In this document: piece after piece, positions 1 through 64,000 of the stretch
Layout: the number at the start of each line of letters is the position of its first letter
Position numbering within the stretch: the stretch's first letter is position 1
DNA from: Minisyncoccota bacterium
GTDB taxonomy: Bacteria; Patescibacteriota; Minisyncoccia; Phycocordibacterales; SBAW01
Length of the DNA stretch: 64,000 nucleotides
Assembly: GCA_035546615.1 (NCBI GenBank)
Contig: DASZWM010000003.1
Location: forward strand, 64,001 to 128,000
Reading direction: 5' to 3'
Made by a program: the position numbers and the translations under genes
The notes under the pieces: generated by a model
Told to the model about the DNA's origin: nothing
Seen by the model: the letters and a program-made list of their open reading frames with translations, nothing else
Database searches by the model: none

Positions 1-1
1 C

Positions 2-520
2 ATATACGTACCGCACCGGGAGTCCGGACCGGACAGGATATGGGCCGGCAAGCCCGTGCTCCTGTGCGGAGCGCTGGAGCTCTCCCGCACCGTGGAGGAA
101 AATCTGGCCCAGATCCGCACCCAGGCTATCGACATGGAAGCCGTTCGCCCGTTCGCGGGCGGGAAGAAGCGCTACGCCGTCGAGTTCCTGATGCTCGGGC
201 AGAAGGCGGCCTTCTACGGCGAAGACAGCCTGCGCAGGCAGATACACAAGAGCCGGCTGGCCCAGTGCAAGGGCAAGACGATAGCGCTGTCCCTCGGCTC
301 CCCGGGCCGCGTGCGGGTCATCGCGCGAGGCGTGCTTGAATCAGTGGAGGGCGAGTACGTTACCGTCTCGAGAGGCATCCTCTCGCGGGTGAACGGGCAT
401 CGCATCAGCAGGACCCCGAAGCCGGAGGAGCCGAAGCGCGGCCGCGGCGACCTGTTCTTCAAGCTCCGCAAGGTCGTGGACATTTACCTGCCGGAACCCC
501 CCGCCGAAGCGCCGGCTTAG
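2..520 (+). CDS. hypothetical protein, 3' part (ORF open to window start)
   Basis: Frame stays open from nt 2 to the stop at 518-520. High-GC codon usage. Followed by an intrinsic terminator. No family recognised. Confidence 0.4.
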   Translation: MYVPHRESGPDRIWAGKPVLLCGALELSRTVEENLAQIRTQAIDMEAVRPFAGGKKRYAVEFLMLGQKAAFYGEDSLRRQIHKSRLAQCKGKTIALSLGSPGRVRVIARGVLESVEGEYVTVSRGILSRVNGHRISRTPKPEEPKRGRGDLFFKLRKVVDIYLPEPPAEAPA

Positions 521-541
521 GCGCAGCGAGCACGAACGAAA

Positions 542-572
542 GGCCGCCCTCCAGGAGGGCGGCCTTTTCCTT
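542..572. terminator. rho-independent terminator hairpin (GGCCGCCCT..AGGGCGGCC + TTTTCC)
   Basis: 9-bp GC stem, 5-nt loop and a T-tract directly after the stop of the upstream CDS. It also lies just past the 3' end of the minus-strand gene 586-1455. Confidence 0.5.
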
Positions 573-585
573 TACCTTCTTTAAT

Positions 586-1455
586 TTACCTGCCGAGCAC
601 GAGGCTGCGGCGGATGAAGTCGAACTCGGTGACGAGCTTCGCCTTGTCAAACGCGGTTACCGTGCCCTCCGGATAGTTCCCTAGTTGCGTTGAGTGTATG
701 TAGTAGCGCACCGCGGTGCACGGATTGGTCCCGGGTATGGAGAACACCGCTTCGTCGTAGAGGTTGCCCGCGCCCGCGCCGCTTGAAGTAGCGGCCGAGT
801 AATCGACGCCCGAATCGCTGAAGGTTATCGCCTTGCCGCCGTCCAGGAAGGACGTTGCGAGACACGCGCTATTTCCCGGAAGCCACTCAACGCTGATGTA
901 GGAATCTTTAGACAGGTTGGTGCCTTGCGCGCTCGAGGCGGGAATGGTGAACTTCACGCCCGAAATATTCTTGCCCGGGCCGAGCGCCTGGTACGTATAG
1001 GGCGCGGCCGTGTAGCCCGCCGGGAAGCGGAGGCTGAAGCCCGCGGTCGAGGTCGCGTATACCTGGTTGAGAAGCCCTGTGGCGTCCGGAGCGACCATGA
1101 CGCAGCCGCTGTAGGTCTCCTGCTGGGAGGCGCCCTCCTCTACGAAGGCGGTATTGCCTTTGCCCCAGAAGACGAAGCTCTCGTCCTGATTGGCATAGCG
1201 GATGCCCGAACCCGAAACGGCCTGCGGGAGCGCCATGGTGCGGCCGTCGCTGAGGCTGAGCGCCACGCTCCCCTCAAAAAATGCCGCGCTGATGGAGCGG
1301 CCCGCGTCGCACGCGAATGCGGCGGTCGCGACCGGCTGGGGGCCCGCGGCCGTGTCGGCGGGCGCAGCGGACTTCGTGCCCGCGAAATACCACCACCCTG
1401 CGCCGAGGACGGCGATGAGCGCGACGACGACTATTACTGCTGTTGATGTTTTCAT
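586..1455 (-). CDS. secreted/membrane-anchored hypothetical protein
   Basis: N-terminal hydrophobic segment (MKTSTAVIVVVALIAVLGAGWWY). No recognisable catalytic motif. Confidence 0.5.
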   Translation of the reverse strand: MKTSTAVIVVVALIAVLGAGWWYFAGTKSAAPADTAAGPQPVATAAFACDAGRSISAAFFEGSVALSLSDGRTMALPQAVSGSGIRYANQDESFVFWGKGNTAFVEEGASQQETYSGCVMVAPDATGLLNQVYATSTAGFSLRFPAGYTAAPYTYQALGPGKNISGVKFTIPASSAQGTNLSKDSYISVEWLPGNSACLATSFLDGGKAITFSDSGVDYSAATSSGAGAGNLYDEAVFSIPGTNPCTAVRYYIHSTQLGNYPEGTVTAFDKAKLVTEFDFIRRSLVLGR

Positions 1456-1493
1456 GATGAGAAAATGATAAGTAAATAACTGCCGCCGAGGCG

Positions 1494-1865
1494 CTACCCT
1501 TCAGCCTGCGCCCCTGCGCGTGAAGCGCGCGTGAGCATCAGGGCGAGAGCGATGCCTGCTATAGATACGTCGCGGAAGAGCGTGTCGAAGCCGTGCAGGT
1601 GCGTGCCGACGATAGCGAGCAAGGTCAGCAGGGCCAGCGCGCACGGCCAGATTATCTTCCAGCCTGAGAGTATCCAGAGCGCGATGACGGCCTCGAACAA
1701 CCCGAACCCGTGGAGCAGTACCGCGTCGGGCACGATGCCGTGCATGAAGCCGGGAAAATAGCCGAGCCAGGTGTCCGGATCCCGCAGGGCATCCAGCGGC
1801 GGATACAGGAACGCGAAGGCCAGCGATGCGCGCAAGACCAGATCGCTCAAGCGGCCGAGGTTCAT
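1494..1865 (-). CDS. DoxX-like small integral membrane protein
   Basis: 123 aa with 3-4 TM helices and a DoxX-like pattern (FLYPPLDALRDP..LLHGFGLFEAVIALWIL). Confidence 0.45.
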   Translation of the reverse strand: MNLGRLSDLVLRASLAFAFLYPPLDALRDPDTWLGYFPGFMHGIVPDAVLLHGFGLFEAVIALWILSGWKIIWPCALALLTLLAIVGTHLHGFDTLFRDVSIAGIALALMLTRASRAGAQAEG

Positions 1866-1866
1866 A

Positions 1867-2358
1867 TTATTCTACGACCCTGATAGTCCCGTAATTCTCC
1901 TCGTCGCGGTGGTTGTGATAGTTGAACGAGCCCACCTTGTCGAAGGTGAAGGAGAACGTGTCGCCGGTCGAACACTGATCAAACGGCTTGGAGCCCGCAT
2001 AGTCCGCCGCGCAGTGCTCGGAACGGGTCGTGCCGTCGTAGCCGTCGTGGTCGGGGTGCGGGGCGCTGCCGATCCACATATCGGTACCGCTCCGGTTGAC
2101 CCAGGTAACGGTGCCGCCTTTCTTGATAGTTACGGTCTGGGGCTGGAAAGCGGCAGCGGCGGTATACGTGACGGTTGCTTCCATAGGAGCCTGCGAGACA
2201 TCGCCCAAGCCCTGATCTTCATTCGCGGAACCCGCCGCCGCCTGGGTATCTTCTGCCCCCGGAGCCGGAGTGCCGGTTTGCGACGTGACGTACCAGTATC
2301 CCCCGCCCACGACGATAATGAGGATGGCAAGCATTCCTACAGCTGTTTTTATATCCAT
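1867..2358 (-). CDS. secreted cupredoxin-like domain protein (tentative)
   Basis: N-terminal TM/signal anchor, then a beta-rich domain with His/Cys residues (TVTIKKGGTVTWVN..HNHRDEENYGTIRVVE) resembling a plastocyanin/EfeO-type cupredoxin fold. Confidence 0.4.
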   Translation of the reverse strand: MDIKTAVGMLAILIIVVGGGYWYVTSQTGTPAPGAEDTQAAAGSANEDQGLGDVSQAPMEATVTYTAAAAFQPQTVTIKKGGTVTWVNRSGTDMWIGSAPHPDHDGYDGTTRSEHCAADYAGSKPFDQCSTGDTFSFTFDKVGSFNYHNHRDEENYGTIRVVE

Positions 2359-2424
2359 ATAGTCAAGAGATTACGGGAAGTAATGGACAATGAACGCTAC
2401 ATACTCAAGTATAACACGCGAGCC

Positions 2425-3573
2425 TTATTGGATGAGATTCCAGGTATTCTGGTCTTCCCCGCCGTCGAATTTGAAGAATGCGACGCCCCTGATGCCGAGC
2501 TTTTTGGCGAGCGCTATCTTTTGTGCGATGGCGGTCGAGTCGCTCCACGAAAGGATATTGATGGTCTGAGCGCCTGCGGCGGCGGGACCCGCCGCCGCCG
2601 AGGACGTGCGCACGCCGGCAACGGTCGGCGTAGACGTGGCGAGGTAGGTCAGCTGTAGCTCGCCGGCGCTGTTGCGGATGGGCTTGAGGCCGAGGCTCAT
2701 CGCGAGGTCGGTGCCGTACTTGGGATTGAACGCCCAGAGCCTGCTATAGCTGTAGCCGGAGGTCGGAAGCGGCGTCACGGTGTATTCGTAGCCGTAGGTC
2801 GGGATGCCGAGCACAAGCTTTTTCTTGGAAATGGTCTGCGCGGCCAGAGTCATCACCTTCTCCACCCACGCAACGTCGGCCACGGGAATGTACGGACCTG
2901 CGGCGGTACCATTGAGCTTAACGTCGATGGCGCCCTGGTCGTACGCCATTATCTGCACGCGGTCGCAGTACTTGTTTATCTGCACGAAATCGTTGGCGTA
3001 AACGCCGGCGTCCTTGGGCGGCGTGCCGTCGTAGCGCGAGTCCAGCGGGGTGCGCGACTCGATAGTGCAGTAGACCCACTTCTGCCCCATCCGCTGGTAG
3101 AGGCCCTTGAGGAAGAGCGAGAAATAATCGCGCGTCTCGGCGTATTTGCTTTCGAAATCGATATCGATGCCGTCGAAGCCCTCGCGCACTACGAGCGCCG
3201 CCACGTCGTCCTCGAGCTTCTGGCGCGTCGTTGCGTTTGAAAGGATGCGGTGCATTGAGGCGCCGTCGCTCCACATGATGGTCGGAATATAGCGCACGCC
3301 GTTCTTCTTCGCGGCGGCGCGGAGGCTCTTCCACGGTTCGTCGGCAAAGCCGGTCGGGTCGGACAGGACGCCGGTGTTGGTAACGATGTAGCCGAACGGA
3401 TGCACGGCCGTGAGGCTTGCGATGCGCGGCAATACGTCGGCGGTGCCGGTTGCGGCGCGCCAGTACGGGATCCAGCCGGACACCTCAAGCGCGGACTTGA
3501 GAGGCGCGGCGTGCGCCGCGCCGGGGAGTGCCATGAGAAGGCCGAGTATGGAGAATAGGAAAAAACGCTTCAT
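2425..3573 (-). CDS. glycoside hydrolase family 18 (chitinase-like) secreted protein
   Basis: Signal peptide (MKRFFLFSILGLLMALPGAAHA) and GH18 catalytic motif DGIDIDFE (DxxDxDxE). Confidence 0.7.
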   Translation of the reverse strand: MKRFFLFSILGLLMALPGAAHAAPLKSALEVSGWIPYWRAATGTADVLPRIASLTAVHPFGYIVTNTGVLSDPTGFADEPWKSLRAAAKKNGVRYIPTIMWSDGASMHRILSNATTRQKLEDDVAALVVREGFDGIDIDFESKYAETRDYFSLFLKGLYQRMGQKWVYCTIESRTPLDSRYDGTPPKDAGVYANDFVQINKYCDRVQIMAYDQGAIDVKLNGTAAGPYIPVADVAWVEKVMTLAAQTISKKKLVLGIPTYGYEYTVTPLPTSGYSYSRLWAFNPKYGTDLAMSLGLKPIRNSAGELQLTYLATSTPTVAGVRTSSAAAGPAAAGAQTINILSWSDSTAIAQKIALAKKLGIRGVAFFKFDGGEDQNTWNLIQ

Positions 3574-3640
3574 ATATCCAGTATACGATATGACGCAGGA
3601 ATAAGGGTTTTATTACCCCTCCGGACCAGGAAGCCCGAAA

Positions 3641-4861
3641 CTATCCGACACGGGGACGGCGCCTGCCCAAGAAAAGAACCGCCCACGAAGCGCCTATCAG
3701 GAGAGCGCCGAATATGAATGAGGAGTTGAGACCCACCAGCGCGATAACGCCGCCGCCGAAAACCGGTATGACGCCCTGCGACAGCGCCATGAGCGAGCCG
3801 TTGATGCCGAGCGCCGCGCCCTGCTTTTCGGGCGAGACGCTCTTGCTCACGAGCGCGCCCAGGTTGGCGAAAGAAAGCCCCTGCGGCACCGCCAGTATCG
3901 GCAGGAGCACGTAGAGCCAGAAGGCGCTCGGCATGAAGGGGTACAGCGCGATGGCGCCGCCCACGAGCAGGATGGTGTAGCGGAGTATTGCGCGCTCGCT
4001 GTACTTCCCCGCCACCAGGCGCAGGAGGAAGAGCTGGGTCACGACCATCCAGGCGCCCACGACGCCGAAGAACGTGCCGATGGAGGCTTCGCTGAAGTGG
4101 AACTTGGCCACGAGAAGCACGCCTATAAAGGATACGAAGAACGAAAAGCCCGACATATAGAGGAAGTTCGTGAGGTACACCGGCCGCGCGTCGCGGTCGC
4201 GGAAGGCGTCGCGGATGTTATGAATGCCCTTGAGCCAGTGGAAATGATGCGCGCCGCTCATGGTCTTGTGCGTCTCCGGCAGCATGAGGGAGATGAACAG
4301 GACGTTGATTATGCCGAGGATGCCGGCGAACCAGAACGGGGCCGCCGCGTTATGCGTCGTCTCGGCGATGAAGCCGCCGAGCAAGGGCCCGAGGATGAAG
4401 CCGATGCCGAACGCGGCGCCGATGAGGCCGAAGTTCTTGGCGCGCTCGTTCGGAGCGCTAACATCGGCGATGGCCGCCTGCGCAATGGAGAAGTTGGCGC
4501 CCGCAAGCCCCGCGACCATGCGCGAGACCAGGAGCAGCCAAAGCGACGCTATCTCGATGCCGAAGCCGAAGATGAGCTGGGAGACCGCAAGCACTGCGAC
4601 ACCCAAAGTGAGGAGCTTCTTGCGGCCGTACGCGTCGGATAGCTCGCCCAAAATGGGAGAAGCGATGAACTGCATAAGCCCGAAGAGCGCGGTCAGAAGG
4701 CCCGCCATGAAATACTGAGCCTCTACCGAATAGCCGTGGAGTATAAATGAGGGCGAGGTCGGGTCGGTGAAGAGCACGGGCAATATCGGCACGAGCATGC
4801 CGACGCCTATCATGTCCAGCAGCAGCGTGCTGAACAGCACTATGAGCACTTTTTTCTGCAT
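3641..4861 (-). CDS. MFS transporter (DHA1/TetA-like efflux family)
   Basis: 406 aa with about 12 TM segments and an MFS signature region (GELSDAYGRKKLL). Confidence 0.75.
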   Translation of the reverse strand: MQKKVLIVLFSTLLLDMIGVGMLVPILPVLFTDPTSPSFILHGYSVEAQYFMAGLLTALFGLMQFIASPILGELSDAYGRKKLLTLGVAVLAVSQLIFGFGIEIASLWLLLVSRMVAGLAGANFSIAQAAIADVSAPNERAKNFGLIGAAFGIGFILGPLLGGFIAETTHNAAAPFWFAGILGIINVLFISLMLPETHKTMSGAHHFHWLKGIHNIRDAFRDRDARPVYLTNFLYMSGFSFFVSFIGVLLVAKFHFSEASIGTFFGVVGAWMVVTQLFLLRLVAGKYSERAILRYTILLVGGAIALYPFMPSAFWLYVLLPILAVPQGLSFANLGALVSKSVSPEKQGAALGINGSLMALSQGVIPVFGGGVIALVGLNSSFIFGALLIGASWAVLFLGRRRPRVG

Positions 4862-4876
4862 GATTGGATAGCTACA

Positions 4877-5326
4877 CTATACCCCTTGTTTCGTGATGGC
4901 TGCGAAGTCCGCGCCGCGGCCATCCGCGGCGGTAATGGCTCCGCGCTTGAGCACGAGCTTGTCGCTGTCTTTGAAGACGCCTATTTCCGTTCCCGAAGCG
5001 CCGTTGCGGCAGATGACGCCGGAGAGCTCGCCGGGAAGATACGCGACCGATCTGCCGTTTATCTCGTCGCACTCCCCCGGGTACGCGCCCGCGGGAAGGT
5101 CGACGCCCGCGACATGGAGCACGACGACGGTGGTAGTCGCCTGCGCGCCTGCGGCGGGCACTATCTCAAAATTCCACACGAACTGGCCGCGCAGGGTTTC
5201 GTCGACGAGCGGCTGGGTATGAAAGCTGTAATACGCGAACCATCCGGCAAGTATGACGACCGCCGCCACGGCGGCGATGACGGGCCACTTATACTGCTGG
5301 CCCTGCTCGTTTTGTTCTTCAGACAT
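4877..5326 (-). CDS. membrane-anchored hypothetical protein
   Basis: Single N-terminal TM helix after an acidic N-terminus. No known domain. Confidence 0.4.
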   Translation of the reverse strand: MSEEQNEQGQQYKWPVIAAVAAVVILAGWFAYYSFHTQPLVDETLRGQFVWNFEIVPAAGAQATTTVVVLHVAGVDLPAGAYPGECDEINGRSVAYLPGELSGVICRNGASGTEIGVFKDSDKLVLKRGAITAADGRGADFAAITKQGV

Positions 5327-5377
5327 ATAGTGTGAAAGTGTACGTTACCTAGCCTGTACGATTAATGAACGGTTCAA

Positions 5378-7147
5378 TTACGCGCGGCGCTTTTCCTGCG
5401 GCTTCTTGCGCAGGCGGGTGCTGACCGGCGTTATTTCAAGATACTCGTCTTCGGCCATAACCTCAAGCCCGCGCTCGATGGTAAGGGTGTACGGCGGCAC
5501 CAGATTGATAGCCTCGTCGGAGCCGGAAGCGCGCATGTTGGTAAGCTGCTTGCCCTTGGTCGGGTTCACTTCCATCTCCTCGCCCTTGGAGGTATTGCCG
5601 ATGACCTGGCCCTCATACACTTCGGTCGCGGGGGAAATATAGAGCACGCCGCGGTCCTGGAGGTTCCAGAGGCTGAAGCCAAGCGCCTTGCCTGAGGCCA
5701 TGGACACCATGGAGCCCACGACGCGCTTTTGGATCTCGCCGGCGTACGGGCGGAATTCGATGAAGCGGCTCGAAAGGATGCCTTCGCCCTTGGTGTCGAG
5801 CACGAATTGCGAGCGGTAGCCCAGCAGGCCGCGGGTGGGGCCCTCAAATATCATGCGCACCGTCTCGCTGTGCTGGCGCATATCCTTGAGGATGCACTTG
5901 CGCTGGCCCAGGCGCTCGATGATGGGGCCCTGGAAGTCCACCGGCGTGTCGATGACGATTTCCTCAAACGGCTCGTAGCGGACGCCGTCGCGCTCTTCAA
6001 AAATAACGTGCGGCTGGGAGACCTGGATCTCGTAGCCCTCGCGGCGCATATTCTCCAGGAGAATCGCGATATGGAGCTCGCCGCGGCCGGAGACATGGAA
6101 GGTTTCGGAAGTGCCGAAGTCCACCTGGAGGCCGACGTTGACCTCAAGCTCGTGCTCGAGGCGCTCGCGGATCTGGCGCGAGGTAACGAACTTGCCTTCG
6201 CGGCCCGCGAACGGCGAATTGTTGACGAGGAAGTCCAGCGTAATGGTCGGCTCGTCGATGGCGATGGCCGGAAGCGGCGTGGCCCCGGCGTCGCTGGTAA
6301 CGGTCTCGCCGATGTAGATGTCCGGAAGGCCCGCTACAAGCACGATGTCGCCGGCCTCGGCGCTCGGTATCTCTATCTTCTGGAGGCCCTTGAACGAAAA
6401 GAGTTTCGTTACCTTGCCCTGGCGCATGGCGCCGTCGGGTTTCTTGATGAAAACGCTGTCGCCTACCGACACGGAGCCCTGGTAGATGCGGGCGAACGCG
6501 AGGCGGCCGAGGAAGTTGTCGTAGCCGAGGTTGAACGGCTGCATCATGAGCGCGCCGCCCTGCACCACATCGGCGTTGGCGGGCTTCACGTGCTCCAATA
6601 TTACGTCCAGAAGCGGCATGAGGTCCTTCGAGTCGTCGGCGAGCTTGCGCTTGGCGATACCCTGGCGGCCGATGGCGTACACTACGGGGAAATTGCTCTG
6701 GTCATCGTTTGCGCCGAGCTCGAGGAAGAGCTCCAATACCGCTTCCTCGCACTTGGCGGGATCGGCGGCCGGCTTGTCTATCTTGTTGATGACGACGATA
6801 GGCTTGAGGCCGAGCTCGAGCGACTTCTTGAGCACGAAGCGCGTCTGCGGCATCGGGCCCTCCTGGGCGTCCACGACAAGGAGCACCGAGTCGATGGAGC
6901 GCAGCACGCGCTCGACCTCGGAGCCGAAGTCGGCGTGGCCGGGGGTGTCCACGATGTTTATCTTGGTGCCCTTGTACGGCACCGAGGCGTTCTTTGCGTA
7001 AATAGTGATACCGCGCTCGCGCTCGAGGGTGTTGGAGTCCATAGACACGCCTTCCTCCCCCACGCCGGTCTGCTTAAGCAAAGCGTCGGTTAAGGTGGTC
7101 TTGCCGTGGTCCACGTGCGCGATGATAGCTATATTGCGGATTTCCAT
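5378..7147 (-). CDS. typA: translational GTPase TypA/BipA
   Basis: Motif AHVDHGKTTLTDALL. Full EF-G-like domain order with TypA-specific C-terminus. Start placed at MEIRNIAIIAHV (ATG at 7145-7147) rather than the longer upstream ORF. Confidence 0.9.
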   Translation of the reverse strand: MEIRNIAIIAHVDHGKTTLTDALLKQTGVGEEGVSMDSNTLERERGITIYAKNASVPYKGTKINIVDTPGHADFGSEVERVLRSIDSVLLVVDAQEGPMPQTRFVLKKSLELGLKPIVVINKIDKPAADPAKCEEAVLELFLELGANDDQSNFPVVYAIGRQGIAKRKLADDSKDLMPLLDVILEHVKPANADVVQGGALMMQPFNLGYDNFLGRLAFARIYQGSVSVGDSVFIKKPDGAMRQGKVTKLFSFKGLQKIEIPSAEAGDIVLVAGLPDIYIGETVTSDAGATPLPAIAIDEPTITLDFLVNNSPFAGREGKFVTSRQIRERLEHELEVNVGLQVDFGTSETFHVSGRGELHIAILLENMRREGYEIQVSQPHVIFEERDGVRYEPFEEIVIDTPVDFQGPIIERLGQRKCILKDMRQHSETVRMIFEGPTRGLLGYRSQFVLDTKGEGILSSRFIEFRPYAGEIQKRVVGSMVSMASGKALGFSLWNLQDRGVLYISPATEVYEGQVIGNTSKGEEMEVNPTKGKQLTNMRASGSDEAINLVPPYTLTIERGLEVMAEDEYLEITPVSTRLRKKPQEKRRA

Positions 7148-7469
7148 AGGATTCAATAAAAATCGCCCGCGAGGGGCATATATATAGTATACATCACTTT
7201 CCGCATACAGCAAAGAGCGCCCGGGAGGGCGCTCTTTGCTGTGTTCCCCACGTATGTATCTTAGGAGTTGCGGGACGAGGACGTGTCCGAGCCCGAAGAG
7301 CCGTTGTCGCGGCTGTTATTGGTGCTGCCGGCAGAAGAGCCCTGATCGCTGCCCGTGTTGCGCTTGTCGTCGTTCATATTGTTTGCCATATGATTGTATT
7401 TATTATTGCTTGAATAATTAATACTGTTCGACCTGCACTCAGTCTACAGAACCGACCCTGAAGAGCACA

Positions 7470-7928
7470 TTAAGGCCTCCCGCCCTGCATCTGCGTGGCC
7501 CCTGCGGGCCGTATCTGCACCGACTGCGCGGTAATGCTGCCGTCGCTGTTGCCTGAGCCCGTAACGACGACGCTTGTTCCCGGCGCCAGGTCGTCGAGCG
7601 TACCCGCGGCGCTCTTGGTAACCGCTGTCGAGGCGCTGAGGAGCACTATTTTCGTGCTGCCGTCCGCCATTTTCAGCGTTATGCCAGACGCGTCCCTGGA
7701 AAGGACTTCGCCGGCGGTAAAGCCGCCCCCCACGCGCGCATTCATGCCGCCCTGGAAGCCCGCTCCCCCGCCCGTACCCATGCCGCGGGTGAATGCGGCG
7801 CCCGCGAACTGTCCGCGGCCCTGGCTGCCGCTCTTTGCATACAGCGTGCCGGCCCAGAACGAGGCGCCGACAAGCACGACCGCTATGACGCCCGCGATGA
7901 TCTTCGTATTGTTGCTTATGGTGTTCAT
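7470..7928 (-). CDS. Gly-rich secreted/membrane-anchored hypothetical protein
   Basis: N-terminal TM, Gly-rich low-complexity region (GMGTGGGAGFQGG) and a C-terminal beta-rich segment. Directly downstream of the MacB permease gene. Confidence 0.45.
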   Translation of the reverse strand: MNTISNNTKIIAGVIAVVLVGASFWAGTLYAKSGSQGRGQFAGAAFTRGMGTGGGAGFQGGMNARVGGGFTAGEVLSRDASGITLKMADGSTKIVLLSASTAVTKSAAGTLDDLAPGTSVVVTGSGNSDGSITAQSVQIRPAGATQMQGGRP

Positions 7929-7979
7929 ATTTTTTAATTAGTCCTATTAATTGTCGAATAACATTTCTCTGCGAAAACG

Positions 7980-9215
7980 TTATTCGTACCGCAGCGCCTC
8001 GATTGGGTTAAGCGCTGCCGCGCGGCGCGCCGGGTAGTACCCGAACACGATGCCGATCAAGGCAGATACGCCGAACGCAAGAATGATGGATGTCGGCGAT
8101 ACCGCGGTCTTCACGATGCCGGTCAGATTGACGGCGAAGGATATGCCCCACCCCAGGGCGATGCCGATGACGCCGCCGATAAGCGTCAGCGCGATGGCCT
8201 CGATGAGAAACTGCTTGGTGATGTCGCTCTTTCTCGCGCCTATCGCCTTGCGCAGGCCTATCTCGCGCGTGCGCTCGGTTACCGTCGTGAGCATCATGTT
8301 CATGATGCCGATGCCGCCGACCAGCAAACTGATGCCGCCTATCGCGGCAAGAAGGTACGTCAGGGTGGCCGTGACGCTCGACGCCGACGCGAGGATGTCC
8401 GCCTGGTTAAGCACGCTGAAATCCGCAGCGGTCGCGTCGGAGATATGGTGCCGGTCCAGAAGCAGCGCGGTAATGTCGGCCGAGGCCTGCGTCATGACAT
8501 CGGCGCTTGCGGCCTGCACGTCGATGGATGTCAGGTACTGGTCGCCGGAGAAGTAGCGCTGCGCGCTTTTGACCGGGATGTAGACGATATCGTCGGCGTT
8601 GGTGAATCCGCTGCCGCCCTTGGCCGCGGTAACGCCGATAACCTTGAACTCCATGCCCTTGATGCGGATTATCTTTCCTATCGCGTCCGCCGCCGCCGTG
8701 TCCTCCCCGAACAAGTCGCTTACTACCGTCGGCCCCAGCACCGCCACTTTGGCGGCGGAATCGTTTTGCGTGTCGCTGATGAACGAGCCTTCAGCCACGG
8801 CAATGTTGCGGATAGCCGGATAGCTCGCCGTGGTGCCGTTGACGGTCGTATTGGTATTGGTGCCCTTGGCGGTTATCTGATAGCGGCCGGTTACTTCCTG
8901 CGCGACCGCCTCCACGCCCGAGACCTGCGCGAGTATTGCGTCGGCGTCGGCCGCGGTCAGCGACTTTGCTCCCCCGCGGCCGGCGGAAGCGGTAAAGCCA
9001 CCGGCCATGCGCTGTACCCCCGGCGTTATCTGCAAAAGATTGGAACCCAAGGCGCTGATGCTTGAAGAAATAGACGCCGAAGCGCCGCTGCCTATCGAGA
9101 CCATCGCGATGACGGACGAAATGCCGATAACGATGCCGAGTATAGTGAGCCCGGAGCGGACCTTGTTGGCCGAAAGGGCCGTATAGGTTTCGTGTAAGGT
9201 ATCTTTTAAAGTCAT
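7980..9215 (-). CDS. ABC transporter permease, MacB/FtsX family
   Basis: MacB periplasmic core domain plus C-terminal FtsX 4-TM domain. Start taken at MTLKDTLHETY (ATG 9213-9215). Confidence 0.8.
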   Translation of the reverse strand: MTLKDTLHETYTALSANKVRSGLTILGIVIGISSVIAMVSIGSGASASISSSISALGSNLLQITPGVQRMAGGFTASAGRGGAKSLTAADADAILAQVSGVEAVAQEVTGRYQITAKGTNTNTTVNGTTASYPAIRNIAVAEGSFISDTQNDSAAKVAVLGPTVVSDLFGEDTAAADAIGKIIRIKGMEFKVIGVTAAKGGSGFTNADDIVYIPVKSAQRYFSGDQYLTSIDVQAASADVMTQASADITALLLDRHHISDATAADFSVLNQADILASASSVTATLTYLLAAIGGISLLVGGIGIMNMMLTTVTERTREIGLRKAIGARKSDITKQFLIEAIALTLIGGVIGIALGWGISFAVNLTGIVKTAVSPTSIILAFGVSALIGIVFGYYPARRAAALNPIEALRYE

Positions 9216-9358
9216 GTGTGTATCACTGCGAAAGATGGAAGTGAAATAGGATAGTCGCACCTATACGGTCCCAAGCCCCCGTGGAGGAAGGTTTGGGAAA
9301 CCGAGAGGTTTCCCAGACGGGGGTCGGGGGCTTGGGCGGTATATGTTTCATGGAGGGT
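9216..9358. repeat. palindromic intergenic insert flanked by a duplicated macB 5' end
   Basis: 12-bp inverted repeat CCCAAGCCCCCG / CGGGGGCTTGGG enclosing an inner hairpin. Flanked by two copies of TCTTTTAAAGTCAT (9201-9215 and 9359-9373). The upstream copy re-encodes MTLKDTLHETYT with only synonymous differences. Confidence 0.45.
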
Positions 9359-9385
9359 GTCTTTTAAAGTCATACGAAGAAATTT

Positions 9386-10099
9386 TTAAGCGTCATGATG
9401 TTTGGCGCGGCGGCGCGCGTGGGCTTTGGAGTCGGACACAATAAGCCCGTCGCGCAGGACGATGATGCGCTGCGCATGCTCGGCAACGTCGGGCTCGTGG
9501 GTGATGAGGATTATCGTGCGCCCCTGCTCCTCGTTGAGCTTCTGGAACGTGCCGAGCACGACTTCGCCGGTCTTGGTGTCGAGGTTGCCGGTCGGCTCGT
9601 CGGCCAAAATGAGCGACGGCTCGTTGACAAGCGCGCGGGCGATGGCGACGCGCTGTATCTGCCCGCCGGACAATTCATTGGAGCGGTGAAGAAAATGCGT
9701 TTCGGAAAGCCCCGCGTCCACCAATGACTTCTTCGCGCGCTTTTCGCGCGCCTCCTCGTCTACGCCGGCGTACACGAGCGGCAGCATCACGTTGCGCAGC
9801 ATGGTCGTGCGCGGAAGCAGGTTGAACGACTGGAACACGAAGCCCACTTTGCCTTTGCGGATATCGGCCAATTGCTCGTCGTCGAGCTTGGATACGTCTT
9901 TTTTGTCCAGCCGGTACGAGCCCGAAGTCGGCGTGTCGAGGCAGCCGAGAATATGCATGAGCGTCGACTTGCCCGATCCGGAGGGGCCCATGATTGCGAC
10001 GAACTCGCCGTCCTCTATCGTGAAGGACACTCCCTTGAGCGCCTGGAATGCGGTATCGCCCGAGCCGTACGTCTTCGTTATGTCTTTTATTTCGATCAT
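9386..10099 (-). CDS. ABC transporter ATP-binding protein (MacB/LolD-type)
   Basis: Walker A GPSGSGKST, ABC signature [15 protein letters not shown] and Walker [12 protein letters not shown]. Confidence 0.85.
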   Translation of the reverse strand: MIEIKDITKTYGSGDTAFQALKGVSFTIEDGEFVAIMGPSGSGKSTLMHILGCLDTPTSGSYRLDKKDVSKLDDEQLADIRKGKVGFVFQSFNLLPRTTMLRNVMLPLVYAGVDEEAREKRAKKSLVDAGLSETHFLHRSNELSGGQIQRVAIARALVNEPSLILADEPTGNLDTKTGEVVLGTFQKLNEEQGRTIILITHEPDVAEHAQRIIVLRDGLIVSDSKAHARRRAKHHDA

Positions 10100-10104
10100 G
10101 AGGG

Positions 10105-11736
10105 CTAGAAAGCTCTGAGCGTCGCGCCGCCGAAGCCGCCCCTGTTGGCGCCTGTGGCAGCCGTAGCGGCAGTTGCCGCGGTGGCCGAAATAGTGCGCGT
10201 TACCACCTGCTCCCCTTCCGACAGGCCGGACACTATCTCGACGTTCGTATCGTCGGAAAGGCCCGTCTCTACCGCTACCTGCCGCGGCGCCGTCTTTGAC
10301 GCGACGCCGGCAGCGCCTCCGGTCTCCGCAAGCGGCGGATCGAATACCTGCACGTAGGAGGCGCCGCCCACGGTCTTCACGGCGCTCGACGGCACGATGA
10401 GCACGTCGGATTTGACGCTTGTCTGGATACTGGCGTTCACCGTCATGCCGGCCTTGATGCGCGGATCCTGCGCGTCGAAAGCGATCTCAAGCGCGTAGCT
10501 GACAACGCCCTGGCTCACGGTGCCCGCCGCGTCTATCGACGCCACGGTGCCCGTGAGCGTGAGGCCGTCTATCGCGTCGAACGTAAGCGTCGCCTTGTTG
10601 CCCACTTGCACTTTCGCCGCGTCGACCTCGTTGAGGCTGAGCGTCGCGACCTGCGTCTTGCTGATGACGGTCGCGATGGCGGTGCCGCTGCCGACCGTGT
10701 CGCCGACGGAGACGTTCACTTTGGAGACGATGCCGTCAAACGGCGCGCGGACGTAGGTGTCCGCAAGGGCATCCTTTTTCTGCTGGAGCGACAGCATCTC
10801 CGAGCGCAGGTCGAGCGCGTCGGGGCCGCTCTCAAGGTCGGCGAGCGCCTGCCGGCTTTTTATCGCGGAGCTTCTGGAGGAAGACGTGTTGGAGACGGCA
10901 TTGTTGGCCGTGCTTGCCAGGGACGTGACCGACGAATACGCGGCGTCCGCGTCGGCCGCAGTCGCGATGCTGTTATGGGTGCGCAGATACACGACCGCAT
11001 CCTGGGCGGACTTGGCGCTCTGCGCCGCCGAAAGGGCCGCATCATACGCCTGCGACAGCGCGTTCTCTATATCGGACTGGCTCGACGCCGTCGAGACGGA
11101 GCGCAGCGTCGCATCGTACGCCTTGAGAAGGTCGTCCGACGCGTAATAGCTCTTTTCGGCGGTAGATACGTATCCGCGGCCGGTCGCGCTGACGCCCGAG
11201 TTATTGGAAAGGCTGAGATAGCCGCTGAAAAGATCGTGCAGCCCGTCGAGTACGGTGTGCATGTCGCTTGAAGCCTTGGAAAGGGATGCGCGGGCGTCCG
11301 CGTACGCGCTTACGACCGAATCTTTGGCGTCTTGCAGGTCTTCCGGGTCGACGGTAACGAGCCTGTCGTACGAAAGCTGCGCGGTCCCAAGGTCGTACAA
11401 GGCGTCGGTCGGATCGACCTGCGCCAAGAGCGCGCCCGCCTTAACTTCCTGCCCGGCTTTCACGTTGACCGCGATGAGCTTGCCGGAGGAGGCGCCGGAA
11501 ACATCGACTTCGCTTGATGCCGCGACCTGCCCGCTGCCGGAAACCGAGGCAACGATGGTGCCCATCTGCGCGCTACCCAGCACGTACCGCGTCTCGGCGC
11601 TCGCGGATGTGGCGCGGCTATACGCCCACCAGCCGCCGCCCACAAGAACGACGATGGCTGCGGCGCTTATAACCTTGTGCGCGAGCGCGTATTTGGAGGC
11701 GCGCGCGTAGAGATTCTTAAATGCGGCTGTATTCAT
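10105..11736 (-). CDS. efflux periplasmic adaptor subunit (HlyD/MacA family)
   Basis: N-terminal TM anchor, long Ala/Ser-rich coiled coil, then barrel-sandwich/beta-barrel domains. C-terminal ATAATAATAAT low-complexity repeat. Operon with the ABC ATPase and permease. Confidence 0.75.
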   Translation of the reverse strand: MNTAAFKNLYARASKYALAHKVISAAAIVVLVGGGWWAYSRATSASAETRYVLGSAQMGTIVASVSGSGQVAASSEVDVSGASSGKLIAVNVKAGQEVKAGALLAQVDPTDALYDLGTAQLSYDRLVTVDPEDLQDAKDSVVSAYADARASLSKASSDMHTVLDGLHDLFSGYLSLSNNSGVSATGRGYVSTAEKSYYASDDLLKAYDATLRSVSTASSQSDIENALSQAYDAALSAAQSAKSAQDAVVYLRTHNSIATAADADAAYSSVTSLASTANNAVSNTSSSRSSAIKSRQALADLESGPDALDLRSEMLSLQQKKDALADTYVRAPFDGIVSKVNVSVGDTVGSGTAIATVISKTQVATLSLNEVDAAKVQVGNKATLTFDAIDGLTLTGTVASIDAAGTVSQGVVSYALEIAFDAQDPRIKAGMTVNASIQTSVKSDVLIVPSSAVKTVGGASYVQVFDPPLAETGGAAGVASKTAPRQVAVETGLSDDTNVEIVSGLSEGEQVVTRTISATAATAATAATGANRGGFGGATLRAF

Positions 11737-11795
11737 GCAAAGAAGTGAATGGGTAAAAATGCCTTATACCCATTAGTACAAGCGGACAGGCGGCT

Positions 11796-12527
11796 TTATT
11801 TCATCGCGCCCTGCGGCAGTTTCCGCACGCCGAAAGCCCGTATGACCCCGCCTTCATCCGCGTCGCCCGCGATAAATACCACATCGCCGACCGCAAGGCC
11901 GGTCGTCGTAGCGCGGGGGGAGCCCGCGGGAATAAGGATTGAAAGCTGCCTCGTGGTAGTGCCCCGCGCATCCTCTACCGTCAGCATGCTGCCCGCTATG
12001 GCGGTAATGGTGCATTTGCACACGCCGCTTCCCGGCATCGGCCGGCGCGCGCCCTCGAAGAAATCGCCGAAGAAATACAGCTCGTGCCGGTCCGCGCGGT
12101 GAAGCAGGCGGTCGTTGAAGTCGGTGCCGCGGTCTATGAGGACCGCGGCCGCGGCCGTTGCCGCCAGGATGCCCAGCAAAAGGTACAGCACGGGCGTCTT
12201 GTATCCGAAGCGGAACCACCGGAGCATCCATTGCAGAAGGAGGACAAGGCCGACGTCTATGAGGAGCAGGTTCCACGGGAAAAAATACAGGAAAGCGCCG
12301 ATGCCCCGCGGCCCGAAGCCAAGCAGCGAGTCATGGCTGTTGATGCGGATGCCGAACAGGATGAAATTGAAAATAAAGACGGAGATCAGGAGGGCGGCGA
12401 GCGCCACCAGCATGATGGCGGCCATCTTGAGCGCGAAGTAGGCGCGCGGGCGCATGGAAAGCTCGTCCGCGCGGATGCGGCGAAGAACGGCTTCCTGCAT
12501 AGTGTCGTGCTTTTCGTTATTCTCCAT
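11796..12527 (-). CDS. membrane protein, putative anti-sigma factor
   Basis: Overlaps the 3' end of the ECF sigma gene by about 10 nt. N-terminal cytoplasmic segment followed by multiple TM helices. Confidence 0.4.
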   Translation of the reverse strand: MENNEKHDTMQEAVLRRIRADELSMRPRAYFALKMAAIMLVALAALLISVFIFNFILFGIRINSHDSLLGFGPRGIGAFLYFFPWNLLLIDVGLVLLLQWMLRWFRFGYKTPVLYLLLGILAATAAAAVLIDRGTDFNDRLLHRADRHELYFFGDFFEGARRPMPGSGVCKCTITAIAGSMLTVEDARGTTTRQLSILIPAGSPRATTTGLAVGDVVFIAGDADEGGVIRAFGVRKLPQGAMK

Positions 12528-13143
12528 AGCGCATGTTCATCTTCTCATAGGCGGCCCTGAGCGCCTCCTTCCCCCGCTTGATGCGGATGCCGACCGTTCC
12601 GGCCGGGATCTGGAGGATGTCGGCTATTTCCTTGTACTGCATGTCCTCAAGATAGTGGAGGATGAGCACTTCGCGGTATTTCGGCTGCAGTTCCCCGAGC
12701 CCGCGATCGATCATCCGCCGGAGCTCTTTTTGCTCGCGCTCCCCCGGCGCCGGGTCCTCGTACGCGGTGTGCGACACCAGGGTATCGAAATCGACCAGCG
12801 TGAGCGGATTGTACGAGTTGCGCTTGAGGGCGTTGACGAAGGCGTTGTGGGCGATGCGGTACACCCAGGGCGAGAACCGCTGCGATACGTCGAAGTCCCG
12901 AATGTTCTGGTACGCGCTTACGAATACGTCCTGTACGATATCCTCTATGTCCTCGCTTCGGGCGAGGAACTTCCTGCCGTAGCGCAGGAGCTTTTCCTCG
13001 TACCGTTCCATCAGCGCGCCGAACACCTCCTTGTCGCCTTTTTGCACGCGCGCGGCCAGCTCCTCGTCGGTGAGTTGTTCGCGCGCGGAATCCACCTGCC
13101 TATAGTACACCGCGGCACCCATATTTATTTCATAACTCAACAA
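12517..13143 (-). CDS. RNA polymerase sigma-70 factor, ECF subfamily
   Basis: Region 2 (DIVQDVFVSAYQNIRDFD) and region 4 HTH (YREVLILHYLEDMQYKEIADILQIPAGTVGIRIKRGKEALR). Confidence 0.8.
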   Translation of the reverse strand: MLSYEINMGAAVYYRQVDSAREQLTDEELAARVQKGDKEVFGALMERYEEKLLRYGRKFLARSEDIEDIVQDVFVSAYQNIRDFDVSQRFSPWVYRIAHNAFVNALKRNSYNPLTLVDFDTLVSHTAYEDPAPGEREQKELRRMIDRGLGELQPKYREVLILHYLEDMQYKEIADILQIPAGTVGIRIKRGKEALRAAYEKMNMRYGE

Positions 13144-13235
13144 GCCCCCAAAGGGGGCTTGGAGAAGCGGCCGTTTCCGGCCTCCGCGTAGTAGTACACC
13201 CGGGCCGTGGAGATTATTTCACCCGGAGGAAGGAC

Positions 13236-14687
13236 CTATTTCTCCAGGTCGAGCGTCTCGTCGATGCGTATCTGCAATACGAAATCCGGCACGTGGCTCA
13301 CGAGTATCATGGCGCCTTCAAACTGGCTCAATGCGTGGGCGATGACCGGCAAGTGGCGGAAGTTTATATGGTTGGTGGGCTCGTCGAGTATGAGGAGTCC
13401 GGGCTTAAGCAACGTGAGGCGCGCGAATGCCACGAGGCCTTTCTGGCCTTCGGACAGCGTGCCTATTTTGGCGTGCACGAGATCGCCGGTTATCAAGAAT
13501 GCGGCGGCGACCGAACGCAGCGTCTCCTCCACCTGCTTTTCCATCACCGCGGCGAGCTCCTGGTACACGGTCTTGTCGAAATCGAGGTTCGAGAAATCCT
13601 GGCGGTAGTAGCCCACGCGCACGCCGGGCGCAATAACCGAGCCTTCCGCGTTCCCCGACGCGATCGATTCCAAAAGCGTGCTCTTGCCGATGCCGTTAGG
13701 GCCCTTGAGGAGCAGGTGCTGGTTGCGGCGCAGCGTTATCTTTGCCGTGCGCTTCACGGCCTTGTGGTTCTTGATGGTCAGATACGACGTGATGTTGATG
13801 ATGTCGCCGACTATCCCCTGCTGCGCGGGTATCGTGAACGCGCGGATAGTCTTGTCTTCGCGGCGGACATCCACCTTCTCCTCCTCCAGTTCTTCGGCCT
13901 TTTCGCGCATGCGCTTTGCCACCATGCGCATCTGGCCGCCCTTGTTTGCGAAAAAGTTCGCCTTGTCCTTGTTCTCCTGTATTTCCTTCGCCAAAAGCGC
14001 GTTCTTCCGGTTCTCCTTCTCGATGCGCGCGGTTATCTGCTCGGTTACGTCGAAATAGTCGCCCACATACTGCTCGACATGCTTCGTATGCACGTCCAGG
14101 TACAAGACGCCGTCGGTGAACGAATTGAGGAACTCCGCATCGTGCGAAATGACGATGCAGGTCTTGTTGTAGGCGACGAGGAACTTCGTCAGATGCTCAA
14201 TGCCCGCCTTGTCGAGGTTGTTGGTCGGCTCGTCCAAAAGCAGCAGGTCCGGGTCCTGAATGAGCGCAGATGCAAGGAGGAGCCGCGCCTGCTGCCCGCC
14301 GGAGAACTTCTCTATTACTTTGTCGTGCGGGGCGGCGAGATTCACCACTTCAAGCACGGCGTCTATCTTGGGGTCGATATCGTAGACCTTCTCCGGGAAT
14401 ACTCTTTCAAAAAATTCGCGCACCGTGAGCTTCATCTGCTCGCGCGGAATGACCTGGCGCGCGATGGCGATAGTGAGCCCGTGCGCAATGGTGATGCGGC
14501 CCTTCTCCGGCTTGTGCGCGCCCGTGATGAGCCCGAATATGGTGCTTTTGCCCGCGCCGTTCTGCCCCATAATGGTCAGCTTGCCGCCGCGGCGCACCGA
14601 AAAATCCACTTCTTCCAAAATGGGCTTCTTGACGCCAAAATCAAATGACACCTTCTCGAATTTGAGAATAGCTTCGCCTCGGGACAT
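13236..14687 (-). CDS. ABC-F family ATPase (tandem nucleotide-binding domains, no TMD)
   Basis: Two Walker A sites (GQNGAGKST and GPNGIGKST), two signature/Walker B sets and a charged linker between the NBDs. Confidence 0.75.
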   Translation of the reverse strand: MSRGEAILKFEKVSFDFGVKKPILEEVDFSVRRGGKLTIMGQNGAGKSTIFGLITGAHKPEKGRITIAHGLTIAIARQVIPREQMKLTVREFFERVFPEKVYDIDPKIDAVLEVVNLAAPHDKVIEKFSGGQQARLLLASALIQDPDLLLLDEPTNNLDKAGIEHLTKFLVAYNKTCIVISHDAEFLNSFTDGVLYLDVHTKHVEQYVGDYFDVTEQITARIEKENRKNALLAKEIQENKDKANFFANKGGQMRMVAKRMREKAEELEEEKVDVRREDKTIRAFTIPAQQGIVGDIINITSYLTIKNHKAVKRTAKITLRRNQHLLLKGPNGIGKSTLLESIASGNAEGSVIAPGVRVGYYRQDFSNLDFDKTVYQELAAVMEKQVEETLRSVAAAFLITGDLVHAKIGTLSEGQKGLVAFARLTLLKPGLLILDEPTNHINFRHLPVIAHALSQFEGAMILVSHVPDFVLQIRIDETLDLEK

Positions 14688-15443
14688 TTATTTCTGAGTT
14701 AGCGCTTGCGGGTGCTTGCGGCTCCAGGCGTATAAAGCGACGGCGCCCGAGGTTGCGACGTTGAGCGACTCCGCCCGCGGGCTTATCGGCACCGACAGCA
14801 TCTGGTCGCACAAGGCTTTGGCGGACGCGGGGATGCCTTCGGACTCGTTGCCGAGCACGAAGAGCGCGGGCTCGTTGAAGTCTTCGCTGTCAATGCCCTT
14901 CTTTGCGTCCCCGGCAAGGCCGTGCACGCGGACGCCCTTTTTCTTGAGCTGTGCTATCGCCTGCTGGATGTTCTCCACGGTGACGAGCGGAATGCGGAAC
15001 GCCATGCCGGCGGACGCCTTGATAACTGCCCCGGTTATAGGCGACTGATTGTGCGTGGGCATAAGCACGGCCGCAGCGCCGAATGCAGCGGCAGAGCGGA
15101 TAGCTGAGCCGACATTGTGCGGGTCCTGCACTTCATTCAGAAAGAGAAGTGCGGTGTCCGGAGTCGGGTTGAACGTATCCATGAACTTCTCGAACGGCAG
15201 CGCGAAACTGCCGAGCGAAATGAGCGCGATAATGCCCTGATGCGGAGCGCCGCCTTCGGCCTGCGAGGTCGCCTTGCGCTCATCGAGCGGCTCGACGGGA
15301 ATGCCGGAATGCCTGATAAGCTCCTGGAGCTTGCGGTCTTCCATCCGCGGCGAAAGGTGTATCTTGCGCAAAACCTGCGGCGCGTGCCGCAGGGCTTCCT
15401 CGACGGCATGCTTGCCGTATATGTAGATCTTGCTTTGCTTCAC
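14688..15443 (-). CDS. rlmB: TrmH/SpoU family RNA 2'-O-methyltransferase (RlmB-like)
   Basis: N-terminal substrate-binding domain plus SPOUT methyltransferase core (GLVFGNE-like FVLGNESEGIP). Confidence 0.7.
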   Translation of the reverse strand: MKQSKIYIYGKHAVEEALRHAPQVLRKIHLSPRMEDRKLQELIRHSGIPVEPLDERKATSQAEGGAPHQGIIALISLGSFALPFEKFMDTFNPTPDTALLFLNEVQDPHNVGSAIRSAAAFGAAAVLMPTHNQSPITGAVIKASAGMAFRIPLVTVENIQQAIAQLKKKGVRVHGLAGDAKKGIDSEDFNEPALFVLGNESEGIPASAKALCDQMLSVPISPRAESLNVATSGAVALYAWSRKHPQALTQK

Positions 15444-15532
15444 GTTCTTATAATTATACTCCTTTTGGAGCTTTTTGTCAATTAGCCCTTCGGAAAAGGC
15501 TTACATAGGGGCTTATTTGAAATTAGGGAACA

Positions 15533-15883
15533 CTATGCAAAGCCGAACAGCGTGTCTCGGAAATTCTTAATTCTATTCTTGCTATCCACTTCTATCCCCT
15601 CTTTTTTGTAGAGCTTCATGCGCTTCTGGTGATACTGGGGGCTGGTCCAGATGCGGCCATCGGAATAGACGATGCGATGAAACGGAATATTCTTCTCGCC
15701 CTGGTCGTACGCCTTGTCCAAAATGGCGGAGACGCTGCGCGCCGCCTGTCCGCCGCCTCCGGCCGCGCGAGCAAGCGCGCCGTACGTCGTAACCCGGCCC
15801 GGAGGGACCGAAAGCGCGAGCTTCACAACACGCTTGCTGAACTCGCCGGGAGCGTTAAAAGCATTTTGCTGTATGCGCTTCAT
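15533..15883 (-). CDS. alkyltransferase-like (ATL) / MGMT-family DNA-binding protein lacking the catalytic Cys
   Basis: MGMT C-terminal HTH domain, but the active-site PCHRV is replaced by PFHRIV. Confidence 0.6.
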   Translation of the reverse strand: MKRIQQNAFNAPGEFSKRVVKLALSVPPGRVTTYGALARAAGGGGQAARSVSAILDKAYDQGEKNIPFHRIVYSDGRIWTSPQYHQKRMKLYKKEGIEVDSKNRIKNFRDTLFGFA

Positions 15884-16422
15884 ACCTTTAAAAATTCAGA
15901 TACCTTTTCTAAGGCTATCTTGCGCATCGACGTCTGATGTTTTTCTTCGTCGCTCATTTCCGCCCAGGTTTTATCATACCCCTTCGGTATAAATATGGGG
16001 TCCCAGCCGAATCCCATCTCTCCTTTTGGCGATTCTGCAATAGTTCCCTCTATTGAGCCGCCGAATGTGTGAACGCCAGTTTCGTCGCAAATAGCGAATT
16101 CCACTTCAGCAAGAGCACTCCTGTCATTCAAGCTATCGGCCAACCGGCACAAGCCTTCATTCCCGAGGGTTTCCAGAAACCATTTGATGAGCGGACCGGG
16201 CAACTGTTTCAAGCCAGCAAACACGAGCGAAACGTCTTCCACCAAAACCGGCGCTTTCACTATGTCATATGCGCGCCTTGCCTTGTCTTCAACCACTTCT
16301 CTCAGGCTAAGCGATTGGATCTCTTTCAAGTCGAGCTTGATATGATCGACAGGCATATGAAAATGCTCGCTCAGATACTTTGCTTTTCCTGCGTTCCCGG
16401 TGATGAAAGTAAGTTTTTCCAT
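15880..16422 (-). CDS. non-canonical purine NTP pyrophosphatase (RdgB/Ham1 family)
   Basis: N-terminal ITGNAGKAKY motif characteristic of Ham1/ITPase. 180 aa. Confidence 0.7.
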   Translation of the reverse strand: MEKLTFITGNAGKAKYLSEHFHMPVDHIKLDLKEIQSLSLREVVEDKARRAYDIVKAPVLVEDVSLVFAGLKQLPGPLIKWFLETLGNEGLCRLADSLNDRSALAEVEFAICDETGVHTFGGSIEGTIAESPKGEMGFGWDPIFIPKGYDKTWAEMSDEEKHQTSMRKIALEKVSEFLKV

Positions 16423-16423
16423 A

Positions 16424-16897
16424 TTATTCTTTCATCCTCGCTTCGAACGCATCGATGATGCCTTGCTGGTATTCGCTCATTTTTATCCTCGCCTCCTTGA
16501 TAGTAAAGAAATCGCCGCGGTCTATTTCTGGTATCTCCATCTTTTTCCCCGAGCGCGGCGGCCAGTCTATGACGACCGTGTTGCTCTTTATTTTTGCGGG
16601 ATCGCAATCGCCCTCGAACATCCACGCCGTCAGGACCTTGCCGTCGCGAGCGCGCGTGACGGAGATAAGGTATTGAAACTCCCCTTCCGGCTTGAATCCG
16701 GTCTCTTCCTCGAACTCGCGCAGGGCGACAGAAAGGAGTTCATCGCCCTCCTCGCCATCGTCAGCCTGGCCCTTCGGGATGCCCCACGCACCTTCGTCTT
16801 TATTCTGCCAGAACGGCCCGCCCGGATGCACCAAAAGTATCTGAGGGATTCCTTCCTTCAGGCGATACATGAGGAGCCCAGCGGACACCTGCTTCAT
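16424..16897 (-). CDS. NUDIX hydrolase
   Basis: Nudix box GX5EX7REUXEEXGU-like: GQADDGEEGDELLSVALREFEEETG. Confidence 0.75.
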   Translation of the reverse strand: MKQVSAGLLMYRLKEGIPQILLVHPGGPFWQNKDEGAWGIPKGQADDGEEGDELLSVALREFEEETGFKPEGEFQYLISVTRARDGKVLTAWMFEGDCDPAKIKSNTVVIDWPPRSGKKMEIPEIDRGDFFTIKEARIKMSEYQQGIIDAFEARMKE

Positions 16898-16909
16898 CTA
16901 TATATAGTA

Positions 16910-17230
16910 CTACAGCGGCTGCTGGGTGACGCTTGCGACAGCCTCGGGAATGGCATTGACGGTCTTGCGCAATGAGGCGACTTCGTCCTCAAGCGCTTTC
17001 TTCTCGCGCTTTATCTGGCCCAGGTACATCAGATCGCGCATGAGGCTCGGAACAAGAATGAGGAGCGCGGTGATAAGGCCGACAAGCAGCGTCGTAAGAA
17101 GCACGAGCGCCAGCGAAGCGGCGAACTGGAAGCCCAAGAAGGTGACGGTGACGACCGCAACGTTCTGCAGGATGAATATGACGGCTACGGCGCCGAGGAT
17201 GATGCCCGCCAAAAGAGAAATAATGGTCAT
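16910..17230 (-). CDS. LapA-family (DUF1049) small membrane protein
   Basis: Two TM helices followed by a coiled-coil tail, typical of lipopolysaccharide assembly protein A-like proteins. Confidence 0.45.
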   Translation of the reverse strand: MTIISLLAGIILGAVAVIFILQNVAVVTVTFLGFQFAASLALVLLTTLLVGLITALLILVPSLMRDLMYLGQIKREKKALEDEVASLRKTVNAIPEAVASVTQQPL

Positions 17231-17315
17231 GGAATATAAAAAGTTATTGGTAAGCGCACGCTCAGACTATACGATTTCTCCCCTGCCGGGTCAATGAACA
17301 GCGCATAGGGCATTA

Positions 17316-17567
17316 ATGCGATTTTCAGATACTGCCGCGCACACTATATGCATGAAAAAATACGGCGCAGCAGCAGGACGAAAGGTAGAAAAAGTGATGC
17401 ATGAGTATAAAAAAGGCACGCTGAAGTCCGGGCGCGGCGGCAAAGGAGGCCGCGTGAAAAGCCGCAAGCAGGCCATCGCCATCGGGCTTTCGGAAGCGCG
17501 CAAGCGCGGCGCGAAGGTACCGAAAAAGCGTGCGGCAAAAAAGAGGCGCCCCTCGCGCAAAAGCTAG
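17316..17567 (+). CDS. small highly basic protein (DUF-type, K/R-rich)
   Basis: 83 aa. Conserved-looking core HEYKKGTLKSGRGGKGGRVKSRKQAIAIGLSEARKRGA. Confidence 0.4.
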   Translation: MRFSDTAAHTICMKKYGAAAGRKVEKVMHEYKKGTLKSGRGGKGGRVKSRKQAIAIGLSEARKRGAKVPKKRAAKKRRPSRKS

Positions 17568-18076
17568 ATCTTCCTGCTGTCGTAGGCCCAGTGGAGCACC
17601 GCCTGCCGCTGCTTGGCATGGCAGGAAAAGTCTCCCTTTTTGCAATGCTTTTTTATTTGCGCTATGTGCCGGCGGATGGCGACCCAGCGCTGTATCTGCC
17701 TGTCATCATCCGGTCCCCGACGGCCCATATAATAGCGGCAGTACCATTGGAACCAGCCGCGCGGGTCATCCTTGTAGATCCATCCTTTCTTGCGCCACAC
17801 GGAGAGCGGCTGGCTTGCGTTAACGCCGAACAAGTTGATGCGCGGGTCATGCGCGTATAAGCCCTTCTTCTGAAACTTCGCTTTGGCAAACCAGTCTTTC
17901 GGGAATTCCTTTATGCAGTCGCGCATGTATACGCCGCCGAAGACCCCCAGCGCGAGCATCTGCTTGGGCGTCAGCTCGGGCTTGAAGCGCGGGTCGAAGC
18001 GTTTGCCCATGGGCTCCGCGAGTTCGTAGCGGTAGCCCTTTTGCATCTTGTCGCTCACCCGTATTGTTCGGCTCAT
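17564..18076 (-). CDS. conserved hypothetical protein (Trp/Cys-containing, cytoplasmic)
   Basis: 170 aa. No family assigned by eye. Overlaps the adjacent tspO stop/start. Confidence 0.4.
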   Translation of the reverse strand: MSRTIRVSDKMQKGYRYELAEPMGKRFDPRFKPELTPKQMLALGVFGGVYMRDCIKEFPKDWFAKAKFQKKGLYAHDPRINLFGVNASQPLSVWRKKGWIYKDDPRGWFQWYCRYYMGRRGPDDDRQIQRWVAIRRHIAQIKKHCKKGDFSCHAKQRQAVLHWAYDSRKI

Positions 18077-18555
18077 GAGTTAAGCGTCCAGAGCATGAAG
18101 TTGAGATACGAGGCGAAGCTGACCCATACAAGATAGGGCGCCAGAAGCAGTGCAGCCGTGCCCGAAACTTTCGAGAACGACCATACGGTTGCGGCTATAG
18201 AAACCCAGAGGAGCGCGATCTCAGCGAGCGCGGCCCCCGGATTGTGCAGGCCGAAGAACACGAGCGACCATCCGACGTTGAGAAGAAGCTGGACAAAGAA
18301 CAGCTTGAGCGCCAGCGTCCGGCCCCGGCTTGCCGGCCTCTTCCATACCAAATACGCGGCAATGCCCATGAGCAGAAACAACGCTGTCCACACCGGCGCG
18401 AATATCCAGTTGGGCGGAGCGAGGTCGGGCCTGGCGAGCGTGGCATACCACCCGCCTACTGCCGGAGCGGTAAAAAGCGATCCCAGGAGGCCGGCCCCCT
18501 CCGCCAGCAGTATCCATGCCGCGAGCGGCGCGAGGTTTTTTCTGAAAGAGATCAT
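18073..18555 (-). CDS. tspO: TspO/MBR family tryptophan-rich sensory protein
   Basis: Five TM helices with the TspO Trp-rich signature (WYATLARPDLAPPNWIFAPVWTALFLLMG). Start chosen at MISFRKN; the longer upstream extension is Arg-rich and unlikely. Confidence 0.75.
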   Translation of the reverse strand: MISFRKNLAPLAAWILLAEGAGLLGSLFTAPAVGGWYATLARPDLAPPNWIFAPVWTALFLLMGIAAYLVWKRPASRGRTLALKLFFVQLLLNVGWSLVFFGLHNPGAALAEIALLWVSIAATVWSFSKVSGTAALLLAPYLVWVSFASYLNFMLWTLNS

Positions 18556-18974
18556 TTGAAGATGATAAGCAGCGTGCCCGCAATGGTAAGTACCAGCCCC
18601 AGACCGCTGCGCATAGTGAACGCCTCGCCGAGGAACGCGGCGGCAAGCAGAAGCACCAGCACGACGCTCAGCTTGTCGATGACCGCCACGGCGCCGGCCG
18701 GGCCCTGTTGCAGCGCGATGAAGTAGAGGAGCCATGATGCCGCGCCCGCGAGACCCGATAGCGCTATAAATATCCACGCCCTGCCGCCCAGCGACGCCAC
18801 GCTGAATCCGGCGAACTTGCCGAACGCGATTCCCCCCAGCGCGAGAATGGCGGCCATAATGATGCCGCGGATGACGGTCGCCTGCGTCGGATCAACCTGC
18901 TGCAGGCCTATCTTGCCGAATATGGAAACGAGCGCGGCCGCTGCCGCCGAACCAAGCGCGTATGCCACCCACAT
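18552..18974 (-). CDS. EamA/DMT-family small transporter (single EamA domain)
   Basis: 140 aa, 4 TM. ATGA overlap with tspO. Confidence 0.6.
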   Translation of the reverse strand: MWVAYALGSAAAAALVSIFGKIGLQQVDPTQATVIRGIIMAAILALGGIAFGKFAGFSVASLGGRAWIFIALSGLAGAASWLLYFIALQQGPAGAVAVIDKLSVVLVLLLAAAFLGEAFTMRSGLGLVLTIAGTLLIIFK

Positions 18975-19184
18975 GCAAAAAGTATAGCACCGAGTTTTGC
19001 ATTCGGGTTCCCTGCGAATAGTCCGGCTTCGTCACCCTGTTCCTCAGCTGCCAGACTTGAGATAGAACCGGTCGCGGGTACGGTGTCCAGATTTGCTGCG
19101 GGTGTAGGAATGTCACTTGTGTATTTTTTGTGGCTTAAAATATAGGGCTCGGTTTCTATTTTAGTTCGAATCTCAGGGGGGTCA

Positions 19185-19221
19185 AAGAAAAAGCCGCCCG
19201 ACGAACTGAGCCGTCGGGGGC
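19185..19221 (-). terminator. intrinsic terminator downstream of 19245-19724
   Basis: Stem CCCGACG/CGTCGGG followed on the minus strand by TTTTTCTTT. Confidence 0.45.
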
Positions 19222-19244
19222 TTTGTTCGCGGGCGGTCGCTGCT

Positions 19245-19724
19245 TCAGGGAACGAAGTCGACCTTCGCTTCCCTGAGGTCGGTGAAATATCGCTTTGCCT
19301 CGGCCTGAATCGCCGCAGCGAGCCAGTACGAAAACATCTCGTCGTAGAAGCCCTCGACGCCGGAACAGGCCACGACGATGCCATCAATGACCGCACTCCC
19401 GGAATTGACGGTATCGTCGTCGAGCAGATATTGCGGGGCCACCTTGGTCGTCGGGAGGCCCGTGCGAACCGAGATCTCTGCTTTCGACAGCGCGATCTTC
19501 TTGTATGGCCATTCGTACTTGGCCGGATCGCCGAACTCGTGCACGAGGTAACAGTTGTCCTCGAAGGATTTGCCCTCGGTCATCGGATTGATGATTTCGA
19601 CGGCATTTGCAACGACGACGAGATCTCTCCGCCTGGTGACGCCAGACCTCAGAGTCAACTCGATGCACGGACGCACGAACTCGAACGCGCGGGCTACCGT
19701 GTTGGCAGTCAGGATGCCTTGCAT
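19245..19724 (-). CDS. hypothetical protein, possibly GlcG/DUF336-like
   Basis: Motif NSGSAVIDGIVVACSGVEG resembles the GlcG/HbpS family core. Weak assignment. Confidence 0.35.
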   Translation of the reverse strand: MQGILTANTVARAFEFVRPCIELTLRSGVTRRRDLVVVANAVEIINPMTEGKSFEDNCYLVHEFGDPAKYEWPYKKIALSKAEISVRTGLPTTKVAPQYLLDDDTVNSGSAVIDGIVVACSGVEGFYDEMFSYWLAAAIQAEAKRYFTDLREAKVDFVP

Positions 19725-19756
19725 GTCAGTTACTCCTTCTGTCTATATTGTTGAAC

Positions 19757-20149
19757 TCAGCGGCAGAAAGCTTTGACGATTTCACCCGTCAGCTTCTGCC
19801 GGCAACCCATGACAAAGAGACGGTCACCTCTTTGGAAATCAGACGCAACCAGAGTGCCGGCCTTCGCGCCGCCTCCCATGTACAGGAGGGGCCCGTCCTG
19901 GTGCCCGCCCGCATACTGCGCAAAGAGGCACTCGTGATACTCCAAGGCCGACTCAGGCCTGCGAGCGGGGCCGCGAAAGACAACGATGGGAACCTGTGGA
20001 GACTCCCGATCAACACCGAATGCATCCAGGCTGATTGCAGTGAAGACCAGCGAGCCTCCCTTGTCGATCTGCTCGAGCCATCTGAACTGCAGTCTTTTTC
20101 GATCTCTTTCGACGGTCAGTACTTCCACGTTCAGACCTGCTAAACGCAT
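19757..20149 (-). CDS. hypothetical protein
   Basis: 130 aa with no recognisable domain. Cassette partner of 19245-19724 between tRNA-Gln fragment repeats. Confidence 0.35.
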   Translation of the reverse strand: MRLAGLNVEVLTVERDRKRLQFRWLEQIDKGGSLVFTAISLDAFGVDRESPQVPIVVFRGPARRPESALEYHECLFAQYAGGHQDGPLLYMGGGAKAGTLVASDFQRGDRLFVMGCRQKLTGEIVKAFCR

Positions 20150-20357
20150 GGCGTATCCTTTCGTGCTTAATCCGTCGCGTACTATGCCACAAATATCTAA
20201 TAAAAGGAAGTCACGATGTTTCTAGGATTCGAACCAATTTTGTGGCTCAAAATATAGAAACTAGTTTTTGACCCGTCTAGGTCATTTTTGAAACTTTTGG
20301 AAACGAGCCTTATGACACAACGATGTGCCTAGGTCTTTCGATACCGCGTCCATGACT

Positions 20358-20418
20358 GCTGCCAGACTTGGAACTTCGATACCCAAGATAAACGGATCCA
20401 GAGTCCCCTATTGTCGCT
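20358..20418 (-). pseudogene. partial degenerate copy of the tRNA-Gln 3' half
   Basis: GCTGCCAGACTTGGAACTTCGATACCCAAGATAAACGGATCCAGAGTCCCC aligns over about 50 nt with the genuine tRNA-Gln 3' half immediately upstream. Confidence 0.5.
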
Positions 20419-20430
20419 TTATGCGCAAAG

Positions 20431-20501
20431 CTGCCAGACTTGGATTCGAACCAAGATAAACGGATTCAGAGTCCGTTGTCCTACCATTAGACGATCTGGC
20501 A
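20431..20501 (-). tRNA. tRNA-Gln (anticodon CUG)
   Basis: Manual fold: acceptor UGCCAGA/UCUGGCA with U1-A72 and G73 (Gln identity), anticodon arm ACGGA-CUCUGAA-UCCGU, T-loop UUCGAAU. Confidence 0.85.
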
Positions 20502-20857
20502 GCTTTACTCACAAAGAACGACAATTTCCTAAAGGAACCGGATGCAAAGGCAAAGCAGTCTGCCTTTCATTCCCGCCACTAGAGGATCTGGCAATAGGTA
20601 TATGCCTGAGGCAAATACACACAAAAGATACCTGAAAACGCGCCAAATCTCAACCTATCTTCCGCTTCATCCTATCCTAAGGATGCCTTCAGTAAGCTTT
20701 AGGCATGATAGCCATACTGCTTATATTAGGCTTCAGCATATTCCTGCTCTTTCTCACGGGCATCATCAACATCGCTACCGACCCGATGAGCATCGACCAG
20801 GAGGAAGAAAGGAAGGAAAGGCATAAAGCCCGCTATGCCGCCTCGACGTACCAGTAG

Positions 20858-22489
20858 CTAGCGGACGCGTTCCCCTGCCGCGCGCACGAATGCCGTAAAA
20901 AGCGGGTGCGGCGTGAGCGGCCGTGAAAGGAATTCCGGGTGGAACTGCGTGCCGAGCATGAACGGATGCGCTTCCTTCGGGAGTTCCGCTATTTCCATGA
21001 GCACGCCGTCGGGCGAGCGGCCGGAAAATACGAGCCCGGCTTTTTCTATCTGCTCTATATATTGCGGGTTCACCTCGTAGCGGTGGCGGTGCCTTTCGCG
21101 CACTTCAGGCGCGCCGTAAGCCGCCGCGGCAATGCTGCCGTCGCGAAGCAGGGCCGGATAGCCGCCCAAGCGCATGGTGCCGCCGAGCTTATTGGTGGCG
21201 ACATTCTCTTTCTGGCTTTCCATAACGGCAATGACCGGGAATTTCGTATTCGGGTCAACTTCGGTCGTATGTGCGCCGGCGAGGCCCGCGACATTGCGCG
21301 CGTATTCGATGACCATGAGCTGCATGCCGTAGCACAGGCCGAAGTACGGTATCTTGTGCGTGCGCACGTACTCGATGACCTTTATTTTTCCTTCGATGCC
21401 GGTGGCCCCGAAGCCGCCCGGAATGAGCACGCCGTCGTATGTATCAAGCACACTCAGAGGCGTCTCGCCAGTTTCGAATTTCTGCGAGCCAAGGTAGGAA
21501 AGCTTCAATTTGAAGCCCTGATGATAGGAAGCGGTCTTCAGCGCTTCGAGCACTGAAATATACACATCGGAGAGCACGAAGTCGCCGGAGTCGAAGTACT
21601 TTCCTACGACGGCAATGTTCACTTCCTTACTGCTGCTCTTTGCCTTTTCAACGAACGCTTTCCACTCGGCCATATTGGTAGGCCGCTTCGGGAGGCCGAG
21701 AACCTCGCACAAAATATCTCCCAGGCCGTCAGCCTCGTAATTGAGGGGCACGTCGTAAATGCTGTCGACATCGGGGGCCGAGATGACGCGCTCCGGCTTC
21801 ACGTTGCAGAAGGTCGCTATCTTTTCTTTACGCTTGGCATCGAGCGCCACTTCCGCGCGGGCGAGAATGACATCGGCCTGGAGGCCCGCGGAGTTAAGCT
21901 CGCGCGAGGCGTACTGGGTCGGCTTAGTCTTCATTTCGCCGATGTTGTGCGGTATCGGCAGGTACGAGAGCATCACGATGGCCACATCGCCGGGGTGCTC
22001 ATGCTTCATCATGCGCGCCGCCTCGAGGAATATGATGTTCTGATATTCGCCGATGGTTCCGCCCACCTCGATAAGCGTTACATCCGCCTGCGCGAGCTTC
22101 TGCGCCTCGGTGATGCGGCGGATAACCTCCATAGGCACGTGCGGCACTACCTCAACGTTCTTGCCTTTGTACTCGAGATTGCGCTCGCGGCGGATTATCT
22201 CCATGTATACGCGCCCCGTGGTCATGTAATTGACCTCGCTCAGGGTCTCGCCCAAAAAACGCTCGTAGTTGCCCATGTCCTGGTCGGTCTCATAGCCGTC
22301 GTCCAGCACGAACACCTCGCCGTGCTCGGTCGGGTTCATCGTGCCCGCGTCAACGTTGATGTACGGGTCTATCTTGAGGGCGGTCACCTTGAGGCCCTTG
22401 TCCTTGAGGATGCGCGCAATGGCGGAGGAGGCGATGCCCTTGCCTATTCCCGACATCACCCCGCCAACGACAAAGATATATTTCGGCAT
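20858..22489 (-). CDS. pyrG: CTP synthase
   Basis: N-terminal synthetase domain (MPKYIFVVGGVMSGIGKGI) and C-terminal glutamine amidotransferase domain with GLCYGMQ catalytic Cys motif. Confidence 0.9.
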   Translation of the reverse strand: MPKYIFVVGGVMSGIGKGIASSAIARILKDKGLKVTALKIDPYINVDAGTMNPTEHGEVFVLDDGYETDQDMGNYERFLGETLSEVNYMTTGRVYMEIIRRERNLEYKGKNVEVVPHVPMEVIRRITEAQKLAQADVTLIEVGGTIGEYQNIIFLEAARMMKHEHPGDVAIVMLSYLPIPHNIGEMKTKPTQYASRELNSAGLQADVILARAEVALDAKRKEKIATFCNVKPERVISAPDVDSIYDVPLNYEADGLGDILCEVLGLPKRPTNMAEWKAFVEKAKSSSKEVNIAVVGKYFDSGDFVLSDVYISVLEALKTASYHQGFKLKLSYLGSQKFETGETPLSVLDTYDGVLIPGGFGATGIEGKIKVIEYVRTHKIPYFGLCYGMQLMVIEYARNVAGLAGAHTTEVDPNTKFPVIAVMESQKENVATNKLGGTMRLGGYPALLRDGSIAAAAYGAPEVRERHRHRYEVNPQYIEQIEKAGLVFSGRSPDGVLMEIAELPKEAHPFMLGTQFHPEFLSRPLTPHPLFTAFVRAAGERVR

Positions 22490-22496
22490 GCGTTAG

Positions 22497-23429
22497 TTAT
22501 ATCTGGAGGTACCGGCGCACCGCAAGGAAGCTTGCCGCGGCGCCAAGCACGATGCCCGAACCCGCGATGACGCCGAAGAACAGCGGGAAATGCGTGATGA
22601 AGTAGTTGAAGACGTTCACGCCGCCGAAGAAATTAACGGTGGCGCTCCCGAGCCACCACGTGAGCGGATACATAAGGAGGAGCGTGATGACCGCGGCTAC
22701 CAGGCCGTACAGCACGCCTTCCACCATGAACGGCGCGCGGATGTAGCTCTTGGTGGCGCCAACGAGCCGCATCACCTGTATCTCATCGCGGCTGGAGTAG
22801 ATGGCGAGCCTGAGCGTGTTAAAGGAAATGGCGATGGTCATGAGTATGAATATGACTATAACGACGAGCCCTATCCATTTGGCGGAGTCGGTTATCTGCG
22901 CGAGCCGGTCCACCGCCGCGCGGTGCTCCGCGTCGTAGTAGTTTATCTTCTCGATAATCGGCGTGGCGCCGCTCCCCAGCGCGTCCTGGTCGTTGAGGAA
23001 GCTCGCAAGACCCTCGTACTGCGTTATCTCATGCGCCTTGATGTTGAGGACCGCTCCCAGCGGATTGTCGCCGAGCTCTTCGAGGGCCTGAAGGGTCAGC
23101 TGGTCGTTCTGATGGCGCTCGCGGAAGGCGGCAAGCGCCGCTTCGCGGGTCGTGTAGGTCACCGTTTCCACTTCGGGAAGCGCCTCAAGCGAGCTCTTTA
23201 TCTCGAGTATGCGGTCCTCCGGCGCGTCGGTCGTGAAGTACACGTTCATATCGGCCTTGTCGCGGAATTCCTCGAGCGTGGAGCTCAGTATCACGCCGGT
23301 GAACATGGCCAGCCCTATGACGCACAGCGTAAAGACCATCATAAGGACGGACGCGAAGGACACGAAGCCGTTCCTCCAGAAATCGAGGAACCCCGCCCTA
23401 AACACGCGTTTTATGCTGAGCCAATTCAT
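22497..23429 (-). CDS. ftsX: cell division permease FtsX
   Basis: N-terminal TM, periplasmic domain and C-terminal FtsX 3-TM bundle. Immediately downstream of ftsE. Confidence 0.8.
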   Translation of the reverse strand: MNWLSIKRVFRAGFLDFWRNGFVSFASVLMMVFTLCVIGLAMFTGVILSSTLEEFRDKADMNVYFTTDAPEDRILEIKSSLEALPEVETVTYTTREAALAAFRERHQNDQLTLQALEELGDNPLGAVLNIKAHEITQYEGLASFLNDQDALGSGATPIIEKINYYDAEHRAAVDRLAQITDSAKWIGLVVIVIFILMTIAISFNTLRLAIYSSRDEIQVMRLVGATKSYIRAPFMVEGVLYGLVAAVITLLLMYPLTWWLGSATVNFFGGVNVFNYFITHFPLFFGVIAGSGIVLGAAASFLAVRRYLQI

Positions 23430-23431
23430 AG

Positions 23432-24112
23432 TTACAGTATGTACTTCCCTTCCCGGTCGTCGCGCACGACCTTCCCGCGGTCAAGCGTTACGACGCGCTT
23501 CTTGAGGCTGTCGATGACGCCCTTGTTGTGGGTCGTGAGGATGATGGTGGTGCCGAGGTCGTTTATCTTCTTGAGTATCTGAACGACCTCGAACGTGTTG
23601 ACCGGGTCGAGGTTGCCGGTCGGCTCGTCGGCGATGATGACATCGGGCTGGTTCACTATGGCCCGCGCGATAGCGACGCGCTGCTGCTCGCCGCCGGAAA
23701 GCTCGTCGGGGAAATTGTTCATCTTCTCGCCCAGGTCTACGAGCTCGAGCACGTGCGGCACGTCGGACTGTATCTCGTCCTCGCTGCGGCCGGCCGCCTC
23801 CATGGCGAAGGCCACGTTCTCGTACGCGGTTTTCTGCGGCAGGAGGCGGAAATCCTGGAATACCGTCCCTATCTTGCGGCGCAGGTCGTTCATCCTGCGG
23901 CTGTGCACCTCGTGGACGTTGACCGACTCGAAGAATACCGAGCCGGAGGAGGGGCGCTCTTCGGCCAAGAGCATTTTGACCAGCGTGGTCTTGCCGGCGC
24001 CCGAGTGTCCGACGAGGGAGATGAATTCTCCCGGTTCGACCGAGAAACTGACGTCGTTGAGAGCAACGGAGTTATCTGCGTAGATTTTTGATACGCGGTC
24101 GTAGTAGATCAT
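23432..24112 (-). CDS. ftsE: cell division ATP-binding protein FtsE
   Basis: Walker [10 protein letters not shown], signature [15 protein letters not shown] and Walker B. 226 aa. Confidence 0.85.
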
Positions 24113-24157
24113 GACAACCTATGTATTTTACCCCTTTAGGGGCCGATGTGCAAAAAA

Positions 24158-25015
24158 CTAGGCCAGGAAGGGGTCAAGCGCCCCTTCAAGCACGCCTTCG
24201 GCATCGCGGACCTCCACATTGGTGCGGTGGTCCTTCACTAATTTGTACGGATGAAGCACGTAGGAGCGTATCTGATTGCCCCATTCGATCTTGCCGACTG
24301 CGGTTGAAAGTTCGTCTATGCGCTCTTTGCGCTCCTCTGCCATAAAATGGAGCAGTTTCGCCTCTACTATCGCAAGCGCCTTCTCCTTGTTCGCTCCCTG
24401 CGTGCGCTCGCCGTCAACGTGCGCGGAAATGCCGGTAGGCTTATGCACGATGCGCACCGCCGTTTCGCGCTTGTTGACGTTCTGGCCGCCCGGGCCGCCG
24501 GAGCGCGCCACCGTTATTTCAAGGTCGTCTTCGGGAATATCGATATCGGACACTTTTTCCAAGACCGGCAGGACCTCCACGAGCACGAAGGACGTGTGCC
24601 GTTTGGCGGAGGCATTGAACGGCGAGATGCGCACGAGCCGATGCACGCCGTACTCGTTTTTGAGCGTGCCGTACGCGCGCTTCCCCGCTATTTCTATCGA
24701 AAGGTTGCGGTAGCCGCCGCGGTCGTTCCGGTTCTCGTGCAGCAGCTTGTAGCCCCAGCCGCGGTTTTCTATGAACTTGCGGTACATCTCAAAGAGCATG
24801 TGCGCGAAATCCTCGGCATCGTCCCCGCCCGCGCCCGCGACGATGGTGAGTATGGCGTTGCCGTTCTCGTATTTGCTGCCCCCCTCAAGCTCTGCCTTGA
24901 GGTCCTGGAGCTCTTTTATGAGATTCCGGGCCTCGGCAGGGTTGCTCCAAAAGTCCGGAGCCTGCATCGCTCCTTCTATCTCCCTGATGCGCTTTTCTAC
25001 CTCTTCTTTGGTCAT
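24158..25015 (-). CDS. prfB: peptide chain release factor 2 (short N-terminal domain)
   Basis: Motifs GGQ and SPF ([17 protein letters not shown]2-specific). Only about 50 aa precede the conserved core. No frameshift site. The start codon directly abuts the tRNA-Thr 3' CCA. Confidence 0.8.
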
Positions 25016-25091
25016 TGGAGCCGGAGGCCAGGATTGAACTGGCGACCCCGTCTTTACGAAAGACGTGCTCTACCAACTGAGCTACTCCGGC
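25016..25091 (-). tRNA. tRNA-Thr (anticodon CGU), CCA encoded
   Basis: Manual fold: GCCGGAG acceptor, D-arm GCUC-AGUUGGUA-GAGC, anticodon arm CGUCU-UUCGUAA-AGACG, T-loop UUCAAUC, 3' UCCA. Confidence 0.85.
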
Positions 25092-25113
25092 AAAGGAAGT
25101 CAAAGAAAATCTA

Positions 25114-25575
25114 TCATATAAGCAAACGGGCGGCAATCGCTCTTTTACTTATTGCGCGCCCTTTTCTGCCGTTTCCTTTATTGAGATTAGCATAAGTAGG
25201 ACTTAATGCGTCACAGTTCGGACAAACTAGTCTAAGATTTTCTTCTGTATTATTCTGCCAATTACCATCGATATGGTCCGCAACTAACGGCACAAGTCCG
25301 GTAACCGGATTAACTTCCGACCAACCGCACATACAACACTTATCGCCAAACTTTTCTCGCAGATAACGCTTGACCGGCCTTGAGACTATCCCCGTTACCT
25401 TTAGTCCTGTTATCTTTCCCTCTTTCCACTTTTTGATATAAGATTCGTGCTGCAATTGTGCCTGGCACTTGTTACTGCAATAGGTGTATCCAGCGCGAGC
25501 AGTCTCTGTACCACACAGAACACACGCGCTACGTGGTTTTTTAGGCATCGACATACCTACAAGAAGTATATGCAA
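25114..25575 (-). CDS. HNH endonuclease (His-Me finger), free-standing
   Basis: Cys-rich zinc knuckles (CVLCG..CSNKC, CCMCGW..CPNCD) flanking the HNH core ADHIDGNWQNNTEENLRLVCPNCD. An alternative start at MPKKPRSA (25548) is possible. Confidence 0.7.
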   Translation of the reverse strand: MHILLVGMSMPKKPRSACVLCGTETARAGYTYCSNKCQAQLQHESYIKKWKEGKITGLKVTGIVSRPVKRYLREKFGDKCCMCGWSEVNPVTGLVPLVADHIDGNWQNNTEENLRLVCPNCDALSPTYANLNKGNGRKGRAISKRAIAARLLI

Positions 25576-25627
25576 ACTGCTTATCGGTGTAAATAATTAC
25601 ATCGGAAGCAATTTACAGCATATTTTG

Positions 25628-25880
25628 AGCCGAAGGCCGGAATCGAACCGGCGACCTACTCCTTCGCTTACACCTCTTTTTTCTTTATAAGAGGGCTAGA
25701 CTGTATCTTTCTCCTGCGAACAGGAGACCCTTGTCAGTCGTTCGAGCGTCTAGGACGCTACGGTCTGGACCAGTCATGTGGCCTTTAACCGTTATTCGGG
25801 ATTCATTCCGACGTTACCGTCGGGATGGGCGGGGTCTGCGACCCACCATGGAGTTGCTCTACCATCTGAGCTACTTCGGC
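25628..25880 (-). tRNA. tRNA (probably Thr, anticodon GGU) interrupted in the anticodon loop by a ~180-nt intron
   Basis: 5' half (25850-25880): GCCGAAG-UA-GCUC-AGAUGGUA-GAGC-A-ACUCC. 3' half (25628-25662): GGAGU-AGGUC-GCCGG-UUCGAUU-CCGGC-CUUCGGC-U. Both halves are complementary in the acceptor and anticodon stems. The acceptor stem is near-identical to the adjacent tRNA-Thr(CGU). Confidence 0.6.
25665..25844 (-). ncRNA. putative compact group I intron (no internal ORF)
   Basis: R-like AACGACUGA and S-like AAGAUACAGUC elements form P7 (GACUG/CAGUC). P3 GACCC/GGGUC. P8 hairpin with UUCG loop. GNRA hairpin CCGACG-GUAA-CGUCGG. P9 hairpin CCUCUU..AGAGG, then a 3'-terminal G. Boundaries approximate. 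Confidence 0.5.
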
Positions 25881-26017
25881 TTATTGTACTGAGTCCCGAC
25901 GCTTTGGTCGGGAGGCCGACTGACACGTCGGCCCTACTTCGGCTTATACAAGAACATCTATCAACTTACAATAAAAACGGCAAAATTGCCAAAAAATATA
26001 GGCGGTATACTGGTGGC

Positions 26018-26380
26018 ATGAACGAATTTTTCAGGAAGGTGGCGCACGGGGCAAGCAGGACCATGGGCTCGCCGTGGGCGTTCCTTATCGCGCTCAGCAT
26101 CGTGGCGCTGTGGGCCGGCACCGGATGGCTGTTCGACTTTTCCAACACCTGGCAGCTGGTCATCAATACCGGCACGACCATCGTGACGTTCCTTATGGTA
26201 TTCCTTATCCAGAACACGCAGAACCGCGACGCGCACGCAACACACCTGAAGCTGGACGAGCTTATTAAGGCGCTCGGCCCCGCAGACAATGAGCTTATCG
26301 ATGTGGAGGACGAGACGGACGAGCGGATAAGCGCGCTGGAGGCGGAACTGAAAAAATTCAAGGACGAGCACAAGCACTAA
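26018..26380 (+). CDS. low-affinity iron permease family small membrane protein
   Basis: Motif [54 protein letters not shown] typical of this family. Start placed at MNEFF (ATG 26018). The upstream in-frame extension runs antisense through the tRNA and is rejected. Confidence 0.6.
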
Positions 26381-26576
26381 GGGCGGCCGAAGCCGCCCTT
26401 AAGCGCATACGCCTCTTTTCTAAACTACATCTCGCCGCTCGGGCATGCCTTGCCGCACGCGGCGCACGTCGCATCCCCTACTTTGCACGTACTGGCCGCA
26501 CCGCAGTCACATTTGTCCATATAAACATGGTTATTGCTAATGGCGCCCTGTCTTATCAGTATAGACCCTCTTTTTG

Positions 26577-26651
26577 CGCGAGAGACGGGACTTGAACCCG
26601 CAACCTCTTCCGTGACAGGGAAGCGCTCTAACCAAATTGAGCTACTCCCGC
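26577..26651 (-). tRNA. tRNA-Asp (anticodon GUC)
   Basis: Manual fold: GCGGGAG acceptor, anticodon arm CUUCC-CUGUCAC-GGAAG, T-arm GCGGG-UUCAAGU-CCCGU, discriminator G. Confidence 0.85.
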
Positions 26652-26795
26652 ATATACTATGCGGACACAGGCTATTCTAGCCGAAAAATGCTGATTTTCC
26701 AAGATAGCGAGGAAATCGGCTTCTAGGCGTGAGGCTTGCAAGTTCTTACGGTCCATCCTCAAGGAGGGACCTCGGCCGCACATGCTGCGCATTTG

Positions 26796-26869
26796 TGTCG
26801 GCGGAAGGACTTGCACCTTCGACCTTGGGTTTATGAGTCCCATGCTCTAACTACCTGAGCTACGCCGAC
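26796..26869 (-). tRNA. tRNA-Met, elongator (anticodon CAU)
   Basis: G1-C72 acceptor (GUCGGCG/CGCCGAC), anticodon loop CUCAUAA, T-arm GAAGG-UGCAAGU-CCUUC with an unusual G at position 55. Confidence 0.7.
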
Positions 26870-26930
26870 ATGCCCTGCCCTATCGGACAAAGTAGGCTCA
26901 AAATAGCATTTTTACGGCCTTACTTCAACG

Positions 26931-27551
26931 CTACGCGTGCGCGTGATGATGCGCGTGGAGTTTCCGGTATACGTGGGCGTAGGCGATCGTGCTGACCGGA
27001 ACGGTTACGAGAAGCCCCACCATCAGAAGTATCGCGCCCAGCATATTGACCAGGCCGCACAAGAGAAGGAATCCCAGCAGCTTCCATTTTACTCCCCGCG
27101 TCATCGCGCCGCTTTTCTTGAGGCTCTCTTTGACGCCCGCGCCTTCAAGCACCGCGAAGCGCACCATCGAGAAGCGCAGCGACAGGTAGATACCCGGGAT
27201 GATAAGAAGGACAAACCCAAGGAGGATGAGCAGGCCCGCAGCCAGCGAGGCGAGCAGGTACGTCCACACCAGCCGCACGGGCGGAAGTATGTCGGCGTAC
27301 TGCGCGCGCTCCCCTTTTGCTATCTTGAGCATGATAAGGACGAAGCCGACGCCGGCCACGCATTCGGCCGCGAGCACGGCTACAAGGGCGAGCACGCCGA
27401 TAAGCTGGTCCATAAGCGTCGCGGTAACCAGGGCCTGGGCAACCTGGAGCGCGAAGATCGTAAGCATCGCCCCGAAGAGGAGGCCGCTATGCTCCCTGGT
27501 CTTCTGCCAGCCGAACGCGAAGGACTCTTTGATCGAAAAAGCGGATTCCAT
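26931..27551 (-). CDS. integral membrane hypothetical protein with His-rich C-terminus
   Basis: 4-5 TM helices. C-terminal RKLHAHHHAHA. Confidence 0.45.
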   Translation of the reverse strand: MESAFSIKESFAFGWQKTREHSGLLFGAMLTIFALQVAQALVTATLMDQLIGVLALVAVLAAECVAGVGFVLIMLKIAKGERAQYADILPPVRLVWTYLLASLAAGLLILLGFVLLIIPGIYLSLRFSMVRFAVLEGAGVKESLKKSGAMTRGVKWKLLGFLLLCGLVNMLGAILLMVGLLVTVPVSTIAYAHVYRKLHAHHHAHA

Positions 27552-27615
27552 AATGCAAATTTACTTATTAAATTACTTGTACTATAGCACTAATCTTGAT
27601 ATAATTGCATTTCAT

Positions 27616-27687
27616 CGCGGGGTGGAGCAGTAGTAGCTCGCAAGGCTCATAACCTTGAGGTCGCAGGTGCAAGTCCTGCCCCCGCAA
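27616..27687 (+). tRNA. initiator tRNA-fMet (anticodon CAU)
   Basis: Near-identical to E. coli tRNA-fMet at the ends: CGCGGGG...CCCCGCAA with the C1-A72 mismatch. Anticodon loop CUCAUAA. T-arm GCAGG-UGCAAGU-CCUGC. Confidence 0.85.
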
Positions 27688-27694
27688 CAAGCCA

Positions 27695-27737
27695 AAAGTA
27701 AGACACCCCTTCGGGGGTGTCTTACTTTTGCTGCTTT
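27695..27737 (+). terminator. strong intrinsic terminator after tRNA-fMet
   Basis: 16-bp stem AAAAGUAAGACACCCC / GGGGUGUCUUACUUUU with a UUCG loop, followed by U-rich sequence. Confidence 0.7.
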
Positions 27738-27934
27738 TGCGAGGGAAAGAAGCGAACTGCTTCGCTTCTGGCAGGACTTGCAGGCCGGAGCGCGACCTCA
27801 TTTTCTTAGAGGTATTCCTCTTAGAAAATGGAAGTACTCCTGTGGTGTTGTTTTGCACTTGCAAAACCGCGAGGCCGGGCTGCAGCCGAGCCGAGTGACG
27901 ACGAGGCGAGAGCGAAGGCCAAGCCTATTCTCCC

Positions 27935-28585
27935 CTACACAAAATCGAATTCCTCAAAAACCCGCCGATACAAATCGATAGTCGCGTTCGCTTCGCGCTG
28001 CGACAAATGGTAAGTCTCTCCCTGATGCGCGATGTCGTTGCGCACCTTGTGCGCCTTCCATGCCAAGTCGAGTGTCGAGAACTGGAGGGGGTTCGCATCG
28101 CGCAGCTTCTCCCCTATATCCTTGCCCCGATAGCCCTGGGTATTGAGCAGGTCGCCAAGCATGATATCGGCTTCGAGTATGGCACGACGCCAATCGCTCT
28201 CGCTGCCCGAGCTTGACCACTCCCGGATCTTCTCCCAATGCGGGTTCTTGTGCGGATCTTCCGGATGCTCGACCTTGTGTTCGTGCGCTTCCTTCCCGTG
28301 GAACCCTTCGTGCTCGACCGTTACAAGCCGGATGCGGACCCACACCGCCAGCGCAAAGAGGAATACGGTCGCAACCATGCCGATGACGGCGATAAGCCCG
28401 AGGGAGAAAGAGAATCCTGACGCCACATGCGACGCAGTGGCGGCCTGGTCTGCCGGCGTCGCGGAGCCGTCCAAAGGAAAGCCGAAGAACGCAAAGACGG
28501 CATTTACGATATCGAACCCGCGCAAAAGGATGTACTCAATGTTAAGGAAATGGACGTTCTCCATCCGGTTATTGTACCTCGCCAA
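27935..28585 (-). CDS. membrane-anchored protein with C-terminal HEPN-like (DUF4145-type) domain
   Basis: Two N-terminal TM helices, a His-rich linker, and a C-terminal domain containing the Rx4H motif KVRNDIAH characteristic of HEPN/DUF4145 RNase-fold domains. Confidence 0.45.
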   Translation of the reverse strand: MARYNNRMENVHFLNIEYILLRGFDIVNAVFAFFGFPLDGSATPADQAATASHVASGFSFSLGLIAVIGMVATVFLFALAVWVRIRLVTVEHEGFHGKEAHEHKVEHPEDPHKNPHWEKIREWSSSGSESDWRRAILEADIMLGDLLNTQGYRGKDIGEKLRDANPLQFSTLDLAWKAHKVRNDIAHQGETYHLSQREANATIDLYRRVFEEFDFV

Positions 28586-29990
28586 GCAGCAGCTTGCCGA
28601 CGGCGAACAGCCCGGCTTCGTCGCCGTGCGCGCCGGTGAACTGGATGCCTACCGGAAGCTCCTTTCCTTCACGTGCTACCGTCCCCATGGGCAGAGAGAT
28701 GGCGGGATTGCCTGTGAGGTTGGCGGTTACCGTAAAGATATCGAGCAGATACATGGTCAGAGGGTCGGCGGTGTTCTCGCCGAGTTTCGGCGCGGGGGAA
28801 GGAGCCGACGGCGTAACAATGAAGTCAACGCGCTCAAGCGCGGAAGCTACTTCCTTTGAAAGCTGCGCGCGGGCCGCAGTCGCCTTGCCGTAGTACGCAT
28901 CATAATAGCCGGAGGAGAGCACGTACGTGCCGAGCATGATGCGGCGGCGGGCTTCCGGACCGAACCCTTCGCCGCGGGTTTTCGCATAATCCTCCCACAG
29001 GCTGTCGCCCTTGAGCGACAGCCCGTAGCGCACGCCGTCGAAGCGCGCGAGGTTGGTCGATACCTCGGCCGGCATGATCACATAGTAGATCGCGAGCGCC
29101 AGTCCGGCTGAAGGCAGATCGATATCGACGATTTCGTAGCCTTGCGCCCTCAGCTTGTCGAGCGACTCTTCAAAATGCCCGAGCACATCGGCATCCACGC
29201 CTCTTGCCAGAAGCGCGCGGGGCACGCCGATTTTTTTCTTGGATGCGCGCTTTGGGTAGAAATTTTCATCAATTGACGTGCTATCAAGCGGGTCCTTGCC
29301 GCGCATAGCGTTAAAAATGAGCTCGGCGTCGGCCACGCTGCGCGCGAGCGGGCCGGCCTGGTCGAGGCTGCTGCCCATCGCGATGAGTCCCGATCGGGAC
29401 ACGGCTCCGTACGTCGGCTTAAACCCAACCAGGCCGCAGAAGCTCGCGGGCTCGCGAATAGAGCCGCCTGTGTCGGTACCCAATGCGCCCAGCGCCATGT
29501 TCGCGGCGACGGCCGCCGCGGAGCCGCCGGAGGAGCCGCCGGGGACGCGCGAGGTATCGTGGGGATTTTTGGTCGGGCCGTAGGCCGAGTTCTCGGTAGA
29601 GCTGCCGTGAGCGAATTCATCCATGTTGGTGCGGCCCAGGAATACCGCGCCGGCTTCCTTAAGCTTGCGTATGAGCGTCGCGTCGTAGCTTGCGACGTAG
29701 TTCTCGAGAATTTTGGAGGCCGCCGATACGCGCCGCCCTTCTATCAAAATATTGTCCTTTAGCGCGAGCGGTATGCCGAGCAGGGGACCGCTCTCCCCCG
29801 CCCTTCGCCGCTCATCGGCTTTTGCGGCCTGCGCTTCAACATCGTCGAACACTTCCAGGTAGGCGTTAAGCTCGCCGTTGCGCGCCTTGACGTTATCGAG
29901 GCAGGCGCGGGCGAGATCGACCGCCGTTATGTCCCCGGCCGCCAGCTTTTTGCCCGCCTCAAGTATGGAAAGCTCCGCTAGATTATTCAT
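28569..29990 (-). CDS. gatA: Asp-tRNA(Asn)/Glu-tRNA(Gln) amidotransferase subunit A
   Basis: Amidase signature with Ser-cisSer-Lys triad region (GGSSGGSAAAVAA). Confidence 0.9.
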   Translation of the reverse strand: MNNLAELSILEAGKKLAAGDITAVDLARACLDNVKARNGELNAYLEVFDDVEAQAAKADERRRAGESGPLLGIPLALKDNILIEGRRVSAASKILENYVASYDATLIRKLKEAGAVFLGRTNMDEFAHGSSTENSAYGPTKNPHDTSRVPGGSSGGSAAAVAANMALGALGTDTGGSIREPASFCGLVGFKPTYGAVSRSGLIAMGSSLDQAGPLARSVADAELIFNAMRGKDPLDSTSIDENFYPKRASKKKIGVPRALLARGVDADVLGHFEESLDKLRAQGYEIVDIDLPSAGLALAIYYVIMPAEVSTNLARFDGVRYGLSLKGDSLWEDYAKTRGEGFGPEARRRIMLGTYVLSSGYYDAYYGKATAARAQLSKEVASALERVDFIVTPSAPSPAPKLGENTADPLTMYLLDIFTVTANLTGNPAISLPMGTVAREGKELPVGIQFTGAHGDEAGLFAVGKLLLGEVQ

Positions 29991-30282
29991 CTTTCTGTAT
30001 TATCTTGCGGACGACGTTGTACTCGCCTTCGCGCCTGGGAAGGGCCGTCAGGAGCGCCTCGCGCTTTTCCGCCATAGGGTCGCCCCCTTCGCGCGGCATA
30101 TCCGCGCGCATACTATTGCGGTTCTGCGTTGACGCCTCTGCACCCTCGGCCGACACGGAGGCCACTTGCCCCACATAATCGAGGATAGAAGAGATATCCT
30201 TCTGCAAAACGGCGGCTTCACCCTCGCTGAGGGTTAGGCGCGCCAGCTGGGCCAAATTTTGCACCTCGTCCCTCGAAATCAT
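29983..30282 (-). CDS. gatC: Asp/Glu-tRNA amidotransferase subunit C
   Basis: 99 aa. GatC-like N-terminus (MISRDEVQNLAQLARLTLSE). Overlaps the gatA start by 8 nt. Confidence 0.7.
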   Translation of the reverse strand: MISRDEVQNLAQLARLTLSEGEAAVLQKDISSILDYVGQVASVSAEGAEASTQNRNSMRADMPREGGDPMAEKREALLTALPRREGEYNVVRKIIQKDE

Positions 30283-30368
30283 GAGCTTATTGTCTAGCGG
30301 AGCGAGTGAAAAGTAAAGCTTGCTTTCTTTTACGAGCGGAGCGACGACAATATCCGGGCCTTGCCCGG

Positions 30369-32384
<2,016 letters not shown>

Positions 32385-32414
32385 TTAGTGCTTCTTCAGG
32401 CCGGAAGCCAGCCC

Positions 32415-32936
32415 TTAATAATTCACCTGAAGCGCGCGCTCAAGCCGCACCATCCCGCCCGACGCGCAGGTGTTGTAGCCGTGGGACGTGACGGTGGTCC
32501 TCGACGGGTCGCCTGATTTTGCGACCTCCACTTTGGCGCAGGGGCCTGTGGCCGACCCCATGGTTATGGTGAAGGTGGTCGTCGCGGCGGCGCCGGTCTT
32601 CACGATCGGGTCGGGAGACGACCAGAGGGAGCTTATCACCTGGCCGTTGCAGACGATGCTCGAATCTGACGACGGCCACGTGTCTGAAGTGGACGTTCCA
32701 AAGGCGCTCTTGTCCGAATCGGTGTATTTGTTATCCCAATACAGCGCGCATTCCGCGCCGGTATCGGCAGCATAGATGGCATACTGCGACTGCGTGGCGG
32801 TCTGGGACAGCACGAGCTCGCGGGACAGGAGGTCATAAATGGCGAGTCCGACCGCAAGCGCGAGGCTCGACACCAGCACGGCGAAGAAAATGGTAAAGCC
32901 GCGCTTATGCATTCGTATGTGCCGGGGGGTGCGCAT
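32415..32936 (-). CDS. pilin-like/pseudopilin-like protein (degenerate prepilin N-terminus)
   Basis: N-terminus KRGFTIFFAVLV resembles a prepilin leader but lacks Glu at +5. First gene downstream of the pseudopilin run. Confidence 0.4.
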   Translation of the reverse strand: MRTPRHIRMHKRGFTIFFAVLVSSLALAVGLAIYDLLSRELVLSQTATQSQYAIYAADTGAECALYWDNKYTDSDKSAFGTSTSDTWPSSDSSIVCNGQVISSLWSSPDPIVKTGAAATTTFTITMGSATGPCAKVEVAKSGDPSRTTVTSHGYNTCASGGMVRLERALQVNY

Positions 32937-32937
32937 A

Positions 32938-33528
32938 TTATTGCCAGTTGAAGATGTTCTCGGTCACTTTGACAGAGCGGCCGGTTCCGCCCGTATCGCT
33001 CCAGGATACCGTAACGACCAGTTTTTGCTCGTCATCGGAAAGATCGGTCAGGCTGACGGTGCGGGTATAGATGGTGGGCGTGACGGAGGGAGGATTCGCG
33101 GCCGAGTAGGTAAAGCGCCCCTGCGAGGCGTCGTAGTTCAGCGCCGGACAGGTCGAGCCGCAGGTCTGCGGAGTGGCCGGATAATTTCCCGTGGAATCCA
33201 CATAGCAGAGTGCGCTGCCGTTTGCGCTTTTGCATACTGAAAGGTCGGTTCCGGCGGCCGAGCCCCCCGCGCCCGTAAGCCAATCGGCTCCTTTCAGCTT
33301 GTTTGAGTCGCGCACGAAGCGTACGTACTCGACCGCGTCCTGCGCGAGGAAGAACGCGGTCACCTGGTCCTTGGCAACTAGCGCGGTTGTAAGGCTTTTG
33401 CTCGCTATGGTCATAGGGCCCGCTATGGCGGTCGAGAGAATGAGCACGGCCACGAGCATCTCAATGAGCGTGAAGCCCCCGCGGGCCTTCGCGACGAGCC
33501 GCCGCATGTTCTTGGGTTTACTGGTCAT
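32938..33528 (-). CDS. type IV minor pilin / pseudopilin (prepilin-type N-terminal cleavage/methylation domain)
   Basis: Leader ...ARGG|FTLIEMLVAVLIL. Confidence 0.7.
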   Translation of the reverse strand: MTSKPKNMRRLVAKARGGFTLIEMLVAVLILSTAIAGPMTIASKSLTTALVAKDQVTAFFLAQDAVEYVRFVRDSNKLKGADWLTGAGGSAAGTDLSVCKSANGSALCYVDSTGNYPATPQTCGSTCPALNYDASQGRFTYSAANPPSVTPTIYTRTVSLTDLSDDEQKLVVTVSWSDTGGTGRSVKVTENIFNWQ

Positions 33529-34126
33529 ACAGTCGCTGGGTTACTGAGGTCTGGATATTGAATACGGAGCACTGCGCGGGCGTCGCCAGGCAGTCGGCCA
33601 TGGAGGCGGGGTTGCCGCTTATCTTCACAAAGCCGCTCAGGGCTATCGTGATTCGGGCCTGTAGGGTATCCGCGGGAGACGAGCCGACCAGGTAGAATTT
33701 CAAAGAAGTTATGACGACTTCCGGAGCCGTAATCGACAGGTAGCCCGAACCGTCCCCAGTATCGCGCATGATGCAGCCGGCCGTCGCAAGAGCCGACTGG
33801 CCGCAGGGGGCGGCGGTTGTCTCGAACTTGTACTTCGTCCGCGCGCCCGGACTTGCAGCGTCGACGGGATGGAATCCTACCTCCTGCGCGCCGTCGGTGC
33901 AGTCGGTATTCGCTCCGCGGCCGCAATCGTACAGCGTGCCGGTGCGGATGGTGCGCGACATGCTCTCTATGGCGAAGTTGAGGTTGTTCATGACCGTCTT
34001 CAGCGTCTCGGCCTTCTTGTCGGCTGCTGATATCGACAGGAGCGCGCCCATGGAAACGACCATGACGATGGAGAATATCGTCACCGACACCATTATCTCT
34101 ATGAGCGTAAAACCTCCTTTGTTCAT
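33518..34126 (-). CDS. type IV minor pilin / pseudopilin
   Basis: Leader MNKGG|FTLIEIMVSV. Confidence 0.7.
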   Translation of the reverse strand: MNKGGFTLIEIMVSVTIFSIVMVVSMGALLSISAADKKAETLKTVMNNLNFAIESMSRTIRTGTLYDCGRGANTDCTDGAQEVGFHPVDAASPGARTKYKFETTAAPCGQSALATAGCIMRDTGDGSGYLSITAPEVVITSLKFYLVGSSPADTLQARITIALSGFVKISGNPASMADCLATPAQCSVFNIQTSVTQRLYDQ

Positions 34127-34127
34127 A

Positions 34128-34844
34128 TTAGCAGTCTGGGTACACCTTGTTGACCCCGCAAACGATAATTTGACCCGTCGTGGTGACGGTTATTCCGCGC
34201 GTTGTAACGCCGTCAGGCCCGACTATCTGAATATACGCGCTTTTATACGTGCCGCCGGCCGAGGTTGCAAAGAACGCGTCGGGATTGGGGCGCTTGAAAT
34301 AGATCGAAAGCCAGTCCAAAGTCGGCGTACATACTTGCGAGTTCGAGGACGTGGTGGCACAGAACTTCAATATGGAATAGCCCGGCCCGAGCTTGAACTG
34401 CTGCACGTCTTCGTTGCCCGCGTTGGAAGAGCAGAATCCGGTAACCGCCCATCCCGCGCGACAGTGGTCCTTCGTACCGCTGTCGGCGAAAATATAGTAG
34501 TTGCTCGTGCCCTCTCCTTTGTAGAAGAATACCCCGTAGTCGGACGTGAAGCCGCTCGTGGCCGAATCCTGCCGGACGCTCGTGCCGTAGACCTGCGCCT
34601 GGCGCACCGACAGCGCGATGCTGTAGGCCAGGCTGCGCAGCAGGGTCGAACTGTCGAACTTCCGCTGCTGGAGCAGCAGCACCGTGGTCATGATAGTTAT
34701 GATGGCGACCACCACCAGAAGCTCGATGAGCGTGAACCCTCTTCCCTTCCCCAGGAGGCGCCGGAAAGGCTTTTTAAAAAAGGAGCGGGAGTGAGGAGAG
34801 AAAATCGACATGGAAGAATAGTGCGACCAGCGCGCCCAGCACAA
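34128..34844 (-). CDS. type IV minor pilin / pseudopilin
   Basis: Leader ...GKGRG|FTLIELLVVVAII. The true start is probably internal (MSIFSPHS). Overlaps the pilD 3' end. Confidence 0.65.
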   Translation of the reverse strand: MCWARWSHYSSMSIFSPHSRSFFKKPFRRLLGKGRGFTLIELLVVVAIITIMTTVLLLQQRKFDSSTLLRSLAYSIALSVRQAQVYGTSVRQDSATSGFTSDYGVFFYKGEGTSNYYIFADSGTKDHCRAGWAVTGFCSSNAGNEDVQQFKLGPGYSILKFCATTSSNSQVCTPTLDWLSIYFKRPNPDAFFATSAGGTYKSAYIQIVGPDGVTTRGITVTTTGQIIVCGVNKVYPDC

Positions 34845-35574
34845 GGAAGGGCGCGAACGGGAGCTCGCTTCTCATTGTAAGCCCTTTTTTTAGGACGATG
34901 AGCAGTATGCCCACAGCGGCCCCTATCCAGAACGCGAGCATGAGGGCGCTGCCGCCCGCCGCGAGCCCCAGGAACCAGCCGAGACTGAGTTCAAGCGCCC
35001 CGTCGCCCCACCCCATCCACCGCCCGCGCGAGGCGAGCGAAATGAGCGTCAGCGGCAATGCCAGCAAGGGTCCCGCGAGCACCGCCCATATATCTGGACT
35101 TACGAAGTCCAGAATATGGCCCGGAGAACTGAAGGATATGAAGAGAGACGCGAAGGCGAGGATGGCGAGCAGTATGGAGCACGACCAGGGGATGACCGTA
35201 TGGCGAAGGTCGTACACCACGACGAACAGCAGTATCATCCAGACCAAAAGCCAGAATGCGTATGCGAGCGGCAGCGAGTACGAAAGGAATACCAAAAGAG
35301 AGAGGCCCGCGCCGGCCAGCTCGACCAGCGGATACTGCACGCTGATGCGCGCGCTGCAGTAGCGGCACCGGCCGCCGAGGAACACGTACGAGAATACCGG
35401 CACGAGGTCGCTTGCGGCGAGCGTATGGCCGCACTGCATGCATTTGGAGCGGCCGTTTGCTATCGAGCGGCCGGTCCCCCACCGGAAGGACAGCGCGTTT
35501 ATGAAGCTTCCGAATATGGCGCCCAATACCGCCGCGGCGACCGGAAAAAGAAGACTGCTTTGCAAGGCGTCCAT
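34774..35574 (-). CDS. pilD: prepilin peptidase (A24 family)
   Basis: N-terminal Cys cluster (CMQCGH..CRYC) and a polytopic membrane domain with conserved Asp residues. Confidence 0.85.
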   Translation of the reverse strand: MDALQSSLLFPVAAAVLGAIFGSFINALSFRWGTGRSIANGRSKCMQCGHTLAASDLVPVFSYVFLGGRCRYCSARISVQYPLVELAGAGLSLLVFLSYSLPLAYAFWLLVWMILLFVVVYDLRHTVIPWSCSILLAILAFASLFISFSSPGHILDFVSPDIWAVLAGPLLALPLTLISLASRGRWMGWGDGALELSLGWFLGLAAGGSALMLAFWIGAAVGILLIVLKKGLTMRSELPFAPFLVLGALVALFFHVDFLSSLPLLF

Positions 35575-36092
35575 CAGTTATTGGTCACGTCGTAGCACTG
35601 GTCGGGGGTGCCGCCGCCCTGCGTGCAGTCCTTCGTTGGGTAAAAGTCATTGTAGCCGAAACACGCGACCGCTCCGTTCGGCACCGTTCCTCCAAGATCG
35701 TCCGACGGCATAGTCGCGTTTTCCAGAGCCGCGCCGAGATGATATTTCGAAGCGCCGCCGGAACATGCCGTAGTCGCCCCGAACGGGGCATACATATAGC
35801 TCCCTCCTGTCAGCGGATCAGTAGGTATCTTGGAGATGTATCCGCCGTTCACGAGTGCGGTTGCCAGGTTATTGGCGTCAGCGACCTTAGGGTACGACAG
35901 GTTATCATTGTAATAGAGCCCGAGCGCGAGCTGGATATTTTTTATATCACTGATGCGCTTGGCGTCGCGGCCGCTCGCCTTGGCGCCGCTCAATCCCGCT
36001 ATCATGATGCTTGCCAATATGCCGATGATGGCGATTACCACCAGGAGCTCGATGAGCGTAAAGCCGCGCAATCTTGCGGCAATAGTATGCAT
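35574..36092 (-). CDS. type IV pilin (PilA-like)
   Basis: Leader ...RLRG|FTLIELLVVIAIIGILASI. 172 aa. Confidence 0.75.
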   Translation of the reverse strand: MHTIAARLRGFTLIELLVVIAIIGILASIMIAGLSGAKASGRDAKRISDIKNIQLALGLYYNDNLSYPKVADANNLATALVNGGYISKIPTDPLTGGSYMYAPFGATTACSGGASKYHLGAALENATMPSDDLGGTVPNGAVACFGYNDFYPTKDCTQGGGTPDQCYDVTNN

Positions 36093-36164
36093 ACAGCCAG
36101 TATACCCTCAAAAACAAAATCCCCAGCACATGCTGGGGATTTTGTTTTTCCTTTAAAGCGAAGA

Positions 36165-36629
<465 letters not shown>

Positions 36630-36748
36630 AATTATGATAACTATCCGAATTCCTAATAATTGTTAATGGAACGCTAAATTGCGGATGCCTTAAGTATAGC
36701 CTGTTCCTGGGCGGACAAATACGCCGTGTGGATAACACCCCTTCGGGG

Positions 36749-37963
36749 CTAGATGCTCCCGGCGGTGTTGTAGATAGGCAGGAGGACCGACGCAAGGAGG
36801 AAGCCGACGCCGAGCGCCAGCAATATGATAAGCGCGGGCTCGATGAGCGACACAAGCGTGTCCACAGCCGCATTGACCTCGCGGTTGTAGAATTTGGCGA
36901 GACGCTCGAGAATGCTCCCCATCTCCCCCGTTTCCTCGCCTATCTGGAGCATCTGGACCATGATGGCCGGTATCTCGTGCGGATAGCGAGCGAGAGCCTG
37001 CGACATCGGGCTGCCGGCCTTCACCGCCTCAAGCGCCTCCTGCAGTATCCCCTCGTACACGCTGTTGCCCACGACCGATGCGGTTATTTCAAGCGCGCGC
37101 ACGGCGGAAATGCCGGATGAAAGCATGACGTGCATGTTGTCGGCCATGCGGGCAAGGAAGAGCTTCTGGTAGAGGGCGCCGATGTACGGGACCGAGAGCT
37201 GGAGATGGTCGAGCGCAAGCTTGCCCTGCGGGGTGCGCGTAAATTTGACGAGGAAGAAGCCCCCGATGATAAGCGCGATGAGAAGGAAAATGCCGTAATC
37301 GACCAGGAACGAGCTGAACCCGAGCACGAGCGACGTGATGAACGGCAGCTCCTGCCCCGAGTCGGCGATGATTGCGCCTATCTTGGGGATGACCACCGTA
37401 AGCATAAGGGTCATGACCGCTACGAACGTAAGCATGATGAAGCCCGGATAGACCAGGGCGTTGCGGGCCTTGCTGGTGAGCTCGTAGGAGCGGTCGATAT
37501 AGTCGGCCAAAAAGAGGAACGTCTCGTCGAGCTTGCCGGACTCCTCGCCCGCGCGGACCATGTTGACGTAGAAGTCGGAAAATACCTTCGGGTGCTTCGC
37601 CAGCGATTTTGAAATGGAGCTGCCCGCCTGCAGGTCGTCGCTTATTGTGACGAGCACCGTCCGCAGGAAGGGTTTTTCCGCCTGTTCGGCCAGAAGCTTG
37701 AAGACGCGCAAAGCCGAAACCTGCGCCTCGAAGAGCGTCGCTATCTGGCGCGACAGGAGCACGAGGTCGCGGTTGCTGACGCCGCCGAAGAGCGTAATGC
37801 CGCCAATAGAGGCAAGCATCCCCTTGGCGCCGCCGGCATCGAAGGACGTGATAGTGAGGCCGCGCCGCTGAAGCGCCGTGATGGCGGCGTCCTGGCTGGC
37901 GGCGTTTACCACGCCGGAGGTCGGCTTGCCGTTTTGGTCGAGTGCTTCGTATTTGAATTCCAT
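36749..37963 (-). CDS. pilC: type IV pilus inner-membrane platform protein PilC (GspF family)
   Basis: Two T2SSF repeats, 404 aa, 3 TM. Confidence 0.85.
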   Translation of the reverse strand: MEFKYEALDQNGKPTSGVVNAASQDAAITALQRRGLTITSFDAGGAKGMLASIGGITLFGGVSNRDLVLLSRQIATLFEAQVSALRVFKLLAEQAEKPFLRTVLVTISDDLQAGSSISKSLAKHPKVFSDFYVNMVRAGEESGKLDETFLFLADYIDRSYELTSKARNALVYPGFIMLTFVAVMTLMLTVVIPKIGAIIADSGQELPFITSLVLGFSSFLVDYGIFLLIALIIGGFFLVKFTRTPQGKLALDHLQLSVPYIGALYQKLFLARMADNMHVMLSSGISAVRALEITASVVGNSVYEGILQEALEAVKAGSPMSQALARYPHEIPAIMVQMLQIGEETGEMGSILERLAKFYNREVNAAVDTLVSLIEPALIILLALGVGFLLASVLLPIYNTAGSI

Positions 37964-37972
37964 ATATGCAGT

Positions 37973-39037
37973 TTACAGCAATCGCTCCAGGTTCTTGGGG
38001 TTCCCCGAGCGGCTGTACGCGCTCTCGGCCGTTATCTCCCCCATGCGCACCAGCTCGGCCAAGCTGCGATTCATGTCTATCATGCCGTCCTCGCCGCCGG
38101 TCTCGATGACCGTCTGTATCTCGTGCGTGCGCTTCTCGCGGATGAGATTGGCGACCGCGCTGTTGGCGACAAGCAATTCATAGGCCGGGATGAGCCCGCC
38201 GGAGATGCGGGGCACCAGCCGCTGGGAAAATATGCCCGCAAGCGAGCCGGCCAGCTGGATGCGTATCTGCTCCTGCTGGCCCGCCGGGAACGTGTCGATG
38301 ATGCGGTCGATGGTCTGCGACGCGTTGTTGGTGTGCAGGGTCGAGAACACGAGATGGCCGGTTTCGGCGGCGGTCACGGCTGTGGCCATGGTCTCGGGCG
38401 TGCGCATCTCCCCTATCATGAGCACGTTCACGTCCTGTCGAAAAACCGAAGCGAGCGCCGTCTGGAAGTCGGCGGTATCGACGCGCACCTCCCGCTGGTC
38501 GATGAGCGACTTCTTGTTCTCGAAAATATACTCGATAGGGTCCTCTATCGTGATGATGTGCTCGGTGCGCTCGTTGTTTATCTTTTCTATCAAAGCCGCG
38601 AGCGTCGTGGTCTTCCCTTGCCCCACCGGCCCCACCACCAGGAAGAATCCCTGCTCGCGCGCGGTAAAGGACTCAAGCGACGGCGGCAGATTGAGCTCGG
38701 CGATGGTGCGGATCATTCGCGGGATAAGCCTGAGTGCCACGCTTACCTGGCCGCGCTCCACGTACGCGTTGCCGCGGAAGCGCGCCTTCTCGCCGTAGGA
38801 ATATGAAAAGTCGGCTTCCTGCGTCTCCGTGAACGCCTTCATGCGCTCCGGCGATATCATCTCGGCCAAGTAGCCGCGCATGTCCTCGGGAGTGAGTATC
38901 GGTTCGGAAAGAAGCGGCGCCAAGGCGCCGGATACGCGCATGACCGGCTGGATGCCCGCGCCCATGTGGAGGTCGCTTGCTCCTTGGGCTATGAGCTTGT
39001 CTATAAGAGCCGCTAATTTTTCCTTGTACTGGGGCAT
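37973..39037 (-). CDS. pilT: type IV pilus retraction ATPase PilT
   Basis: 354 aa. Walker A GPVGQGKTT. PilT-type hexameric ATPase with no N-terminal GSPII domain. Confidence 0.9.
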   Translation of the reverse strand: MPQYKEKLAALIDKLIAQGASDLHMGAGIQPVMRVSGALAPLLSEPILTPEDMRGYLAEMISPERMKAFTETQEADFSYSYGEKARFRGNAYVERGQVSVALRLIPRMIRTIAELNLPPSLESFTAREQGFFLVVGPVGQGKTTTLAALIEKINNERTEHIITIEDPIEYIFENKKSLIDQREVRVDTADFQTALASVFRQDVNVLMIGEMRTPETMATAVTAAETGHLVFSTLHTNNASQTIDRIIDTFPAGQQEQIRIQLAGSLAGIFSQRLVPRISGGLIPAYELLVANSAVANLIREKRTHEIQTVIETGGEDGMIDMNRSLAELVRMGEITAESAYSRSGNPKNLERLL

Positions 39038-39040
39038 GAG

Positions 39041-40912
39041 TTAGACTTTTATTTCCTTTTCGGGCGCGGCCGGCGCATCTGGAGCGTCATCGCCGTCCCC
39101 ATCCTCGGAAAGGGCTATCGGGGCCGGCGTTGGCTCGGCCTCGGGAGTATCGTCGAGCTCGAACTCGCCGCCGAGCGTGTTCACTTCCTCAAACGGCACC
39201 GTGCCCTGCGCTGACTTGATGATAGCATCCTCCTTCATGGTGAGCATGCCGTTCTTGCGCGCTATCGAGAACAGCTCGTCCTCCGGCTTGCCGGCGAGTA
39301 TCGCGTGCTCGAAGTCGGAGTTCATGCCCCACATCTCGAACGCCGCGATGCGGCCGCGCGTGCCCGACGGGCAGTCGGGAGTGACGTCCACGCGGTACAT
39401 CTCGTCAAGCGGCGGTATCTCCTTGCGGTATTCCTCCGGCAGGTCCGCGAACTGCTTGTCGAGCATCTCCTTGGTGCTGGAGTCGACTTCCACTTTTTTG
39501 CCGCCGCCCGGGCACAGGGTCTTCACCAGGCGCTGCGCCATGCCGAGGATGAGCACGGGCGGAATGAGGTACGGTTCCACGCCCATGTCCAGGAGGCGCG
39601 GGATGATACCGACGGAGTTGTTGGTGTGGATGGTCGAAAGCACGAGGTGGCCGGTCAGCGCCGCCTGCACCGCAAGGTTGGCGGTCTCGGCGTCGCGGAT
39701 CTCGCCCACCATGATGATGTTCGGGTCCTGGCGGAGCGTCGTGCGCAAGCCGTTGGCGAACGTGTAGCCTATTTCCGGCCGCACCTGCGACTGGGAGACG
39801 CCGGGTATCGTGTATTCGACCGGGTCCTCGAGGCTGAGCACGGTCTGCTTGTCGCGGTCCACCTCGTTAAGGAGCGCGTAGAGGGTCGTTGATTTGCCCG
39901 AGCCGGTCGGTCCCGAGATGAGTATCATGCCGTACGGCTTCTTTATCGCGGTGCGTATCATCTCGAGATTGCGCTTGGAGAGCCCGAAGTCCTCGAGCTT
40001 GAGGACTTTCGCGGAGGCCCCGAGAATTCTCATCACCACCTTCTCGCCGTAGTAGGTCGGGAACGTCGAGACGCGGAAGTCCACCTTGTTGCCGGCCACG
40101 CGCGCGGAGAAGCGGCCGTCCTGCGGCTTGCGCTTCTCGTCGAGCTTCATGTTTGAAAGCACCTTGATGCGCGCCACGACGGCCGAATGCACCTTGGGCG
40201 GCAGGGTGATGTTGGTTACAAGCACGCCGTCGATGCGGAAGCGCACGCGCGTCTGGTCGGCGAGCGGCTCTATGTGGATGTCGGACGCGCGCTGCTCGGC
40301 GGCGTGGCGCAGGACGGTCGCCACAATTTTGGTGACGGGCGCGTCCTCGGTTATCGCCTCCGCGCCGGTGTCGGTAATGATGTCCTCCTCGAGGCTGATG
40401 GAGCGCTTCTTGCCGTCCTTCCCCTCCTTCTGCGCTTCTATAGTGCTTTCGGTGTCGAGCTCGCCGAGCGCCTTGCCCACCTCGCCGGAGAGTCCTTTGT
40501 ACTGCTGGAGCAGGTGCTCGAAATCGGTGTCGGTAATGAGGAATATCTTGTACGGCATGCCTACCTTTGCGGAAATGAAAGTGAGCGCGTCGCGCGCTTC
40601 CAGGTTGTCCGGGTCGACGATGCCGACCTCAAGCGCGCCGTCGACTATCCCCAGCGGCGCAAAGCGGTAGTGGCGCGCGCTTTCCTCCGGCACGAACCGG
40701 AGCACCTCGAAGGGCACGTTCTTGTCGCCCACCTCGCGCGTCGGGAGGCCGTAATAGTCCCCCTTGGCCTTGAGCACCATAGGGAGCGTAATGCCGGCGG
40801 CCTGCAGCACGCCCTCGACGGTCGTGCCCGGCTTTGCGAGCTCGGCGCGAAGCTCGGCCGCCTTCGCGCGGTCAAGCGTCCCTGAATCGATTAAGAGTTG
40901 AAAGAGGTCCAT
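39041..40912 (-). CDS. pilB: type IV pilus assembly ATPase PilB (GspE family)
   Basis: 623 aa. N-terminal GSPII domains, Walker A GPTGSGKST and a tetra-Cys motif region. Confidence 0.9.
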   Translation of the reverse strand: MDLFQLLIDSGTLDRAKAAELRAELAKPGTTVEGVLQAAGITLPMVLKAKGDYYGLPTREVGDKNVPFEVLRFVPEESARHYRFAPLGIVDGALEVGIVDPDNLEARDALTFISAKVGMPYKIFLITDTDFEHLLQQYKGLSGEVGKALGELDTESTIEAQKEGKDGKKRSISLEEDIITDTGAEAITEDAPVTKIVATVLRHAAEQRASDIHIEPLADQTRVRFRIDGVLVTNITLPPKVHSAVVARIKVLSNMKLDEKRKPQDGRFSARVAGNKVDFRVSTFPTYYGEKVVMRILGASAKVLKLEDFGLSKRNLEMIRTAIKKPYGMILISGPTGSGKSTTLYALLNEVDRDKQTVLSLEDPVEYTIPGVSQSQVRPEIGYTFANGLRTTLRQDPNIIMVGEIRDAETANLAVQAALTGHLVLSTIHTNNSVGIIPRLLDMGVEPYLIPPVLILGMAQRLVKTLCPGGGKKVEVDSSTKEMLDKQFADLPEEYRKEIPPLDEMYRVDVTPDCPSGTRGRIAAFEMWGMNSDFEHAILAGKPEDELFSIARKNGMLTMKEDAIIKSAQGTVPFEEVNTLGGEFELDDTPEAEPTPAPIALSEDGDGDDAPDAPAAPEKEIKV

Positions 40913-40924
40913 AGCAGGCCATAC

Positions 40925-41215
40925 CTATAAGGGCGCGAACGGATTGCGCCGCCCCGCGTTCTCGGGCGGGATCTGCACGCCGTAGTCGGTAAGCGAGGTG
41001 AAAATGGGGTCGCTGAAGATGCTCGAGTCCAGGCGGATGACGGTAAGGTTCGAGAGCGTCGTAAGCACGTCAGCCGACAAGGGCGAGGCCTGCGGGATCT
41101 CCAGCAGGGTGTTGTTCGCCGGGCCGCCGGAGAAGTACGTCATATACAGCCACCAGGCGAGCACCGCCGCGACGACGAGGCCGATATACAGTTTGTTGTC
41201 TTTAAGGAATTGCAT
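40925..41215 (-). CDS. small membrane-anchored pilus assembly protein (PilP-like, tentative)
   Basis: 96 aa, single TM. Position between pilO and pilB. Confidence 0.35.
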   Translation of the reverse strand: MQFLKDNKLYIGLVVAAVLAWWLYMTYFSGGPANNTLLEIPQASPLSADVLTTLSNLTVIRLDSSIFSDPIFTSLTDYGVQIPPENAGRRNPFAPL

Positions 41216-41222
41216 GGTGGTG

Positions 41223-41774
41223 TTAATGGAGCCAGTAGGTCCGGATAGAAAGCGTGTAGTCGCTGAGGCCGGTTTCCGTCGCGGCGAACTTTATCTCCTC
41301 CACGTCCACGACGCGCAGACTGTGCTCGAGGTCCTGCAGGAACGCGAGGAAGTCGTCGTACGACGCCGAGAGCGTGAATCCGAGCGACACCGACCCTATC
41401 GCGTCTCCCGACGCCCCGACCGCGGCGGCGCTGCGCGCGGAGGCCGCGTCGGAAACGCTCCCGAGCTGCACATTCTTGAGGCTGAGCCCGTGGCGCGCGG
41501 CGATGTTGTTTATGTCGATGATGAGGTGGATATTGTCCACGTTGTCCGGGAGTATCTCCTCGAGCCGGTCCTTGTTCTCGACCGAGAAGGTGTTGAACGC
41601 CGCGGTCTTCTGGTCGCGTATCTTGCGCAGCTCCTGCGACTTGTCGAGCGCTTCGTCGTACGTCTTCACTTCCGCCTGGAGGCTCTTGGTGCTTTGATAG
41701 GTCGGATTGGTATACATAACGAAGAGGCCGATTGCGGCCAGGACGAGGAGGATGGGCAGTGCGAGTCTGGTCAT
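41223..41774 (-). CDS. pilO: type IV pilus assembly protein PilO-like
   Basis: N-terminal TM, coiled coil and a ferredoxin-like periplasmic domain. Position after pilN. Confidence 0.6.
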   Translation of the reverse strand: MTRLALPILLVLAAIGLFVMYTNPTYQSTKSLQAEVKTYDEALDKSQELRKIRDQKTAAFNTFSVENKDRLEEILPDNVDNIHLIIDINNIAARHGLSLKNVQLGSVSDAASARSAAAVGASGDAIGSVSLGFTLSASYDDFLAFLQDLEHSLRVVDVEEIKFAATETGLSDYTLSIRTYWLH

Positions 41775-41778
41775 GATG

Positions 41779-42462
41779 TTATTGGGCGGCTTTTGGCGCT
41801 CCTGACGAAGGGGGCGTTGTGGAGGCGGCCGGAGCCGCGGGCGTCTGGGGCGCGGCGGTTTCCGCCGGGGGCAGCGACTGCGGCGCGGCGAGGTTCTTGG
41901 CGTATGAGATGAGCGCGGAATCCACCGTAGCCGTTACATGGAACGATACGGCGCCGCTATCTTTTATCGCGATGTCCGAGAAGAGGAGGTCCTTGAGCAC
42001 CTTGCTCGCGCCGAACTGGTCGGATTGGAGCGCCACGCCGGAGAAGCTGTCGGCCACGCCGGAGAGAGTGATGTCAGCCGACCCGTCGTCCTTCAGCTCG
42101 TAGGAGAATTCCGTCAGCTGGACGCTTTCAAGCGTCTGCTGCGCGAGGAAGTAGAAGATCGCCGAAGGGGCGATGTGCTTGTTGAGGACCGCGCGGGCCT
42201 GGGTCAGGCGGGTATCGAACCGCACGAGCAATTGGATGCTGGGCAGGTCAAACGCCTCCTGGTACTTAACCAACGAGTCCTTTTTGTCCTGGAGCGACTT
42301 GTCGAGCAGGCGCGTATACGCGAAGGCGCCGCCCGCGGCCGCGATGGATGCGACGAAGAAGAGCACGGCTATAAGGAGAATGAGGCCGGAGAAGCCGCGC
42401 ACGCCGCGCGCCTCGACAAGCGGCTTCTTGGGTATGAACGATGCCTGGAGCGAAGGATCCAT
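41779..42462 (-). CDS. pilN: type IV pilus assembly protein PilN-like
   Basis: Short cytoplasmic N-terminus, single TM, periplasmic domain and a Pro/Ala-rich tail. Follows pilM. Confidence 0.6.
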   Translation of the reverse strand: MDPSLQASFIPKKPLVEARGVRGFSGLILLIAVLFFVASIAAAGGAFAYTRLLDKSLQDKKDSLVKYQEAFDLPSIQLLVRFDTRLTQARAVLNKHIAPSAIFYFLAQQTLESVQLTEFSYELKDDGSADITLSGVADSFSGVALQSDQFGASKVLKDLLFSDIAIKDSGAVSFHVTATVDSALISYAKNLAAPQSLPPAETAAPQTPAAPAASTTPPSSGAPKAAQ

Positions 42463-42560
42463 CTTGGGCTTAATTATATAGTATGAAAAAACATCGCATG
42501 AGAGCTATCAACAAGCGAGTTCGCGCAGTTGATAGCAAATTAAATAGTCAACATGGTCTT

Positions 42561-43670
42561 TTATCCGACTTCCTGCAGCCGTCTGAGCGCCAGCCCCACC
42601 GCCACCGCAAACTCCGGTCCCGCTTCTTTCAGTATGCCTTCGAGGAAGGCGGGCGCCTGGGTCTTTCCGAACGGGTCGGCGAGCCGTATCTCGTTGGGAA
42701 TCTTGCTTTGGGCGAATTCCTTGAAGCCTTTCAGCGCCGCTCCCCCGCCGGTCGCTACCAGAGTGCTCAGGGTCTGGTTGGTGCGCTGCTCGTAGCCGAC
42801 TATTGTGCGCGAGAGCTCGGAGAGAAGCGGCGCCAGCGACAGCTCGAAGGACTGCACCAGCTGCGCCGTTACCTCGTTCTGCTGGGCGGCCGTGGGCGCG
42901 AGGCCGACCTTCCTCTTTCTCTCCTCGGCCTCCATGACCGAAATGTTGAGCGCGCGCGAAGCGGCGAGCGTGAGGTTCTGCGAGCCCTGGTTGATGATAT
43001 GGCTCTCGTGTATGAGCCCGCGCTCGACGACATAGAACTTCGTCGTCGCCGCGCCCATGTCAACGACCGCCACCGGCGCCAGGCCGTGCTCGAGCGCCGC
43101 GCGCACCGCGCTGAAGACCTCTATTTCGAAAAACGCCACCGCAAGCGCCGCGTCGGAGGCTATTGCGCGGAACTTCGCGATGGTGTCGTTATGTATCGCC
43201 ACCAGGAGCACTTCTATCTTGTCCTGCTCTCCCTTGGCGGCGGCCTTGTCGTTGCCGACCACGAACCAATCGAGCAGGACTTCGTTTATGGGCACCGGGA
43301 TATACTTGCGCGCCTCGATAGGCACGACCTGCGCCAGCTGCTTCTCGACCGTAGCGGGGAGCTTAATGATGGAAATGAGGCTCGAGGAGTACGGAATGGA
43401 TATCGCCGCGTCGGCAGTGGTGACATTGGCCTCGCGGATGACATCCTTGAGCGCTTCTGATATCTTGTCGGCCGGAAGCGAGGTCGCGCGGCCTATCTCC
43501 ACCCCCGCATAGGGGCCGAGCGATATCGCGCCGTAGGTTTCCAGTATCACCTTCCCCTTCTCGCGCCTCAGCTGCACGACCTTTATGGCCGAGGTACCGA
43601 TATCCACCCCAAGCACGCTATGCGCTTCCTGCGAGAACATTTTAGAGAAATCAGGGATAGAGAACGCCAT
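42561..43670 (-). CDS. pilM: type IV pilus assembly protein PilM (actin-like ATPase)
   Basis: Actin-fold motifs (GVDIGTSAIKVV; DMGAATTKF). 369 aa. Confidence 0.85.
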   Translation of the reverse strand: MAFSIPDFSKMFSQEAHSVLGVDIGTSAIKVVQLRREKGKVILETYGAISLGPYAGVEIGRATSLPADKISEALKDVIREANVTTADAAISIPYSSSLISIIKLPATVEKQLAQVVPIEARKYIPVPINEVLLDWFVVGNDKAAAKGEQDKIEVLLVAIHNDTIAKFRAIASDAALAVAFFEIEVFSAVRAALEHGLAPVAVVDMGAATTKFYVVERGLIHESHIINQGSQNLTLAASRALNISVMEAEERKRKVGLAPTAAQQNEVTAQLVQSFELSLAPLLSELSRTIVGYEQRTNQTLSTLVATGGGAALKGFKEFAQSKIPNEIRLADPFGKTQAPAFLEGILKEAGPEFAVAVGLALRRLQEVG

Positions 43671-43708
43671 ATAGAAGAATATCTTCCTTATTATACCATT
43701 TTATATCC

Positions 43709-44320
43709 ATGCTTCGCGCGATTTCCTCATTGTTTGCCTCTTTGGTCGGCCTGCTTATCCCGCCGCGGCGCAACGAGCGGGTCGTTGCGGCGATGACGCT
43801 CGATGATCTGGAGCAATTGCGCGCCGAGGACGGGCTTCCTTATCGCGACGAGCGCGTCAGGGCGTTTATATGGGAGCTTAAATACAACAAAAACCCCCAC
43901 GCGCTCAGGCTTGCGGGCGAATTCCTGGCCGAAGACCTGCTCGGCATCGCCGAAGAAGAGCTGGGCCGGCCGCTGTTGGTGCCTATTCCCATGCATGCAA
44001 CAAGGAGGCGCGAGCGCGGGCACAATCAGACCGAAGCTTTATGCGAAGCGGCGCTCGCATTCGTGAACGATTCATTCGAGTACATGCCGAACGCGCTTGC
44101 GCGCATAGCACATACGCCGCCTCAGCAGGGACTTCCCCGCCGCAAGCGGCTTGAAAACCTTATCGGCTCGATGCAGGCAAATGCAGATGCGGTTCGGGGC
44201 CGCGTATGCGTCGTCATGGACGACGTTTCTACGACGGGCGCCACGTTTGCGGAAGCCAAACGCGCCCTGCGCGAAGCCGGCGCCAAGCGCGTGCACCCGG
44301 TCGCGCTTGCTCGCTCCTAA
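43709..44320 (+). CDS. comF: ComF family protein (competence, phosphoribosyltransferase domain)
   Basis: C-terminal PRTase motif VCVVMDDVSTTGATF. 203 aa. Confidence 0.75.
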   Translation: MLRAISSLFASLVGLLIPPRRNERVVAAMTLDDLEQLRAEDGLPYRDERVRAFIWELKYNKNPHALRLAGEFLAEDLLGIAEEELGRPLLVPIPMHATRRRERGHNQTEALCEAALAFVNDSFEYMPNALARIAHTPPQQGLPRRKRLENLIGSMQANADAVRGRVCVVMDDVSTTGATFAEAKRALREAGAKRVHPVALARS

Positions 44321-45957
44321 TCTTCTTCCTCGATAAGGCCCAATTTGATGAGTCGCGCGCGTATGGAGCCCGGCTGGCGGCCGAATTCGCTCGCCAGGCT
44401 CTTTTGCGACTCGTTCGAGAGGAACTTTTCCTTCAGCCGTTCGTCTTCTTCCTTGCTCCACGGCCGATAGGCGTTGGGATGCTTCTGCCTCAGCAGTTCA
44501 AGCTTGCCCGGTCCGGCTTCAGCGGGTTTTTGCGCCGCGACCGGCTCAATAGAACCGCCCGAGGCTTTTATAAAATTGTTCTGCATTACCAGAAGCTCTT
44601 GTGCAGGCATCGCGCCGAAGGCTTGCTGTGCGGCTTCAGAAGCGGCGCGGAACTCCGCATCCTTCTTCCGTATCTCCGGATGCACTTCAAGCGCGCGCTC
44701 GTTGAGGCCGCTCAGGGAAAGCCCCGCAAGCGTGCGTACGCGAGAGAGCGCGACGTATCCCTGCCCGTATTCGAAGGCGCTCGATAGGTCCATATGCGCG
44801 GCATCAAGCGACATGCCCTGGCTTTTATGCACCGTCATCGCCCACGCGAGCCTGAGCGGCAGCTGGTGTATGGAGGCCAGCGTCTTTCCGCCGTCGTCTA
44901 TGCGCCATTCGGCAGGCTCCACCACCATGGTGCGGCCGCTATGCGTCCTAACCGTCGGGTAGCCGGTCTCTTTTGCAAAACCCGTCACGACGCCAAGCGT
45001 GCCGTTCACGTACGCGCGGCCCGCGATATCGTTCTTGGTAAACATTACTTTGGCGCCCGGCTTGAGCGAAAGCGTTTCGGGCGACAGGCAGCCGCGCTTA
45101 AGCGCCTCCACGAGCCGGTCGCTGCCGCGGCTTGTCATCGTGAATACGCGCGAGGTCTCAGGAATTTTCCCAAGCTCCGCATCGTTTATCTGATTCACGT
45201 CGGCATTGTGCGAGAACAGCTGCGTGCGGCCCGGCTCCGCCTTTGCGGCGCGGCGCGCCTGAAGCATTTCGCGGTGCGTTTCGTCCACGTCCCCGCTGCG
45301 AATAGCCGAAAGTATGCCGAGAAAGTCGTCGTCTTCCTGCCGGTGCTGTTCGGAGATGTAGCAGACTATCGGATTAAGCGTTTTCCAAGCATTAGAGGTG
45401 AAAGCGAATTGCGTCTGCGAGGCCGCGGCGACAAACATATCGCCCTCCTCGTTGCTCGCTTCTTCCCTGGGAGTGACCGGCGGCAGCTGGAAGAAGTCGC
45501 CTACCAAAAGCACCTGGAGCCCGCCGAAGGGCTTCGGATTCATCCGCACTTCCCTGCACACGGCCTCCACCATCGCGAAGGTTTGGGACGAGAGCATCGA
45601 TATCTCGTCGATTATCAGAATCTTCGTATCGCGGATGCGCTTGGCAACGCGCTCGTTCTGCGAGATGCGGTCAAGCTCGTATGCAGAGAGCGTTCGCTTG
45701 ATGCCAATGCCGCTCCACGAATGTATGGTGTAGCCGCCGATGTGCGTCGCCGCAATTCCTGTGGAGGCGGTGATGGCGGGCTCAATGCCCCGCTCGCGCA
45801 GCCACTTCACGTATTCGTTGACAGTGTGCGTCTTGCCGGAGCCGGGCTCGCCGGTCAAGAAAACATTCGCGCCGGTCTTTAAAATAGTCAGTGCTTCCTG
45901 CTGGGTCATCAGGCTATTGTATGTGCCTAAGCCAAGAGCGCAAACTTGTGTACACAA
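44317..45957 (-). CDS. PIF1/RecD-like 5'-3' DNA helicase with C-terminal HTH-like tail
   Basis: Walker A GEPGSGKT. AAA_30 and UvrD_C_2-type helicase core. A Lys/Arg-rich linker, then a C-terminal SEFGRQPGSIRARLIKLG segment. Stop codons converge with comF (4-nt overlap). Confidence 0.7.
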   Translation of the reverse strand: MCTQVCALGLGTYNSLMTQQEALTILKTGANVFLTGEPGSGKTHTVNEYVKWLRERGIEPAITASTGIAATHIGGYTIHSWSGIGIKRTLSAYELDRISQNERVAKRIRDTKILIIDEISMLSSQTFAMVEAVCREVRMNPKPFGGLQVLLVGDFFQLPPVTPREEASNEEGDMFVAAASQTQFAFTSNAWKTLNPIVCYISEQHRQEDDDFLGILSAIRSGDVDETHREMLQARRAAKAEPGRTQLFSHNADVNQINDAELGKIPETSRVFTMTSRGSDRLVEALKRGCLSPETLSLKPGAKVMFTKNDIAGRAYVNGTLGVVTGFAKETGYPTVRTHSGRTMVVEPAEWRIDDGGKTLASIHQLPLRLAWAMTVHKSQGMSLDAAHMDLSSAFEYGQGYVALSRVRTLAGLSLSGLNERALEVHPEIRKKDAEFRAASEAAQQAFGAMPAQELLVMQNNFIKASGGSIEPVAAQKPAEAGPGKLELLRQKHPNAYRPWSKEEDERLKEKFLSNESQKSLASEFGRQPGSIRARLIKLGLIEEED

Positions 45958-45959
45958 AT

Positions 45960-46406
45960 CTAGCCGAATATCTTTTCCTCTTTAAGTATCTTCACGATGC
46001 GGCCGCGCAGGCCGAACATGCGCGACAGAAGCGCCGATGATACGAAGGCGAACGTTATCGCCGTCGCGTCCAAACCGGTGTGGACGACGTCAAAAAATAC
46101 CGCGCGGCTTACCTCAAACACAATATATGCCACGAGCACGAACCACCCTATCTTGTCGATGCGGCCCACGACCCGCTGCCCGTCTTCATTCCAAGACAAA
46201 TGAAATATGCGGCTGGTGAACCAGCCAACGACAGTGCCGACCGCAATTGACGCCAGAGCCACAGGCACTGTAATGGCGCCCTGCACAATATCCCATCCTA
46301 CGACCGCAAGCGTGATGCCGCCGATTATAAAGAACATGCGGAGGCGGCGCTGGAGCGTCGGGTGCACATGATGCCGGAAATCCTTCCGGCCGTGAGTATA
46401 GAGCAT
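45960..46406 (-). CDS. hypothetical membrane protein
   Basis: 148 aa, 4 TM. Confidence 0.4.
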   Translation of the reverse strand: MLYTHGRKDFRHHVHPTLQRRLRMFFIIGGITLAVVGWDIVQGAITVPVALASIAVGTVVGWFTSRIFHLSWNEDGQRVVGRIDKIGWFVLVAYIVFEVSRAVFFDVVHTGLDATAITFAFVSSALLSRMFGLRGRIVKILKEEKIFG

Positions 46407-46434
46407 CTATCTATTATAGCATTTTGCCCAAATG

Positions 46435-46521
46435 CGGAGGCGGAAGGATTCGAACCTTCGGTCCAGTTTCCCGGACAACAACTTAGCAGGTTGCTGCATT
46501 CGACCGCTCTGCCACGCCTCC
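46435..46521 (-). tRNA. tRNA-Ser (anticodon GCU), class II
   Basis: GGAGGCG acceptor, anticodon arm GCAAC-CUGCUAA-GUUGU, long variable arm UGUCCGGGAAACUGGACC, T-loop UUCGAAU, discriminator G. Confidence 0.85.
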
Positions 46522-46535
46522 GTTACCTCAACACC

Positions 46536-47837
46536 TTACAACAAATTCTCCCTTGACGCACCCCGTTTGCGCTCTTCTTTTACATGACGGTACAGTGTTA
46601 GCAACTCATCCGCAATGCGTGCGCTTCGGAACCGCTCCGACGTCTGTTGGGCGGCGGCGGCCATTGCCAGCCGCTTATCGGTATCGCCAAGCAGTTCTCT
46701 CGCCCGCTCTTCCGCTTCCTTCTCCGTCGATACCAGGAACCCGTTCCTCCCGTCTTCTATTATTTCCGGAGCTACGCCGACGGCGAAAGAAATAGGTACC
46801 AGTCCCTGCGACATGCCTTCTATCAAGCTGAGCGAAAAGCCTTCGTACCGGGAGGAAAGGAACAGGATGCTGCCGAAGAGCGGGGCAAGCGCGCCCGGAA
46901 TCAGGTCTTTGCGCAAATTCACAAACATATGATGCTTGGGAAAAGAGACTCGCAACCACTCTTTAAGCTTGCGGTTGGTCGTCATGCAGACCGTCGTTTT
47001 TGGAACATCCGGAAAAGCGCGGAAAAAGGCGACCAAGCGAGACAAGCCTTTTAGTTTTAGCGTAAAAACGTCATTGCCCAGCCGACCGAGAAATACCAGA
47101 TGGGGAGGCTGCGCGGCAACGGTACGCCTCGATTCGAACCAGTAATCCTCGATGGCATTATGGATGACGTGGATCCGTTCGGACGGAATATCCATAGCAA
47201 TAAGCTCATCTCTTACTTTCTGGGAAGTGGCGATGCAGGCGGCCGCGCGAGAAGCGGTCAAGGCTTCCACGTCCGCCACATCCTCCATCGGGCGAAATGT
47301 TTTAAGTTCTATTTCTGGAATGATTTGAAGCGCTGTTAACTCTCTAAATACCGCTTTCTCATGCCGCGGAAGCAGTTTCGTCTGGGGAACGGAATCAAGA
47401 TATCCGCGAACGGTAGAGCCGAAATGACAAATGATGGGCGTAGTAAAAGAAGTGAACGGAAGTGGCGTATATGTTGTGCCTTGAATGATGTCGTATTTGA
47501 GCATCGCGTCTTTATGCTCAAGCATCGAATAGAAGAAGAGAATGTTCGCTATGCCGCGCAGGTGCACAGGAGCGTCGGTCAGCTGGTGTCGGGGGTAAAA
47601 ATTCTTGATCTGCACTCCGCGCGCGGCAAGCGCCCGGGCCATAAGGCGGTTTATCTGCGCGGCTCCGGTATGCATGCCGGCATGTACGCGCTTTTCGTTA
47701 TGGATAAAAGCGACTTTTATGCCGCTGCGCCGGACAGTTTTGGGCAACGGCTCAGCCTTATCCGAAGAAAACCGCCGAAGCAGGGAGCGGGTGGCGCGGA
47801 AGGCCCGCCGCTGAAGACCATGTCCCCATTCTTGCAT
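46536..47837 (-). CDS. glycosyltransferase family 4 (GT-B, RfaG-like)
   Basis: C-terminal GT1/GT4 motif region (EGFSLSLIEGMSQGLVPIS). 433 aa. Confidence 0.75.
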   Translation of the reverse strand: MQEWGHGLQRRAFRATRSLLRRFSSDKAEPLPKTVRRSGIKVAFIHNEKRVHAGMHTGAAQINRLMARALAARGVQIKNFYPRHQLTDAPVHLRGIANILFFYSMLEHKDAMLKYDIIQGTTYTPLPFTSFTTPIICHFGSTVRGYLDSVPQTKLLPRHEKAVFRELTALQIIPEIELKTFRPMEDVADVEALTASRAAACIATSQKVRDELIAMDIPSERIHVIHNAIEDYWFESRRTVAAQPPHLVFLGRLGNDVFTLKLKGLSRLVAFFRAFPDVPKTTVCMTTNRKLKEWLRVSFPKHHMFVNLRKDLIPGALAPLFGSILFLSSRYEGFSLSLIEGMSQGLVPISFAVGVAPEIIEDGRNGFLVSTEKEAEERARELLGDTDKRLAMAAAAQQTSERFRSARIADELLTLYRHVKEERKRGASRENLL

Positions 47838-47882
47838 TATATTCGGTTATACCACAGCCTCATCAGGCAGGAAATCGGAGAT

Positions 47883-48173
47883 CTACAAAAACTTCTCGCC
47901 GTAGCGGCGCATGGCATTTTCCACCATCTTGAGCCCCTCCCCTTTGCGGGTCGCGGCATAGGCGCCGCTGCGCAGCTTACGCACTATCCGCTCGTCTTCG
48001 AGCTTCTTGAGCTTGAGGGCCAACGTGCGCGTTGAGATGCCGGAGAGTTCGCGCTCAAGCTCGCAGAAATGGAGCGGCCCTTCCAAAAGGGCGTGCGCGA
48101 TGAGCATGGTCCAGGTGTCGGAGAGCATCCGGGCGGTCTTCGTGATGGGGCAGGTTGTTTTGAGGGGCTTCAT
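47883..48173 (-). CDS. HxlR-family winged-helix transcriptional regulator
   Basis: Motif CPITKTARMLSDTWTMLIAHALLEGPLHFCELER. Confidence 0.75.
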   Translation of the reverse strand: MKPLKTTCPITKTARMLSDTWTMLIAHALLEGPLHFCELERELSGISTRTLALKLKKLEDERIVRKLRSGAYAATRKGEGLKMVENAMRRYGEKFL

Positions 48174-48274
48174 GGCCTGTACACCTATTATAGCATAGGT
48201 CGGAGTTAATAAGTACTTTACTTTGTAAAGTACTAGTTGATATACTGGACGTCTATTTATAACTCATAACCACT

Positions 48275-48892
48275 ATGGAATATAACGCAATCGCGCCCCG
48301 CGCCGTGCTTGAAAAGACGGTCGAAGCGCTCAAGAGCATGAACGTGGAGGGAATAATCGTGAAGGACCGCTCCGAGGCGCTCGCCAAAATAAAGGAGCTT
48401 ATCCCCGCCGGAGCTTCCGTCATGAACGGCGCTTCCAAGACCCTTGAGGAAATCGGCTTCGTCGGCCATCTCAAGTCAGGCGACCACGACTGGCACAACC
48501 TGCACGAGGCAATACTCAGCGAGAAGGACCCTGTCGAGCAGGCAAAGCTCCGGAAAATGTCGGTAGTATCCGACTTCTACCTCGGCAGCGTGCATGCGAT
48601 CGCGCAGACCGGCGAAATGGTTATCGTCTCGAACACCGGCAGCCAGCTCCCCCACATCGTCTACACGTCGCCGAACCTTATCTTCGTGGTGGGCGCGAAC
48701 AAGGTGATGCCCACGCTCGAGGACGCGCGCAAGCGCGTGGTCGAGCATGTGGTCCCGCTTGAGGACGTGCGGCTTATGGGCGTCTACAACGCGCATACGC
48801 ACCTCTCCAAGGAGCTCATATTCCATTGGGAGAACCCGATGATGGGCCGCAAGGTGCGGGTGCTCTTGGTCGAGGAAGCGCTCGGCTTCTAA
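48275..48892 (+). CDS. LUD-domain protein (LutC/YkgG-like)
   Basis: LUD/DUF162 pattern (VVSNTGSQLPHIVYTSPNLIFVVGANKV). Divergently arranged with the HxlR regulator. Confidence 0.6.
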   Translation: MEYNAIAPRAVLEKTVEALKSMNVEGIIVKDRSEALAKIKELIPAGASVMNGASKTLEEIGFVGHLKSGDHDWHNLHEAILSEKDPVEQAKLRKMSVVSDFYLGSVHAIAQTGEMVIVSNTGSQLPHIVYTSPNLIFVVGANKVMPTLEDARKRVVEHVVPLEDVRLMGVYNAHTHLSKELIFHWENPMMGRKVRVLLVEEALGF

Positions 48893-48904
48893 AAAGAAAG
48901 CGTA

Positions 48905-50125
48905 TTAAAAAGGTATGACGGGCAGGCCGGGAACGGCCTGCCCGCTGCCGTCGTTGTCAGAATCGTCGTCTTGCGAGGTAGCGCCTCCCCAACCGCCGAT
49001 AGAAGCGTGGACGAAGTCGCCGTCGAACTTGGCGCTCGCCTCAATAAGCGCCTTGAGCTCGATGCCCCCCTTCAGCACCGCGCTGAACATCGCGCGCGCA
49101 TCAGCGTAAGCGCCGTCGCGAAGCTCGCTGTCGCCCACCTTGGCCTGCGTCTCCAGCTGGGCGAGCTGGGACTGCACCTTGTCGGTCGTCGTAGCGTCGA
49201 GCGAGTCGGCAACCTGCGCATAGGCCTTGCGGGCCTGGCTTAGGTCGTACAAAGCTTTCTTCTGAAGCTGCATCGCTATTTTTTTGTCCACGGCGGAAGC
49301 CTGCGCGTCCTCAGCGGATTCCGTATCCGCTTCCAGCGCGGCGGTAGCCGACACATCGTCGGACGTAGTCGCCTCTTCCTCGCCCGGCGCCGCCTCGTTT
49401 GAAAGCATGCTCACCTGCATCTTGGCGGCCATGGGCGCCATGGCCTTTGCCGTGCGCGCGGGAGCGGCGGCCACTGCAAGGTCGGCGTCGCGCGAGCGCA
49501 CGCGCATGGCGAGCGAGTCGGAATTCTCCTGGGTCTGCGTGTCGCGGCTGTCCCGGCCGAGGCTCGCCAAGATGCTTCCATGGGCGGAGAGCGACGAGTC
49601 AAGGGTGAGCTTCGCCTCCACGCCCGCGCTCGGGTCCTTCTCTTCTATCGCCTGCGCGAGCACGTCGGCCTGCGCCACATGCTCTTCGAAGTTGGATGCG
49701 ATCTGCGCGGTCGCCGACGTGTCGAGCCGGCCCTGGGAGGCGAGCGTCTCGGCCTCCTCAAGGCGCTCCTGCGCCACGGACGTGTGGTACGAAAGCTTCG
49801 CTTCGTCGGAAACCGCGAGCGCGCCCGCGACCTTTTCGTTCACATAAATCTTCACCGGGTAGAGAATCCCGCCGGGGAGCGCGCCCTTGGCGGCATAGGC
49901 GGTGGAGCTGCCCAGCACTATCACGAGCACCGCCGCAAGCGCGGTCGCGTATCGCACCGAGAACCAGGAGTACGCGGTGAACACAGCGGCGCGCTGGCGC
50001 GGAGCGGGCGCGTACTTTGCCCCGTCTATTATTTCAAAAATTCGGGCACGCATACCGGCCTTCTCGTCGTGCGAGAGGCGGATATTCTTTGCGGCGCTAT
50101 TCAGTTTGTTGAGAGGATTGTTCAT
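48905..50125 (-). CDS. membrane-anchored Ala-rich coiled-coil protein, putative anti-sigma factor (DUF5667-like)
   Basis: 4-nt overlap with the upstream ECF sigma gene. Single TM, then a long Ala/Gln-rich helical periplasmic region. Confidence 0.5.
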   Translation of the reverse strand: MNNPLNKLNSAAKNIRLSHDEKAGMRARIFEIIDGAKYAPAPRQRAAVFTAYSWFSVRYATALAAVLVIVLGSSTAYAAKGALPGGILYPVKIYVNEKVAGALAVSDEAKLSYHTSVAQERLEEAETLASQGRLDTSATAQIASNFEEHVAQADVLAQAIEEKDPSAGVEAKLTLDSSLSAHGSILASLGRDSRDTQTQENSDSLAMRVRSRDADLAVAAAPARTAKAMAPMAAKMQVSMLSNEAAPGEEEATTSDDVSATAALEADTESAEDAQASAVDKKIAMQLQKKALYDLSQARKAYAQVADSLDATTTDKVQSQLAQLETQAKVGDSELRDGAYADARAMFSAVLKGGIELKALIEASAKFDGDFVHASIGGWGGATSQDDDSDNDGSGQAVPGLPVIPF

Positions 50126-50661
50126 GCTGGTTTTTCTTCAGGTTCGAGCGCGGCCTTCAGCTTTTTAAGCCCGCGGTGGATGCGTACCGATACCGCGTTC
50201 TCGTTCTCCCCTATCGACTCCGCTATCTCCTTCGGCGAGAAGCCGTCGACATAGCGCATCGAAAGCACTTCACGATAGGAATCCGGCAGCCCCTTGAGCG
50301 CCTCAAGCGCGCGGGCTCCGTCGAACCGCTCTATCGCCGTTTCAAGGGTATTGGTCTCGTCGGCGGGCACAAGCGCGTCTATGCCGCCGCTTTCCTCGTT
50401 CTTTTCCGCGATGCCCTCAAGCGAGAGGTTCTTGTTCTTGCGGTACTCGTCGATTATAAGGTTGCGCAGCGTGCGATAGAGAAAAGGCCTCAGTTCGCGC
50501 ACCTCGTTGCCTTTGCTCATGTATTCCCAGGTCTTAAGGAACGCCTCCTGGGTAAGCTCGAGCGCCCGCTCGCGGTCGGACAGTCGCAGGGCCGCATGCC
50601 GGAAAAGCTCGTCGCTGTAGCGCTCGTAGGCTTCGCCGAATTGTCCCGCTATGTCCTGCAT
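50122..50661 (-). CDS. RNA polymerase sigma-70 factor, ECF subfamily
   Basis: Region 2 (LRNLIIDEYRKNK) and region 4 HTH (YREVLSMRYVDGFSPKEIAESIGENENAVSVRIHRGLKKLK). Confidence 0.8.
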   Translation of the reverse strand: MQDIAGQFGEAYERYSDELFRHAALRLSDRERALELTQEAFLKTWEYMSKGNEVRELRPFLYRTLRNLIIDEYRKNKNLSLEGIAEKNEESGGIDALVPADETNTLETAIERFDGARALEALKGLPDSYREVLSMRYVDGFSPKEIAESIGENENAVSVRIHRGLKKLKAALEPEEKPA

Positions 50662-50807
50662 ATATAGACGTATCCGGGCGCCAACCCTTTCACGCGCCCT
50701 TTATTGTAGCGGATTCGGAACATGAAGGCGATTCTTGCCTTTTTCATGCTTCGTAGGGTATACAGGGAGAGGGGCTACGTTCTGTTTGATACAGGAGTCT
50801 CATAATC

Positions 50808-51263
50808 GTGAATAAAAGCGAAGAGCCGGCTTCCAGTTCGAAGCTGAAGAAGAAGTCTGATGTGGAAGACTGGTGGAGTACCACCGCTGGAGAGCTGAGT
50901 TCTAGGCTCATGCACTTCGGCGAAAAGAAACACCTGACGCGCCTACGCAAGACCGTGAAAGCGGTCGCACGCAACAAGGAGATCGCCGAGGAGCTTGCCC
51001 GGCGCTTCCCCACCAACAGCGCGGCGGAAAAGCGCCGCCTGCATGCGGCAATAGCCGCGCTCGCGATACGCAAGAAGCTATATGTCCGCGGCCGGGCACG
51101 GCTGGACGAGGACACCGCAGCTCTTGCACAGTGGCTCGAGGACAAAACGTTCGACCTCGGACACAAGACCCACGAATGGAGAAAGCAGGAGCGGGACGTC
51201 TACATCGCTCATCTGCCCCTGCTCTTGGCGCTCCATGAGCGCAAAAACGCCTCCGTGCAATAA
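50808..51263 (+). CDS. hypothetical protein (basic, helical)
   Basis: 151 aa with no assignable domain. Confidence 0.4.
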   Translation: MNKSEEPASSSKLKKKSDVEDWWSTTAGELSSRLMHFGEKKHLTRLRKTVKAVARNKEIAEELARRFPTNSAAEKRRLHAAIAALAIRKKLYVRGRARLDEDTAALAQWLEDKTFDLGHKTHEWRKQERDVYIAHLPLLLALHERKNASVQ

Positions 51264-51328
51264 AGAAGAGCCGCTGCGGAAACGCGGCGGCTCTCTACTT
51301 TTTATATGCGGATGAGTACAATACCCCT

Positions 51329-53497
51329 ATGCAGCCGTCCGACCCCCTCTCCAAGCACCTTCGGCTCAGCGAAGAGCACTCAAACGCCCTGTCGCGCCTC
51401 GGCATCAAGACCGTACGCGATCTCCTCTTTTATTTCCCCTTCCGCTACGACCAAGGAGGCGGCGAGGCAAGCGTAGCAGGCCTAACGGTGGGCGCGGAAG
51501 TATCCATCATCGGCACGCTCGAAAAGCTTGAGGCGAAGAAATCATGGAAGAGCCGCATCCCCGTCGCCGAAGGATATCTGCGCGACGCGACCGGCCGCAT
51601 CAAACTGCGTTTTTTCAATCAGCCGTACATCGCAAAAATGTATACGGACGGCCTGCTAGTTAAGGCTACCGGCAAAGTGAGCGGCTCGGCCGGAAAGGAA
51701 TATCTCGCAAACCCGCAGCTTGAACGCGTCTCCCCTACCGAAGCGGGGCTGTTCAAGAAAACCGCGGACATTCTGGCGGAGGCCGACGCGGAAGTGCCGA
51801 CCCTTTTCGCGATGTATCCGGAAACGCGCGGCATTACCTCGCTCTGGTTCCGGCACGCGATAGAAAAAGTACTGAACGGCGGGGCGCTGGACGCGATGGA
51901 AGACCCGATTCCCGCCGATATGCTTAAGCGCTATAACTTGCCCACACTTAGGAGCGCCCTGGTCTGGATACACGCGCCGCAAACGCTGAAGGACGCCGAG
52001 GCCGCGCGCAAGCGATTCGCGTTTCAGGAAGTATTTTTGATACAGCTCGAGCGCGGGCGCGAACGCGCGCTCCAGGCGCGCGAAAAAAGCTTTTCCATTG
52101 ATGCGCCGGAAGAAGCTGTGGAGGAGTTCATGGGCGAATTCCCTTTCGAGGCGACCGATGCGCAGAAGCGCGCTATCGACGCGATACTAAACGACATGCG
52201 CAGCGGCCGCCCCATGTCGCGACTGCTGGAAGGCGACGTCGGAAGCGGCAAGACAGCGGTGGCGGCAACAGCCGCCTATGCCGCCGTGCGGACTCGGCCC
52301 CAAGGACAAAAGTACGGCACGCTCCAGGTGGCCTACATGGCGCCAACCGAGATCCTCGCCAAGCAGCATTTCGAATCCTTCATCAAGTATTTCGAGAAGT
52401 TCCCTATCAATATCGGGCTCATCACGGGCTCTGGCTGTTTCAAATTCCCTTCTAAAAGCCGGCGCGACGAGGCCACGAACATTTCGCGCGCGCAGCTTCT
52501 GAAGTGGGTGGCTAACGGCGAGATACCGGTCTTGATCGGCACGCATGCGCTCATACAGAAATCGGTCGCGTTTAAGCACCTGGCGCTCGTCGTGATAGAC
52601 GAGCAGCACCGCTTCGGCACCAACCAGCGCCGCAAGCTCGCCAAAAAAGAAGAGCGGCTGCCCCATCTGCTGTCCATGACCGCAACCCCCATCCCCCGCA
52701 CGCTCGCGCTCACTATATATGGAGACCTCGATCTGACGCTCTTGGACCAGATGCCGCCGGGCCGCAAAACTATCATCACCGAAATCGTGAAGCCGGAGGA
52801 CCGTGGCGAGGCGTACCAGCTCATGCGCCGCGAACTCAAGGACGGCCGCCAGGCGTACGTCATCTGCCCGCGCATCGACGAGCCGGACCCGGACAAGGCG
52901 TTCGCGATACAGGCGAAGTCGGTGAAGGAAGAAGCGAAGCGCCTGAAGCTGAAAGTATTCCCGGAATATGCGATCGAGATACTGCACAGCAAGATGAAGC
53001 CCAAGGAGAAGGACGATATCATGGCGCGGTTCGCCGCGCACGAGATAGATATTCTTGTGGCAACATCGGTCGTGGAGGTGGGCGTGAACGTACCCAACGC
53101 GACGCTCATCATGATAGAGGGCGCGGAGCGCTTCGGCCTTTCCCAGCTCCACCAGCTGCGCGGACGCGTCGTACGGTCCAACCATCAGGCGTATTGCTTC
53201 GTGTGCCCGGAATCGCGCGGAGAAAAGACCCTGGCCCGTCTCAAGGCGCTTACGAAAGCCAAGAACGGCTTTGAATTGGCCGAGATGGACCTGATGCAGC
53301 GCGGGCCGGGAGAATTGTCAGGCCGCCAGCAATGGGGCATCTCCGACATCGGCATGGAGGCGCTCAAGAACCTGAAACTGGTCGAAGCCGCGCGCAACGA
53401 AGCGCTTGAGCTCATACAAAAGGACGAAATGCTGGCGAAGCACCCACTCTTAGACCAAGCCCTCGCCGATCGCCGGCCCACGATGCATTTTGAGTAG
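51329..53497 (+). CDS. recG: ATP-dependent DNA helicase RecG
   Basis: Wedge/OB N-terminal domain, Walker A GDVGSGKT, DEQH box (VIDEQHRFG) and helicase C domain. 722 aa. Confidence 0.9.
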   Translation: MQPSDPLSKHLRLSEEHSNALSRLGIKTVRDLLFYFPFRYDQGGGEASVAGLTVGAEVSIIGTLEKLEAKKSWKSRIPVAEGYLRDATGRIKLRFFNQPYIAKMYTDGLLVKATGKVSGSAGKEYLANPQLERVSPTEAGLFKKTADILAEADAEVPTLFAMYPETRGITSLWFRHAIEKVLNGGALDAMEDPIPADMLKRYNLPTLRSALVWIHAPQTLKDAEAARKRFAFQEVFLIQLERGRERALQAREKSFSIDAPEEAVEEFMGEFPFEATDAQKRAIDAILNDMRSGRPMSRLLEGDVGSGKTAVAATAAYAAVRTRPQGQKYGTLQVAYMAPTEILAKQHFESFIKYFEKFPINIGLITGSGCFKFPSKSRRDEATNISRAQLLKWVANGEIPVLIGTHALIQKSVAFKHLALVVIDEQHRFGTNQRRKLAKKEERLPHLLSMTATPIPRTLALTIYGDLDLTLLDQMPPGRKTIITEIVKPEDRGEAYQLMRRELKDGRQAYVICPRIDEPDPDKAFAIQAKSVKEEAKRLKLKVFPEYAIEILHSKMKPKEKDDIMARFAAHEIDILVATSVVEVGVNVPNATLIMIEGAERFGLSQLHQLRGRVVRSNHQAYCFVCPESRGEKTLARLKALTKAKNGFELAEMDLMQRGPGELSGRQQWGISDIGMEALKNLKLVEAARNEALELIQKDEMLAKHPLLDQALADRRPTMHFE

Positions 53498-53522
53498 GGA
53501 TGATATATATTGAGACAGAAAC

Positions 53523-53595
53523 GGGCGTGTAGCTCAGTTGGTAGAGCAGCCGACTTATACTCGGCCGGTCCCAGGTTCGATCCCTGGCGCGCCCA
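53523..53595 (+). tRNA. tRNA-Ile (anticodon UAU)
   Basis: Manual fold: GGGCGUG acceptor, D-arm GCUC-AGUUGGUA-GAGC, anticodon arm GCCGA-CUUAUAC-UCGGC, T-arm CCAGG-UUCGAUC-CCUGG, discriminator A. Confidence 0.75.
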
Positions 53596-53669
53596 CAAAA
53601 TACAGAAACACCTGCCCTGCGGCAGGTTTTGTGCTACTGTTGTGCGGGTTCATTAACAGGGAGGGCGCG

Positions 53670-54608
53670 ATGCCCCACAAACTGCATGGCCAATCGATCA
53701 TCTGGTCGCAAGACTTTGACGTGCCGCTGCTCGAAGAGCTGTTCGAGCTGGCGGACAAGCTCAAGAAAGAGCCTGAGAACAAGGCTCTGGCAGGCCAGCT
53801 GATAATCAGTCTCTTTTTCGAAAAGAGCACGAGAACTCGAATGTCTTTCGAGGCAGCGGTTCATGGACTGGGCGGTGATCGCATGACCACTGAAGACGCG
53901 ATGCAATTCTCCTCATTCGGCAAGGGTGAGCCGTTCGAGGAGGGCATACAGGTCATCTCCGCATACGGGCAGGCGATTATTCTCCGACATCCGGAGGACG
54001 ATGCCGCCATGCGGGCGCGCGACTATCTGCAAAGCTTCAACATCTGGGTGCCCATCATCAACGCCGGATGCGGCCAGGCGCAGCATCCGACACAGTCGCT
54101 GCTTGATCTCTATACTATCCGCGAGCTCCGCGGCCGTATCGAGAACCTTACAATCGTCATTGTGGGCGACCTCAAGCACAGCCGTGTGGTTCGCTCGCTC
54201 ATCTACCTGCTCGGCAAATTCCCCGGCATCCGTATCATCCTGGTTGCGCCGTGGGAGCTCGCCATCGGCCACAACATGCTCGCCTACATGCGGCGGCATG
54301 GAGTGGAATTCCTGCAGACGCCGAAGCTCGCCGATGTCATCGGGGAGGCCGACGTAGTCTATTTCACCCGCGTCCAGAAGGAGCGGTTCGAAGATCCGAA
54401 GGAGTACGAGCGCCTCAAGAACTCGTATCGCCTTACGGTCGGGCTTGCGGAGAAGATGCGGCCCGGCGCCGCCATCATGCATCCGCTTCCCCGCGTCGAC
54501 GAGATAGACGAGGCGGTATCGCGGATGCCGCAGGCCCATTGGATAACGCAATCCAACAACGGCGTGCCGATTCGCAAGGCACTGCTCCAGATGGTGCTCG
54601 GCGAGTGA
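53670..54608 (+). CDS. pyrB: aspartate carbamoyltransferase catalytic subunit
   Basis: Motifs STRTR, HPTQ (GQAQHPTQSLLDL) and HPLP. RBS GGGAGGG 7 nt before ATG 53670. The upstream part of the long ORF overlaps the tRNA and is rejected. Confidence 0.85.
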   Translation: MPHKLHGQSIIWSQDFDVPLLEELFELADKLKKEPENKALAGQLIISLFFEKSTRTRMSFEAAVHGLGGDRMTTEDAMQFSSFGKGEPFEEGIQVISAYGQAIILRHPEDDAAMRARDYLQSFNIWVPIINAGCGQAQHPTQSLLDLYTIRELRGRIENLTIVIVGDLKHSRVVRSLIYLLGKFPGIRIILVAPWELAIGHNMLAYMRRHGVEFLQTPKLADVIGEADVVYFTRVQKERFEDPKEYERLKNSYRLTVGLAEKMRPGAAIMHPLPRVDEIDEAVSRMPQAHWITQSNNGVPIRKALLQMVLGE

Positions 54609-54726
54609 CGACAAACTTCGCAGCAGGGCCGCGGTCTTCGGACCGCGGCCTTTCTTTTTCATAGCAGCGGCTGTATTGTGCGATGGGTTCTTTCCCATAC
54701 ATCGCAAACCAACGGAGGATACGGCG

Positions 54727-55893
54727 ATGGAAGTACAAGGAGACGCCGACACCGCACTAAAGGTCGTCATGCGCAAGCCTGCCGATATGCACCAACATGT
54801 CCGTACGGGCGCAACGCTCGAGCTGGTGGCGCCGATGGTGCGAGCTCGATTCGCGACATTCGTAGCGATGCCAAATACCCAGCCTGACTACATCACCACC
54901 AGCGACGCTTTGGTGGCGTATCACAGCGAGATCGTCGGCGCCATGTTTCCCGAGTGGAGCGCGCGAGGCTACAAGCCCGGCAAGGATCCCGACCGGGTGC
55001 CGGATTGCCTCATGACGCTCTACTTCACCGACGCTCTCGAGCCCAAAGAGATCGAGCATTCCCTGCCCTATCCGTTCGCGGGAGTGAAATACTACCCGCG
55101 GGGCCTCACGACCAACAGCGACAAAGGAATCGCGGACCCAGCATCGCTCTGGACCCCCGGTACGAAAGCGTACGAAGTCGTGCGCATGCTCGCGGACAGC
55201 GATAAGGTGTTGCTCATGCACGGAGCGGATGGCCTCGATAAAGACCGTCACGAGCTCGACCCGTTCGAGCAGGAGCCGCATTTCTTCCGCGAGACGCTGC
55301 CTCGTACCATGGATGCACATCCGGACGCTAAGATCTCGGTCGAGCATCTCTCGACCGCGGTCGGCGCGGAGTTCATCCGCAACCACGGGAGCGAGCGGCT
55401 CGGCTGCTCGCTCACGCCGCACCACCTGCTTCTGGACCGGCGCGACGTGCTGCGGGGCGGCTTCAATCCGCACCGCTACTGGCTGCCGCCCATCCAATCG
55501 AGCGAGCATAAGGAGGAGCTCCGCCGGCTGGCGGCGGAAGACCATCCGTTCGTGTGGCTTGGCAGCGACTCGGCTCCGCATACGGTCGATAAGAAGCAGG
55601 CGGCATGTTGCGCGGGCGGCGTGCTCACCGCGCACGCGGGGATTGAGCTGTATGTCGAGGCGTTCGAGGATATGGGCGCGCTCGACGATCGGTTCGAACG
55701 GTTCGCGTCTGTTAACGGCCCGCGGTTCTACGGCTACGAGCCGAGCGGCGAGAAGATAACCCTCATTCGGGAAGAATGGAAGTTCAATAATTTCTTCTGT
55801 CTCTCGACCGACGTCAGCCAGCGGCTGAACCCGGAGCAGAACATCCGTCCGTTCCGCCTCGGCGAACCAATCCGCTGGAAGCTGGCCGTGTAG
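54727..55893 (+). CDS. pyrC: dihydroorotase (amidohydrolase superfamily)
   Basis: Metal-binding HxH (DMHQHV) and GSDSAPH motif. RBS GGAGG 8 nt before ATG 54727. Immediately downstream of pyrB. Confidence 0.75.
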   Translation: MEVQGDADTALKVVMRKPADMHQHVRTGATLELVAPMVRARFATFVAMPNTQPDYITTSDALVAYHSEIVGAMFPEWSARGYKPGKDPDRVPDCLMTLYFTDALEPKEIEHSLPYPFAGVKYYPRGLTTNSDKGIADPASLWTPGTKAYEVVRMLADSDKVLLMHGADGLDKDRHELDPFEQEPHFFRETLPRTMDAHPDAKISVEHLSTAVGAEFIRNHGSERLGCSLTPHHLLLDRRDVLRGGFNPHRYWLPPIQSSEHKEELRRLAAEDHPFVWLGSDSAPHTVDKKQAACCAGGVLTAHAGIELYVEAFEDMGALDDRFERFASVNGPRFYGYEPSGEKITLIREEWKFNNFFCLSTDVSQRLNPEQNIRPFRLGEPIRWKLAV

Positions 55894-56037
55894 GCCCCTA
55901 CAAAACCTGCCGCGGCGTTCCCTACTTGGGATGCCGCGGCTTTTCTTTTATGAATTCTTCTTCATGTACCGTTCATCAAAGCCCCTGTATACAGAAGGCT
56001 GGCTCGAATAAAAGCTTTATCAATTATAGGCAATTAC

Positions 56038-56793
56038 ATGAAAAATATATCAAAGACAGGCATCGTTTCAGTCCTCGCGGCGGCGGCTTTCGTTATCGGC
56101 CCGTTTAGCGCATTTGCGCTTACGGTCGACAGCGCCGGCGCGGCATCGGCCGACACCTCCGTATCAGGCTCGGCTAACGGCAGCGGCTCCAACACGACGG
56201 GCACCGCCGCGGGCAACGCCACCGTAGACGTAGGCGTGTCCGGCAGCGCATCGGGCAATACGACCGGAGCGACCGGTACCGATACCGACACTTCCGGCAG
56301 CGGCAATGCATCCGGCAGCACCGGCGCAACGCTCGACACCAACGCAAACGGCGTTGCGATCAGCTCATCCGGCCAGGTATCTTCCGATGCCGACCTTGAG
56401 GTCTTCAGCAGCAACGCGGAGAAAATGGACGCTAACGTGAAGGATGTCGAGGCGAGCTCGGACAACGAGATCAAGGTCGCCTACGCGCACGCGGGGCGCC
56501 TCTTCGGCTTCATTCCGGTCAAGGTAACCTCCGAGACCGACGTCTCAGTAGACGCCAGCGGCAACACCAACATCCACACCCGCATGCCGTGGTGGAACAT
56601 GTTCGTCACCCGCACGCACCAGGTAAGCAACGACGTCGACACCTACCTCTCCGCTTCGCTCACGGGAAGCATGAAGCTTTCGGCGGACGCATCGGCGGCG
56701 GAGCGCGCTCGCATCATAGAGTCGATCATCCGCGCGCACTCTTCGCTTGAGGCGGACGCAAGCGCGCAGGCAAGCGGCACCGCGCAGTACTAA
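56038..56793 (+). CDS. secreted Gly/Ser/Thr/Ala-rich repeat protein
   Basis: Signal peptide (MKNISKTGIVSVLAAAAFVIGPFSAFA) then low-complexity GS/GT repeats and a structured C-terminal domain. Confidence 0.55.
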   Translation: MKNISKTGIVSVLAAAAFVIGPFSAFALTVDSAGAASADTSVSGSANGSGSNTTGTAAGNATVDVGVSGSASGNTTGATGTDTDTSGSGNASGSTGATLDTNANGVAISSSGQVSSDADLEVFSSNAEKMDANVKDVEASSDNEIKVAYAHAGRLFGFIPVKVTSETDVSVDASGNTNIHTRMPWWNMFVTRTHQVSNDVDTYLSASLTGSMKLSADASAAERARIIESIIRAHSSLEADASAQASGTAQY

Positions 56794-56811
56794 CTAATTT
56801 TGCCAGGGCAG

Positions 56812-56842
56812 AAAAACCCGCGCCTCAGGCGCGGGTTTTTCG
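56812..56842. terminator. bidirectional intrinsic terminator
   Basis: AAAAACCCGCGCC-UCAG-GGCGCGGGUUUUU, with A/T tracts on both sides. Sits between convergent genes. Confidence 0.7.
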
Positions 56843-56847
56843 TGGGC

Positions 56848-57240
56848 TTACGAGAGCTTCGATTTTATTTCCGTCAGCTCCTTCTCTACCCTATCAAGCT
56901 GGGCCTTCATCGCTTCGTTTATATCCACGTCCTTCATCACCTCCTCTTCGGTGCGCTCGACAAGCTTCTTCTGATTGCGATAGCCGGACAATATTATGTT
57001 GTCGCCGATGAAGAAGGAGACGAAGAGACCGGTTGGGAGTATCAAGAGCAGCCCGAGCGCGGCCGACGGCCAGCCGTACAGTATCGGGAAGTGCTCCGCC
57101 GCCTCCCATACGCCCTTCCAAAACAGCACGATGCCCACGCCGCCGATGAGCGCATAGAGTATCGGCCGGTGGCTGAGCCGCGCGCGCAAAGTGTCCTCAA
57201 GCTTGTCGAAAAACTTCACCAGTCCGCGTTCTCTGGTCAT
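56848..57240 (-). CDS. hypothetical membrane protein with C-terminal coiled coil
   Basis: 130 aa, 2-3 TM. Confidence 0.45.
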   Translation of the reverse strand: MTRERGLVKFFDKLEDTLRARLSHRPILYALIGGVGIVLFWKGVWEAAEHFPILYGWPSAALGLLLILPTGLFVSFFIGDNIILSGYRNQKKLVERTEEEVMKDVDINEAMKAQLDRVEKELTEIKSKLS

Positions 57241-57243
57241 ACC

Positions 57244-59199
<1,956 letters not shown>

Positions 59200-59447
59200 G
59201 ATAAAAAGAGTATAGCACTAGAACCAATCTCAATAAAACCCTGTAGGTAAAAAGATTTTACCTGGCTACTGCGAATCGTTTTGGACGGCTGCGACAGGCA
59301 ACGGCTCGGTCTTAGCGTATCAGGATACGCTTCGTCCTGCGCCGGCCCGTCTCGCTCGCCCAAAAGCGCTTCTCGTAACGCCATTTTTATTGAGATTGAT
59401 TCTCGCATATAGGAGCAAAAAAATGTGCGGGGTGCTATATTCTGCGT

Positions 59448-59909
59448 ATGAATCTCATCGAGCACAAGAAGGCGCGATTGGACTATGAGTTCCTCGAGGA
59501 ATACGAGGCGGGATTGGAGCTGCTCGGCTTCGAGGTAAAGAGCCTGCGCGCCCATCACGGCAAGCTTGAAGGCGCGCATATAGTGGTGCGCTCCTCTGGC
59601 CGGGCTCAAAATGTCGAGGCGTACATCGTAGGCATGTCCATCCCCCCCTACCAGGCCGGTAACACGCCCAAGGACTACGAAGCCGACCGCACCCGCCGCC
59701 TGCTCCTCACTAAAAAAGAGCTTGCGGGGATTGCCGGAATTGAAGGCCAGAAAGGCTTGACAATAGTACCTGTTTCGGTGTATAATAAAGGGAAGGTATT
59801 GAAGCTCCGAATAGCCGTCGCGCGCGGCCGTAAGCAGTACGACAAGCGCGCCGTCTTAAAGAAGCGGGATACCGACCGCGACATCCGCAGGACCTTGAAA
59901 AACGCTTAA
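59448..59909 (+). CDS. smpB: SsrA-binding protein SmpB
   Basis: Characteristic SmpB fold sequence with a C-terminal basic tail. 153 aa. Confidence 0.9.
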   Translation: MNLIEHKKARLDYEFLEEYEAGLELLGFEVKSLRAHHGKLEGAHIVVRSSGRAQNVEAYIVGMSIPPYQAGNTPKDYEADRTRRLLLTKKELAGIAGIEGQKGLTIVPVSVYNKGKVLKLRIAVARGRKQYDKRAVLKKRDTDRDIRRTLKNA

Positions 59910-59947
59910 GCCCTCCCCACCAGCACGCGACCTCTCACGTTCTGCTT

Positions 59948-60321
59948 GGGAGTGACAGGCTTAGACAATATAAATAATAGTTCGCACGCAAGGGAGAAGC
60001 GGGGACCTTCTTTAAAAAGCCCCAAACCATAACTGCAAAATCAGTTACATCGCCGTATTTCACGGTGAATGACCTCGCTTTCGCTACCGCAAGGAGCTAA
60101 GCGAGCATTGGCTCTGCAACGCTCGTGAGCGGAGTACCAATGTTATAACACCGAGATCGATCGGCTAGCCTGCTTGCCTAGCCCTTCTAAACTAAAGCTG
60201 CGATCCGGTCTTATTTCGTCTGCTTCTTACAACCGGGTCTAAGAAACAAAAGCAGCCTATCTCTTGTAGACCTGCGCTCTATCTTATGTTGCACGGCGGT
60301 TCAACTCCGCCCACTTCCACC
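59948..60321 (+). ncRNA. ssrA: tmRNA (SsrA), standard one-piece
   Basis: Immediately downstream of smpB. 5' GGGAGUG pairs with 3' CACUUCC, including the G3-U70 Ala identity pair. T-arm GGCGG-UUCAACU-CCGCC with a T-loop identical to E. coli tmRNA. Discriminator A then CC. PK1-like GCGGGGACC..AAAAAGCCCC. Candidate tag frame GCA(60035)..UAA(60098-60100). Confidence 0.7.
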
Positions 60322-60333
60322 GGTAAAAACATT

Positions 60334-60360
60334 GCGCCCTCATGGGCGCTTTTGTTTTTT
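60334..60360 (+). terminator. intrinsic terminator after tmRNA
   Basis: GCGCCC-UCAU-GGGCGC followed by UUUUGUUUUUU. Confidence 0.7.
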
Positions 60361-60616
60361 CGGTGGAAGTGAGTACTGTGCCTGAGCACAGTACGAGGCG
60401 GAGTTGAAAGGCGCAGCGATGCCCTGCACTGGCAGGGCCGCGAGCCGGGGTCGCGAAAACTTTTTGCGACGGCAAAAAGTTATTTGTGACCAACCCTTCC
60501 CCACTTCGGCCCACACATACCAAAAGCTGTCCTCGATGGGCAGCTTTTGGTGTTCTTTACCGCACACTTTTGTCTTAGTAATATGGCATTAGGCTGAACA
60601 AAAGGGAGTGCGTGCG

Positions 60617-61024
60617 ATGCCTATACGACCTGAAGCATCCGGCCGCATCAGGATCACGAAAGTACCTGATGGCGAAGCCCCGCTTGAAGTCCGGCAGGCA
60701 TGGGTGGGACTTGAACTGCCCTGCGGACCCATCTGTGGCTACGGCGACGAACCTCCGAAGGGAGTGCTGTCGAATGAGCCCATCAAGAAGAACATGTACG
60801 GCTTCGACGTTCCCCAGCGTGAAGCGCTGGAAATTCTGGAAGCCAGCTCTCCGGAGGCGGCGGCCTGGTGGCGAACACATGGCTTCCCCGAAGGCAACGA
60901 CTATTTCGTCTTCGATCGCCACTGGGCCGAAATCATCAGCGGCGTCACGATGCAGGAGATTACCGTGTGGGACAACATGGAGACCGGACGCTACCAGCCC
61001 GTGTTCACCTACACTCCCCCGTGA
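60617..61024 (+). CDS. hypothetical protein
   Basis: RBS AAGGGAG 8 nt upstream of ATG 60617. 135 aa, no known domain. Preceded by a ~250-nt highly structured leader. Confidence 0.4.
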   Translation: MPIRPEASGRIRITKVPDGEAPLEVRQAWVGLELPCGPICGYGDEPPKGVLSNEPIKKNMYGFDVPQREALEILEASSPEAAAWWRTHGFPEGNDYFVFDRHWAEIISGVTMQEITVWDNMETGRYQPVFTYTPP

Positions 61025-61096
61025 CAACTTCTCACCGCAAAAAACGCGAACGCCCCGGCAACAACCGGGGCGTTTCACTTTTTACGACATTGAATC

Positions 61097-61519
61097 CTAC
61101 TTCCCCTTCATGCGGGAGGCGATGTGGAAGCTCATGTACGCGAGGTAGGTCGTGACCGCCACGCCGAACCACGAGAGCCAGGTCGGGACGTCCCAGTCGC
61201 CGAGCATAAGGTCGGCGCCGGTAAATATCCTCCAGATGTGGGCGATAGCCACAACAGTGAACACTACTCCGACGAGGAATATGTAGGAGCGCTCGCGCAT
61301 GGCCGGGATCTTCCCCACATGCCACGCGTAGTGCACCAGGATAATAAAGAGGGCGAGGTCGAAGATAAGGTTCGGCAGCAGCATTTCGGAGGTTACCGAC
61401 ATGCCGAAGAACGAAACCGACTTCAGGTGCTGCTGGGAGAACCAGAGCAGCCAAAGGAAGTCCGCGGCAACGAGGCCTGCGGCGAACTTCGCTACCTCAT
61501 GCAAAGAACTGTTTTTCAT
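61097..61519 (-). CDS. hypothetical membrane protein
   Basis: 140 aa, 4 TM. Confidence 0.45.
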   Translation of the reverse strand: MKNSSLHEVAKFAAGLVAADFLWLLWFSQQHLKSVSFFGMSVTSEMLLPNLIFDLALFIILVHYAWHVGKIPAMRERSYIFLVGVVFTVVAIAHIWRIFTGADLMLGDWDVPTWLSWFGVAVTTYLAYMSFHIASRMKGK

Positions 61520-61603
61520 AGGAACATCAAATACGCACGGTTATTGATATACCCGTAAGTCTAGCGCATAAGGCTATTTCCTGGTATAGTACTTATCACC
61601 ACT

Positions 61604-62122
61604 TTGGATACTACTCGAATCAACCACCAGATCCGCTCTGCAGAGGTGCGCGTTATAGGCCCCGAAGGCGAGAACTTCGGCGTCCTGGCCCTTTCCGAGG
61701 CCATACAGCGGGCTTCCGACGTCGGTTTGGACCTTATAGAGATCTCCCCTAACGCCGTTCCCCCGGTTGCAAAAATAATGGAATATGGTAAATTCCAATA
61801 CGAACAGGCCAAAAAAAGGCGGGAAATGAAGGCCAAATCCCACGTTACCGAGACCAAGGGGGTCCAGGTAAAGATAGGGACCGGAGACCACGACCTCAAC
61901 CTGAAGGCCCGAAAGGCAGCCGAGTGGCTGGCCGAAGGCCACCGGGTGAAGGTCGACCTGTTTTTGTGGGGGCGGTACAAGTACATGGAGTTCAACTTCC
62001 TCAAGGACCGCTTGGAGCAGTTCCTCAAGCTCATCCCGGAGGAGTACAAGATAGCCGAGCCGATAGGCAAAAGCCCGAAGGGGCTCAGCGCGGTGCTTGA
62101 GCGTGCGGCAAAGGGCAAATAG
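61604..62122 (+). CDS. infC: translation initiation factor IF-3
   Basis: IF3 N- and C-domain sequence (RINHQIRSAEVRVIGPEGE..). Non-AUG (UUG) start as usual for infC. Followed by rpmI-rplT. Confidence 0.9.
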   Translation: MDTTRINHQIRSAEVRVIGPEGENFGVLALSEAIQRASDVGLDLIEISPNAVPPVAKIMEYGKFQYEQAKKRREMKAKSHVTETKGVQVKIGTGDHDLNLKARKAAEWLAEGHRVKVDLFLWGRYKYMEFNFLKDRLEQFLKLIPEEYKIAEPIGKSPKGLSAVLERAAKGK

Positions 62123-62205
62123 CCAGATACTATAGAACGAGGACGTTATATAATCGTCTCGCTGCAGAATCAAAAACAAGTTTTTGTTCACTCACTCGCT
62201 AGATT

Positions 62206-62406
62206 ATGAAAACCAACAAGTCATTTACGAAGCGCCTCAAAATCACCCGTACGGGGAAGATTATCGCGCGCAAGCCCGGCCAGGACCATTTCAACGCCAA
62301 GGAGCGCCGCTCAACCCAGATGGACGGCAACCGCTCCCAGGCCCTTTCCCTTACCCCGAAAGTGTCCCAGCGCTACATCGGCACCGCTTCTAAATCCCGC
62401 AACTAA
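62206..62406 (+). CDS. rpmI: 50S ribosomal protein L35
   Basis: 66-aa basic protein between infC and rplT, with the canonical operon position. Confidence 0.75.
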   Translation: MKTNKSFTKRLKITRTGKIIARKPGQDHFNAKERRSTQMDGNRSQALSLTPKVSQRYIGTASKSRN

Positions 62407-62418
62407 TTTTTAATCTGT

Positions 62419-62769
62419 ATGGCACGCGTAAAAGGAGGTCAAAAATCGCTCAAGCGCCGCAAGAATATCCTTAAGCAGGTTAAGGGCTATCGCTTTGCCC
62501 GCTCCAAGAAGACCCGCGCCGCGAAGGAGGCTATCTTCCACGCAGGCAAGTACGCCTTCGCCCACCGCCGCGACAAGAAGAACGATTTCAAGCGCCTTTG
62601 GAACGTCCAGGCGAACGCGGGGCTGCGCGCGATAGACGAAAAGCTTTCCTACAGCAAATTCATGGGCGCGATGCGCAAGAAGGGCGTACTGGTGAACCGC
62701 AAGATGCTCGCCGAACTCGCGCAGAAGTCTCCTGAAGCGTTCAACCGCTTCGTTAAGAAGATCTCCTAA
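62419..62769 (+). CDS. rplT: 50S ribosomal protein L20
   Basis: MARVKGGQKSLKRRKNILKQVKGYRFARSKKTR... canonical L20. Confidence 0.9.
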   Translation: MARVKGGQKSLKRRKNILKQVKGYRFARSKKTRAAKEAIFHAGKYAFAHRRDKKNDFKRLWNVQANAGLRAIDEKLSYSKFMGAMRKKGVLVNRKMLAELAQKSPEAFNRFVKKIS

Positions 62770-62771
62770 CA

Positions 62772-62802
62772 AAAAGCCGCCGAGAAATCGGCGGCTTTTT
62801 TC
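62772..62802 (+). terminator. intrinsic terminator after rplT
   Basis: AAAAAGCCGCCG-AGAAAU-CGGCGGCUUUUUU. Confidence 0.75.
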
Positions 62803-62942
62803 GTCTTCGTCAACGCCGCTTTGGCAGCACGGCGATCAAATGAGCGAGCAGCGCCTGCGCGAGCCGCTGCCGGTCTTCTCGGCTTTCCATGACTTCCTCC
62901 CGATGTGCGCCCTATATTAAAACAAGCGCCGCAGGTAAAGGG

Positions 62943-63545
62943 TCACAGCGTCGCTGTCGGCTCGAAGTGGAACGACGCCCTGTTTATCTTGTCCTTGTTG
63001 ACCAGCTCTATCACGCGCTCCACGAGAGCCTTCGGGTCGGTATCAAAGAGGATGCGGTCGTTGGGGCGGTGCCCGTTGGCGAGAATATCCTTGATAACCT
63101 CGTCGGTCTCCCAATCTGATTCCAGTATCCCGATAGGCTTCCTGTCCTCGAAGGCTATGGTGAACTCGTGTATGGTCCCGATGCGGCCGCAGCCGAAGAA
63201 CACGGCATCCGACGAGCGGGTCAGGATAAGGTCGCGGCCCGGGTAGCCGAAGCCGGTATAGACGATGACGTCCATATATTCGATAGGCAGGTTGTAGGTC
63301 TCTACATGCTCCTTCTCGGTATTGGCCGGGGAAAAGCCGAGGCTGAACCCGCCGGCTTCCTTGGCGCCCATGGCGCTCCAGAGTGGAAAGCCGGTCGTAG
63401 CGCCGGTCACTATCATGGCGCCGTGCTTGGCTATCTGCCGGCCGAGCTCAACCCCCTTCTCGTACGCGTCGATGCCGCAGTGGCCGGTCTCGGCCGCGCC
63501 GGAGACGCAGAACTTCAGCTGCAAGTGAGCGTGCTTGGGATCCAT
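62943..63545 (-). CDS. LOG-family / TIGR00725-type Rossmann-fold nucleotide-binding protein
   Basis: Motifs GAMIVTGATTGFPLW and PGGxGT-like of the LOG/SLOG superfamily. Confidence 0.55.
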   Translation of the reverse strand: MDPKHAHLQLKFCVSGAAETGHCGIDAYEKGVELGRQIAKHGAMIVTGATTGFPLWSAMGAKEAGGFSLGFSPANTEKEHVETYNLPIEYMDVIVYTGFGYPGRDLILTRSSDAVFFGCGRIGTIHEFTIAFEDRKPIGILESDWETDEVIKDILANGHRPNDRILFDTDPKALVERVIELVNKDKINRASFHFEPTATL

Positions 63546-63558
63546 TTTCCTAATTGTA

Positions 63559-64000
63559 TCAGAAATCTATCTTGGCTTCCGCATTAGCCTCCGGCGCGAT
63601 AGCCTTGGTGCCGAGATAGTCGCGGATGCGCTGGGCCAGGAATCCCGCCGAAATAGGTTCCCCCATCACGACGAATACTTGCTTGAGGCTTTCGGCGGTC
63701 TGATTGACGAACTCAAGGAGCTGCTCTGAATCCATGTGCGCGGAATAGCCGTAGATGGCCTCGATGCGGCAATGCACGAAGGTTTCCTGCCCCTGGAGCC
63801 GCACGTGCCGCTCCCCTTCCACCAGCCTGCGGCCAAGGCTCCCCGCCGCCTGATAGCCCACGACAAGCATGGTCGACTTCTCGTCAGGAAGCACGTACTT
63901 CTGATGCTCGTGCACGCGGCCGCCGTTGCTCATGCCGCTTCCGGCGATGACTATCTTCGGGCCCGGAAGCGCAGCCACCTTGCGCGACTCATCAGCGTTC
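63559..64000 (-). CDS. MBL-fold metallo-hydrolase with beta-CASP/RNA-specificity C-terminal domain (C-terminal part; gene continues past window end)
   Basis: C-terminal region (HVRLQGQETFVHCRIEAIYGYSAHMDSEQLLEFV) typical of RNase J/CPSF-like beta-CASP proteins. Confidence 0.55.
   Translation of the reverse strand, partial: NADESRKVAALPGPKIVIAGSGMSNGGRVHEHQKYVLPDEKSTMLVVGYQAAGSLGRRLVEGERHVRLQGQETFVHCRIEAIYGYSAHMDSEQLLEFVNQTAESLKQVFVVMGEPISAGFLAQRIRDYLGTKAIAPEANAEAKIDF

Follow-up and report, generated by a model that had tools for sequence, protein, structure and literature searches.

The junction between the ATPase and permease genes of an ABC efflux operon from a Minisyncoccota bacterium raises the question of how the start of a gene comes to be written twice, in different synonymous codons, with a palindrome lying between the two copies. 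Bacteria of the Candidate Phyla Radiation have tiny, gene-dense genomes, and to our knowledge few mobile repeats have been described for them. The locus lies on contig DASZWM010000003.1 of assembly GCA_035546615.1, in a stretch of 64,000 nucleotides that was analysed as a whole and is called the window here. The original prediction, made from the letters of this stretch, proposed either a MITE-like palindromic insert with an unusually long target duplication or a partial gene duplication preserved at the protein level. All of the features that it described were found in place. Their interpretation required the comparison with related genomes and with other copies of the palindrome that is reported below.

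The permease start and the adjoining hairpin

The three genes around the junction score above the curated Pfam cut-offs, which confirms a MacB/FtsX-type ABC efflux operon, and the order of the HlyD, ATPase and permease genes is unchanged in relatives. The permease is 100% identical to P0001, from a metagenome-assembled genome labelled Candidatus Paceibacterota; an exact look-up of the ATPase protein returned no record. The genes and the parts of the junction are as follows.

10105..11736, minus strand: HlyD-type membrane fusion protein (Pfam HlyD_3, HlyD_D23), first gene of the three-gene efflux operon
9386..10099, minus strand: ABC transporter ATPase, 237 aa, upstream of the junction (Pfam ABC_tran, E = 8.9e-34)
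within 9377..9397, minus strand: third, partial copy of the permease start, ATGACGCTTAAAAA, 14 nt (repeat of 71% identity; holds the ATPase stop)
9334..9373, minus strand: upstream (displaced) copy of the first 40 nt of the permease (direct repeat, 85% identity; abuts the CAAGCCCCCGACCCC end of the core)
9212..9373, minus strand: 53-codon ORF, from the displaced start through the hairpin and spacer to a TGA (ORF list and sequence)
9272..9334, minus strand: 63-nt core hairpin of the repeat family (10-bp outer stem, large internal loop, 9-bp inner stem, TCTC loop)
9259..9271, minus strand: segment S, inverted copy of codons 10-13 of the functional start (inverted repeat, 92% complementary)
9216..9258, minus strand: remaining spacer, fast-evolving (TTCC..CTCCGC motif)
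9176..9215, minus strand: downstream copy of the 40-nt repeat, the functional permease start (homologue starts, annotation)
7980..9215, minus strand: MacB/FtsX-type ABC permease, 411 aa (Pfam MacB_PCD 2.8e-47, FtsX 5.8e-22)

The permease starts at the ATG at 9215: its homologues all begin MT/NLKDT..., and the public annotation gives 411 aa. The mechanical ORF list gives it a 426-aa GTG start, one of the wrong start calls that such repeats generate along with spurious small ORFs.

The two 40-nt copies are 34/40 identical and lie 158 nt apart, start to start, with 118 nt and no gene between them. The exact 14-mer TCTTTTAAAGTCAT occurs twice, once in each copy, and when the two flanks are aligned locally the score is 48, whereas 100 shuffles give at most 27. 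The outer stem of the palindrome, CCCAAGCCCCCG/CGGGGGCTTGGG (9270-9281 and 9325-9336), is 100% complementary over 12 bp, two flanking pairs having extended the core stem to this length in the window, and it encloses the inner 9-bp hairpin. Segment S extends the palindrome and is able to pair with 9176-9188.

The two starts encode the same peptide by other codons, as had been predicted, although the identity covers 13 residues (MTLKDTLHETYTA) rather than 12. The codon differences that had been listed (GAC/GAT, CTC/TTA, CAT/CAC and ACA/ACC) were confirmed, and a fifth, ACC/ACG, had been missed. Six base differences are spread over these 5 codons; the probability that 6 random substitutions would all keep the peptide is ~7e-5. 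Other parts of the description had to be revised. The upstream copy was thought to run on out of frame for about 50 codons, whereas it keeps its own frame for 53 codons and ends in a TGA that overlaps the permease ATG (ATGA). The insert had been placed between the two genes, but its real site is 39-40 nt inside the permease ORF.

The junction was compared in relatives. In four of them (the P0002 contig, L005/L006, L007 and L008) it is uninterrupted, with 4-11 nt of overlap between the ATPase stop and the start of the permease; the insertion is therefore derived. The third partial copy of the start agrees with the L008 junction, CATGACGCTTAAC, and is read as a remnant of the ancestral overlapped junction; 23 nt present in the window at this site are absent from L003. 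One other lineage, represented by two independent JGI metagenome assemblies (L003 and L004), carries the same insert, at the identical site and with the same 158-nt spacing but in diverged sequence. Each insert-bearing lineage has an insert-free sister in the permease tree (the window with P0002, L003 with L007). The core of the window agrees with that of L003 at 61/63 positions, compared with 34/55 (~62%, counted by eye on the alignment) for the post-core spacer including S (9216-9271). A recombinant tract around the insert in L003 was considered and dropped, since the excess of sites at which the window equals L003 (first 90 nt) consists largely of L007-specific changes when polarised with L005. 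The spacer was also compared by eye with the 3' end of the ATPase gene, as expected of a longer duplication, and no similarity was seen.

These comparisons also bear on a spurious start duplication produced by metagenome assembly. The window does come from a metagenome-assembled genome, and repeats of this family break or mis-join assemblies, as discussed below. Assembly duplication is nevertheless excluded by the diverged sequences of L003 and L004, which keep the 158-nt layout, and the start copies differ at 6/40 positions, so no identical repeat has been collapsed or expanded; we regard the chance of an artefact as negligible.

Other copies of the hairpin and their flanks

The palindrome is identified by its sequence as a copy of a dispersed 63-nt hairpin repeat that is scattered through the genomes of Paceibacteria (Candidate Phyla Radiation). 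A search for other copies gave 12 distinct cores, 95-100% identical, at 12 unrelated loci in other assemblies from several metagenomes; no second copy was found within the 64-kb window. The window core is identical over its full length (63/63) to those of L014, L017 and L019 and 95-98% identical to the others, and the identity to L014 and L019 holds despite a GC content of 50-54% in their contigs versus 59% in the window. A 21-mer from the inner hairpin was found in 9 metagenome contigs with unrelated flanks, 6/9 of them within ~500 nt of a contig end. A six-frame peptide search with the core retrieved further copies from ENA and NCBI contigs and yielded no more than five called ORFs; this search is a source of new loci and is unsuited to counting copies.

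The core ends in perfect 10-bp inverted repeats, CAAGCCCCCG...CGGGGGCTTG, matches no protein family, and is free of stop codons in all six frames (2.5% of shuffles are as open). Copies point either way with respect to adjacent genes, and some lie next to tRNAs or in the space between two converging genes. Elements also differ in extent, from the core only in the window, L003 and L014 to the core plus arms elsewhere, and the right end is not conserved between copies. Some longer forms are mosaic, with additional hairpin modules. The copy at L027 has decayed and contains an additional ~120 nt. A right arm that has since diverged is the probable source of the spacer at 9216..9258, whose likeness to the long right arm of L016/L019 was judged by eye. 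At L017 the left flank of L019 and the right flank of L014 meet precisely at the core, and this contig may be an assembly chimera at a repeat. The repeats therefore break, and possibly mis-join, metagenome assemblies.

No Rfam family overlaps the element in the window region at E values up to 10, and Rfam scans of nine loci carrying copies returned tRNAs only. Two patterns of the element found no match in viral contigs. Transposase, integrase and reverse transcriptase (RT) domains were absent from the ~50 large ORFs of the window and from the called genes of the fetched copy loci, a small search space, and mobility is accordingly deduced from distribution only. A scan of species-representative genomes with the 12-nt outer stems, in a collection that apparently lacks the window's own genome, gave only two nested palindromes (in Acidobacteriota and Phycisphaerales MAGs) with unrelated interiors, which by a rough estimate is the chance expectation among GC-rich hairpins. 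No genes common to the window and the other element-bearing contigs were found from which host divergence could be gauged. Our literature search found no description of such repeats for Patescibacteria or Parcubacteria, and the hairpin repeat has no family name.

Elsewhere, too, imperfect direct repeats of 17-46 nt lie on both sides of the core, and these are gene termini. The repeats beat 100 shuffles at 7 loci and lie 141-321 nt apart, start to start; the right-hand copy stands 46-95 nt from the hairpin, while the left one reaches the core in the short forms only. At L014 the C-terminus of homospermidine synthase (SDPWQFKNILFN*) is accompanied by a remnant, SDPWQFKNIRFS*, and at L027 the identical site in the same gene pairs ...IRFT* with the remnant GEPWQFKNVRFT*, so that the stops are kept in frame. 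The C-terminus ...HTVHKESKK is present twice at L013, each copy with a separate stop, as read from the sequence. The 3' ends of tRNA-Tyr and tRNA-Met are duplicated at L015 and L024, respectively, the remnants at L015 being stacked. The displaced copy touches one and the same core end (CAAGCCCCCGACCCC) in the window, L003, L014, L027 and a variant of L015. An inverted copy of the target (10-23 nt) is found next to the element in the window, L003, L023 and L024, and, by eye, in L027. At three protein-coding loci the repeats measure 39-40 nt, and at two loci the same site has been hit in non-sister lineages. The long target duplication, 40 nt here and 17-46 nt elsewhere, is thus a recurrent trait of the family, although its length is not fixed. 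The label MITE-like holds in that the insert is a copy of a dispersed palindromic repeat, but the element is not a MITE in the strict sense: the right repeat lies 46-57 nt off the hairpin, the second end is not conserved, and the genes searched include no partner transposase.

Origin of the insertion

The polarity of the differences between repeat copies can be read from relatives. The displaced upstream copies in the window and L003 retain the ancestral ACA at codon 10, as in the uninterrupted relatives, whereas the functional copies of both share the derived synonymous codons TTA3, GAT5 and ACC10. In the window, 5/6 differences are derived in the functional, downstream copy, and the supposed preservation at the protein level is mostly explained by selection on that copy. 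Pooled over four loci, 24/35 differences between repeat copies fall at third codon positions (p = 2e-5). The functional copy is the more derived one in L014 as well: the L014 remnant agrees with the functional end of L027 at 35/39 positions, although the two genes are only 73% identical, and it matches the C-termini of the closest homologues (remnant IRFS*, homologues IRFS/IRFT), whereas the functional end of L014 itself (ILFN*) differs from the remnant at 11/39. Such more-derived functional copies are easier to reconcile with a gene end brought in from elsewhere than with plain duplication of the target where it stood. A diversity-generating retroelement with a TR/VR pair was rejected, as the differences between the start copies (C/T, C/A, T/C, A/C and C/G) are not adenine-specific and no RT was found in the window.

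The history that we favour, though with appreciable reserve, is that a dispersed, conserved, MITE/REP-like hairpin of 63 nt inserted into the start of the permease with ~40 nt of target on both sides. In the ancestral operon the ATPase stop overlapped the permease start. The hairpin and a fast-evolving arm of ~55 nt entered 39-40 nt inside the permease ORF, and ~40 nt of the target came to stand on either side of the element. Because this stretch is present on both sides, the first 13 codons remain intact on the gene body, and the permease survives because its first 40 bases are present again just downstream of the hairpin. The displaced start has stayed beside the ATPase stop, where it heads the 53-codon ORF that ends over the real ATG. 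Throughout the family, copies sit at gene starts, gene ends and tRNA 3' ends between direct repeats of 17-46 nt; this placement may reflect survival, as insertions into gene-dense genomes would persist only if the repeat spans a terminus. The presence of the insert in some lineages and not in their sisters may be owing to loss by recombination between the repeats or to lateral spread by homologous recombination, either of which would mix repeat copies between lineages and could yield differences that look synonymous. Candidate movers would be an enzyme making widely staggered target cuts, as for IS1549/IS1634, or template switching and fold-back synthesis at the hairpin.

The displaced start and the 53-codon ORF may relay translational coupling from the ATPase to the permease. 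As this ORF runs from the ATPase stop to the permease ATG, ribosomes could be handed on by termination and reinitiation. The ORF has the same length and ATGA ending in L003 and no Pfam match; since the core is open in every frame in any case, only ~19 spacer codons need to lack stops for it to be open (estimated p ~0.3-0.5), so its openness is not beyond chance. A missing Shine-Dalgarno (SD) sequence at the real start was considered as a sign of dependence on coupling, but it is uninformative because the genome is largely SD-less (13/55 starts have a loose 4-mer). At the RNA level, S can form 10/10 pairs with 9176-9188 in the window as well as in L003, and one of the pairs has changed in a compensatory manner (C-G/G-C). 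The stem foot shows a compensated C-G to T-A change. An intrinsic terminator was rejected, the scan reporting none at the core, where the hairpin is followed by GGACCG... and no T run; a promoter scan of the region found no promoter-like site. A group II intron-like EBS/IBS pairing of S was likewise rejected, as the insert is far too small and S fits the downstream copy better than the 5' flank.

Several other explanations have to be weighed against this insertion. The insert might be a locus-specific mini-cassette, composed of the hairpin, the spacer and a ~40-nt replacement gene end from the same gene of another lineage, that entered at the homologous site through a site-specific recombinase or short-homology recombination, in the way that integrative elements use tRNA 3' ends; this would make the functional copy foreign and the displaced copy the native terminus. 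The codons just described would agree, with native-looking displaced copies (ACA10) and foreign-looking functional ones in the window and L003, as would the closer match of the L014 remnant to its homologues and L027 than to its own functional end, the in-frame stops retained by displaced copies and the excess of third-position differences; but since the repeats are ~39 nt long, such native and foreign calls depend on few sites. The stacked tRNA 3' ends at L015 are the classic att signature of an integrase, and at two loci lineages that are not sisters were hit at the same site. The genes searched include no recombinase, however, and DNA of 148-158 bp is too short to circularise as an ordinary double-stranded intermediate. 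A single hairpin serving the permease, homospermidine synthase and three tRNAs would moreover need a target-matched arm in every copy, which is most simply made from the target itself. We consider the cassette possible but rather unlikely. A somewhat lower probability still is given to an origin without any transposon, in which replication template switching or fold-back synthesis at a stalled hairpin copied the hairpin stretch from elsewhere and re-entered behind the departure point, duplicating ~40 nt; the conserved core would then act as portable homology between diverged genomes. It would account for the variable extent of the element and the absence of a conserved right end, the range of repeat lengths (17 to 46 nt), the 10-23-nt inverted target copies that extend the palindrome at five loci, the compensated change at the stem foot and the join at L017, although L017 may be a mere chimera. 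Genes for a type IV pilus are also present in the window (PilM, PilN, two T2SSE ATPases, T2SSF, a prepilin peptidase and pilins), and their products could serve as machinery for DNA uptake. Against such an origin, the constant core end at the displaced copy and the 39-40-nt repeats at three protein-coding loci point to a defined reaction and not to random switching.

Much less probable is a cis-regulatory RNA, a leader peptide or attenuator, that evolved in place to tune the translation of the permease relative to the ATPase. In its favour, the 221-nt region folds strongly as RNA (z = -5.05 against shuffles), helices P1 and P2 can form in both lineages, the window and L003, with two compensatory pairs (for P2 the support comes from two sequences, and 120/500 shuffles score as high), both lineages have kept the upstream ORF with its terminal ATGA, and the core has changed far less than the spacer between the two lineages. 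Nevertheless, copies of the core sit at unrelated loci and point either way, some of them next to tRNAs or where two genes converge. The core is absent from most relatives at this junction, and it has no Rfam match; the decayed copy at L027, with its extra ~120 nt, shows that not every copy is constrained. Beyond the favoured insertion of a dispersed hairpin, we offer a more speculative extension with a low probability of being correct as a whole. The hairpin, kept almost base-perfect across Paceibacteria lineages, would spread without a transposase of its own, by fold-back or template-switch synthesis or by a host or other recombinase acting at one defined hairpin end; insertions at gene termini would be healed by duplicating or importing ~40 nt of gene end; identical cores, as portable homology, would let diverged genomes swap adjacent gene ends; and at this operon the insertion would have been co-opted as a relay ORF that keeps the translation of ATPase and permease coupled. 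If the cores are such recombination anchors between diverged lineages, they would bear on gene exchange in these organisms.

Comparison with known elements

The family resembles MITEs, the Correia elements of Neisseria and REP/BIME sequences in being short, non-coding and, over the 12 loci found, dispersed in intergenic positions, with perfect inverted termini and similar copies that break assemblies. Unlike MITEs, it has no short, fixed target duplication at both termini, having imperfect repeats of 17-46 nt instead. No partner transposase or RAYT, as known for MITE and REP sequences, was found among the window ORFs and the called genes of the fetched loci, and no Y1-transposase domain in the window. 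REP/BIME units are imperfect palindromes of 20-40 nt with a GT[AG]G head, whereas the core is 63 nt long and nested and has no GTAG head. A further difference from MITE and REP sequences is that near-identity is kept between genomes differing by 6-9% in GC.

Rickettsia palindromic elements (RPEs) are likewise tolerated within ORFs, and the core is stop-free in six frames; RPEs are translated in frame within the host protein, whereas here a duplicated terminus rescues the host protein and the element itself belongs only to an upstream ORF of its own. The junction also recalls termination-reinitiation coupling in operons, with an ancestral overlap of 4-11 nt and a new ORF that ends in ATGA in both insert lineages, although the predicted route differs from ordinary coupling in passing through an intermediate 53-codon ORF made by the insertion. 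Landing at gene ends with a long target on both sides would explain how selfish DNA persists where there is almost no intergenic space; the pseudo-termini left behind could mislead annotation and recombination analyses.

The closest parallels in the use of gene ends are the integrative elements of tyrosine recombinases, in which the direct repeats are also tRNA 3' ends, C-terminal codons with the stop, or N-terminal codons, the gene is left intact, its native end is displaced to the far side, and tRNA remnants are stacked as at L015. Those elements carry an integrase and span kilobases, whereas here ~100-270 nt separate the repeats, no integrase was found and one hairpin serves many targets. 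For IS1549 and IS1634, direct repeats of 8-514 bp have been reported, with no mechanistic model offered (PMC2266710). As in these, the target duplications described here amount to tens of bases and vary in length with each copy, and the family would be a further case of unexplained, very long target duplications. It is distinguished from the IS1634 family, whose members are 1.5-2 kb long and encode a DDE transposase, by a unit of ~120-270 nt that carries no gene and has no sequence in common with them.

The interrupted junction of an efflux operon

Three minus-strand genes of the window, each with a Pfam match above cut-off, form one efflux operon, and the insert separates its ATPase and permease genes. 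Both repeats were obtained by repeat search.

10105-11736, minus strand: HlyD-type adaptor
9386-10099, minus strand: ABC ATPase
7980-9215, minus strand: MacB/FtsX-type permease
9176-9215 and 9334-9373: direct repeat of 40 nt, 34/40 identical, spacing 158
9270-9281 and 9325-9336: perfect inverted repeat of 12 bp, enclosing a 9-bp inner hairpin

A 411-aa protein of a MAG labelled Candidatus Paceibacterota is 100% identical to the permease, whose real start is therefore the ATG at 9215, 170 nt from the ATPase stop. A mechanical ORF list begins it at GTG 9260 (7980-9260, 426 aa), inside the element. Spurious N-terminal extensions occur in called relatives (e.g. the homologues P0011, P0061 and P0094), and gene callers could place the permease start wrongly at this locus.

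The palindrome, the flanking repeat and the synonymous duplicate of the permease start, as originally described, were all recovered. The upstream, displaced copy encodes MTLKDTLHETYTA, and the residues identical to the permease start number 13 rather than 12. All six base differences from the working copy are synonymous, an outcome expected for about 7 in 100,000 sets of six random substitutions. The displaced copy had been thought to run on out of frame for about 50 codons; it instead stays open across the hairpin for 53 codons, and its TGA overlaps the permease ATG (ATGA). The flank alignment scores above 100/100 shuffles, and folding of the insert region gives z = -5.05.

The closest permease homologues were located on their contigs to compare ATPase/permease junctions. 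In the P0002 contig and at L005/L006, L007 and L008, loci from other assemblies, the junction is uninterrupted: no spacer intervenes, and the stop of the ATPase gene and the start of the permease gene overlap by 4-11 nt. L003 and L004, two independent JGI assemblies of one lineage (permease 86% identical in protein to that of the window), carry this insert too: its codon position, 158-nt spacing and ATGA ending all agree with the window, but the sequence has diverged. This shared layout excludes the assembly duplication that had been entertained. The window insert is an insertion, not an artefact. In the permease tree, the insert-bearing window and L003 are not sisters; the window pairs with insert-free P0002 and L003 with insert-free L007 (96-98% protein and 85-89% DNA identity), so the insert has been precisely lost at least twice or has been transferred between lineages.

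Around 9377-9397 the window has 23 nt that are absent from L003, and this interval includes a further copy, the third, of the permease start (14 nt, ATGACGCTTAAAAA), which contains the ATPase stop. The bases preceding ATGA in the upstream window copy (TTCTTCGT) are similar to those preceding the functional copy of L003 (TACTCGT). The likeness to L003 hints at a second, older event at this site, or at gene conversion.

A dispersed hairpin repeat and its gene-terminus duplications

A 21-mer of the inner hairpin matches nine metagenome contigs with unrelated flanks; six of the nine matches are no more than about 500 nt from a contig end, which fits a repeat that breaks assemblies. Searching with a six-frame translation of the core added copies in ENA and NCBI contigs. 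Core sequences (63 nt; window 9272-9334, minus strand) are 95-100% identical over 12 distinct loci in other assemblies, and the core occurs once in the 64-kb window. The window core is identical (63/63) to those of L014 and L019, contigs of 50-54% GC against 59% for the window. One L014 gene has its nearest named relatives in Candidatus Kaiserbacteria, and the family therefore spans several Paceibacteria lineages. The core matched no Rfam family and was not found in the viral contigs searched, and our literature search found no description of this repeat. About 50 large ORFs of the window show no transposase, integrase or reverse transcriptase domain. Most copies have a longer form, with a left arm bearing a second hairpin, whose stem changes are compensated, and a right arm (TTCTAAAC...TTCCCCGACCCC); in the window, L003 and L014 only a diverged right arm accompanies the core. 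Nested palindromes inside larger ones, at L001 2984-3052 (Acidobacteriota MAG) and L002 2719-2791 (Phycisphaerales MAG), have exactly the 12-nt outer stem of the window, CCCAAGCCCCCG/CGGGGGCTTGGG, around unrelated interiors; this is probably chance, and less probably they are distant relatives.

Imperfect direct repeats flanking the element score above shuffles at seven loci, and long gene-terminus duplication is a trait of the family. Other duplicated termini are:

L014: homospermidine synthase, last 13 codons plus stop; functional SDPWQFKNILFN (stop), displaced SDPWQFKNIRFS (stop)
L027: homospermidine synthase, same codon position as L014; functional ...IRFT (stop), displaced GEPWQFKNVRFT (stop); core decayed and expanded
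L013: C-terminus ...HTVHKESKK; both copies end in a stop codon of their own
L015: tRNA-Tyr 3' end
L024: tRNA-Met 3' end
L016: terminator-like hairpin, the two copies having different but well-formed stems

Repeat length is 39-40 nt at the three protein-coding loci. The CAAGCCCCCGACCCC side of the core is invariably the one with the displaced copy, which directly adjoins the core in short forms; the functional copy and gene body lie on the opposite side, 46-95 nt away. An inverted target copy of 10-23 nt accompanies the element in the window and L003 (segment S, 9259-9271), L023, L024 and, judged by eye, L027. In the right flank of L024 (+29 to +101 from the core, whose forward strand is L024 minus), a 22/23-nt inverted repeat relates the tRNA-Met 3' end and trailer to a copy 27 nt off, between tRNA and element; L023 (tRNA-Lys) has a comparable 10/11-nt inverted repeat. 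At L027 2190-2440, only 42/63 core positions are recognisable, 40/42 of them identical, and the interior holds about 120 extra nt, including another hairpin.

Several side observations concern single loci. L015 has a variant in reverse orientation at 237-330, in which only the outer stem and 5' loop (CAAGCCCCCG ... CGGGGGTCGGGGGCTTG) agree with the core; its 51-nt interior is unrelated, and it directly adjoins 17 nt left over from the 3' end of tRNA-Tyr. With a second tRNA-like T-arm remnant at 381-399, elements appear stacked beside a single tRNA gene. Besides its full copy, L013 has an isolated 23-nt piece (1464-1486) about 400 nt away, close to tRNA-Trp (1554-1625), that matches core positions 35-57 at 100% identity. 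L017 1-400, from a different JGI sample, joins the L019 left flank to the L014 right flank exactly at the core, which is due either to genuine recombination at the repeat or to chimeric assembly.

Origin of the duplication and of its synonymous differences

We favour a duplication made from the target at the birth of the insertion, which would come from widely staggered cuts; the insert would later be lost or spread laterally through homologous recombination. The only precedent found in the literature for so long a target duplication is IS1549/IS1634, whose direct repeats measure 8-514 bp and for which no mechanism is proposed (PMC2266710). A less favoured option is a mini-cassette that carries a replacement gene end and enters at a homologous site, much as integrative elements insert at tRNA genes. 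The L027 homospermidine synthase is the closest relative of that of L014 (84% protein, 73% DNA identity), and the displaced end of L014 matches the working end of L027 at 35/39 positions, the first 27 nt being identical, in genes 73% identical overall. Both C-terminal variants occur among natural homologues, and of the two copies in the window and in L014 it is the working one that has diverged further. From these observations, gene ends of different lineages appear to have been brought together, whether imported along with the element or joined afterwards by homologous recombination on one side of the insert. Template switching with fold-back synthesis at the hairpin would account for the inverted target copies, variable extents and filler sequence; we likewise rank it below a target-derived duplication.

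Over four loci, 24/35 differences between displaced and functional copies fall at third codon positions (p = 2e-5). Against the suggestion that the peptide was preserved at protein level, the displaced copy of L003 has two amino-acid changes. One, A13V, alters a residue invariant in 16 homologues and is compensated across the hairpin foot (C-G to T-A); the L003 displaced copy is thus not under protein-level selection. Polarised with uninterrupted relatives, 5/6 window differences are derived in the functional copy and one (CAC to CAT) in the displaced copy. Since derived changes lie mostly in the working copy, where only synonymous ones are allowed, much of the pattern is ordinary purifying selection on that copy; a residue remains beyond it.

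Present translation, surroundings and relation to known elements

At the ancestral junction the overlapping stop and start signals would couple permease translation to ATPase termination. The original, now displaced start overlaps the ATPase stop in L003 and lies 12 nt downstream of it in the window; in both it heads the 53-codon ORF (window 9212-9373, minus strand) ending in ATGA on the real permease start. This ORF may relay ribosomes from the ATPase end to the permease start. None of the six frames of the core holds a stop codon, as is also true of 2.5% of shuffles, and by estimate the stop-free spacer is no more than chance could give. Only 13/55 large window ORFs have a loose Shine-Dalgarno 4-mer upstream, so that initiation in this genome looks mostly SD-independent; reinitiation and unstructured starts are therefore plausible, which is in itself no test of the relay. 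The cores of the window and L003 agree at 61/63 positions; their spacers, counted on the alignment, are about 62% identical, similar to third positions of the flanking genes (0.60-0.68). The core is therefore constrained or repeatedly homogenised, and constraint at every copy is disfavoured because the L027 core has decayed. In both the window and L003, codons 10-13 of the working copy can pair with segment S, one compensatory change included.

Elsewhere the window contains:

32938-43670: type IV pilus cluster (PilM, PilN, two T2SSE ATPases, T2SSF, prepilin peptidase, several N-methyl pilins)
44317-45909: PIF1-like helicase
59948-60322: tmRNA gene (Rfam, 93.9 bits)

Judged from its genes, the pilus could serve DNA uptake. 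No copy of the element lies near the tmRNA or the seven tRNA genes of the window (Gln, Thr, Asp, two Met, Ser, Ile), of which tRNA-Met 27616-27688 is similar to the element-bearing tRNA-Met of L024.

The original main reading, that a palindromic element is mobile and has duplicated an unusually long stretch of its target, was largely right. The element falls outside the strict definition of a MITE, as it does those of REP, IS and integrative elements. It is best filed among small palindromic repeats, and is distinguished by gene-terminus duplications of about 40 nt, a fixed polarity and a core near-perfectly conserved across lineages.

Follow-up and report, generated by a model that had tools for sequence, protein, structure and literature searches.

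The locus lies in the genome of a small-genome bacterium of groundwater and soil, one of the Paceibacteria (Adlerbacteria-like CPR bacteria). It was analysed within a 64 kb stretch of DNA, here called the window, and its features are listed in Table 1. At its centre is a functional tRNA-Gln(CUG) gene without an encoded CCA, which is 100% identical to the tRNA-Gln of the related loci L091, L024 and L093 and of most metagenome loci. ARAGORN and Rfam call this inner tRNA-Gln gene and no other at the locus. The 3′ end of pyrG and the tRNA-Gln(CUG) form the edge of a conserved Paceibacteria gene block. On the far side of a variable interval, the gene for an EamA transporter is the first in a block whose gene order is syntenic with that of L091. 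The interval holds fragments of the tRNA-Gln and, as the original prediction had it, two small genes (ORF130 and ORF159) and a terminator. An independent contig from a Logan assembly (L001) is identical to the window over 18097-20459, and the arrangement of EamA, cassette and tRNA is therefore not specific to one assembly. Rfam, run on the region and on L091, returned only tRNAs and, later, a tmRNA, with no family fitting the fragments or the structured modules described below, and Tandem Repeats Finder reported nothing relevant at the locus.

Table 1. Features of the tRNA-Gln locus, in window coordinates.
Feature	Position	Strand	Evidence	Remarks
EamA transporter gene	18552-18974	minus	Pfam	distal boundary of the variable interval
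R-like flank	19000-19046	minus	alignment to L091	truncated start of the Gln-type tRNA-trailing module
Psi4	19047-19069	minus	local alignment, score 29	tRNA 50-72; putative displaced ancestral tRNA-Gln 3′ end
Motif A	19126-19145	minus	repeat search	copy of the 20-nt direct repeat
Intrinsic terminator	19187-19218	minus	terminator scan	after ORF159
ORF159	19245-19724	minus	Foldseek on structure model	cargo gene; DUF336/GlcG/HbpS/EfgA-like fold
ORF130	19757-20149	minus		cargo gene; small all-beta protein; rare family with 10 representative relatives
Psi3	20222-20237	minus	local alignment, score 27	T-arm fragment, tRNA 48-63, 15/16 identical; abuts motif A′
Motif A′	20238-20257	minus		copy of the 20-nt direct repeat; overlaps the promoter-like -10 upstream of ORF130
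Psi2	20358-20406	minus	local alignment, nhmmer	copy of tRNA 28-72 (weakly from about position 22)
Inner-cassette trailer	20407-20429	minus	inverted repeat, fold	right arm of the leader/trailer inverted repeat
tRNA-Gln(CUG)	20430-20501	minus	ARAGORN; Rfam RF00005, 66.2 bits	functional gene
Left arm of inverted repeat	20502-20522	minus		leader/trailer inverted repeat
Inner-cassette leader	20502-20569	minus	inverted repeat, RNA fold	with hairpin
Psi1	20570-20593	minus	repeats, alignments	5′ fragment, tRNA 1-24, 20/24 identical; ancestral upstream context
Promoter-like site	20625-20653	minus	promoter scan; conserved in relatives	TTGAGA-17-TATCTT; ancestral tRNA-Gln promoter

Local alignment of the tRNA-Gln(CUG) with the whole window, on both strands, finds four fragments less than 1.5 kb from the gene, all on the same strand as the gene, and no further match with a score of 26 or more on either strand of the 64 kb. 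A tRNA-Gln profile run with nhmmer is too insensitive for fragments shorter than 25 nt. Psi2, which is separated from the tRNA by only 23 nt, matches it at 45 of 49 columns (score 68; nhmmer E = 1.4e-4) and has a T-loop enlarged by 4 nt. It is the degenerate tandem copy of the 3′ half that had been predicted, ending near 20406-20410 and not at 20418. Two shorter pieces noticed earlier, a 13-nt T-arm fragment and a third copy of the 3′ terminus (a 14-mer), correspond to Psi3 and Psi4, in each case 1 nt away from the position first given; Psi4 lies on the tRNA strand, 1.36 kb downstream. All the fragments listed at that stage are real, but the list lacked a 5′ fragment upstream of the gene. This is Psi1, whose local alignment (20576-20593, tRNA 1-18) has a score of 26.

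The D-arm sequence of Psi1 has 4 mismatches in 24 nt. Beyond tRNA position 24 the similarity falls to chance level, the alignment score being reached by 705 of 2000 shuffles. Psi1 was also considered as a full-length decayed tRNA, a reading that was rejected on the grounds that the sequence 3′ of position 24 is not tRNA-like. The boundaries of Psi1 (1-24) and Psi2 (from about 22 or 28 to 72) are sharp and complementary, and in the RNA fold the 3′ strand of Psi2 pairs with Psi1. Mutations and indels at positions conserved in tRNAs are present in Psi1, Psi2 and Psi4.

The two genes are bracketed by the copies of a 20-nt direct repeat, CTATATTTTRAGCCACAAAA, which occurs exactly twice in the window even when 3 mismatches are allowed, with 0.01 matches expected from shuffles. 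This repeat had been recognised in the original prediction, at positions that were off by 3 and 11 nt. ORF130 gives a structure model with a pLDDT of 89.7, for which a fold search in the PDB found no match, and a homologue of it stands alone in another context. The ORF159 model (pLDDT 94.6) is matched by Foldseek to 2a2l, 9jth, 6bws, 4nkp and 3fpv with a probability of about 1.0 and TM of 0.56-0.65, at E-values of only 5e-3 to 2e-2. Its 15 homologues have varied contexts, and the similarity to the nearest of them (80% nucleotide identity) is confined to the gene. Neither fold is that of a recombinase, and Pfam and PADLOC returned nothing for either protein. The two genes, called a cassette in the original prediction, are not one in the sense of a conserved unit, as homologues of each occur singly, in unrelated contexts and away from tRNAs. 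The G+C content of the inserted DNA is that of the genome.

The closest relatives have pyrG genes 86-89% identical to that of the window. Gene order is kept outside the interval, with prfB-ftsE-ftsX-pyrG on one side and EamA-TspO-DUF6496-LapA-Ham1-Ogt-like (Pfam DNA_binding_1)-SpoU on the other, and at the nucleotide level the window is again homologous to L091 from 18992, which is 18 nt short of the start of EamA. Apparent synteny at 65 loci matching the window ORFs 9386-10099 and 13236-14687 was discarded, these being paralogous ABC-ATPase matches to ftsE. From pyrG to EamA, gene content differs among the window, L091, L092, L093, L133 and L134. ORF130 and ORF159 are absent from the pyrG-EamA or pyrG-flanking interval of all five relatives, which have other genes instead. 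A synteny check on the genes at 19245-20149 had been proposed with the original prediction, and its outcome agrees with it: they are absent there, and the interval is variable in every relative. No exact empty site was found among the relatives, the best of which has 89% pyrG identity. L091 has an insertion of its own, of 992 bp and with an AT-rich ORF, between copies of a 65-nt direct repeat whose start lies in the tRNA 3′ end. At this point L099, too, has inserted DNA, of 590 nt.

The outermost fragments lie in ancestral flanks, with promoter and tRNA 1-24 at one end (20570-20655) and tRNA 50-72 with the native 3′ flank at the other (19000-19069). Taken with the 64 nt that precede it, Psi1 can be aligned at about 80% with L091 and L133, over the promoter, the leader and the 5′ end of their functional tRNA; in both, the ancestral promoter block sits directly upstream of the functional tRNA-Gln. 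It aligns likewise to a 5′ fragment in L092. Psi4, with the 45 nt that follow it, matches L091 and L109 over the tRNA 3′ end and the R flank. The R module, a Gln-type module that trails the tRNA, is intact in L091, L094, L109, L128, L099 and L019.

Modules of this general form are an observation in their own right. In Paceibacteria, tRNA and tmRNA genes can be followed by a hitherto undescribed structured element of about 110-170 nt, at whose end the gene 3′ end is repeated. The family is absent from Rfam. It has a conserved core rich in covarying pairs, with many compensatory base changes, and two arms that repeat the final 15-22 nt of the preceding tRNA or tmRNA gene, one in antisense and one in sense. 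Direct repeats bound the modules, which some relatives have and others lack. The window's own modules (27770-27938 and 60396-60510) escaped a strict core-motif pattern and were found by a covariance model. Hammerhead, box C/D and TnpB-guide readings of the modules were considered by eye and set aside, the defining motifs or partner genes being lacking.

The functional tRNA gene sits within an inner cassette, nested between Psi1 and Psi2. The same nested layout is found in L055, where the outer pieces are tRNA 1-18 and 20-72. These outer pieces belong to a different allele, in that their acceptor strands pair with each other (T7:A66) and not with the inner tRNA (A7:T66). The nested structure is common to the folds of the window and L055 (z = -6.3 and z = -5.2). 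Both have the leader/trailer inverted repeats, but no clear target-site duplication of the kind expected of a miniature inverted-repeat transposable element was seen. A split or intron-containing functional tRNA was rejected, with outer halves that are non-canonical (the Psi1 mismatches and the enlarged Psi2 T-loop) and only the inner gene called. Pseudogenes formed by tandem duplication were also rejected, in view of the sharp boundaries, the different flanks of inner and outer sequences and the two alleles in L055. A model of attachment at the tRNA 3′ end predicts no 5′ fragments. Psi1 and Psi2 are better explained as the 5′ and 3′ halves of an older tRNA-Gln.

The original prediction ascribed the fragments to successive integrase-mediated insertions, while noting that no integrase remains. 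The latter point is borne out: between 8 and 35 kb of the window, none of the ORFs scanned has a recombinase Pfam domain, and no integrase, transposase or other recombinase was found within about 12 kb of the locus. None of the 39 metagenome loci that carry the 45-nt 3′ half has it as a lone copy (a possible attP); in each, the tRNA gene is complete or a contig end truncates it. Viral contigs gave 0 matches for the 26-mer, the 21-mer and motif A, and no circular junction was found in the metagenome loci and viral contigs searched. In about 100 related loci no autonomous element was seen next to the tRNA-Gln, and the adjoining cargo is heterogeneous and has no integrase Pfam match. An integrase-mediated origin is unproven, because neither an integrase within about 12 kb nor a free attP was found, and because the ORFs are not a conserved pair. 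What survives of the claim is the succession of insertions at the tRNA: the fragments are best read as insertion scars, and more than one event is needed to account for them.

On the basis of these observations, we propose that this recurrent tRNA-Gln insertion site was hit at least twice, by insertions of different kinds whose scars remain, and would put the probability of this at roughly 0.6. The ancestral state would have been pyrG, a promoter, the tRNA-Gln, a short structured trailer (the R module) and EamA. In event A, DNA would have been inserted at the tRNA 3′ end, bringing a replacement 3′ end with it, so that the original last 23 nt and their native flank would have been displaced by 1.36 kb to become Psi4 beside EamA. 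The insert would now hold two accessory genes, unrelated to each other, that have a promoter-like site and a terminator of their own; the 20-bp direct repeat and the stray T-arm fragment that bracket this cargo may be the mark of a further event. In event B, a cassette of about 160 nt (leader, intact tRNA-Gln and trailer, with inverted repeats) would have entered the D-arm of the resident tRNA. The old gene would have been split into Psi1 (5′), still behind the ancestral promoter, and Psi2 (3′), and the tRNA of the cassette would have taken over the function. The inner tRNA is probably still transcribed from the ancestral promoter, through Psi1. We infer the order of events A and B, as well as the enzymatic route, which would have been either the action in trans of a site-specific recombinase or illegitimate recombination, assisted by homology, with DNA of a relative; the locus now appears to be immobile. 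Counting against this history are the failure to find a recombinase gene, an attP or an exact empty site, the G+C content that the insert shares with the genome, and the occurrence of own-tRNA fragments beside other tRNA genes in these genomes.

The explanation nearest to the original prediction is that all the fragments are att copies from successive tyrosine-integrase insertions at one tRNA 3′ end, whose interiors were deleted, the two genes being a decayed islet or a cis-mobilisable element. Psi4, Psi3 and Psi2 end at or near the tRNA 3′ end in direct orientation. Their starts lie in the T-arm or in the anticodon/D region, which agrees with the att sublocations within tRNA genes that Williams reportedly described in 2002. 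The variation of the cargo between relatives also fits, and integrated elements are known to give rise to partial tRNA genes (PMC9897764). However, attachment at a 3′ end does not yield an upstream 5′ fragment with the ancestral promoter, nor does it account for an intact gene that stands, in the window as in L055, between 5′ and 3′ halves complementary to each other. The alignment of the upstream flank already indicates that the 5′ half of the functional tRNA and its flank are not ancestral. With the short distance between the tRNA and Psi2 and the failure to find an integrase or attP also against it, we regard this explanation as rather unlikely. Another is that local errors of replication alone (fork stalling with template switching, or slippage), favoured by the heavy transcription of the tRNA gene, gave rise to the fragments as tandem partial duplications that later decayed; there would be no foreign DNA or mobile element, and the two genes would have come independently. 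Direct and inverted partial copies do adjoin many tRNA genes in these genomes, with tandem units of promoter and 5′ fragment in L058 and L077 and an exact copy of tRNA 18-72, 53 nt downstream, in L053 and L085. It is nevertheless improbable that such errors suffice, given inner flanks that differ from the ancestral ones kept by the outer fragments, an outer allele in L055 other than that of its inner tRNA, boundaries that are sharp and not graded, and 1.3 kb of genes between the fragments that are absent in relatives.

Selection on the fragments as functional RNA parts, either as processing or regulatory structures of a long precursor or as tRNA mimics, would agree with a nested fold whose stability, in the window and L055 alike, far exceeds that of shuffles, with exact 51-55-nt copies that persist in two diverged lineages with a homologous spacer, and with the compensatory changes of the tRNA-trailing modules. 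Met, Asp and Thr tRNA genes in these genomes are also flanked by fragments of their own tRNA, so some fragments may belong to a functional element and not be scars. Yet Psi1, Psi2 and Psi4 are mutated where tRNAs are conserved, the closest relatives L091 and L133 are without the nested layout, and the fragments copy a self-complementary molecule, which largely accounts for the stability; we consider a functional role for the fragments quite improbable. Finally, a metagenome bin chimera joined at the repeated tRNA sequence is hardly credible. Contigs do often break at the tRNA-Gln (L001 ends inside it, and L099-L101 start at its positions 18-20), but the independent assembly agrees with the window as described above and both outer flanks are syntenic with L091.

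Besides the proposed two insertions at this locus, there is a wider and more doubtful possibility, that the tRNA and tmRNA genes of Paceibacteria are the habitat of two kinds of small protein-less elements, the tRNA-Gln cassette and the structured module. The first may be an inverted-repeat cassette of about 160-190 nt that disrupts the D-arm of a resident tRNA-Gln and carries a whole tRNA-Gln as its own complement, thereby replacing the lost function, as in the window and L055. Its mobility is judged from these two nested cases only, because nothing homologous to the inner leader or trailer occurs in the 43 related tRNA-Gln loci compared. The module could serve a tiny mobile element as a folded-hairpin attachment site, act as a guide-like RNA or imitate the top half of a tRNA.

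The locus resembles the integrative islets and cis-mobilisable elements of tRNA genes in that a direct copy of the tRNA 3′ end bounds the inserted DNA, the native flank is still attached to the displaced copy, and the cargo varies between relatives; accretion here appears to be tandem and layered. It differs from them in having no integrase in cis, no related autonomous element or attP that could be found, no deviation in G+C and a cargo of two unrelated single genes, and in that one event struck the D-arm and left a 5′ fragment. Archaeal split and intron-containing tRNA genes, such as the split tRNAs of Nanoarchaeum, consist of separated 5′ and 3′ pieces, and here too such pieces lie apart and are able to pair via the acceptor stem and an extra helix. 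Unlike those, however, the outer pieces are mutated and look dead, and the intervening DNA holds a complete tRNA of the same kind. In contrast to the archaeal case, we know of no splicing system in this bacterial host. In the Thermococcaceae, non-canonical partial tRNA copies near canonical genes have been ascribed to the integration of elements (PMC9897764), and the partial copies near a canonical gene seen here are similar. The cases described in that source are archaeal and tied to recognisable integrated elements or CRISPR activity, whereas the present host is a CPR bacterium and no element body is left. The modules, for their part, may be likened to folded-hairpin recombination sites (integron attC, the CTX-phage attP) and to RNA guides with two target-matching segments, such as the IS110 bridge RNA and the tigRNA of TIGR systems (PMC12045711), since they are conserved in structure and each has a target-like sequence in one sense and one antisense copy. 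The comparison applies to the modules alone, and the likeness would be one of analogy. Unlike IS110 and TIGR systems, they have no associated recombinase, Tas or IS110 gene, and their arms are 15-22 nt long.

Insertion hot spots at tRNA genes are textbook knowledge in ordinary bacteria. To our knowledge they have hardly been described in the CPR/Patescibacteria, whose tiny genomes rarely show recognisable islands or integrases. If the history proposed here is right, the locus shows that gene gain in CPR bacteria still funnels through a tRNA gene, and that a resident tRNA can be broken and then replaced by an incoming copy. Should the modules prove to be mobile or guide-like, they would provide a new handle on DNA exchange in these organisms, and on the targeting of tRNA 3′ ends without an element-encoded enzyme.

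Alignment of the tRNA-Gln(CUG) gene to the entire window, on both strands and with a score cut-off of 26, gives only four fragments scoring at least 26, all on the tRNA strand and each within 1.5 kb of the gene. The field of tRNA fragments described in the original prediction is therefore real. The pieces that it listed are present, but its coordinates were 1-11 nt out, and it missed the 5' piece upstream of the gene. In the window, the 20-mer CTATATTTTRAGCCACAAAA is confined to 19126-19145 and 20238-20257 (expected number 0.01), and it is absent from every other related locus compared and from viral contigs. The region 18097-20459 is matched identically by an independent Logan contig. The G+C content of the window is about 58%.

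Positions of the tRNA-Gln gene, its fragments, and the other RNA features of the window
Feature	Position	Strand	Remarks
tRNA-Gln(CUG)	20430-20501	minus	functional gene
tRNA fragment 1-18 (Psi1)	20576-20593	same as tRNA-Gln	upstream of gene; score at least 26
tRNA fragment 28-72 (Psi2)	20358-20406	same as tRNA-Gln	score at least 26
tRNA fragment 48-63 (Psi3)	20222-20237	same as tRNA-Gln	score at least 26
tRNA fragment 50-72 (Psi4)	19047-19069	same as tRNA-Gln	score at least 26
Module after tRNA-Met (27616-27688)	27770-27938	+	R1 model, 40.6 bits
tmRNA	59948-60322	+	Rfam RF00023, 93.9 bits; missed by ARAGORN
Module after tmRNA and terminator	60396-60510	+	R1 model, 76.5 bits

The outer two fragments align to the flanks of the tRNA in relatives. 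Psi1 and the 64 nt upstream of it align (about 80%) to the promoter-like block, leader and functional tRNA 5' end of L091, the closest relative, and of L133; the same region also aligns to a 5' fragment in L092, which lies 305 nt ahead of the tRNA there. The conserved upstream block contains a predicted site TTGAGA-17-TATCTT. At the other end, Psi4 and the next 45 nt or so match the tRNA 3' end and the structured trailer (R) downstream of it in L091 and L109, and homology to L091 picks up again 18 nt ahead of the EamA start codon. By these alignments, some 1.5 kb (19070-20569), working tRNA included, lies between two ends that formerly belonged to one gene in its native surroundings.

Within this interval, the working gene itself lies inside a split older copy. 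Psi1 is tRNA-like up to position 24 only (past it, 35% of shuffles reach an equal score). Psi2 covers the stretch from about position 22-28 to 72, and the two are complementary halves. The intact tRNA sits between them with a leader of 68 nt and a trailer of 23 nt, which are inverted repeats of each other and lengthen the acceptor stem. The predicted RNA fold of 20350-20600 is nested, with an outer helix between Psi1 and the 3' strand of Psi2 and, inside it, the tRNA carried on the helix of leader and trailer. At -102 kcal/mol it is more stable than shuffles (-71.5 kcal/mol; z = -6.3), as is partly expected of tRNA copies. In a distant relative, L055, the tRNA is nested likewise, between pieces covering positions 1-18 and 20-72, and the fold is similar (z = -5.2). 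These flanking pieces represent another allele: their acceptor strands pair mutually (T7:A66), the inner tRNA having A7:T66. For this reason, one step in which an older gene received a whole tRNA cassette is a much simpler account than a pair of independent att events.

Related arrangements are found elsewhere. At L053:15956-16131 and L085:12385-12546, tRNA-Gln precedes a 53-nt spacer, homologous between the two, after which positions 18-68 or 18-72 are repeated exactly; the nested fold is not seen in these two. The tRNAs of the two lineages differ from each other, yet each has an exact copy of its own, which implies concerted evolution or selection on the 5'-truncated copy. Contigs L099-L101 begin at tRNA positions 18-20, also pointing to a recurrent D-loop boundary. 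Independent assemblies often break in or beside tRNA-Gln: besides these three, L001 stops at window position 20459, and L113 and L095 stop 2 and 29 nt past the gene. Such breaks are compatible with repeats or strain-level heterogeneity at the locus. The intact gene is preceded by a tandem pair of units at L058:12462-12648 and in L077, there upstream of tRNA-Met (6627-6701); each unit combines an AT-rich, promoter-like stretch with the initial 18-27 nt of the tRNA.

In most of the 80 related genomes tRNA-Gln comes after pyrG, at a distance of 50 nt to 9 kb and in differing orientation. It is on the strand opposite pyrG in L011, L012, L018, L020, L027, L029, L030 and L033, and the locus would therefore have been inverted repeatedly, besides being an insertion site. 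The prfB-ftsE-ftsX-pyrG block is kept among relatives, and the DNA past tRNA-Gln is not conserved. The nearest pyrG genes are those of Adlerbacteria-like Patescibacteria and, with the ORF159 identity given below, they place the window in a CPR bacterium. In the window the order is pyrG, tRNA-Gln, ORF130, ORF159, EamA, TspO, a 170-aa ORF, DUF6496, LapA, Ham1, Ogt-like (Pfam DNA_binding_1) and SpoU; in L091 (pyrG identity 89%, tRNA identical) it is pyrG, Exo_endo_phos, tRNA-Gln, ORF239, ORF792, EamA, TspO, DUF6496, LapA and onward. Other genes again lie 3' of the tRNA in L092, L093, L133 and L134. Because its gene content differs in this way, the pyrG-EamA interval is a cargo site.

Two further small ORFs were noted. 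A hydrophobic 50-aa ORF with a weak Ninjurin match (20705-20857, +) lies between pyrG and the ancestral tRNA promoter; its place is taken by Exo_endo_phos in L091, L092 and L093 and is empty in L133. Beside tRNA-Thr (25016-25091), an ORF at 25114-25575 (-) has a weak HNH_3 endonuclease match that falls below threshold (19.4 bits, cutoff 24.8) and tblastn matches in 5 relatives, lying just upstream of prfB in L021, L034 and L042, among the matches listed.

The two cargo genes were further analysed. A 'Candidatus Paceibacterota' MAG encodes a protein identical to ORF159. The ORF159 model (pLDDT 94.6) matches the DUF336/GlcG/HbpS/EfgA/PduO-C fold, with a Foldseek probability of about 1 and TM 0.56-0.65 at E-values of just 5e-3 to 2e-2. 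The ORF130 model is confident and all-beta but matches no fold in the PDB, and the ORF130 family numbers only 10 representative relatives. Neither has a Pfam or PADLOC match. They have a promoter-like site overlapping the 20-mer copy at 20238-20257 and a terminator at 19197-19218. Homologues of each are found alone, in unrelated contexts and off tRNAs, and the likeness to the closest ORF159 homologue (80% nucleotide identity) is confined to the gene. They are therefore independent accessory genes, neither a conserved operon nor mobility genes, and the two-gene cassette originally proposed does not hold as a unit.

The simplest history has two events, its mechanism being inferred. From an ancestral order of promoter, tRNA, R and EamA, an insertion at the tRNA 3' end would have displaced Psi4 while regenerating the gene, and there may have been a further step, marked by Psi3 and the 20-bp repeat. 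An inverted-repeat-flanked tRNA cassette would then have entered the D-arm of the resident tRNA, leaving Psi1 and Psi2. The hot-spot idea is supported by L091:12659-13715, where a 992-bp insertion encoding an AT-rich 239-aa ORF (no Pfam or PADLOC match) lies between 65-nt direct repeats, 88% identical, that begin in the tRNA-Gln 3' end, and by a 590-nt insertion at the same point in L099. The P0030 contig has an ORF of equal length, 239 aa, at the corresponding place. Repeated insertion at the tRNA, as originally predicted, is thus upheld, but its attribution to a classical integrase is unproven: there is no recombinase domain within about 12 kb, no lone 3'-half copy among 39 metagenome loci and no match in viral contigs, and the inserted DNA is not deviant in composition. 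Either a recombinase acting in trans, or DNA from a relative entering by homology-assisted illegitimate recombination, may lie behind the insertions.

Own-gene fragments are not peculiar to tRNA-Gln. Counted on the same strand within 400 nt of the gene, they occur at 16/79 loci for Gln(CUG), 9/25 for Asp, 10/41 for Met, 3/29 for Thr(GGU) and 4/42 for Thr(CGU). Many are parts of a recurrent module of about 110-170 nt, often 3' of a terminator. It opens with a stretch antisense to the 3' strand of the tRNA's acceptor and T-arm, continues with a structured core and closes with the last 15-22 nt copied in sense orientation. In L011-L093 and L094-L135, modules follow tRNA-Met, Asp, Thr, Leu and Gln genes, and in every case the arms match the adjoining gene. 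The core of the Met/Asp/Thr/Leu type has compensatory changes in 15 of 19 predicted pairs; the Gln type has a core of its own with a covarying hairpin. A covariance model of the first type (R1) gives 31 matches in 1.49 Mb, 22 of them 24-83 nt past a tRNA on the same strand; two are tandem second copies.

In the window, a hairpin insert of about 48 nt (GCGACCTCATTTTCTTAGAGG...GGAAGTACTC) is nested in the module after tRNA-Met and is found too within modules of L099 and L117. Of the two arms of the module after tmRNA, one is antisense to the tmRNA 3' end and the other repeats that end in sense, in degenerate form. The sequence at 19000-19069 is the truncated start of a Gln-type module. In L091 the Gln module is edged by exact 15-nt repeats, and since the flank beyond it matches the flank directly after the tRNA in L093, L095 and L077, the module is itself an insertion. 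No matching family is present in Rfam 15, and literature text searches found no description of one.

One layer of the locus is unusual in kind, namely the tRNA that lies within a split copy of itself, and it is this nested cassette, together with the module family, that may prove to be new.

Follow-up and report, generated by a model that had tools for sequence, protein, structure and literature searches.

A free-standing HNH endonuclease gene of a widespread tRNA-Thr-associated family, beside an intron-split tRNA in a Paceibacteria genome

An HNH endonuclease gene that lies beside a group I intron raises the question of whether the nuclease belongs with the intron or with something else at the locus. 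The case considered here comes from a 64,000-nt stretch of a Paceibacteria (CPR) genome, referred to as the window (contig DASZWM010000003.1, positions 64,001 to 128,000; assembly GCA_035546615.1), with the HNH gene, the two tRNA-Thr genes, and the intron all on its minus strand. The HNH open reading frame (ORF) sits between two tRNA-Thr genes, tRNA-Thr(CGU) downstream (25016..25091) and tRNA-Thr(GGU) upstream, the latter divided into a 5' exon (25845..25880; positions 1-36, last base U36) and a 3' exon (25627..25664). A first-pass annotation, made from the sequence alone, described a free-standing nuclease gene about 50 nt from the intron-bearing tRNA and 22 nt from tRNA-Thr, and proposed that it mobilizes the intron by collaborative homing. 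The spacings were accurate. The end of the split tRNA at 25627 is 51 nt from the TTG codon that opens the longest version of the ORF and 72 nt from the first ATG, the intron is about 110 nt from that ATG, and the HNH stop codon is 22 nt from tRNA-Thr(CGU). The gene is also free-standing, occupying an intergenic spacer outside any intron or intein and having its own promoter-like site.

The minus-strand ORF (25575..25114) is real, but the 153 aa first assigned to it correspond to the TTG-started version. The start codon is most likely ATG 25554 rather than TTG 25575, because homologue N-termini read M-x-M-P-K-K-P-R, the deposited protein (100% identical) has 146 aa, and the promoter is positioned accordingly; the coding sequence is thus 25114..25554, with 146 codons plus stop. 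An N-terminal CxxC...CxxxC zinc ribbon is followed by a CxxC-flanked HNH motif whose core residues are D93-H94 ... N102, N106 ... C111-P-N-C114. The description of the product as a Cys-rich HNH nuclease was borne out by PHROG HNH families, which match it down to 5e-15, and comparison with homing-endonuclease profiles gave the PADLOC 'homing endonuclease' model as the best PADLOC match (2e-10). Pfam gathering cut-offs were missed (HNH_3, 19.4 bits versus 24.8; HNH, 15.1 versus 21.4), HNH_3 was sub-threshold in 23/30 family members, and the family escapes the Pfam HNH models tested (PF01844 and PF13392). The motif DHIDGNWQNNTEENLRLVCPNC is invariant in the family, and D93-H94, N102, N106, and N113 are invariant across 30 homologues. 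An AF2 model (pLDDT 82) gave structural matches to HNH domains only.

The family is large: homologues at 65-77% identity number more than 1500, a search at E <= 1e-30 gives 597 clusters (50% identity), and members occur in at least 588 GTDB species genomes. Thirteen key residues are preserved in 74/79 loci, so that 94% of copies count as intact. With dN/dS at 0.04-0.17 (about 0.1), the protein is under purifying selection. So high a share of intact copies would not usually be expected of a purely selfish element in a cellular genome, a point against the homing reading given below.

Upstream of the ATG, an AT-rich leader contains a promoter-like TTTACA-17-TATACT (25565..25593) that ends 10 nt before the start codon. 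In the leader of most relatives, a TTGAC -35 box is overlain by an inverted repeat, ACGACCA...TGGTCGT. An arm of this repeat resembles a tRNA T arm. Descent of the leader from a decayed whole tRNA was considered and not upheld; in locus L037, the same leader comes after an intact tRNA. The AT-rich segment at 25576-25627, previously read as a sign of recent acquisition, is the HNH gene's own promoter and leader, and the low GC of the ORF (0.41-0.46 versus 0.58-0.62 in the flanks) is common to the family, averaging 5.7 points under host GC and correlating with it (r = 0.80). Since this AT shift occurs in nearly all hosts and tracks host GC, low GC is no specific evidence of recent arrival and was ruled out as proof of it. 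The HNH gene is probably co-transcribed with tRNA-Thr(CGU). Its expression is likely to stay low, as the mRNA terminates within or overlaps a tRNA that processing removes.

Judged by predicted structure and covariation, the neighboring element is a genuine ORF-less group I intron of a divergent type already published from Patescibacteria, where such introns occupy position 36/37 of tRNA-Thr(GGU) and are missed by Rfam model RF00028 (Nakagawa et al. 2026, PMC13011429). It spans 25665..25844 (180 nt) at tRNA position 36/37 and has P1 with U.G, P2, P4-P9, and a terminal G; as first annotated, no ORF was found within these 180 nt. In an RNAalifold analysis of 20 intron homologues, compensatory changes were present in 40/67 pairs, covering P1, P2, and P4-P9, with invariant U36.G and P7 (GACUG/CAGUC) and a terminal G. 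The joined exons are 100% identical to the intron-less alleles of two relatives (L081 and L082). Permissive RF00028 scans of the locus gave no match at E <= 10, which is no argument against the intron because covariation and the literature show that this intron family is missed by that model. ARAGORN miscalls the split tRNA as Arg(GCG) 34/35, the same miscall as reported for divergent tRNA-Thr introns (PMC13011429); a second ARAGORN 'intron' at 46434-46757 was rejected as an artefact spanning a tRNA-Ser and coding sequence. The window intron is of the same type and at the same site as those described previously (PMC13011429; Castelle et al. 2018), and its length falls just under the 184-894 nt range of the former survey, whose scope did not extend to flanking free-standing endonuclease genes.

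Comparison with relatives indicates that the HNH gene at this locus is an insertion. In genomes with RF2 83-86% identical to that of the window, the same two tRNA-Thr genes are separated by 34-61 nt and this spacer contains no HNH gene, and the gene is absent from this site in 20 of 29 relatives with RF2 at least 68% identical (L081-L085 and 15 more). Genomes with and without it are interspersed on the RF2 tree, and the empty-site spacer shares nothing with the flanks of the window's HNH gene. The first-pass view of a free-standing gene of homing-endonuclease type is supported. Upstream of the split tRNA, a copy of a 14-nt repeat, ATAAGCCGAAGTAG (the first 10 nt of the tRNA plus 4 nt), is followed by a 49-nt insert with two hairpins (together 25885..25947); this may be the left edge of rearranged or imported DNA, and its membership in the HNH element is uncertain.

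The history of the gene appears decoupled from that of its hosts. HNH pairwise identity is flat at about 66% over RF2 identities of 35-80% (r = 0.12, 1653 pairs), with extreme pairs at 81% RF2 and 57% HNH identity and at 55% and 83%, although rapid saturation at variable sites, and not transfer, may account for part of this flatness. The HNH position is syntenic over much of Paceibacteria; as ORF GC also tracks the host, the gene may to a large extent have been passed down vertically over a long time. The window's tRNA-Thr(CGU) differs in its anticodon stem and T stem from the copies in the nearest relatives without HNH. The idea that an 'immune' form of tRNA-Thr(CGU) accompanies the HNH gene was not supported, since L098, which has no HNH gene, matches the window in the anticodon and D arms; the target would therefore not lie solely in the tRNA body, unless the enzyme tolerates or cuts its own allele.

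The HNH family is conserved in its association with the downstream tRNA-Thr(CGU) rather than with the intron. Among 80 GTDB species loci spanning CPR, Chloroflexota, Cyanobacteria, and Acidobacteriota, approximately 77 have a same-strand tRNA-Thr (in one, a tRNA-Ala) from -38 to +166 nt from the HNH stop codon, and in about 30 the stop codon lies inside the tRNA itself (U8-A9-G10). Most HNH loci have no tRNA-Thr(GGU) nearby. Depending on the locus, the gene is found on either side of the tRNA; in L037 and L068, the order is tRNA-Thr(CGU), HNH, prfB. Border scars were seen in about 15 loci, as tRNA 5' halves or fragments directly before the leader or joined to the 3' end of the ORF, and some upstream 5'-half remnants break in the anticodon loop near the intron site. 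The linkage extends to phages and plasmids, where homologues occupy tRNA clusters and favor the neighborhood of tRNA-Thr. Homologues occur in 137 phage records, and in the six inspected a tRNA-Thr abuts the gene in four and a tRNA-Gly or tRNA-Val in the other two. For 86 IMG/VR loci, a tRNA lies within 250 nt in 66/86 and an adjacent tRNA-Thr is present in 34/86, against a background of 12% (p = 0.002 and 3e-8). The family's preference covers tRNA-Thr of any anticodon, and a homologue in a Curtobacterium plasmid tRNA array adjoins tRNA-Thr(UGU). This was the single homologue recovered in the plasmid search at E <= 1e-5, and the array-linked HNH proteins of the cyanobacterial all8564 type are therefore not close relatives.

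ARAGORN 'introns' of about 500 nt that extend across the ORF raised the possibility that the HNH gene resides in a degenerate intron of tRNA-Thr(CGU). This was ruled out because a complete tRNA directly follows the ORF, leaving no room for the 3' half of a ribozyme, and because what lies upstream consists of separate 5' fragments, with an acceptor arm unlike that of the downstream tRNA (L016).

Taken together, the partnership with tRNA-Thr, absence from relatives, apparent decoupling from the hosts, and purifying selection lead us to read the gene as probably a free-standing homing-type HNH endonuclease belonging to a large family whose niche is directly beside tRNA genes, above all tRNA-Thr. 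The proposed cassette consists of a sigma-70-like promoter, a leader, and the ORF, and would occupy the spacer between tRNA-Thr(GGU) and tRNA-Thr(CGU), running straight into the latter. The inferred first step is a nick or cut made by the enzyme at a tRNA-Thr gene, or next to one, in a cassette-less genome. With a cassette-bearing copy as the repair template and the highly conserved tRNA genes as homology arms, the cassette would then be copied in and its flanks co-converted, including tRNA-Thr(CGU) and sometimes a neighboring intron.

A bolder extension, which we regard as unlikely, is that this is a tRNA-Thr-specific homing lineage present in hundreds of CPR species, cyanobacteria, Chloroflexota, and phages that spreads by 'duplicative' homing, landing in or beside a tRNA-Thr gene while bringing or regenerating an intact tRNA. 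Such a process would explain both the upstream tRNA 5'-half remnants and the fusion of ORF and tRNA downstream. If features common to tRNA-Thr genes were recognized, the ORF-less intron at 36/37 would act as an immunity device and hitch-hiker. This would amount to collaborative homing in a cellular genome and would help to explain the persistence of introns in tiny genomes.

Collaborative homing in the form first proposed, in which intron-less tRNA-Thr(GGU) is the target of the HNH enzyme, cleaved at position 36/37 or close by, while the ORF-less intron confers immunity and is mobilized along with the HNH gene, is in our judgment unlikely. It is favored by the closeness of the two elements, by the window carrying both while its five nearest relatives carry neither, by the remnants that break near the intron site, and by the preference for tRNA-Thr of any anticodon. 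Furthermore, in the pooled loci, tRNA-Thr(GGU) is split in 18/35 cases beside an HNH gene versus 3/20 without one (odds ratio 6, p = 0.0097, uncorrected for phylogeny), and the published base rate is 3/95 complete Patescibacteria genomes (PMC13011429); the three complete genomes recorded with tRNA-Thr(GGU) introns are GCA_001029635.1, GCA_016700375.1, and GCA_030583745.1. Among close relatives only, however, the odds ratio is 7 with p = 0.067, or p = 0.14 without the window, likewise uncorrected for phylogeny. Single states are also common. In at least 15 loci, the HNH gene lies 55-143 nt from an intact, essentially wild-type tRNA-Thr(GGU) whose anticodon arm is as in HNH-less alleles (L001 versus L135), and three loci (L098, L101, and L116) have the intron without the HNH gene. 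Sister pairs differ in one element each: L105 has both and L101 the intron only, while L099 has both and L114 the HNH gene only, the HNH copies of the latter pair being 82% identical.

Nor do the two elements share a phylogeny. Intron and HNH divergence correlate at just r = 0.33, which does not support their co-transfer as a block; HNH alleles do not sort by intron state, and those nearest to the window's (L001) or to intron-plus loci (L114) adjoin intron-less tRNAs. The window intron is 80-81% identical to introns of HNH-minus and HNH-plus loci alike. Adjacency, the ORF-less intron, and the enrichment thus stand from the initial proposal, whereas the single states, the lack of shared phylogeny, and the family's actual partner, tRNA-Thr(CGU), argue against it, and the link between the HNH gene and the neighboring intron appears weak. 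For annotation, an 'HNH next to an intron' should be read with caution as mostly a consequence of tRNA-Thr(GGU)/tRNA-Thr(CGU) synteny.

Alternatively, the gene may be immobile and domesticated, retained because it serves a cellular function, either at the tRNA-Thr locus or in countering foreign DNA that enters the cell, for instance by cutting phage tRNA clusters or by binding its own operator and the tRNA promoter. The strong constraint and high proportion of intact copies, partly ameliorated GC, conserved position with probable co-transcription with an essential tRNA, and overlap of the conserved inverted repeat with the promoter are all consistent with this idea. We nonetheless consider it quite improbable: most close relatives do without the gene, closely related hosts carry different HNH alleles, its placement on either side of the tRNA and the tRNA-fragment scars speak for movement, the nearest non-CPR relatives are phage tRNA-cluster genes, and no defense genes were seen near the ORF, for which PADLOC preferred a homing model. 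An McrA-like or other type IV restriction or defense nuclease, the alternative raised at first pass, is highly implausible: Foldseek ranks the HNH domains of ScoMcrA, PacI, and EcoKMcrA highest (E 4.5e-3 to 0.1), and there are weak HNH matches to ZorE and PtuB, but these are confined to the generic HNH core, the 146-aa protein has a small zinc ribbon as its N terminus rather than modification-reading or partner domains, its neighborhood is not one of defense, and the strict tRNA linkage would be left unexplained.

Among known systems, searches of the PDB by sequence and fold returned generic HNH cores only. The one sequence match was I-HmuI of phage SPO1 (PDB 1u3e), an HNH nicking endonuclease that shares the motif (l)vvDHkDGNkdNNlsxNLR; the match is weak (E 0.42; TM 0.2), and I-HmuI, unlike the window protein, is intron encoded, has NUMOD/HTH DNA-binding domains, and is without CxxC pairs. 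Two cases of collaborative, or trans, homing are comparable in arrangement: in cyanophage S-PM2, F-CphI is paired with the psbA intron (PMC6083498), and in T4, mobE is paired with the I-TevIII-defective nrdB intron (PMC2790892). There too, a free-standing endonuclease gene adjoins a gene with an ORF-less or ORF-defective group I intron, but cleavage by these enzymes falls at the site of intron insertion or close to it and the elements are inherited together, whereas the present family mostly occurs without an intron, sits beside intact tRNA-Thr(GGU), and has no co-phylogeny with introns. A recent survey of tRNA introns in Patescibacteria concluded that their horizontal transfer is limited because they have no endonuclease genes (PMC13011429); the family described here provides a candidate endonuclease for tRNA-Thr loci, one that may drive the replacement of tRNA genes, the formation of tRNA-fragment scars, and perhaps the spread of introns in this group.

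HNH genes have also been linked to tRNA arrays in mycobacteria, their plasmids, and phages (PMC5966550) and in cyanobacterial L-arrays, including all8564 (PMC8421152). In these arrays, homing-type HNH genes are the commonest protein genes linked to tRNA clusters, and horizontal spread has been proposed; the window locus, in contrast, has two tRNAs and no array, and the all8564-type plasmid proteins are not detectable homologues at E <= 1e-5. SegB of T4 is a free-standing homing endonuclease that lies between tRNA genes, recognizes a tRNA-gene motif, and drives the inheritance of itself and neighboring tRNA genes (PMC2330249). Processing of the tRNAs affects the ends of its ORF, as would be expected here with the stop codon in or next to a tRNA; it belongs, however, to a different nuclease superfamily (GIY-YIG), and its activity was shown in phage co-infection only.

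[quoted passage not shown] 2004, as cited in PMC2330249 and PMC5714182). The likeness is one of setting and of homologues in T5-like and T4-like phages: a homologue in the T5-like Klebsiella phage AmPh_EK80 is 43% identical over residues 25-130 and lies 77 nt after a tRNA-Thr, and T4-like homologues of the HNH half are annotated 'F-TflIV'. Unlike the T5 genes, the window gene is on a cellular CPR chromosome, encodes an extra N-terminal zinc ribbon, and keeps to one particular tRNA, and its cleavage activity is predicted. HNH endonucleases in the T5 tRNA cluster and HNH genes loosely linked to tRNA arrays were thus known already; the locus shows that one such family is very widespread and is tightly and specifically coupled to tRNA-Thr on the chromosomes of ultra-small CPR bacteria.

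The HNH gene occupies a compact minus-strand tRNA locus. A split tRNA-Thr(GGU), with a 5' exon at 25880..25845, a group I intron at 25844..25665, and a 3' exon at 25664..25627, is followed by an AT-rich leader carrying a promoter-like TTTACA-17-TATACT sequence (25593..25565), the HNH reading frame, a 22-nt spacer, tRNA-Thr(CGU) (25091..25016), and, immediately 3' of its CCA, prfB (from 25015), then ftsE and ftsX. The longest reading frame gives 153 aa from TTG 25575. The HNH call of the first-pass annotation (25114-25575) was upheld with a corrected start, since a deposited 146-aa protein (Candidatus Paceibacterota, 100% identical), homologue N termini, and the promoter position all favor ATG 25554. 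The protein's two modules are an N-terminal CxxC...CxxxC zinc ribbon weakly resembling YacG and DUF2116 and an HNH core with CxxC pairs on its flanks (C73/C76, D93-H94, N102, N106, and C111-P-N-C114). It matched PHROG HNH families (5e-15) and the PADLOC "homing endonuclease" model (2e-10); Pfam HNH models scored under their cutoffs, and a PDB sequence search matched only the I-HmuI motif. Fold matches of an AlphaFold model (pLDDT 82) were limited to generic HNH cores, namely, ScoMcrA, PacI, Cas9 HNH, Cap5, T4 endonuclease VII, and I-HmuI (best E = 4.5e-3). Of 79 loci, 74 retain all 13 key residues, and dN/dS is 0.04 to 0.17; the protein is thus maintained by selection.

Relatives are encoded in at least 588 genomes among GTDB species genomes, and a profile search at E <= 1e-30 counted 597 clusters (50% identity), the majority of their proteins having an extra N-terminal region. 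Among the best 80 loci of those genomes, mostly from CPR, a same-strand tRNA-Thr lies directly downstream of the HNH gene in approximately 77, with a CGU anticodon in the CPR and Chloroflexota loci and a UGU anticodon in those of Cyanobacteria; the Acidobacteriota locus has tRNA-Ala(CGC) instead. The HNH stop codon is U8-A9-G10 of the downstream tRNA in about 30 loci, other loci show a 21- to 38-nt overlap or a 1- to 60-nt gap, and two loci (L037 and L068) have the reversed layout tRNA-Thr(CGU), HNH, prfB. The upstream neighbor is variable: intact tRNA-Thr(GGU) in about 15 loci, split tRNA-Thr(GGU) in 13, and elsewhere tRNA-Gly(CCC), tRNA-Asp, or non-tRNA DNA. The partner of this family is therefore tRNA-Thr, not the intron.

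The linkage extends to mobile elements. Homologues occur in 137 phage records (34 to 45% identity). In Enterococcus phage iF6 the reading frame runs into tRNA-Thr(UGU); the gene follows tRNA-Thr by 31 to 77 nt in Streptomyces phage Jada, Escherichia coli jumbo phage vB_Ec-M-J, and T5-like Klebsiella phage AmPh_EK80, and overlaps tRNA-Gly in phage Jollison and tRNA-Val in RN05-S. A tRNA lies within 250 nt of the HNH gene in 66 of 86 viral loci and an adjacent tRNA-Thr in 34; tRNA-Thr accounts for 12% of all tRNAs there, an enrichment with p = 0.002 for downstream and 3e-8 for upstream neighbors. The single plasmid homologue is part of a tRNA array and begins 105 nt past tRNA-Thr(UGU). Separately, in the iF6 record (L165, MT909815.1 39903-42719) the annotated tRNA cluster and the one found by ARAGORN are on opposite strands, and the homologue (41103-41519, 45% identical) is unannotated.

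Several observations are evidence that the HNH gene is an insertion with a history of its own. Of the relatives sampled via the neighboring RF2 gene, 29 had RF2 identity of 68% or more and a tRNA region that could be read; 20 of these lack the HNH gene at this site, and the five nearest (RF2 83 to 86%) have the two tRNA-Thr genes 34 to 108 nt apart. Presence and absence are intermixed on the RF2 tree, and the window's HNH flanks have nothing in common with the empty-site spacer. Two relatives, L081 and L082, match the window exactly in the tRNA-Thr(GGU) exons, yet their tRNA-Thr(CGU) has a different anticodon stem and T stem. Between pairs of loci, HNH identity holds at about 66% across RF2 identities of 35 to 80% (r = 0.12), with discordant pairs in both directions (L068/L057, RF2 81% and HNH 57%; L138/L005, RF2 55% and HNH 83%). 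ORF GC tracks host GC (r = 0.80) at a mean of 5.7 points lower, so the low GC of the ORF in the window (-12 points) is largely a family trait, and the correlation speaks against very recent transfer.

Judged from sequence, the gene most likely encodes a free-standing HNH endonuclease of the homing type, with the flanks of tRNA-Thr genes as its niche. The enzyme would nick or cut at or close beside tRNA-Thr loci that do not yet have the cassette (the ORF with its promoter and leader), and repair using the conserved tRNA genes as homology arms would copy the cassette in and coconvert flanking sequence. The tRNA body is probably not the entire target, since the HNH-less relative L098 shares the D and anticodon arms of the window's tRNA-Thr(CGU). 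The HNH mRNA would end within or beside a tRNA that has to be excised from the transcript, so expression should be limited, as likewise argued for T4 SegB and T5 F-Tfl genes (PMC2330249).

Imprecise recombination within tRNA genes would be expected to leave tRNA fragments. tRNA 5' halves or shorter 5' fragments lie directly 5' of the HNH leader in L004 (3912-3943), L005 (3912-3944), L008 (3911-3942), L016 (3780-3822), L021 (1897-1918), L065 (3919-3945), and L080 (3946-3969), several terminating 56 to 58 nt before the ATG. In L010, L044 (604-627), L062 (380-398), and L075, similar fragments are joined to the end of the ORF, with a complete tRNA after them; L028 has both arrangements (3912-3944 and 4447-4480). 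In L016, the remnant (GCCGAAG..., anticodon CGT) and the intact tRNA downstream of it (GCCGGAG...) differ in the acceptor arm.

Other repeats were also seen. At 25947..25885 (minus strand), copies of a 14-nt direct repeat, ATAAGCCGAAGTAG (4 nt followed by nt 1 to 10 of tRNA-Thr(GGU)), bracket a 49-nt insert of two CCGAC...GTCGG hairpins similar to the intron P2 hairpin (25808-25823). Three of the six matches to this motif in the window are at the HNH/tRNA-Thr locus, and similar inserts lie within duplicated tRNA 5' fragments just 5' of intact tRNAs in L010 (4440-4500) and L116 (1755-1875); the insert may be a small MITE-like element targeting the 5' part of tRNA genes. A conserved inverted repeat, ACGACCA...TGGTCGT, overlaps the -35 box of the HNH promoter in most CPR loci, 60 to 90 nt 5' of the HNH start (e.g., L001, L019, L035, L060, L087, L099, and L114); the window's leader has diverged from it. 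Its right arm and the next bases (GGTCGTnnGTTC) resemble the tRNA-Thr variable loop and T stem. The repeat could be a putative operator mimicking the target site, by analogy with I-TevI autorepression, or the resemblance could be chance.

The intron was described in the first-pass annotation as lacking an ORF, which holds, and its group I type is backed by covariation. An alignment of 20 homologous split tRNAs folded with RNAalifold recovered the cloverleaf and P1, P2, and P4 to P9, with an invariant U.G at the P1 splice site, an invariant P7 (GACUG/CAGUC), and compensatory changes in 40 of 67 pairs. Uninterrupted tRNA-Thr(GGU) genes of L081 and L082 are 100% identical to the joined exons, which sets the insertion site at 36/37, just 3' of U36, and makes G the last intron base. 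ARAGORN (introns allowed) detects the split tRNA as Arg(GCG) with the intron at 34/35, and an Rfam scan of the locus gave no match; this miss and miscall are identical to those reported for "divergent group I introns" of Patescibacteria tRNA-Thr(GGU) (PMC13011429). The intron is genuine, ORF-less, and of a known type. ARAGORN also predicts split tRNA-Asp and tRNA-Met genes with inserts of approximately 200 to 230 nt in related genomes (L013 798-1083; L017 1065-1366; L030 7095-7370, minus strand; L115 1042-1332), none beside an HNH gene. Its "tRNA-Val with a 235-nt intron" at 46434-46757 (minus strand) is an artifact of a real tRNA-Ser(GCU) plus upstream coding sequence, with no intron-family motifs present. 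A tRNA-Ile with anticodon UAU is called at 53523-53596 (plus strand); the usual bacterial tRNA-Ile2 has CAU (lysidine).

The proposal that the HNH enzyme and the ORF-less intron are specific partners in collaborative homing appears unlikely. The two do adjoin, the window carries both where its nearest relatives carry neither, and split tRNA-Thr(GGU) is more frequent beside HNH genes (18/35) than in HNH-less loci (3/20; odds ratio 6, p = 0.0097, uncorrected for phylogeny), against a base rate of 3 in 95 complete Patescibacteria genomes (PMC13011429). However, among close relatives only, p is 0.067, or 0.14 leaving the window out (also uncorrected), and each element occurs alone: intact tRNA-Thr(GGU) lies 55 to 143 nt from many HNH genes, its anticodon arm the same as in HNH-less alleles (L001 versus L135), while L098, L101, and L116 have the intron and no HNH gene, and sister pairs differ in just one of the two. 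Nor do they cosort. Intron and HNH distances correlate only at r = 0.33, the window's intron is 80 to 81% identical to introns of HNH-minus and HNH-plus loci alike, intron-less L114 has an HNH allele 82% identical to those of L099 and L103, and the allele closest to the window's (L001) adjoins an intron-less tRNA. Most simply read, the intron resides in the syntenic neighbor gene, and it may hitchhike now and then in coconversion tracts.

Downstream, the prfB start codon falls 0 to 5 nt after the encoded CCA of tRNA-Thr(CGU), both in the window (25015/25016) and in L083, L085, L088, L095, L100, L109, L111, L112, L115, L117, and L143, leaving no space outside the tRNA for a Shine-Dalgarno leader, which points to tRNA 3' processing as the source of a leaderless prfB mRNA. 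The window's RF2 is short (285 aa), without a programmed-frameshift site.

Homing-type endonuclease genes at tRNA genes are a kind already known. T4 SegB, a GIY-YIG enzyme, recognizes a motif in the tRNA T loop and drives the inheritance of nearby tRNA genes (PMC2330249), HNH genes are the most frequent protein-coding genes of mycobacterial tRNA arrays (PMC5966550), and they lie upstream of cyanobacterial L-arrays (PMC8421152). Our literature search found no paper on this zinc-ribbon and HNH family, its preference for tRNA-Thr, or how prevalent it is in CPR chromosomes, and this family-level pattern may deserve a description of its own.

Follow-up and report, generated by a model that had tools for sequence, protein, structure and literature searches.

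What interrupts the anticodon loop of the tRNA gene that is read from the minus strand at 25880-25628, and which tRNA does this gene encode? The window (the whole 64-kb stretch of DNA that was analysed) is part of a bacterial chromosome of about 60% GC and carries pyrG, ftsX, ftsE, prfB, gatA, a type II/IV secretion ATPase gene, recG and tmRNA. Just downstream of the tRNA lies a gene for a 146-aa HNH protein that matches a Candidatus Paceibacterota MAG protein at 100% identity, and the host was therefore placed in the Patescibacteria (CPR). Neither default ARAGORN nor Rfam at gathering thresholds reported a tRNA or an intron at the locus. As argued below, we conclude with a probability of about 0.93 that the locus is a Candidatus Paceibacterota tRNA-Thr(GGU) gene that carries a 180-nt ORF-less group I intron of the published 36/37 family.

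The 180-nt insert splits the anticodon loop of the gene between nt 36 and nt 37. The 5' exon (tRNA nt 1-36; 25845..25880, minus strand, 36 nt) reads GCCGAAG UA GCUC AGAUGGUA GAGC A ACUCC AUGGU and ends with the anticodon G34 G35 U36. The 3' exon (tRNA nt 37-73; 25628..25664, minus strand, 37 nt, without an encoded CCA) reads AA GGAGU AGGUC GCCGG UUCGAUU CCGGC CUUCGGC U. Complementarity is complete in the acceptor, D, anticodon and T stems of the split tRNA, and the whole precursor was predicted to fold with -101.7 kcal/mol (z = -5.06 versus shuffles). When the exons were joined in silico, ARAGORN recognized a canonical 74-nt tRNA-Thr(ggt). An uninterrupted tRNA-Thr(GGU) is present at the two closest syntenic loci (L001 and L002), in the order tRNA-Met, tRNA-Thr(GGU), HNH, tRNA-Thr(CGU), prfB, ftsE, ftsX, and the intronless allele L001:728-801 is identical to the joined exons of the window at 66 of 73 positions. 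Since the anticodon arm of this allele reads ACTCC-ATGGTAA-GGAGT, the insert lies exactly at 36/37 and the mature anticodon is GGU. The initial annotation had proposed a tRNA-Thr with this site and this anticodon, and both are now fixed by the intronless allele and by the ARAGORN call on the joined exons. Its statement that the tRNA halves lie 187 nt apart is correct for the spacing of the two anticodon-stem strands (5 + 180 + 2), the insert itself being 180 nt long. A 14-nt direct repeat and small hairpins were observed just upstream of the split tRNA.

To see how far the insert recurs, metagenome contigs were scanned with a pattern that fixes the exon sequence only and allows any insert of 151-211 nt. 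An insert at the same tRNA-Thr site was found in more than 120 contigs, which is a lower bound. Three artefacts from tandem tRNAs were removed, which left 108 distinct inserts, 169-211 nt long. Each of the 108 has a terminal G, a GCC at 10-25 nt from the intron start that is able to pair with the exon GGU, and AGUC close to the 3' end, three features that the search pattern had left free. A second scan, of species-representative genomes with a core pattern free of exon sequence, matched at least 120 genomes, nearly all of them Patescibacteria. The junction NU-GGU/...G/AA (slashes for the splice sites) with a flanking 5-bp anticodon stem is present in 114 of the 121 core-pattern matches listed, and this stem covaries across lineages (ACUCC/GGAGU, CGUCA/UGACG, CAUCC/GGAUG and others). 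Most of the other matches run into a locus end or carry a single mismatch in the anticodon stem. Carriers among the matches listed belong to the Saccharibacteria, Paceibacterota, Kaiser-, Wolfe-, Yanofsky-, Morani-, Komeili-, Peregrini-, Uhr- and Azambacteria groups and others, and a complete Candidatus Wolfebacteria genome (CP011209.1) is among the core-pattern matches. A few carrier MAGs are labelled otherwise, and the one isolate genome among the matches listed is that of Niastella populi (CCTCC AB 208238), a cultured carrier with a family member at L195:5228-5420 in which splicing could be tested. The occurrence of the same insert at the same site in more than 120 contigs and at least 120 genomes rules out a chance resemblance. 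The very wide spread of the family, seen in more than 120 metagenome contigs and in no fewer than 120 species representatives, and the cultured carrier are two of the three additions made here.

The 108 distinct metagenome inserts were aligned with MAFFT (alignment A1), a covariance model (R1) was built from A1, and 100 species-representative loci were aligned to R1 (alignment A2). The group I intron inserted at tRNA nt 36/37 occupies 25665..25844 on the minus strand (180 nt). R1 scored this intron with 184.8 bits (E=1.9e-62) and found it as a single copy in the window. When R1 was run on 100 genomes, among them complete Patescibacteria genomes, it scored their tRNA-Thr introns at 125-190 bits. 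The intron has the architecture P1-P2-P3-P4-P5-P6-P7-P3'-P8-P7'-P9.0-P9 with a P3/P7 pseudoknot; all elements given below lie on the minus strand.

At the 5' junction, the internal guide sequence G51 C52 C53 (25828..25830) pairs with G34 G35 U36 of the exon (25847-25845) to form P1, and the U36.G51 wobble marks the 5' splice site. P1 pairs as GC/GC/UG in 108 of 108 A1 sequences, of which only the exon side had been fixed by the search pattern. The exon was left free in A2, and there P1 is 100% paired (pair 1, GC 98 and UA 3; pair 2, GC 101 of 101) and the splice-site pair is UG in 100 cases and CG in one. The first nucleotides of the intron form a variable P1 extension hairpin, GGGUC-GCA-GACCC(C) (25831..25844). 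Compensatory change is seen in four of its four pairs (GGGU/ACCC, GGGC/GCCC, GGGA/UCCC, AAAU/AUUU), but just 60-80% of the cells are paired per position, and 82.7% for helix 1 overall. Its register was set with less confidence than that of the other helices. The initial annotation had read GACCC/GGGUC as P3. This candidate was rejected, as GACCC (pre-tRNA nt 45-49) is taken up in the P1 extension, where its partner is the very start of the intron, and the P3 that covaries is CCC/GGG. The next hairpin, P2 (25804..25827), is capped by the GNRA tetraloop G64 U65 A66 A67 (25817-25814); all 10 of its pairs show compensatory change, 90% of its cells are paired in A1, and almost every member has a GNRA loop here.

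P3 is formed by C81 C82 C83 (25798..25800) and G151 G152 G153 (25728..25730), the 3' strand closing the P3/P7 pseudoknot. In A1, 99.1% of its cells are paired and each of the three pairs shows double changes. It was not part of the R1 model used to align A2, and in A2 it forms in 99 of 99 sequences, 15 of them compensated (CCU/AGG five times, CUC/GAG five times, UCC/GGA four times and UCU/GGA once). With 3 bp, this P3 is unusually short for a group I core. The P4-P5 domain (25761..25791) consists of P4 CGGUU/GACCG (25791-25787 with 25765-25761), a J4/5 of AAA, and P5 GGCC/GGUC (25783-25780 with 25771-25768). P4 pairs in 100% of the cells and hardly varies (U.G to C-G; one UA to GC), and P5 covaries at three of four pairs. 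The P6 hairpin AGCGU-CCUAG-ACGCU (25745..25759) is 95-97% paired, with compensatory change at four of five pairs in A1 and at five of five in A2 (GGCGC/GCGCC, CCCGC/GCGGG, AGCGC/GCGCU).

The 5' strand of P7, GACUG (25735..25739), lies inside the invariant R-like element CGAACGACUGACAA and pairs with CAGUC (25703-25699). P7 does not vary in the 108 sequences, and one position changes from GC to AU in three more distant introns. The P8 hairpin UCUCCUG-UUCG-CAGGAGA (25710..25727), here a plain helix, has basal pairs that are 97-98% paired with compensatory change in four of four. It is followed by J8/7 AAGAUA and the P7 3' strand CAGUC (together 25699..25709), which make up the S-like element; this element, AAGAUACAGUCUA, contains the P7 3' strand and is invariant in A1. 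In the alignment row, A143, A145, U146, A147 and C148-U153 are invariant, as is CGAAC-GACUG-ACAA. P9.0 is formed by G185 C186 (25695..25696) with G214 C215 (25667-25666), just before the terminal G; it is 99.5% paired in A1, with 38 and 45 double changes at its two pairs, and 98.1% paired in A2. The P9 hairpin CCUCUU-AUAAAGAAAA-AAGAGG (25673..25694) shows compensatory change at six of six pairs and is 92% paired in A1. Omega-G, the guanosine that ends the intron at the 3' splice site, is at 25665. The P7 pairing GACUG/CAGUC, AAGAUA (J8/7), the UUCG-capped P8, the GUAA-capped hairpin (which is P2), the P9 hairpin and the terminal G had all been noticed in the initial annotation and are all present.

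For A1 as a whole, 93.5% of the cells are paired, compared with 77.6% in shuffles and 29-48% with slid partners; compensatory change is found in 36 of 51 pairs, and the covariation score of 0.478 (0.173 in shuffles) was reached by 0 of 500 shuffles. Because the structure had been derived from the A1 sequences, it was tested on the differently ascertained set A2, where 93.3% of the cells are paired (73.1% in shuffles), 37 of 48 pairs are compensatory and the score is 0.548 versus 0.168. The counts from both alignments lean towards the model, since the structure comes partly from the same sequences and A2 was fitted to R1, and the shuffle controls take no account of phylogeny. P4 and P7 contribute little covariation evidence of their own because they are almost invariant, though always complementary. 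Covariation in both alignments supports the fold from P1 to P9, and with it the proposal in the initial annotation of an intron of group I, compact and some 180 nt long. The covariation-supported secondary structure of the family, with its 3-bp P3, P9.0 and L2-P8 contact, is the third addition made here.

The L2-P8 contact appears as an association between the P2 loop and the shape of P8. Introns with a GAAA L2 have an asymmetric P8 motif of the GCUAA...UAUGC type in 52 of 64 cases, and the same motif is found in 2 of the 44 introns with GUAA, GCAA, GGAA or another L2 (Fisher p=2.5e-16, uncorrected for relatedness). The motif resembles the 11-nt GAAA receptor. The intron of the window combines a GUAA L2 with a plain short P8 helix, like other non-GAAA members. 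This co-variation of a predicted tetraloop and its putative receptor supports the group I fold, and we take it to be the clamp familiar from the Azoarcus intron.

For the initial annotation, the absence of a significant covariance-model match to group I, together with that of a conserved P4/P6/P7 architecture, would have refuted the intron. Rfam RF00028 (Intron_gpI) indeed gave no match at E<=10 on 25550-25960. We did not take this as a refutation, because the homologs and the literature alike show that RF00028 is blind to this family: a member in L222 reached no more than 14.9 bits (E=0.33) with it, and the model is reported to miss the Thr(GGU) 36/37 introns (PMC13011429). In the same study ARAGORN called two of three of these genes Arg(GCG) 34/35, and the dedicated model of tFind alone detected the Thr(GGU) introns correctly (PMC13011429). 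ARAGORN -i miscalled the gene of the window in the same manner, as tRNA-Arg(gcg) i(35,180). A real and essential-looking tRNA gene is thus missed by default ARAGORN and Rfam or mislabelled tRNA-Arg(GCG) by intron-aware ARAGORN. Since standard pipelines miss or mislabel the gene, a carrier genome would seem to be without tRNA-Thr(GGU), and this apparent absence lowers the completeness estimates of CPR genomes.

Links to canonical group I introns were sought with R1. In the CPR loci, R1 gave three extra full-length matches with E from 2e-6 to 8.5e-5. Two of the three are introns of neighbouring tRNA-Tyr(GUA) genes as called by ARAGORN -i, and the third (L169), for which ARAGORN gave no call, agrees with them in exon and core sequence. 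The tRNA-Tyr intron of L222, the one that was checked, is recognized by RF00028 with 47 bits (E=8e-11). In the 131-kb genome of phage Twort, the best R1 match (E=7e-5) falls within a stretch that RF00028 matches over its full length with 44.9 bits, next to the terminase gene; a reading of the Twort matches as nrdE introns was rejected, as the supported match adjoins the terminase gene. RF00028 does not support a second match (L247:1130-1217, E=0.0056), which was left out of the evidence. The three orf142 introns were not detected in the R1 search of Twort. The Thr family is therefore genuinely related to canonical group I introns, though at a distance, since R1 misses the orf142 introns and its second Twort match stands without RF00028. 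Neither blastn nor megablast against the phage collection gave a match for the intron, and viral contigs gave no match to its exact core pattern.

The family, its insertion site and the detection problem were published between 2018 and 2026. The sources for the Patescibacteria tRNA-Thr(GGU) 36/37 introns include a tFind preprint of 2020 by Williams (10.1101/2020.01.27.920355). Nakagawa et al. (2026, mSystems; PMC13011429) list tRNA-Thr(GGU) 36/37 introns in their Table 1 for three complete Patescibacteria genomes, as 'divergent group I introns', a term taken from Castelle et al. (2018, Nat Rev Microbiol). The intron of the window agrees with them in phylum, tRNA, anticodon, insertion site, lack of an ORF and tool failures, and no essential difference was found, the three published members being compared by description. 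It is thus an ordinary member of an already known family and nothing categorically new in biology. In the published tree the Thr introns stand on a long branch in the IA clade, beside other Patescibacteria tRNA introns and with high bootstrap (PMC13011429). Two observations agree with IA, the likeness of the R element AACGACU to that of phage IA introns and the R1 match on a Twort intron, the IA assignment itself being that of the same authors. About 40% of Patescibacteria genomes have group I introns (PMC13011429), which makes outdated the remark in the initial annotation that bacterial tRNA group I introns are rare and known mostly from cyanobacteria and proteobacteria.

Among the known systems, the tRNA-Asn, -Asp and -Tyr 35/36 introns of Patescibacteria (subgroup IA) share the phylum and the anticodon-loop position and are ORF-less or HNH-bearing. 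They differ from the Thr introns in site and host tRNAs, in being detectable with RF00028 (47 bits versus 14.9) and in their R and S elements, which are GUAGAGACUAGA / AAGAUAUAGUCC there and CGAACGACUGACAA / AAGAUACAGUCUA in the Thr intron. The introns of Azoarcus sp. BH72 tRNA-Ile(CAU) and Anabaena tRNA-Leu(UAA) are likewise small, ORF-less and located in a bacterial anticodon loop; they also share a P1 that involves anticodon nucleotides, an anticodon stem that holds the exons, an L2 GNRA loop docking on a P8 receptor, P9.0 and omega-G (PMC3984707 and general knowledge). They belong, however, to subgroup IC3, to which the Azoarcus crystal structure refers, with no sequence similarity to the Thr intron detectable, and the Azoarcus intron has a longer P3 and 205 nt versus 180 nt here. 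IC introns are reported to be absent from Patescibacteria tRNAs (PMC13011429). In phage IA-type introns, for example those of Staphylococcus phage Twort, the P7-P3'-P8-P7'-P9.0-P9 half is recognisably similar; unlike the Thr intron, they are located in protein-coding genes, are larger and often carry endonuclease ORFs.

The 180-nt intron contains no ORF, and the HNH ORF (146 aa; 25114-25575, minus strand) lies just downstream of the split tRNA. It was considered as a homing endonuclease of the intron (free-standing, acting in trans or in collaborative homing) and rejected, as the adjacency is not consistent. An HNH gene follows the intron-bearing tRNA in one of 91 other loci with enough flank, and it is present beside the intronless tRNA-Thr(GGU) allele in L001 and L002. 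A tRNA-Thr(CGU) comes directly after the HNH gene in six of six loci whose surroundings are otherwise varied.

By the established group I mechanism, the transcript would fold and an exogenous guanosine bound in P7 would attack the phosphate that follows U36. P9.0 would then place the terminal G in the G-site, and the freed 3'-OH of U36 would attack after omega-G, ligating the exons and restoring the loop A32-U33-G34-G35-U36-A37-A38. Self-splicing of the Thr(GGU) family and the P7 pair that would bind G are both inferred. A P10 is not convincing, because AAGG of the 3' exon is unpaired with the nucleotides 5' of the guide; nor would it be needed, because the anticodon stem of the tRNA holds the exons together. 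Without a homing endonuclease, the intron is probably inherited mostly vertically, and it would be hard to lose, since imprecise loss would destroy the anticodon.

A different reading of the same fold is that the architecture is that of a group I intron and the splicing is not autonomous, so that a protein cofactor or chaperone is needed or splicing is poor, and maturation of tRNA-Thr(GGU) depends on the host. The 3-bp P3, the very small size across the family (169-211 nt) and the failure of RF00028 to recognise the intron speak for it, and the in vitro splicing assays of Nakagawa et al. concern the Asn and Asp 35/36 introns only, both of which self-splice (PMC13011429). Yet the core elements are all intact and under strong purifying or compensatory selection in more than 200 genomes, and both the L2-P8 contact and P9.0 co-vary. 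The 205-nt tRNA-Ile intron of Azoarcus, which is similarly small, self-splices efficiently. CPR genomes are moreover reduced, and the intron has no conserved protein neighbour, with HNH downstream in the one of 91 loci mentioned above. We regard dependence on the host as improbable.

That an unrelated element (a MITE or the remnant of an IS) has inserted into the gene and made it a pseudogene, or that it is a split tRNA whose halves are joined or used in trans, could be suggested by the blank result of default ARAGORN and Rfam and by the direct repeat and hairpins upstream. We give it very little credence: the insert sits constantly at 36/37 and keeps its terminal G and the guide GCC, the helices covary as a group I fold, the exons make a perfect tRNA, and neither a promoter-like separation nor a separate gene for the 3' half is necessary. 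ARAGORN did not find a second tRNA-Thr(GGU) within the 64-kb window. An intron of another type, archaeal-style bulge-helix-bulge or group II, deserves virtually none. The position in the anticodon loop does resemble that of archaeal and eukaryal tRNA introns, but the site is 36/37 versus the canonical 37/38, and no bulge-helix-bulge can be drawn at the junctions because P1 pairs the 5' junction with GCC. Rfam gave no group II match at the locus, Patescibacteria are reported to be without group II introns (PMC13011429), and the fold carries every group I hallmark.

If the intron of tRNA-Thr(GGU) is of group I as concluded above, the family might be a minimal group I subclass, defined by 169-211 nt, a 3-bp P3 and a clamp made of either L2-GAAA with the P8 receptor or GUAA with a plain helix, that acts as a GTP-pool-coupled regulator of the supply of the sole tRNA-Thr(GGU). 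Such a coupling in genome-reduced CPR cells is conceivable because the guide reads the anticodon and the first step needs a free guanosine nucleotide; the intron would then be a regulatory element and not a passive one. This proposal is speculative and we consider it rather unlikely to hold as a whole. Should self-splicing proceed unaided, the family would count among the smallest natural group I ribozymes. The statement in the initial annotation that the intron is among the smallest takes its measure solely from the 184-894 nt range of the 333 tRNA introns surveyed in PMC13011429, as no usable stated lower size limit for natural group I introns was found in the literature. It is correct in that 180 nt is 4 nt below the shortest intron of that survey, and it needs adjusting within the family, the shortest sampled member of which, at 169 nt, is smaller than the intron of the window.

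Introns related to the 180-nt group I intron of the tRNA-Thr(GGU) gene were also found outside Patescibacteria (CPR). The genome of Niastella populi CCTCC AB 208238, a cultured isolate of the Bacteroidota, carries a full family member in its tRNA-Thr(GGU) gene (NZ_LWBP01000002.1, locus L195, 5228-5420), scored at 175.6 bits by R1, the covariance model of the family. This occurrence hints at transfer beyond CPR, and the organism offers a tractable host in which splicing could be examined. The region has a GC content of 40% and adjoins resolvase and HerA/TrwB-like genes; it is possibly part of an integrated element.

Among the listed genomic matches to the exon-free intron-core pattern, a single site lay outside tRNA-Thr, in an Oscillospiraceae MAG (JAFYHU010000012.1, locus L139, 6579-6773, minus strand; R1, 91 bits). 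The related group I intron at this site keeps the GGU|...GCC guide logic of the tRNA-Thr(GGU) family and is flanked by a 328-aa ORF on one side and an RVT_1 reverse transcriptase on the other. Its surroundings are Asn/Gly-rich and resemble the repeat of a diversity-generating retroelement (DGR); a location within a DGR template or variable region is possible for this intron. A weak R1 match (13.7 bits, E=0.0056) was obtained in Staphylococcus phage Twort (AY954970.1, locus L247, 1130-1217), in the gap separating ORF097 and ORF036. This segment contains the S-element-like GAUAUAGUCUAA and was not matched by RF00028, the Rfam group I model; the match is due either to chance or to a divergent intron that has gone unrecognised.

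An interrupted tRNA-Tyr(GUA) gene lies at most a few hundred nucleotides from the intron-bearing tRNA-Thr(GGU) gene in several CPR genomes, and in loci L222 and L169 the two are adjacent. The tRNA-Tyr(GUA) interruption is a different group I intron, of the RF00028 type (L222, 7202-7416; L169, 4708-4945; L148, 7662-7865). ARAGORN -i identified the host gene as tRNA-Tyr in two of these three loci, L148 and L222; for L169 it returned no call.

At the 5' end of the interrupted tRNA in the window, the 14-nt direct repeat ATAAGCCGAAGTAG is present at 25934-25947 and 25871-25884 (minus strand); its sequence corresponds to 4 nt of leader plus the first 10 nt of tRNA-Thr(GGU). The 49 nt between the two copies hold two hairpins, GGCCGAC-GUGUCA-GUCGGCC and UCCCGAC-CAAAGC-GUCGGGA. 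The arrangement resembles either a small insertion accompanied by duplication of its target or a duplicate of part of the tRNA 5' end. In a pattern search of the 64-kb window neither hairpin sequence recurred; the sole other match to the pattern, at about 39363, has a different loop.

Downstream, the region comprising an HNH gene and tRNA-Thr(CGU) (25016-25575, minus strand) also occurs in the compared loci L001-L006. The HNH/zinc-finger protein (146-153 aa) is unusually conserved, with more than 1,500 relatives at 64-77% identity. In all six loci examined tRNA-Thr(CGU) directly follows the HNH gene or even overlaps it, while the remaining neighbours vary; the pair looks like a conserved module of CPR genomes. 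The reading frame of RF2 (prfB; 24158-25015, minus strand, 285 aa), as listed, begins right where tRNA-Thr(CGU) ends, and the N-terminal part of RF2 seems to be absent from it. The prfB gene usually has a programmed +1 frameshift, and such an absence from the listed frame would be expected if the usual frameshift is present here.
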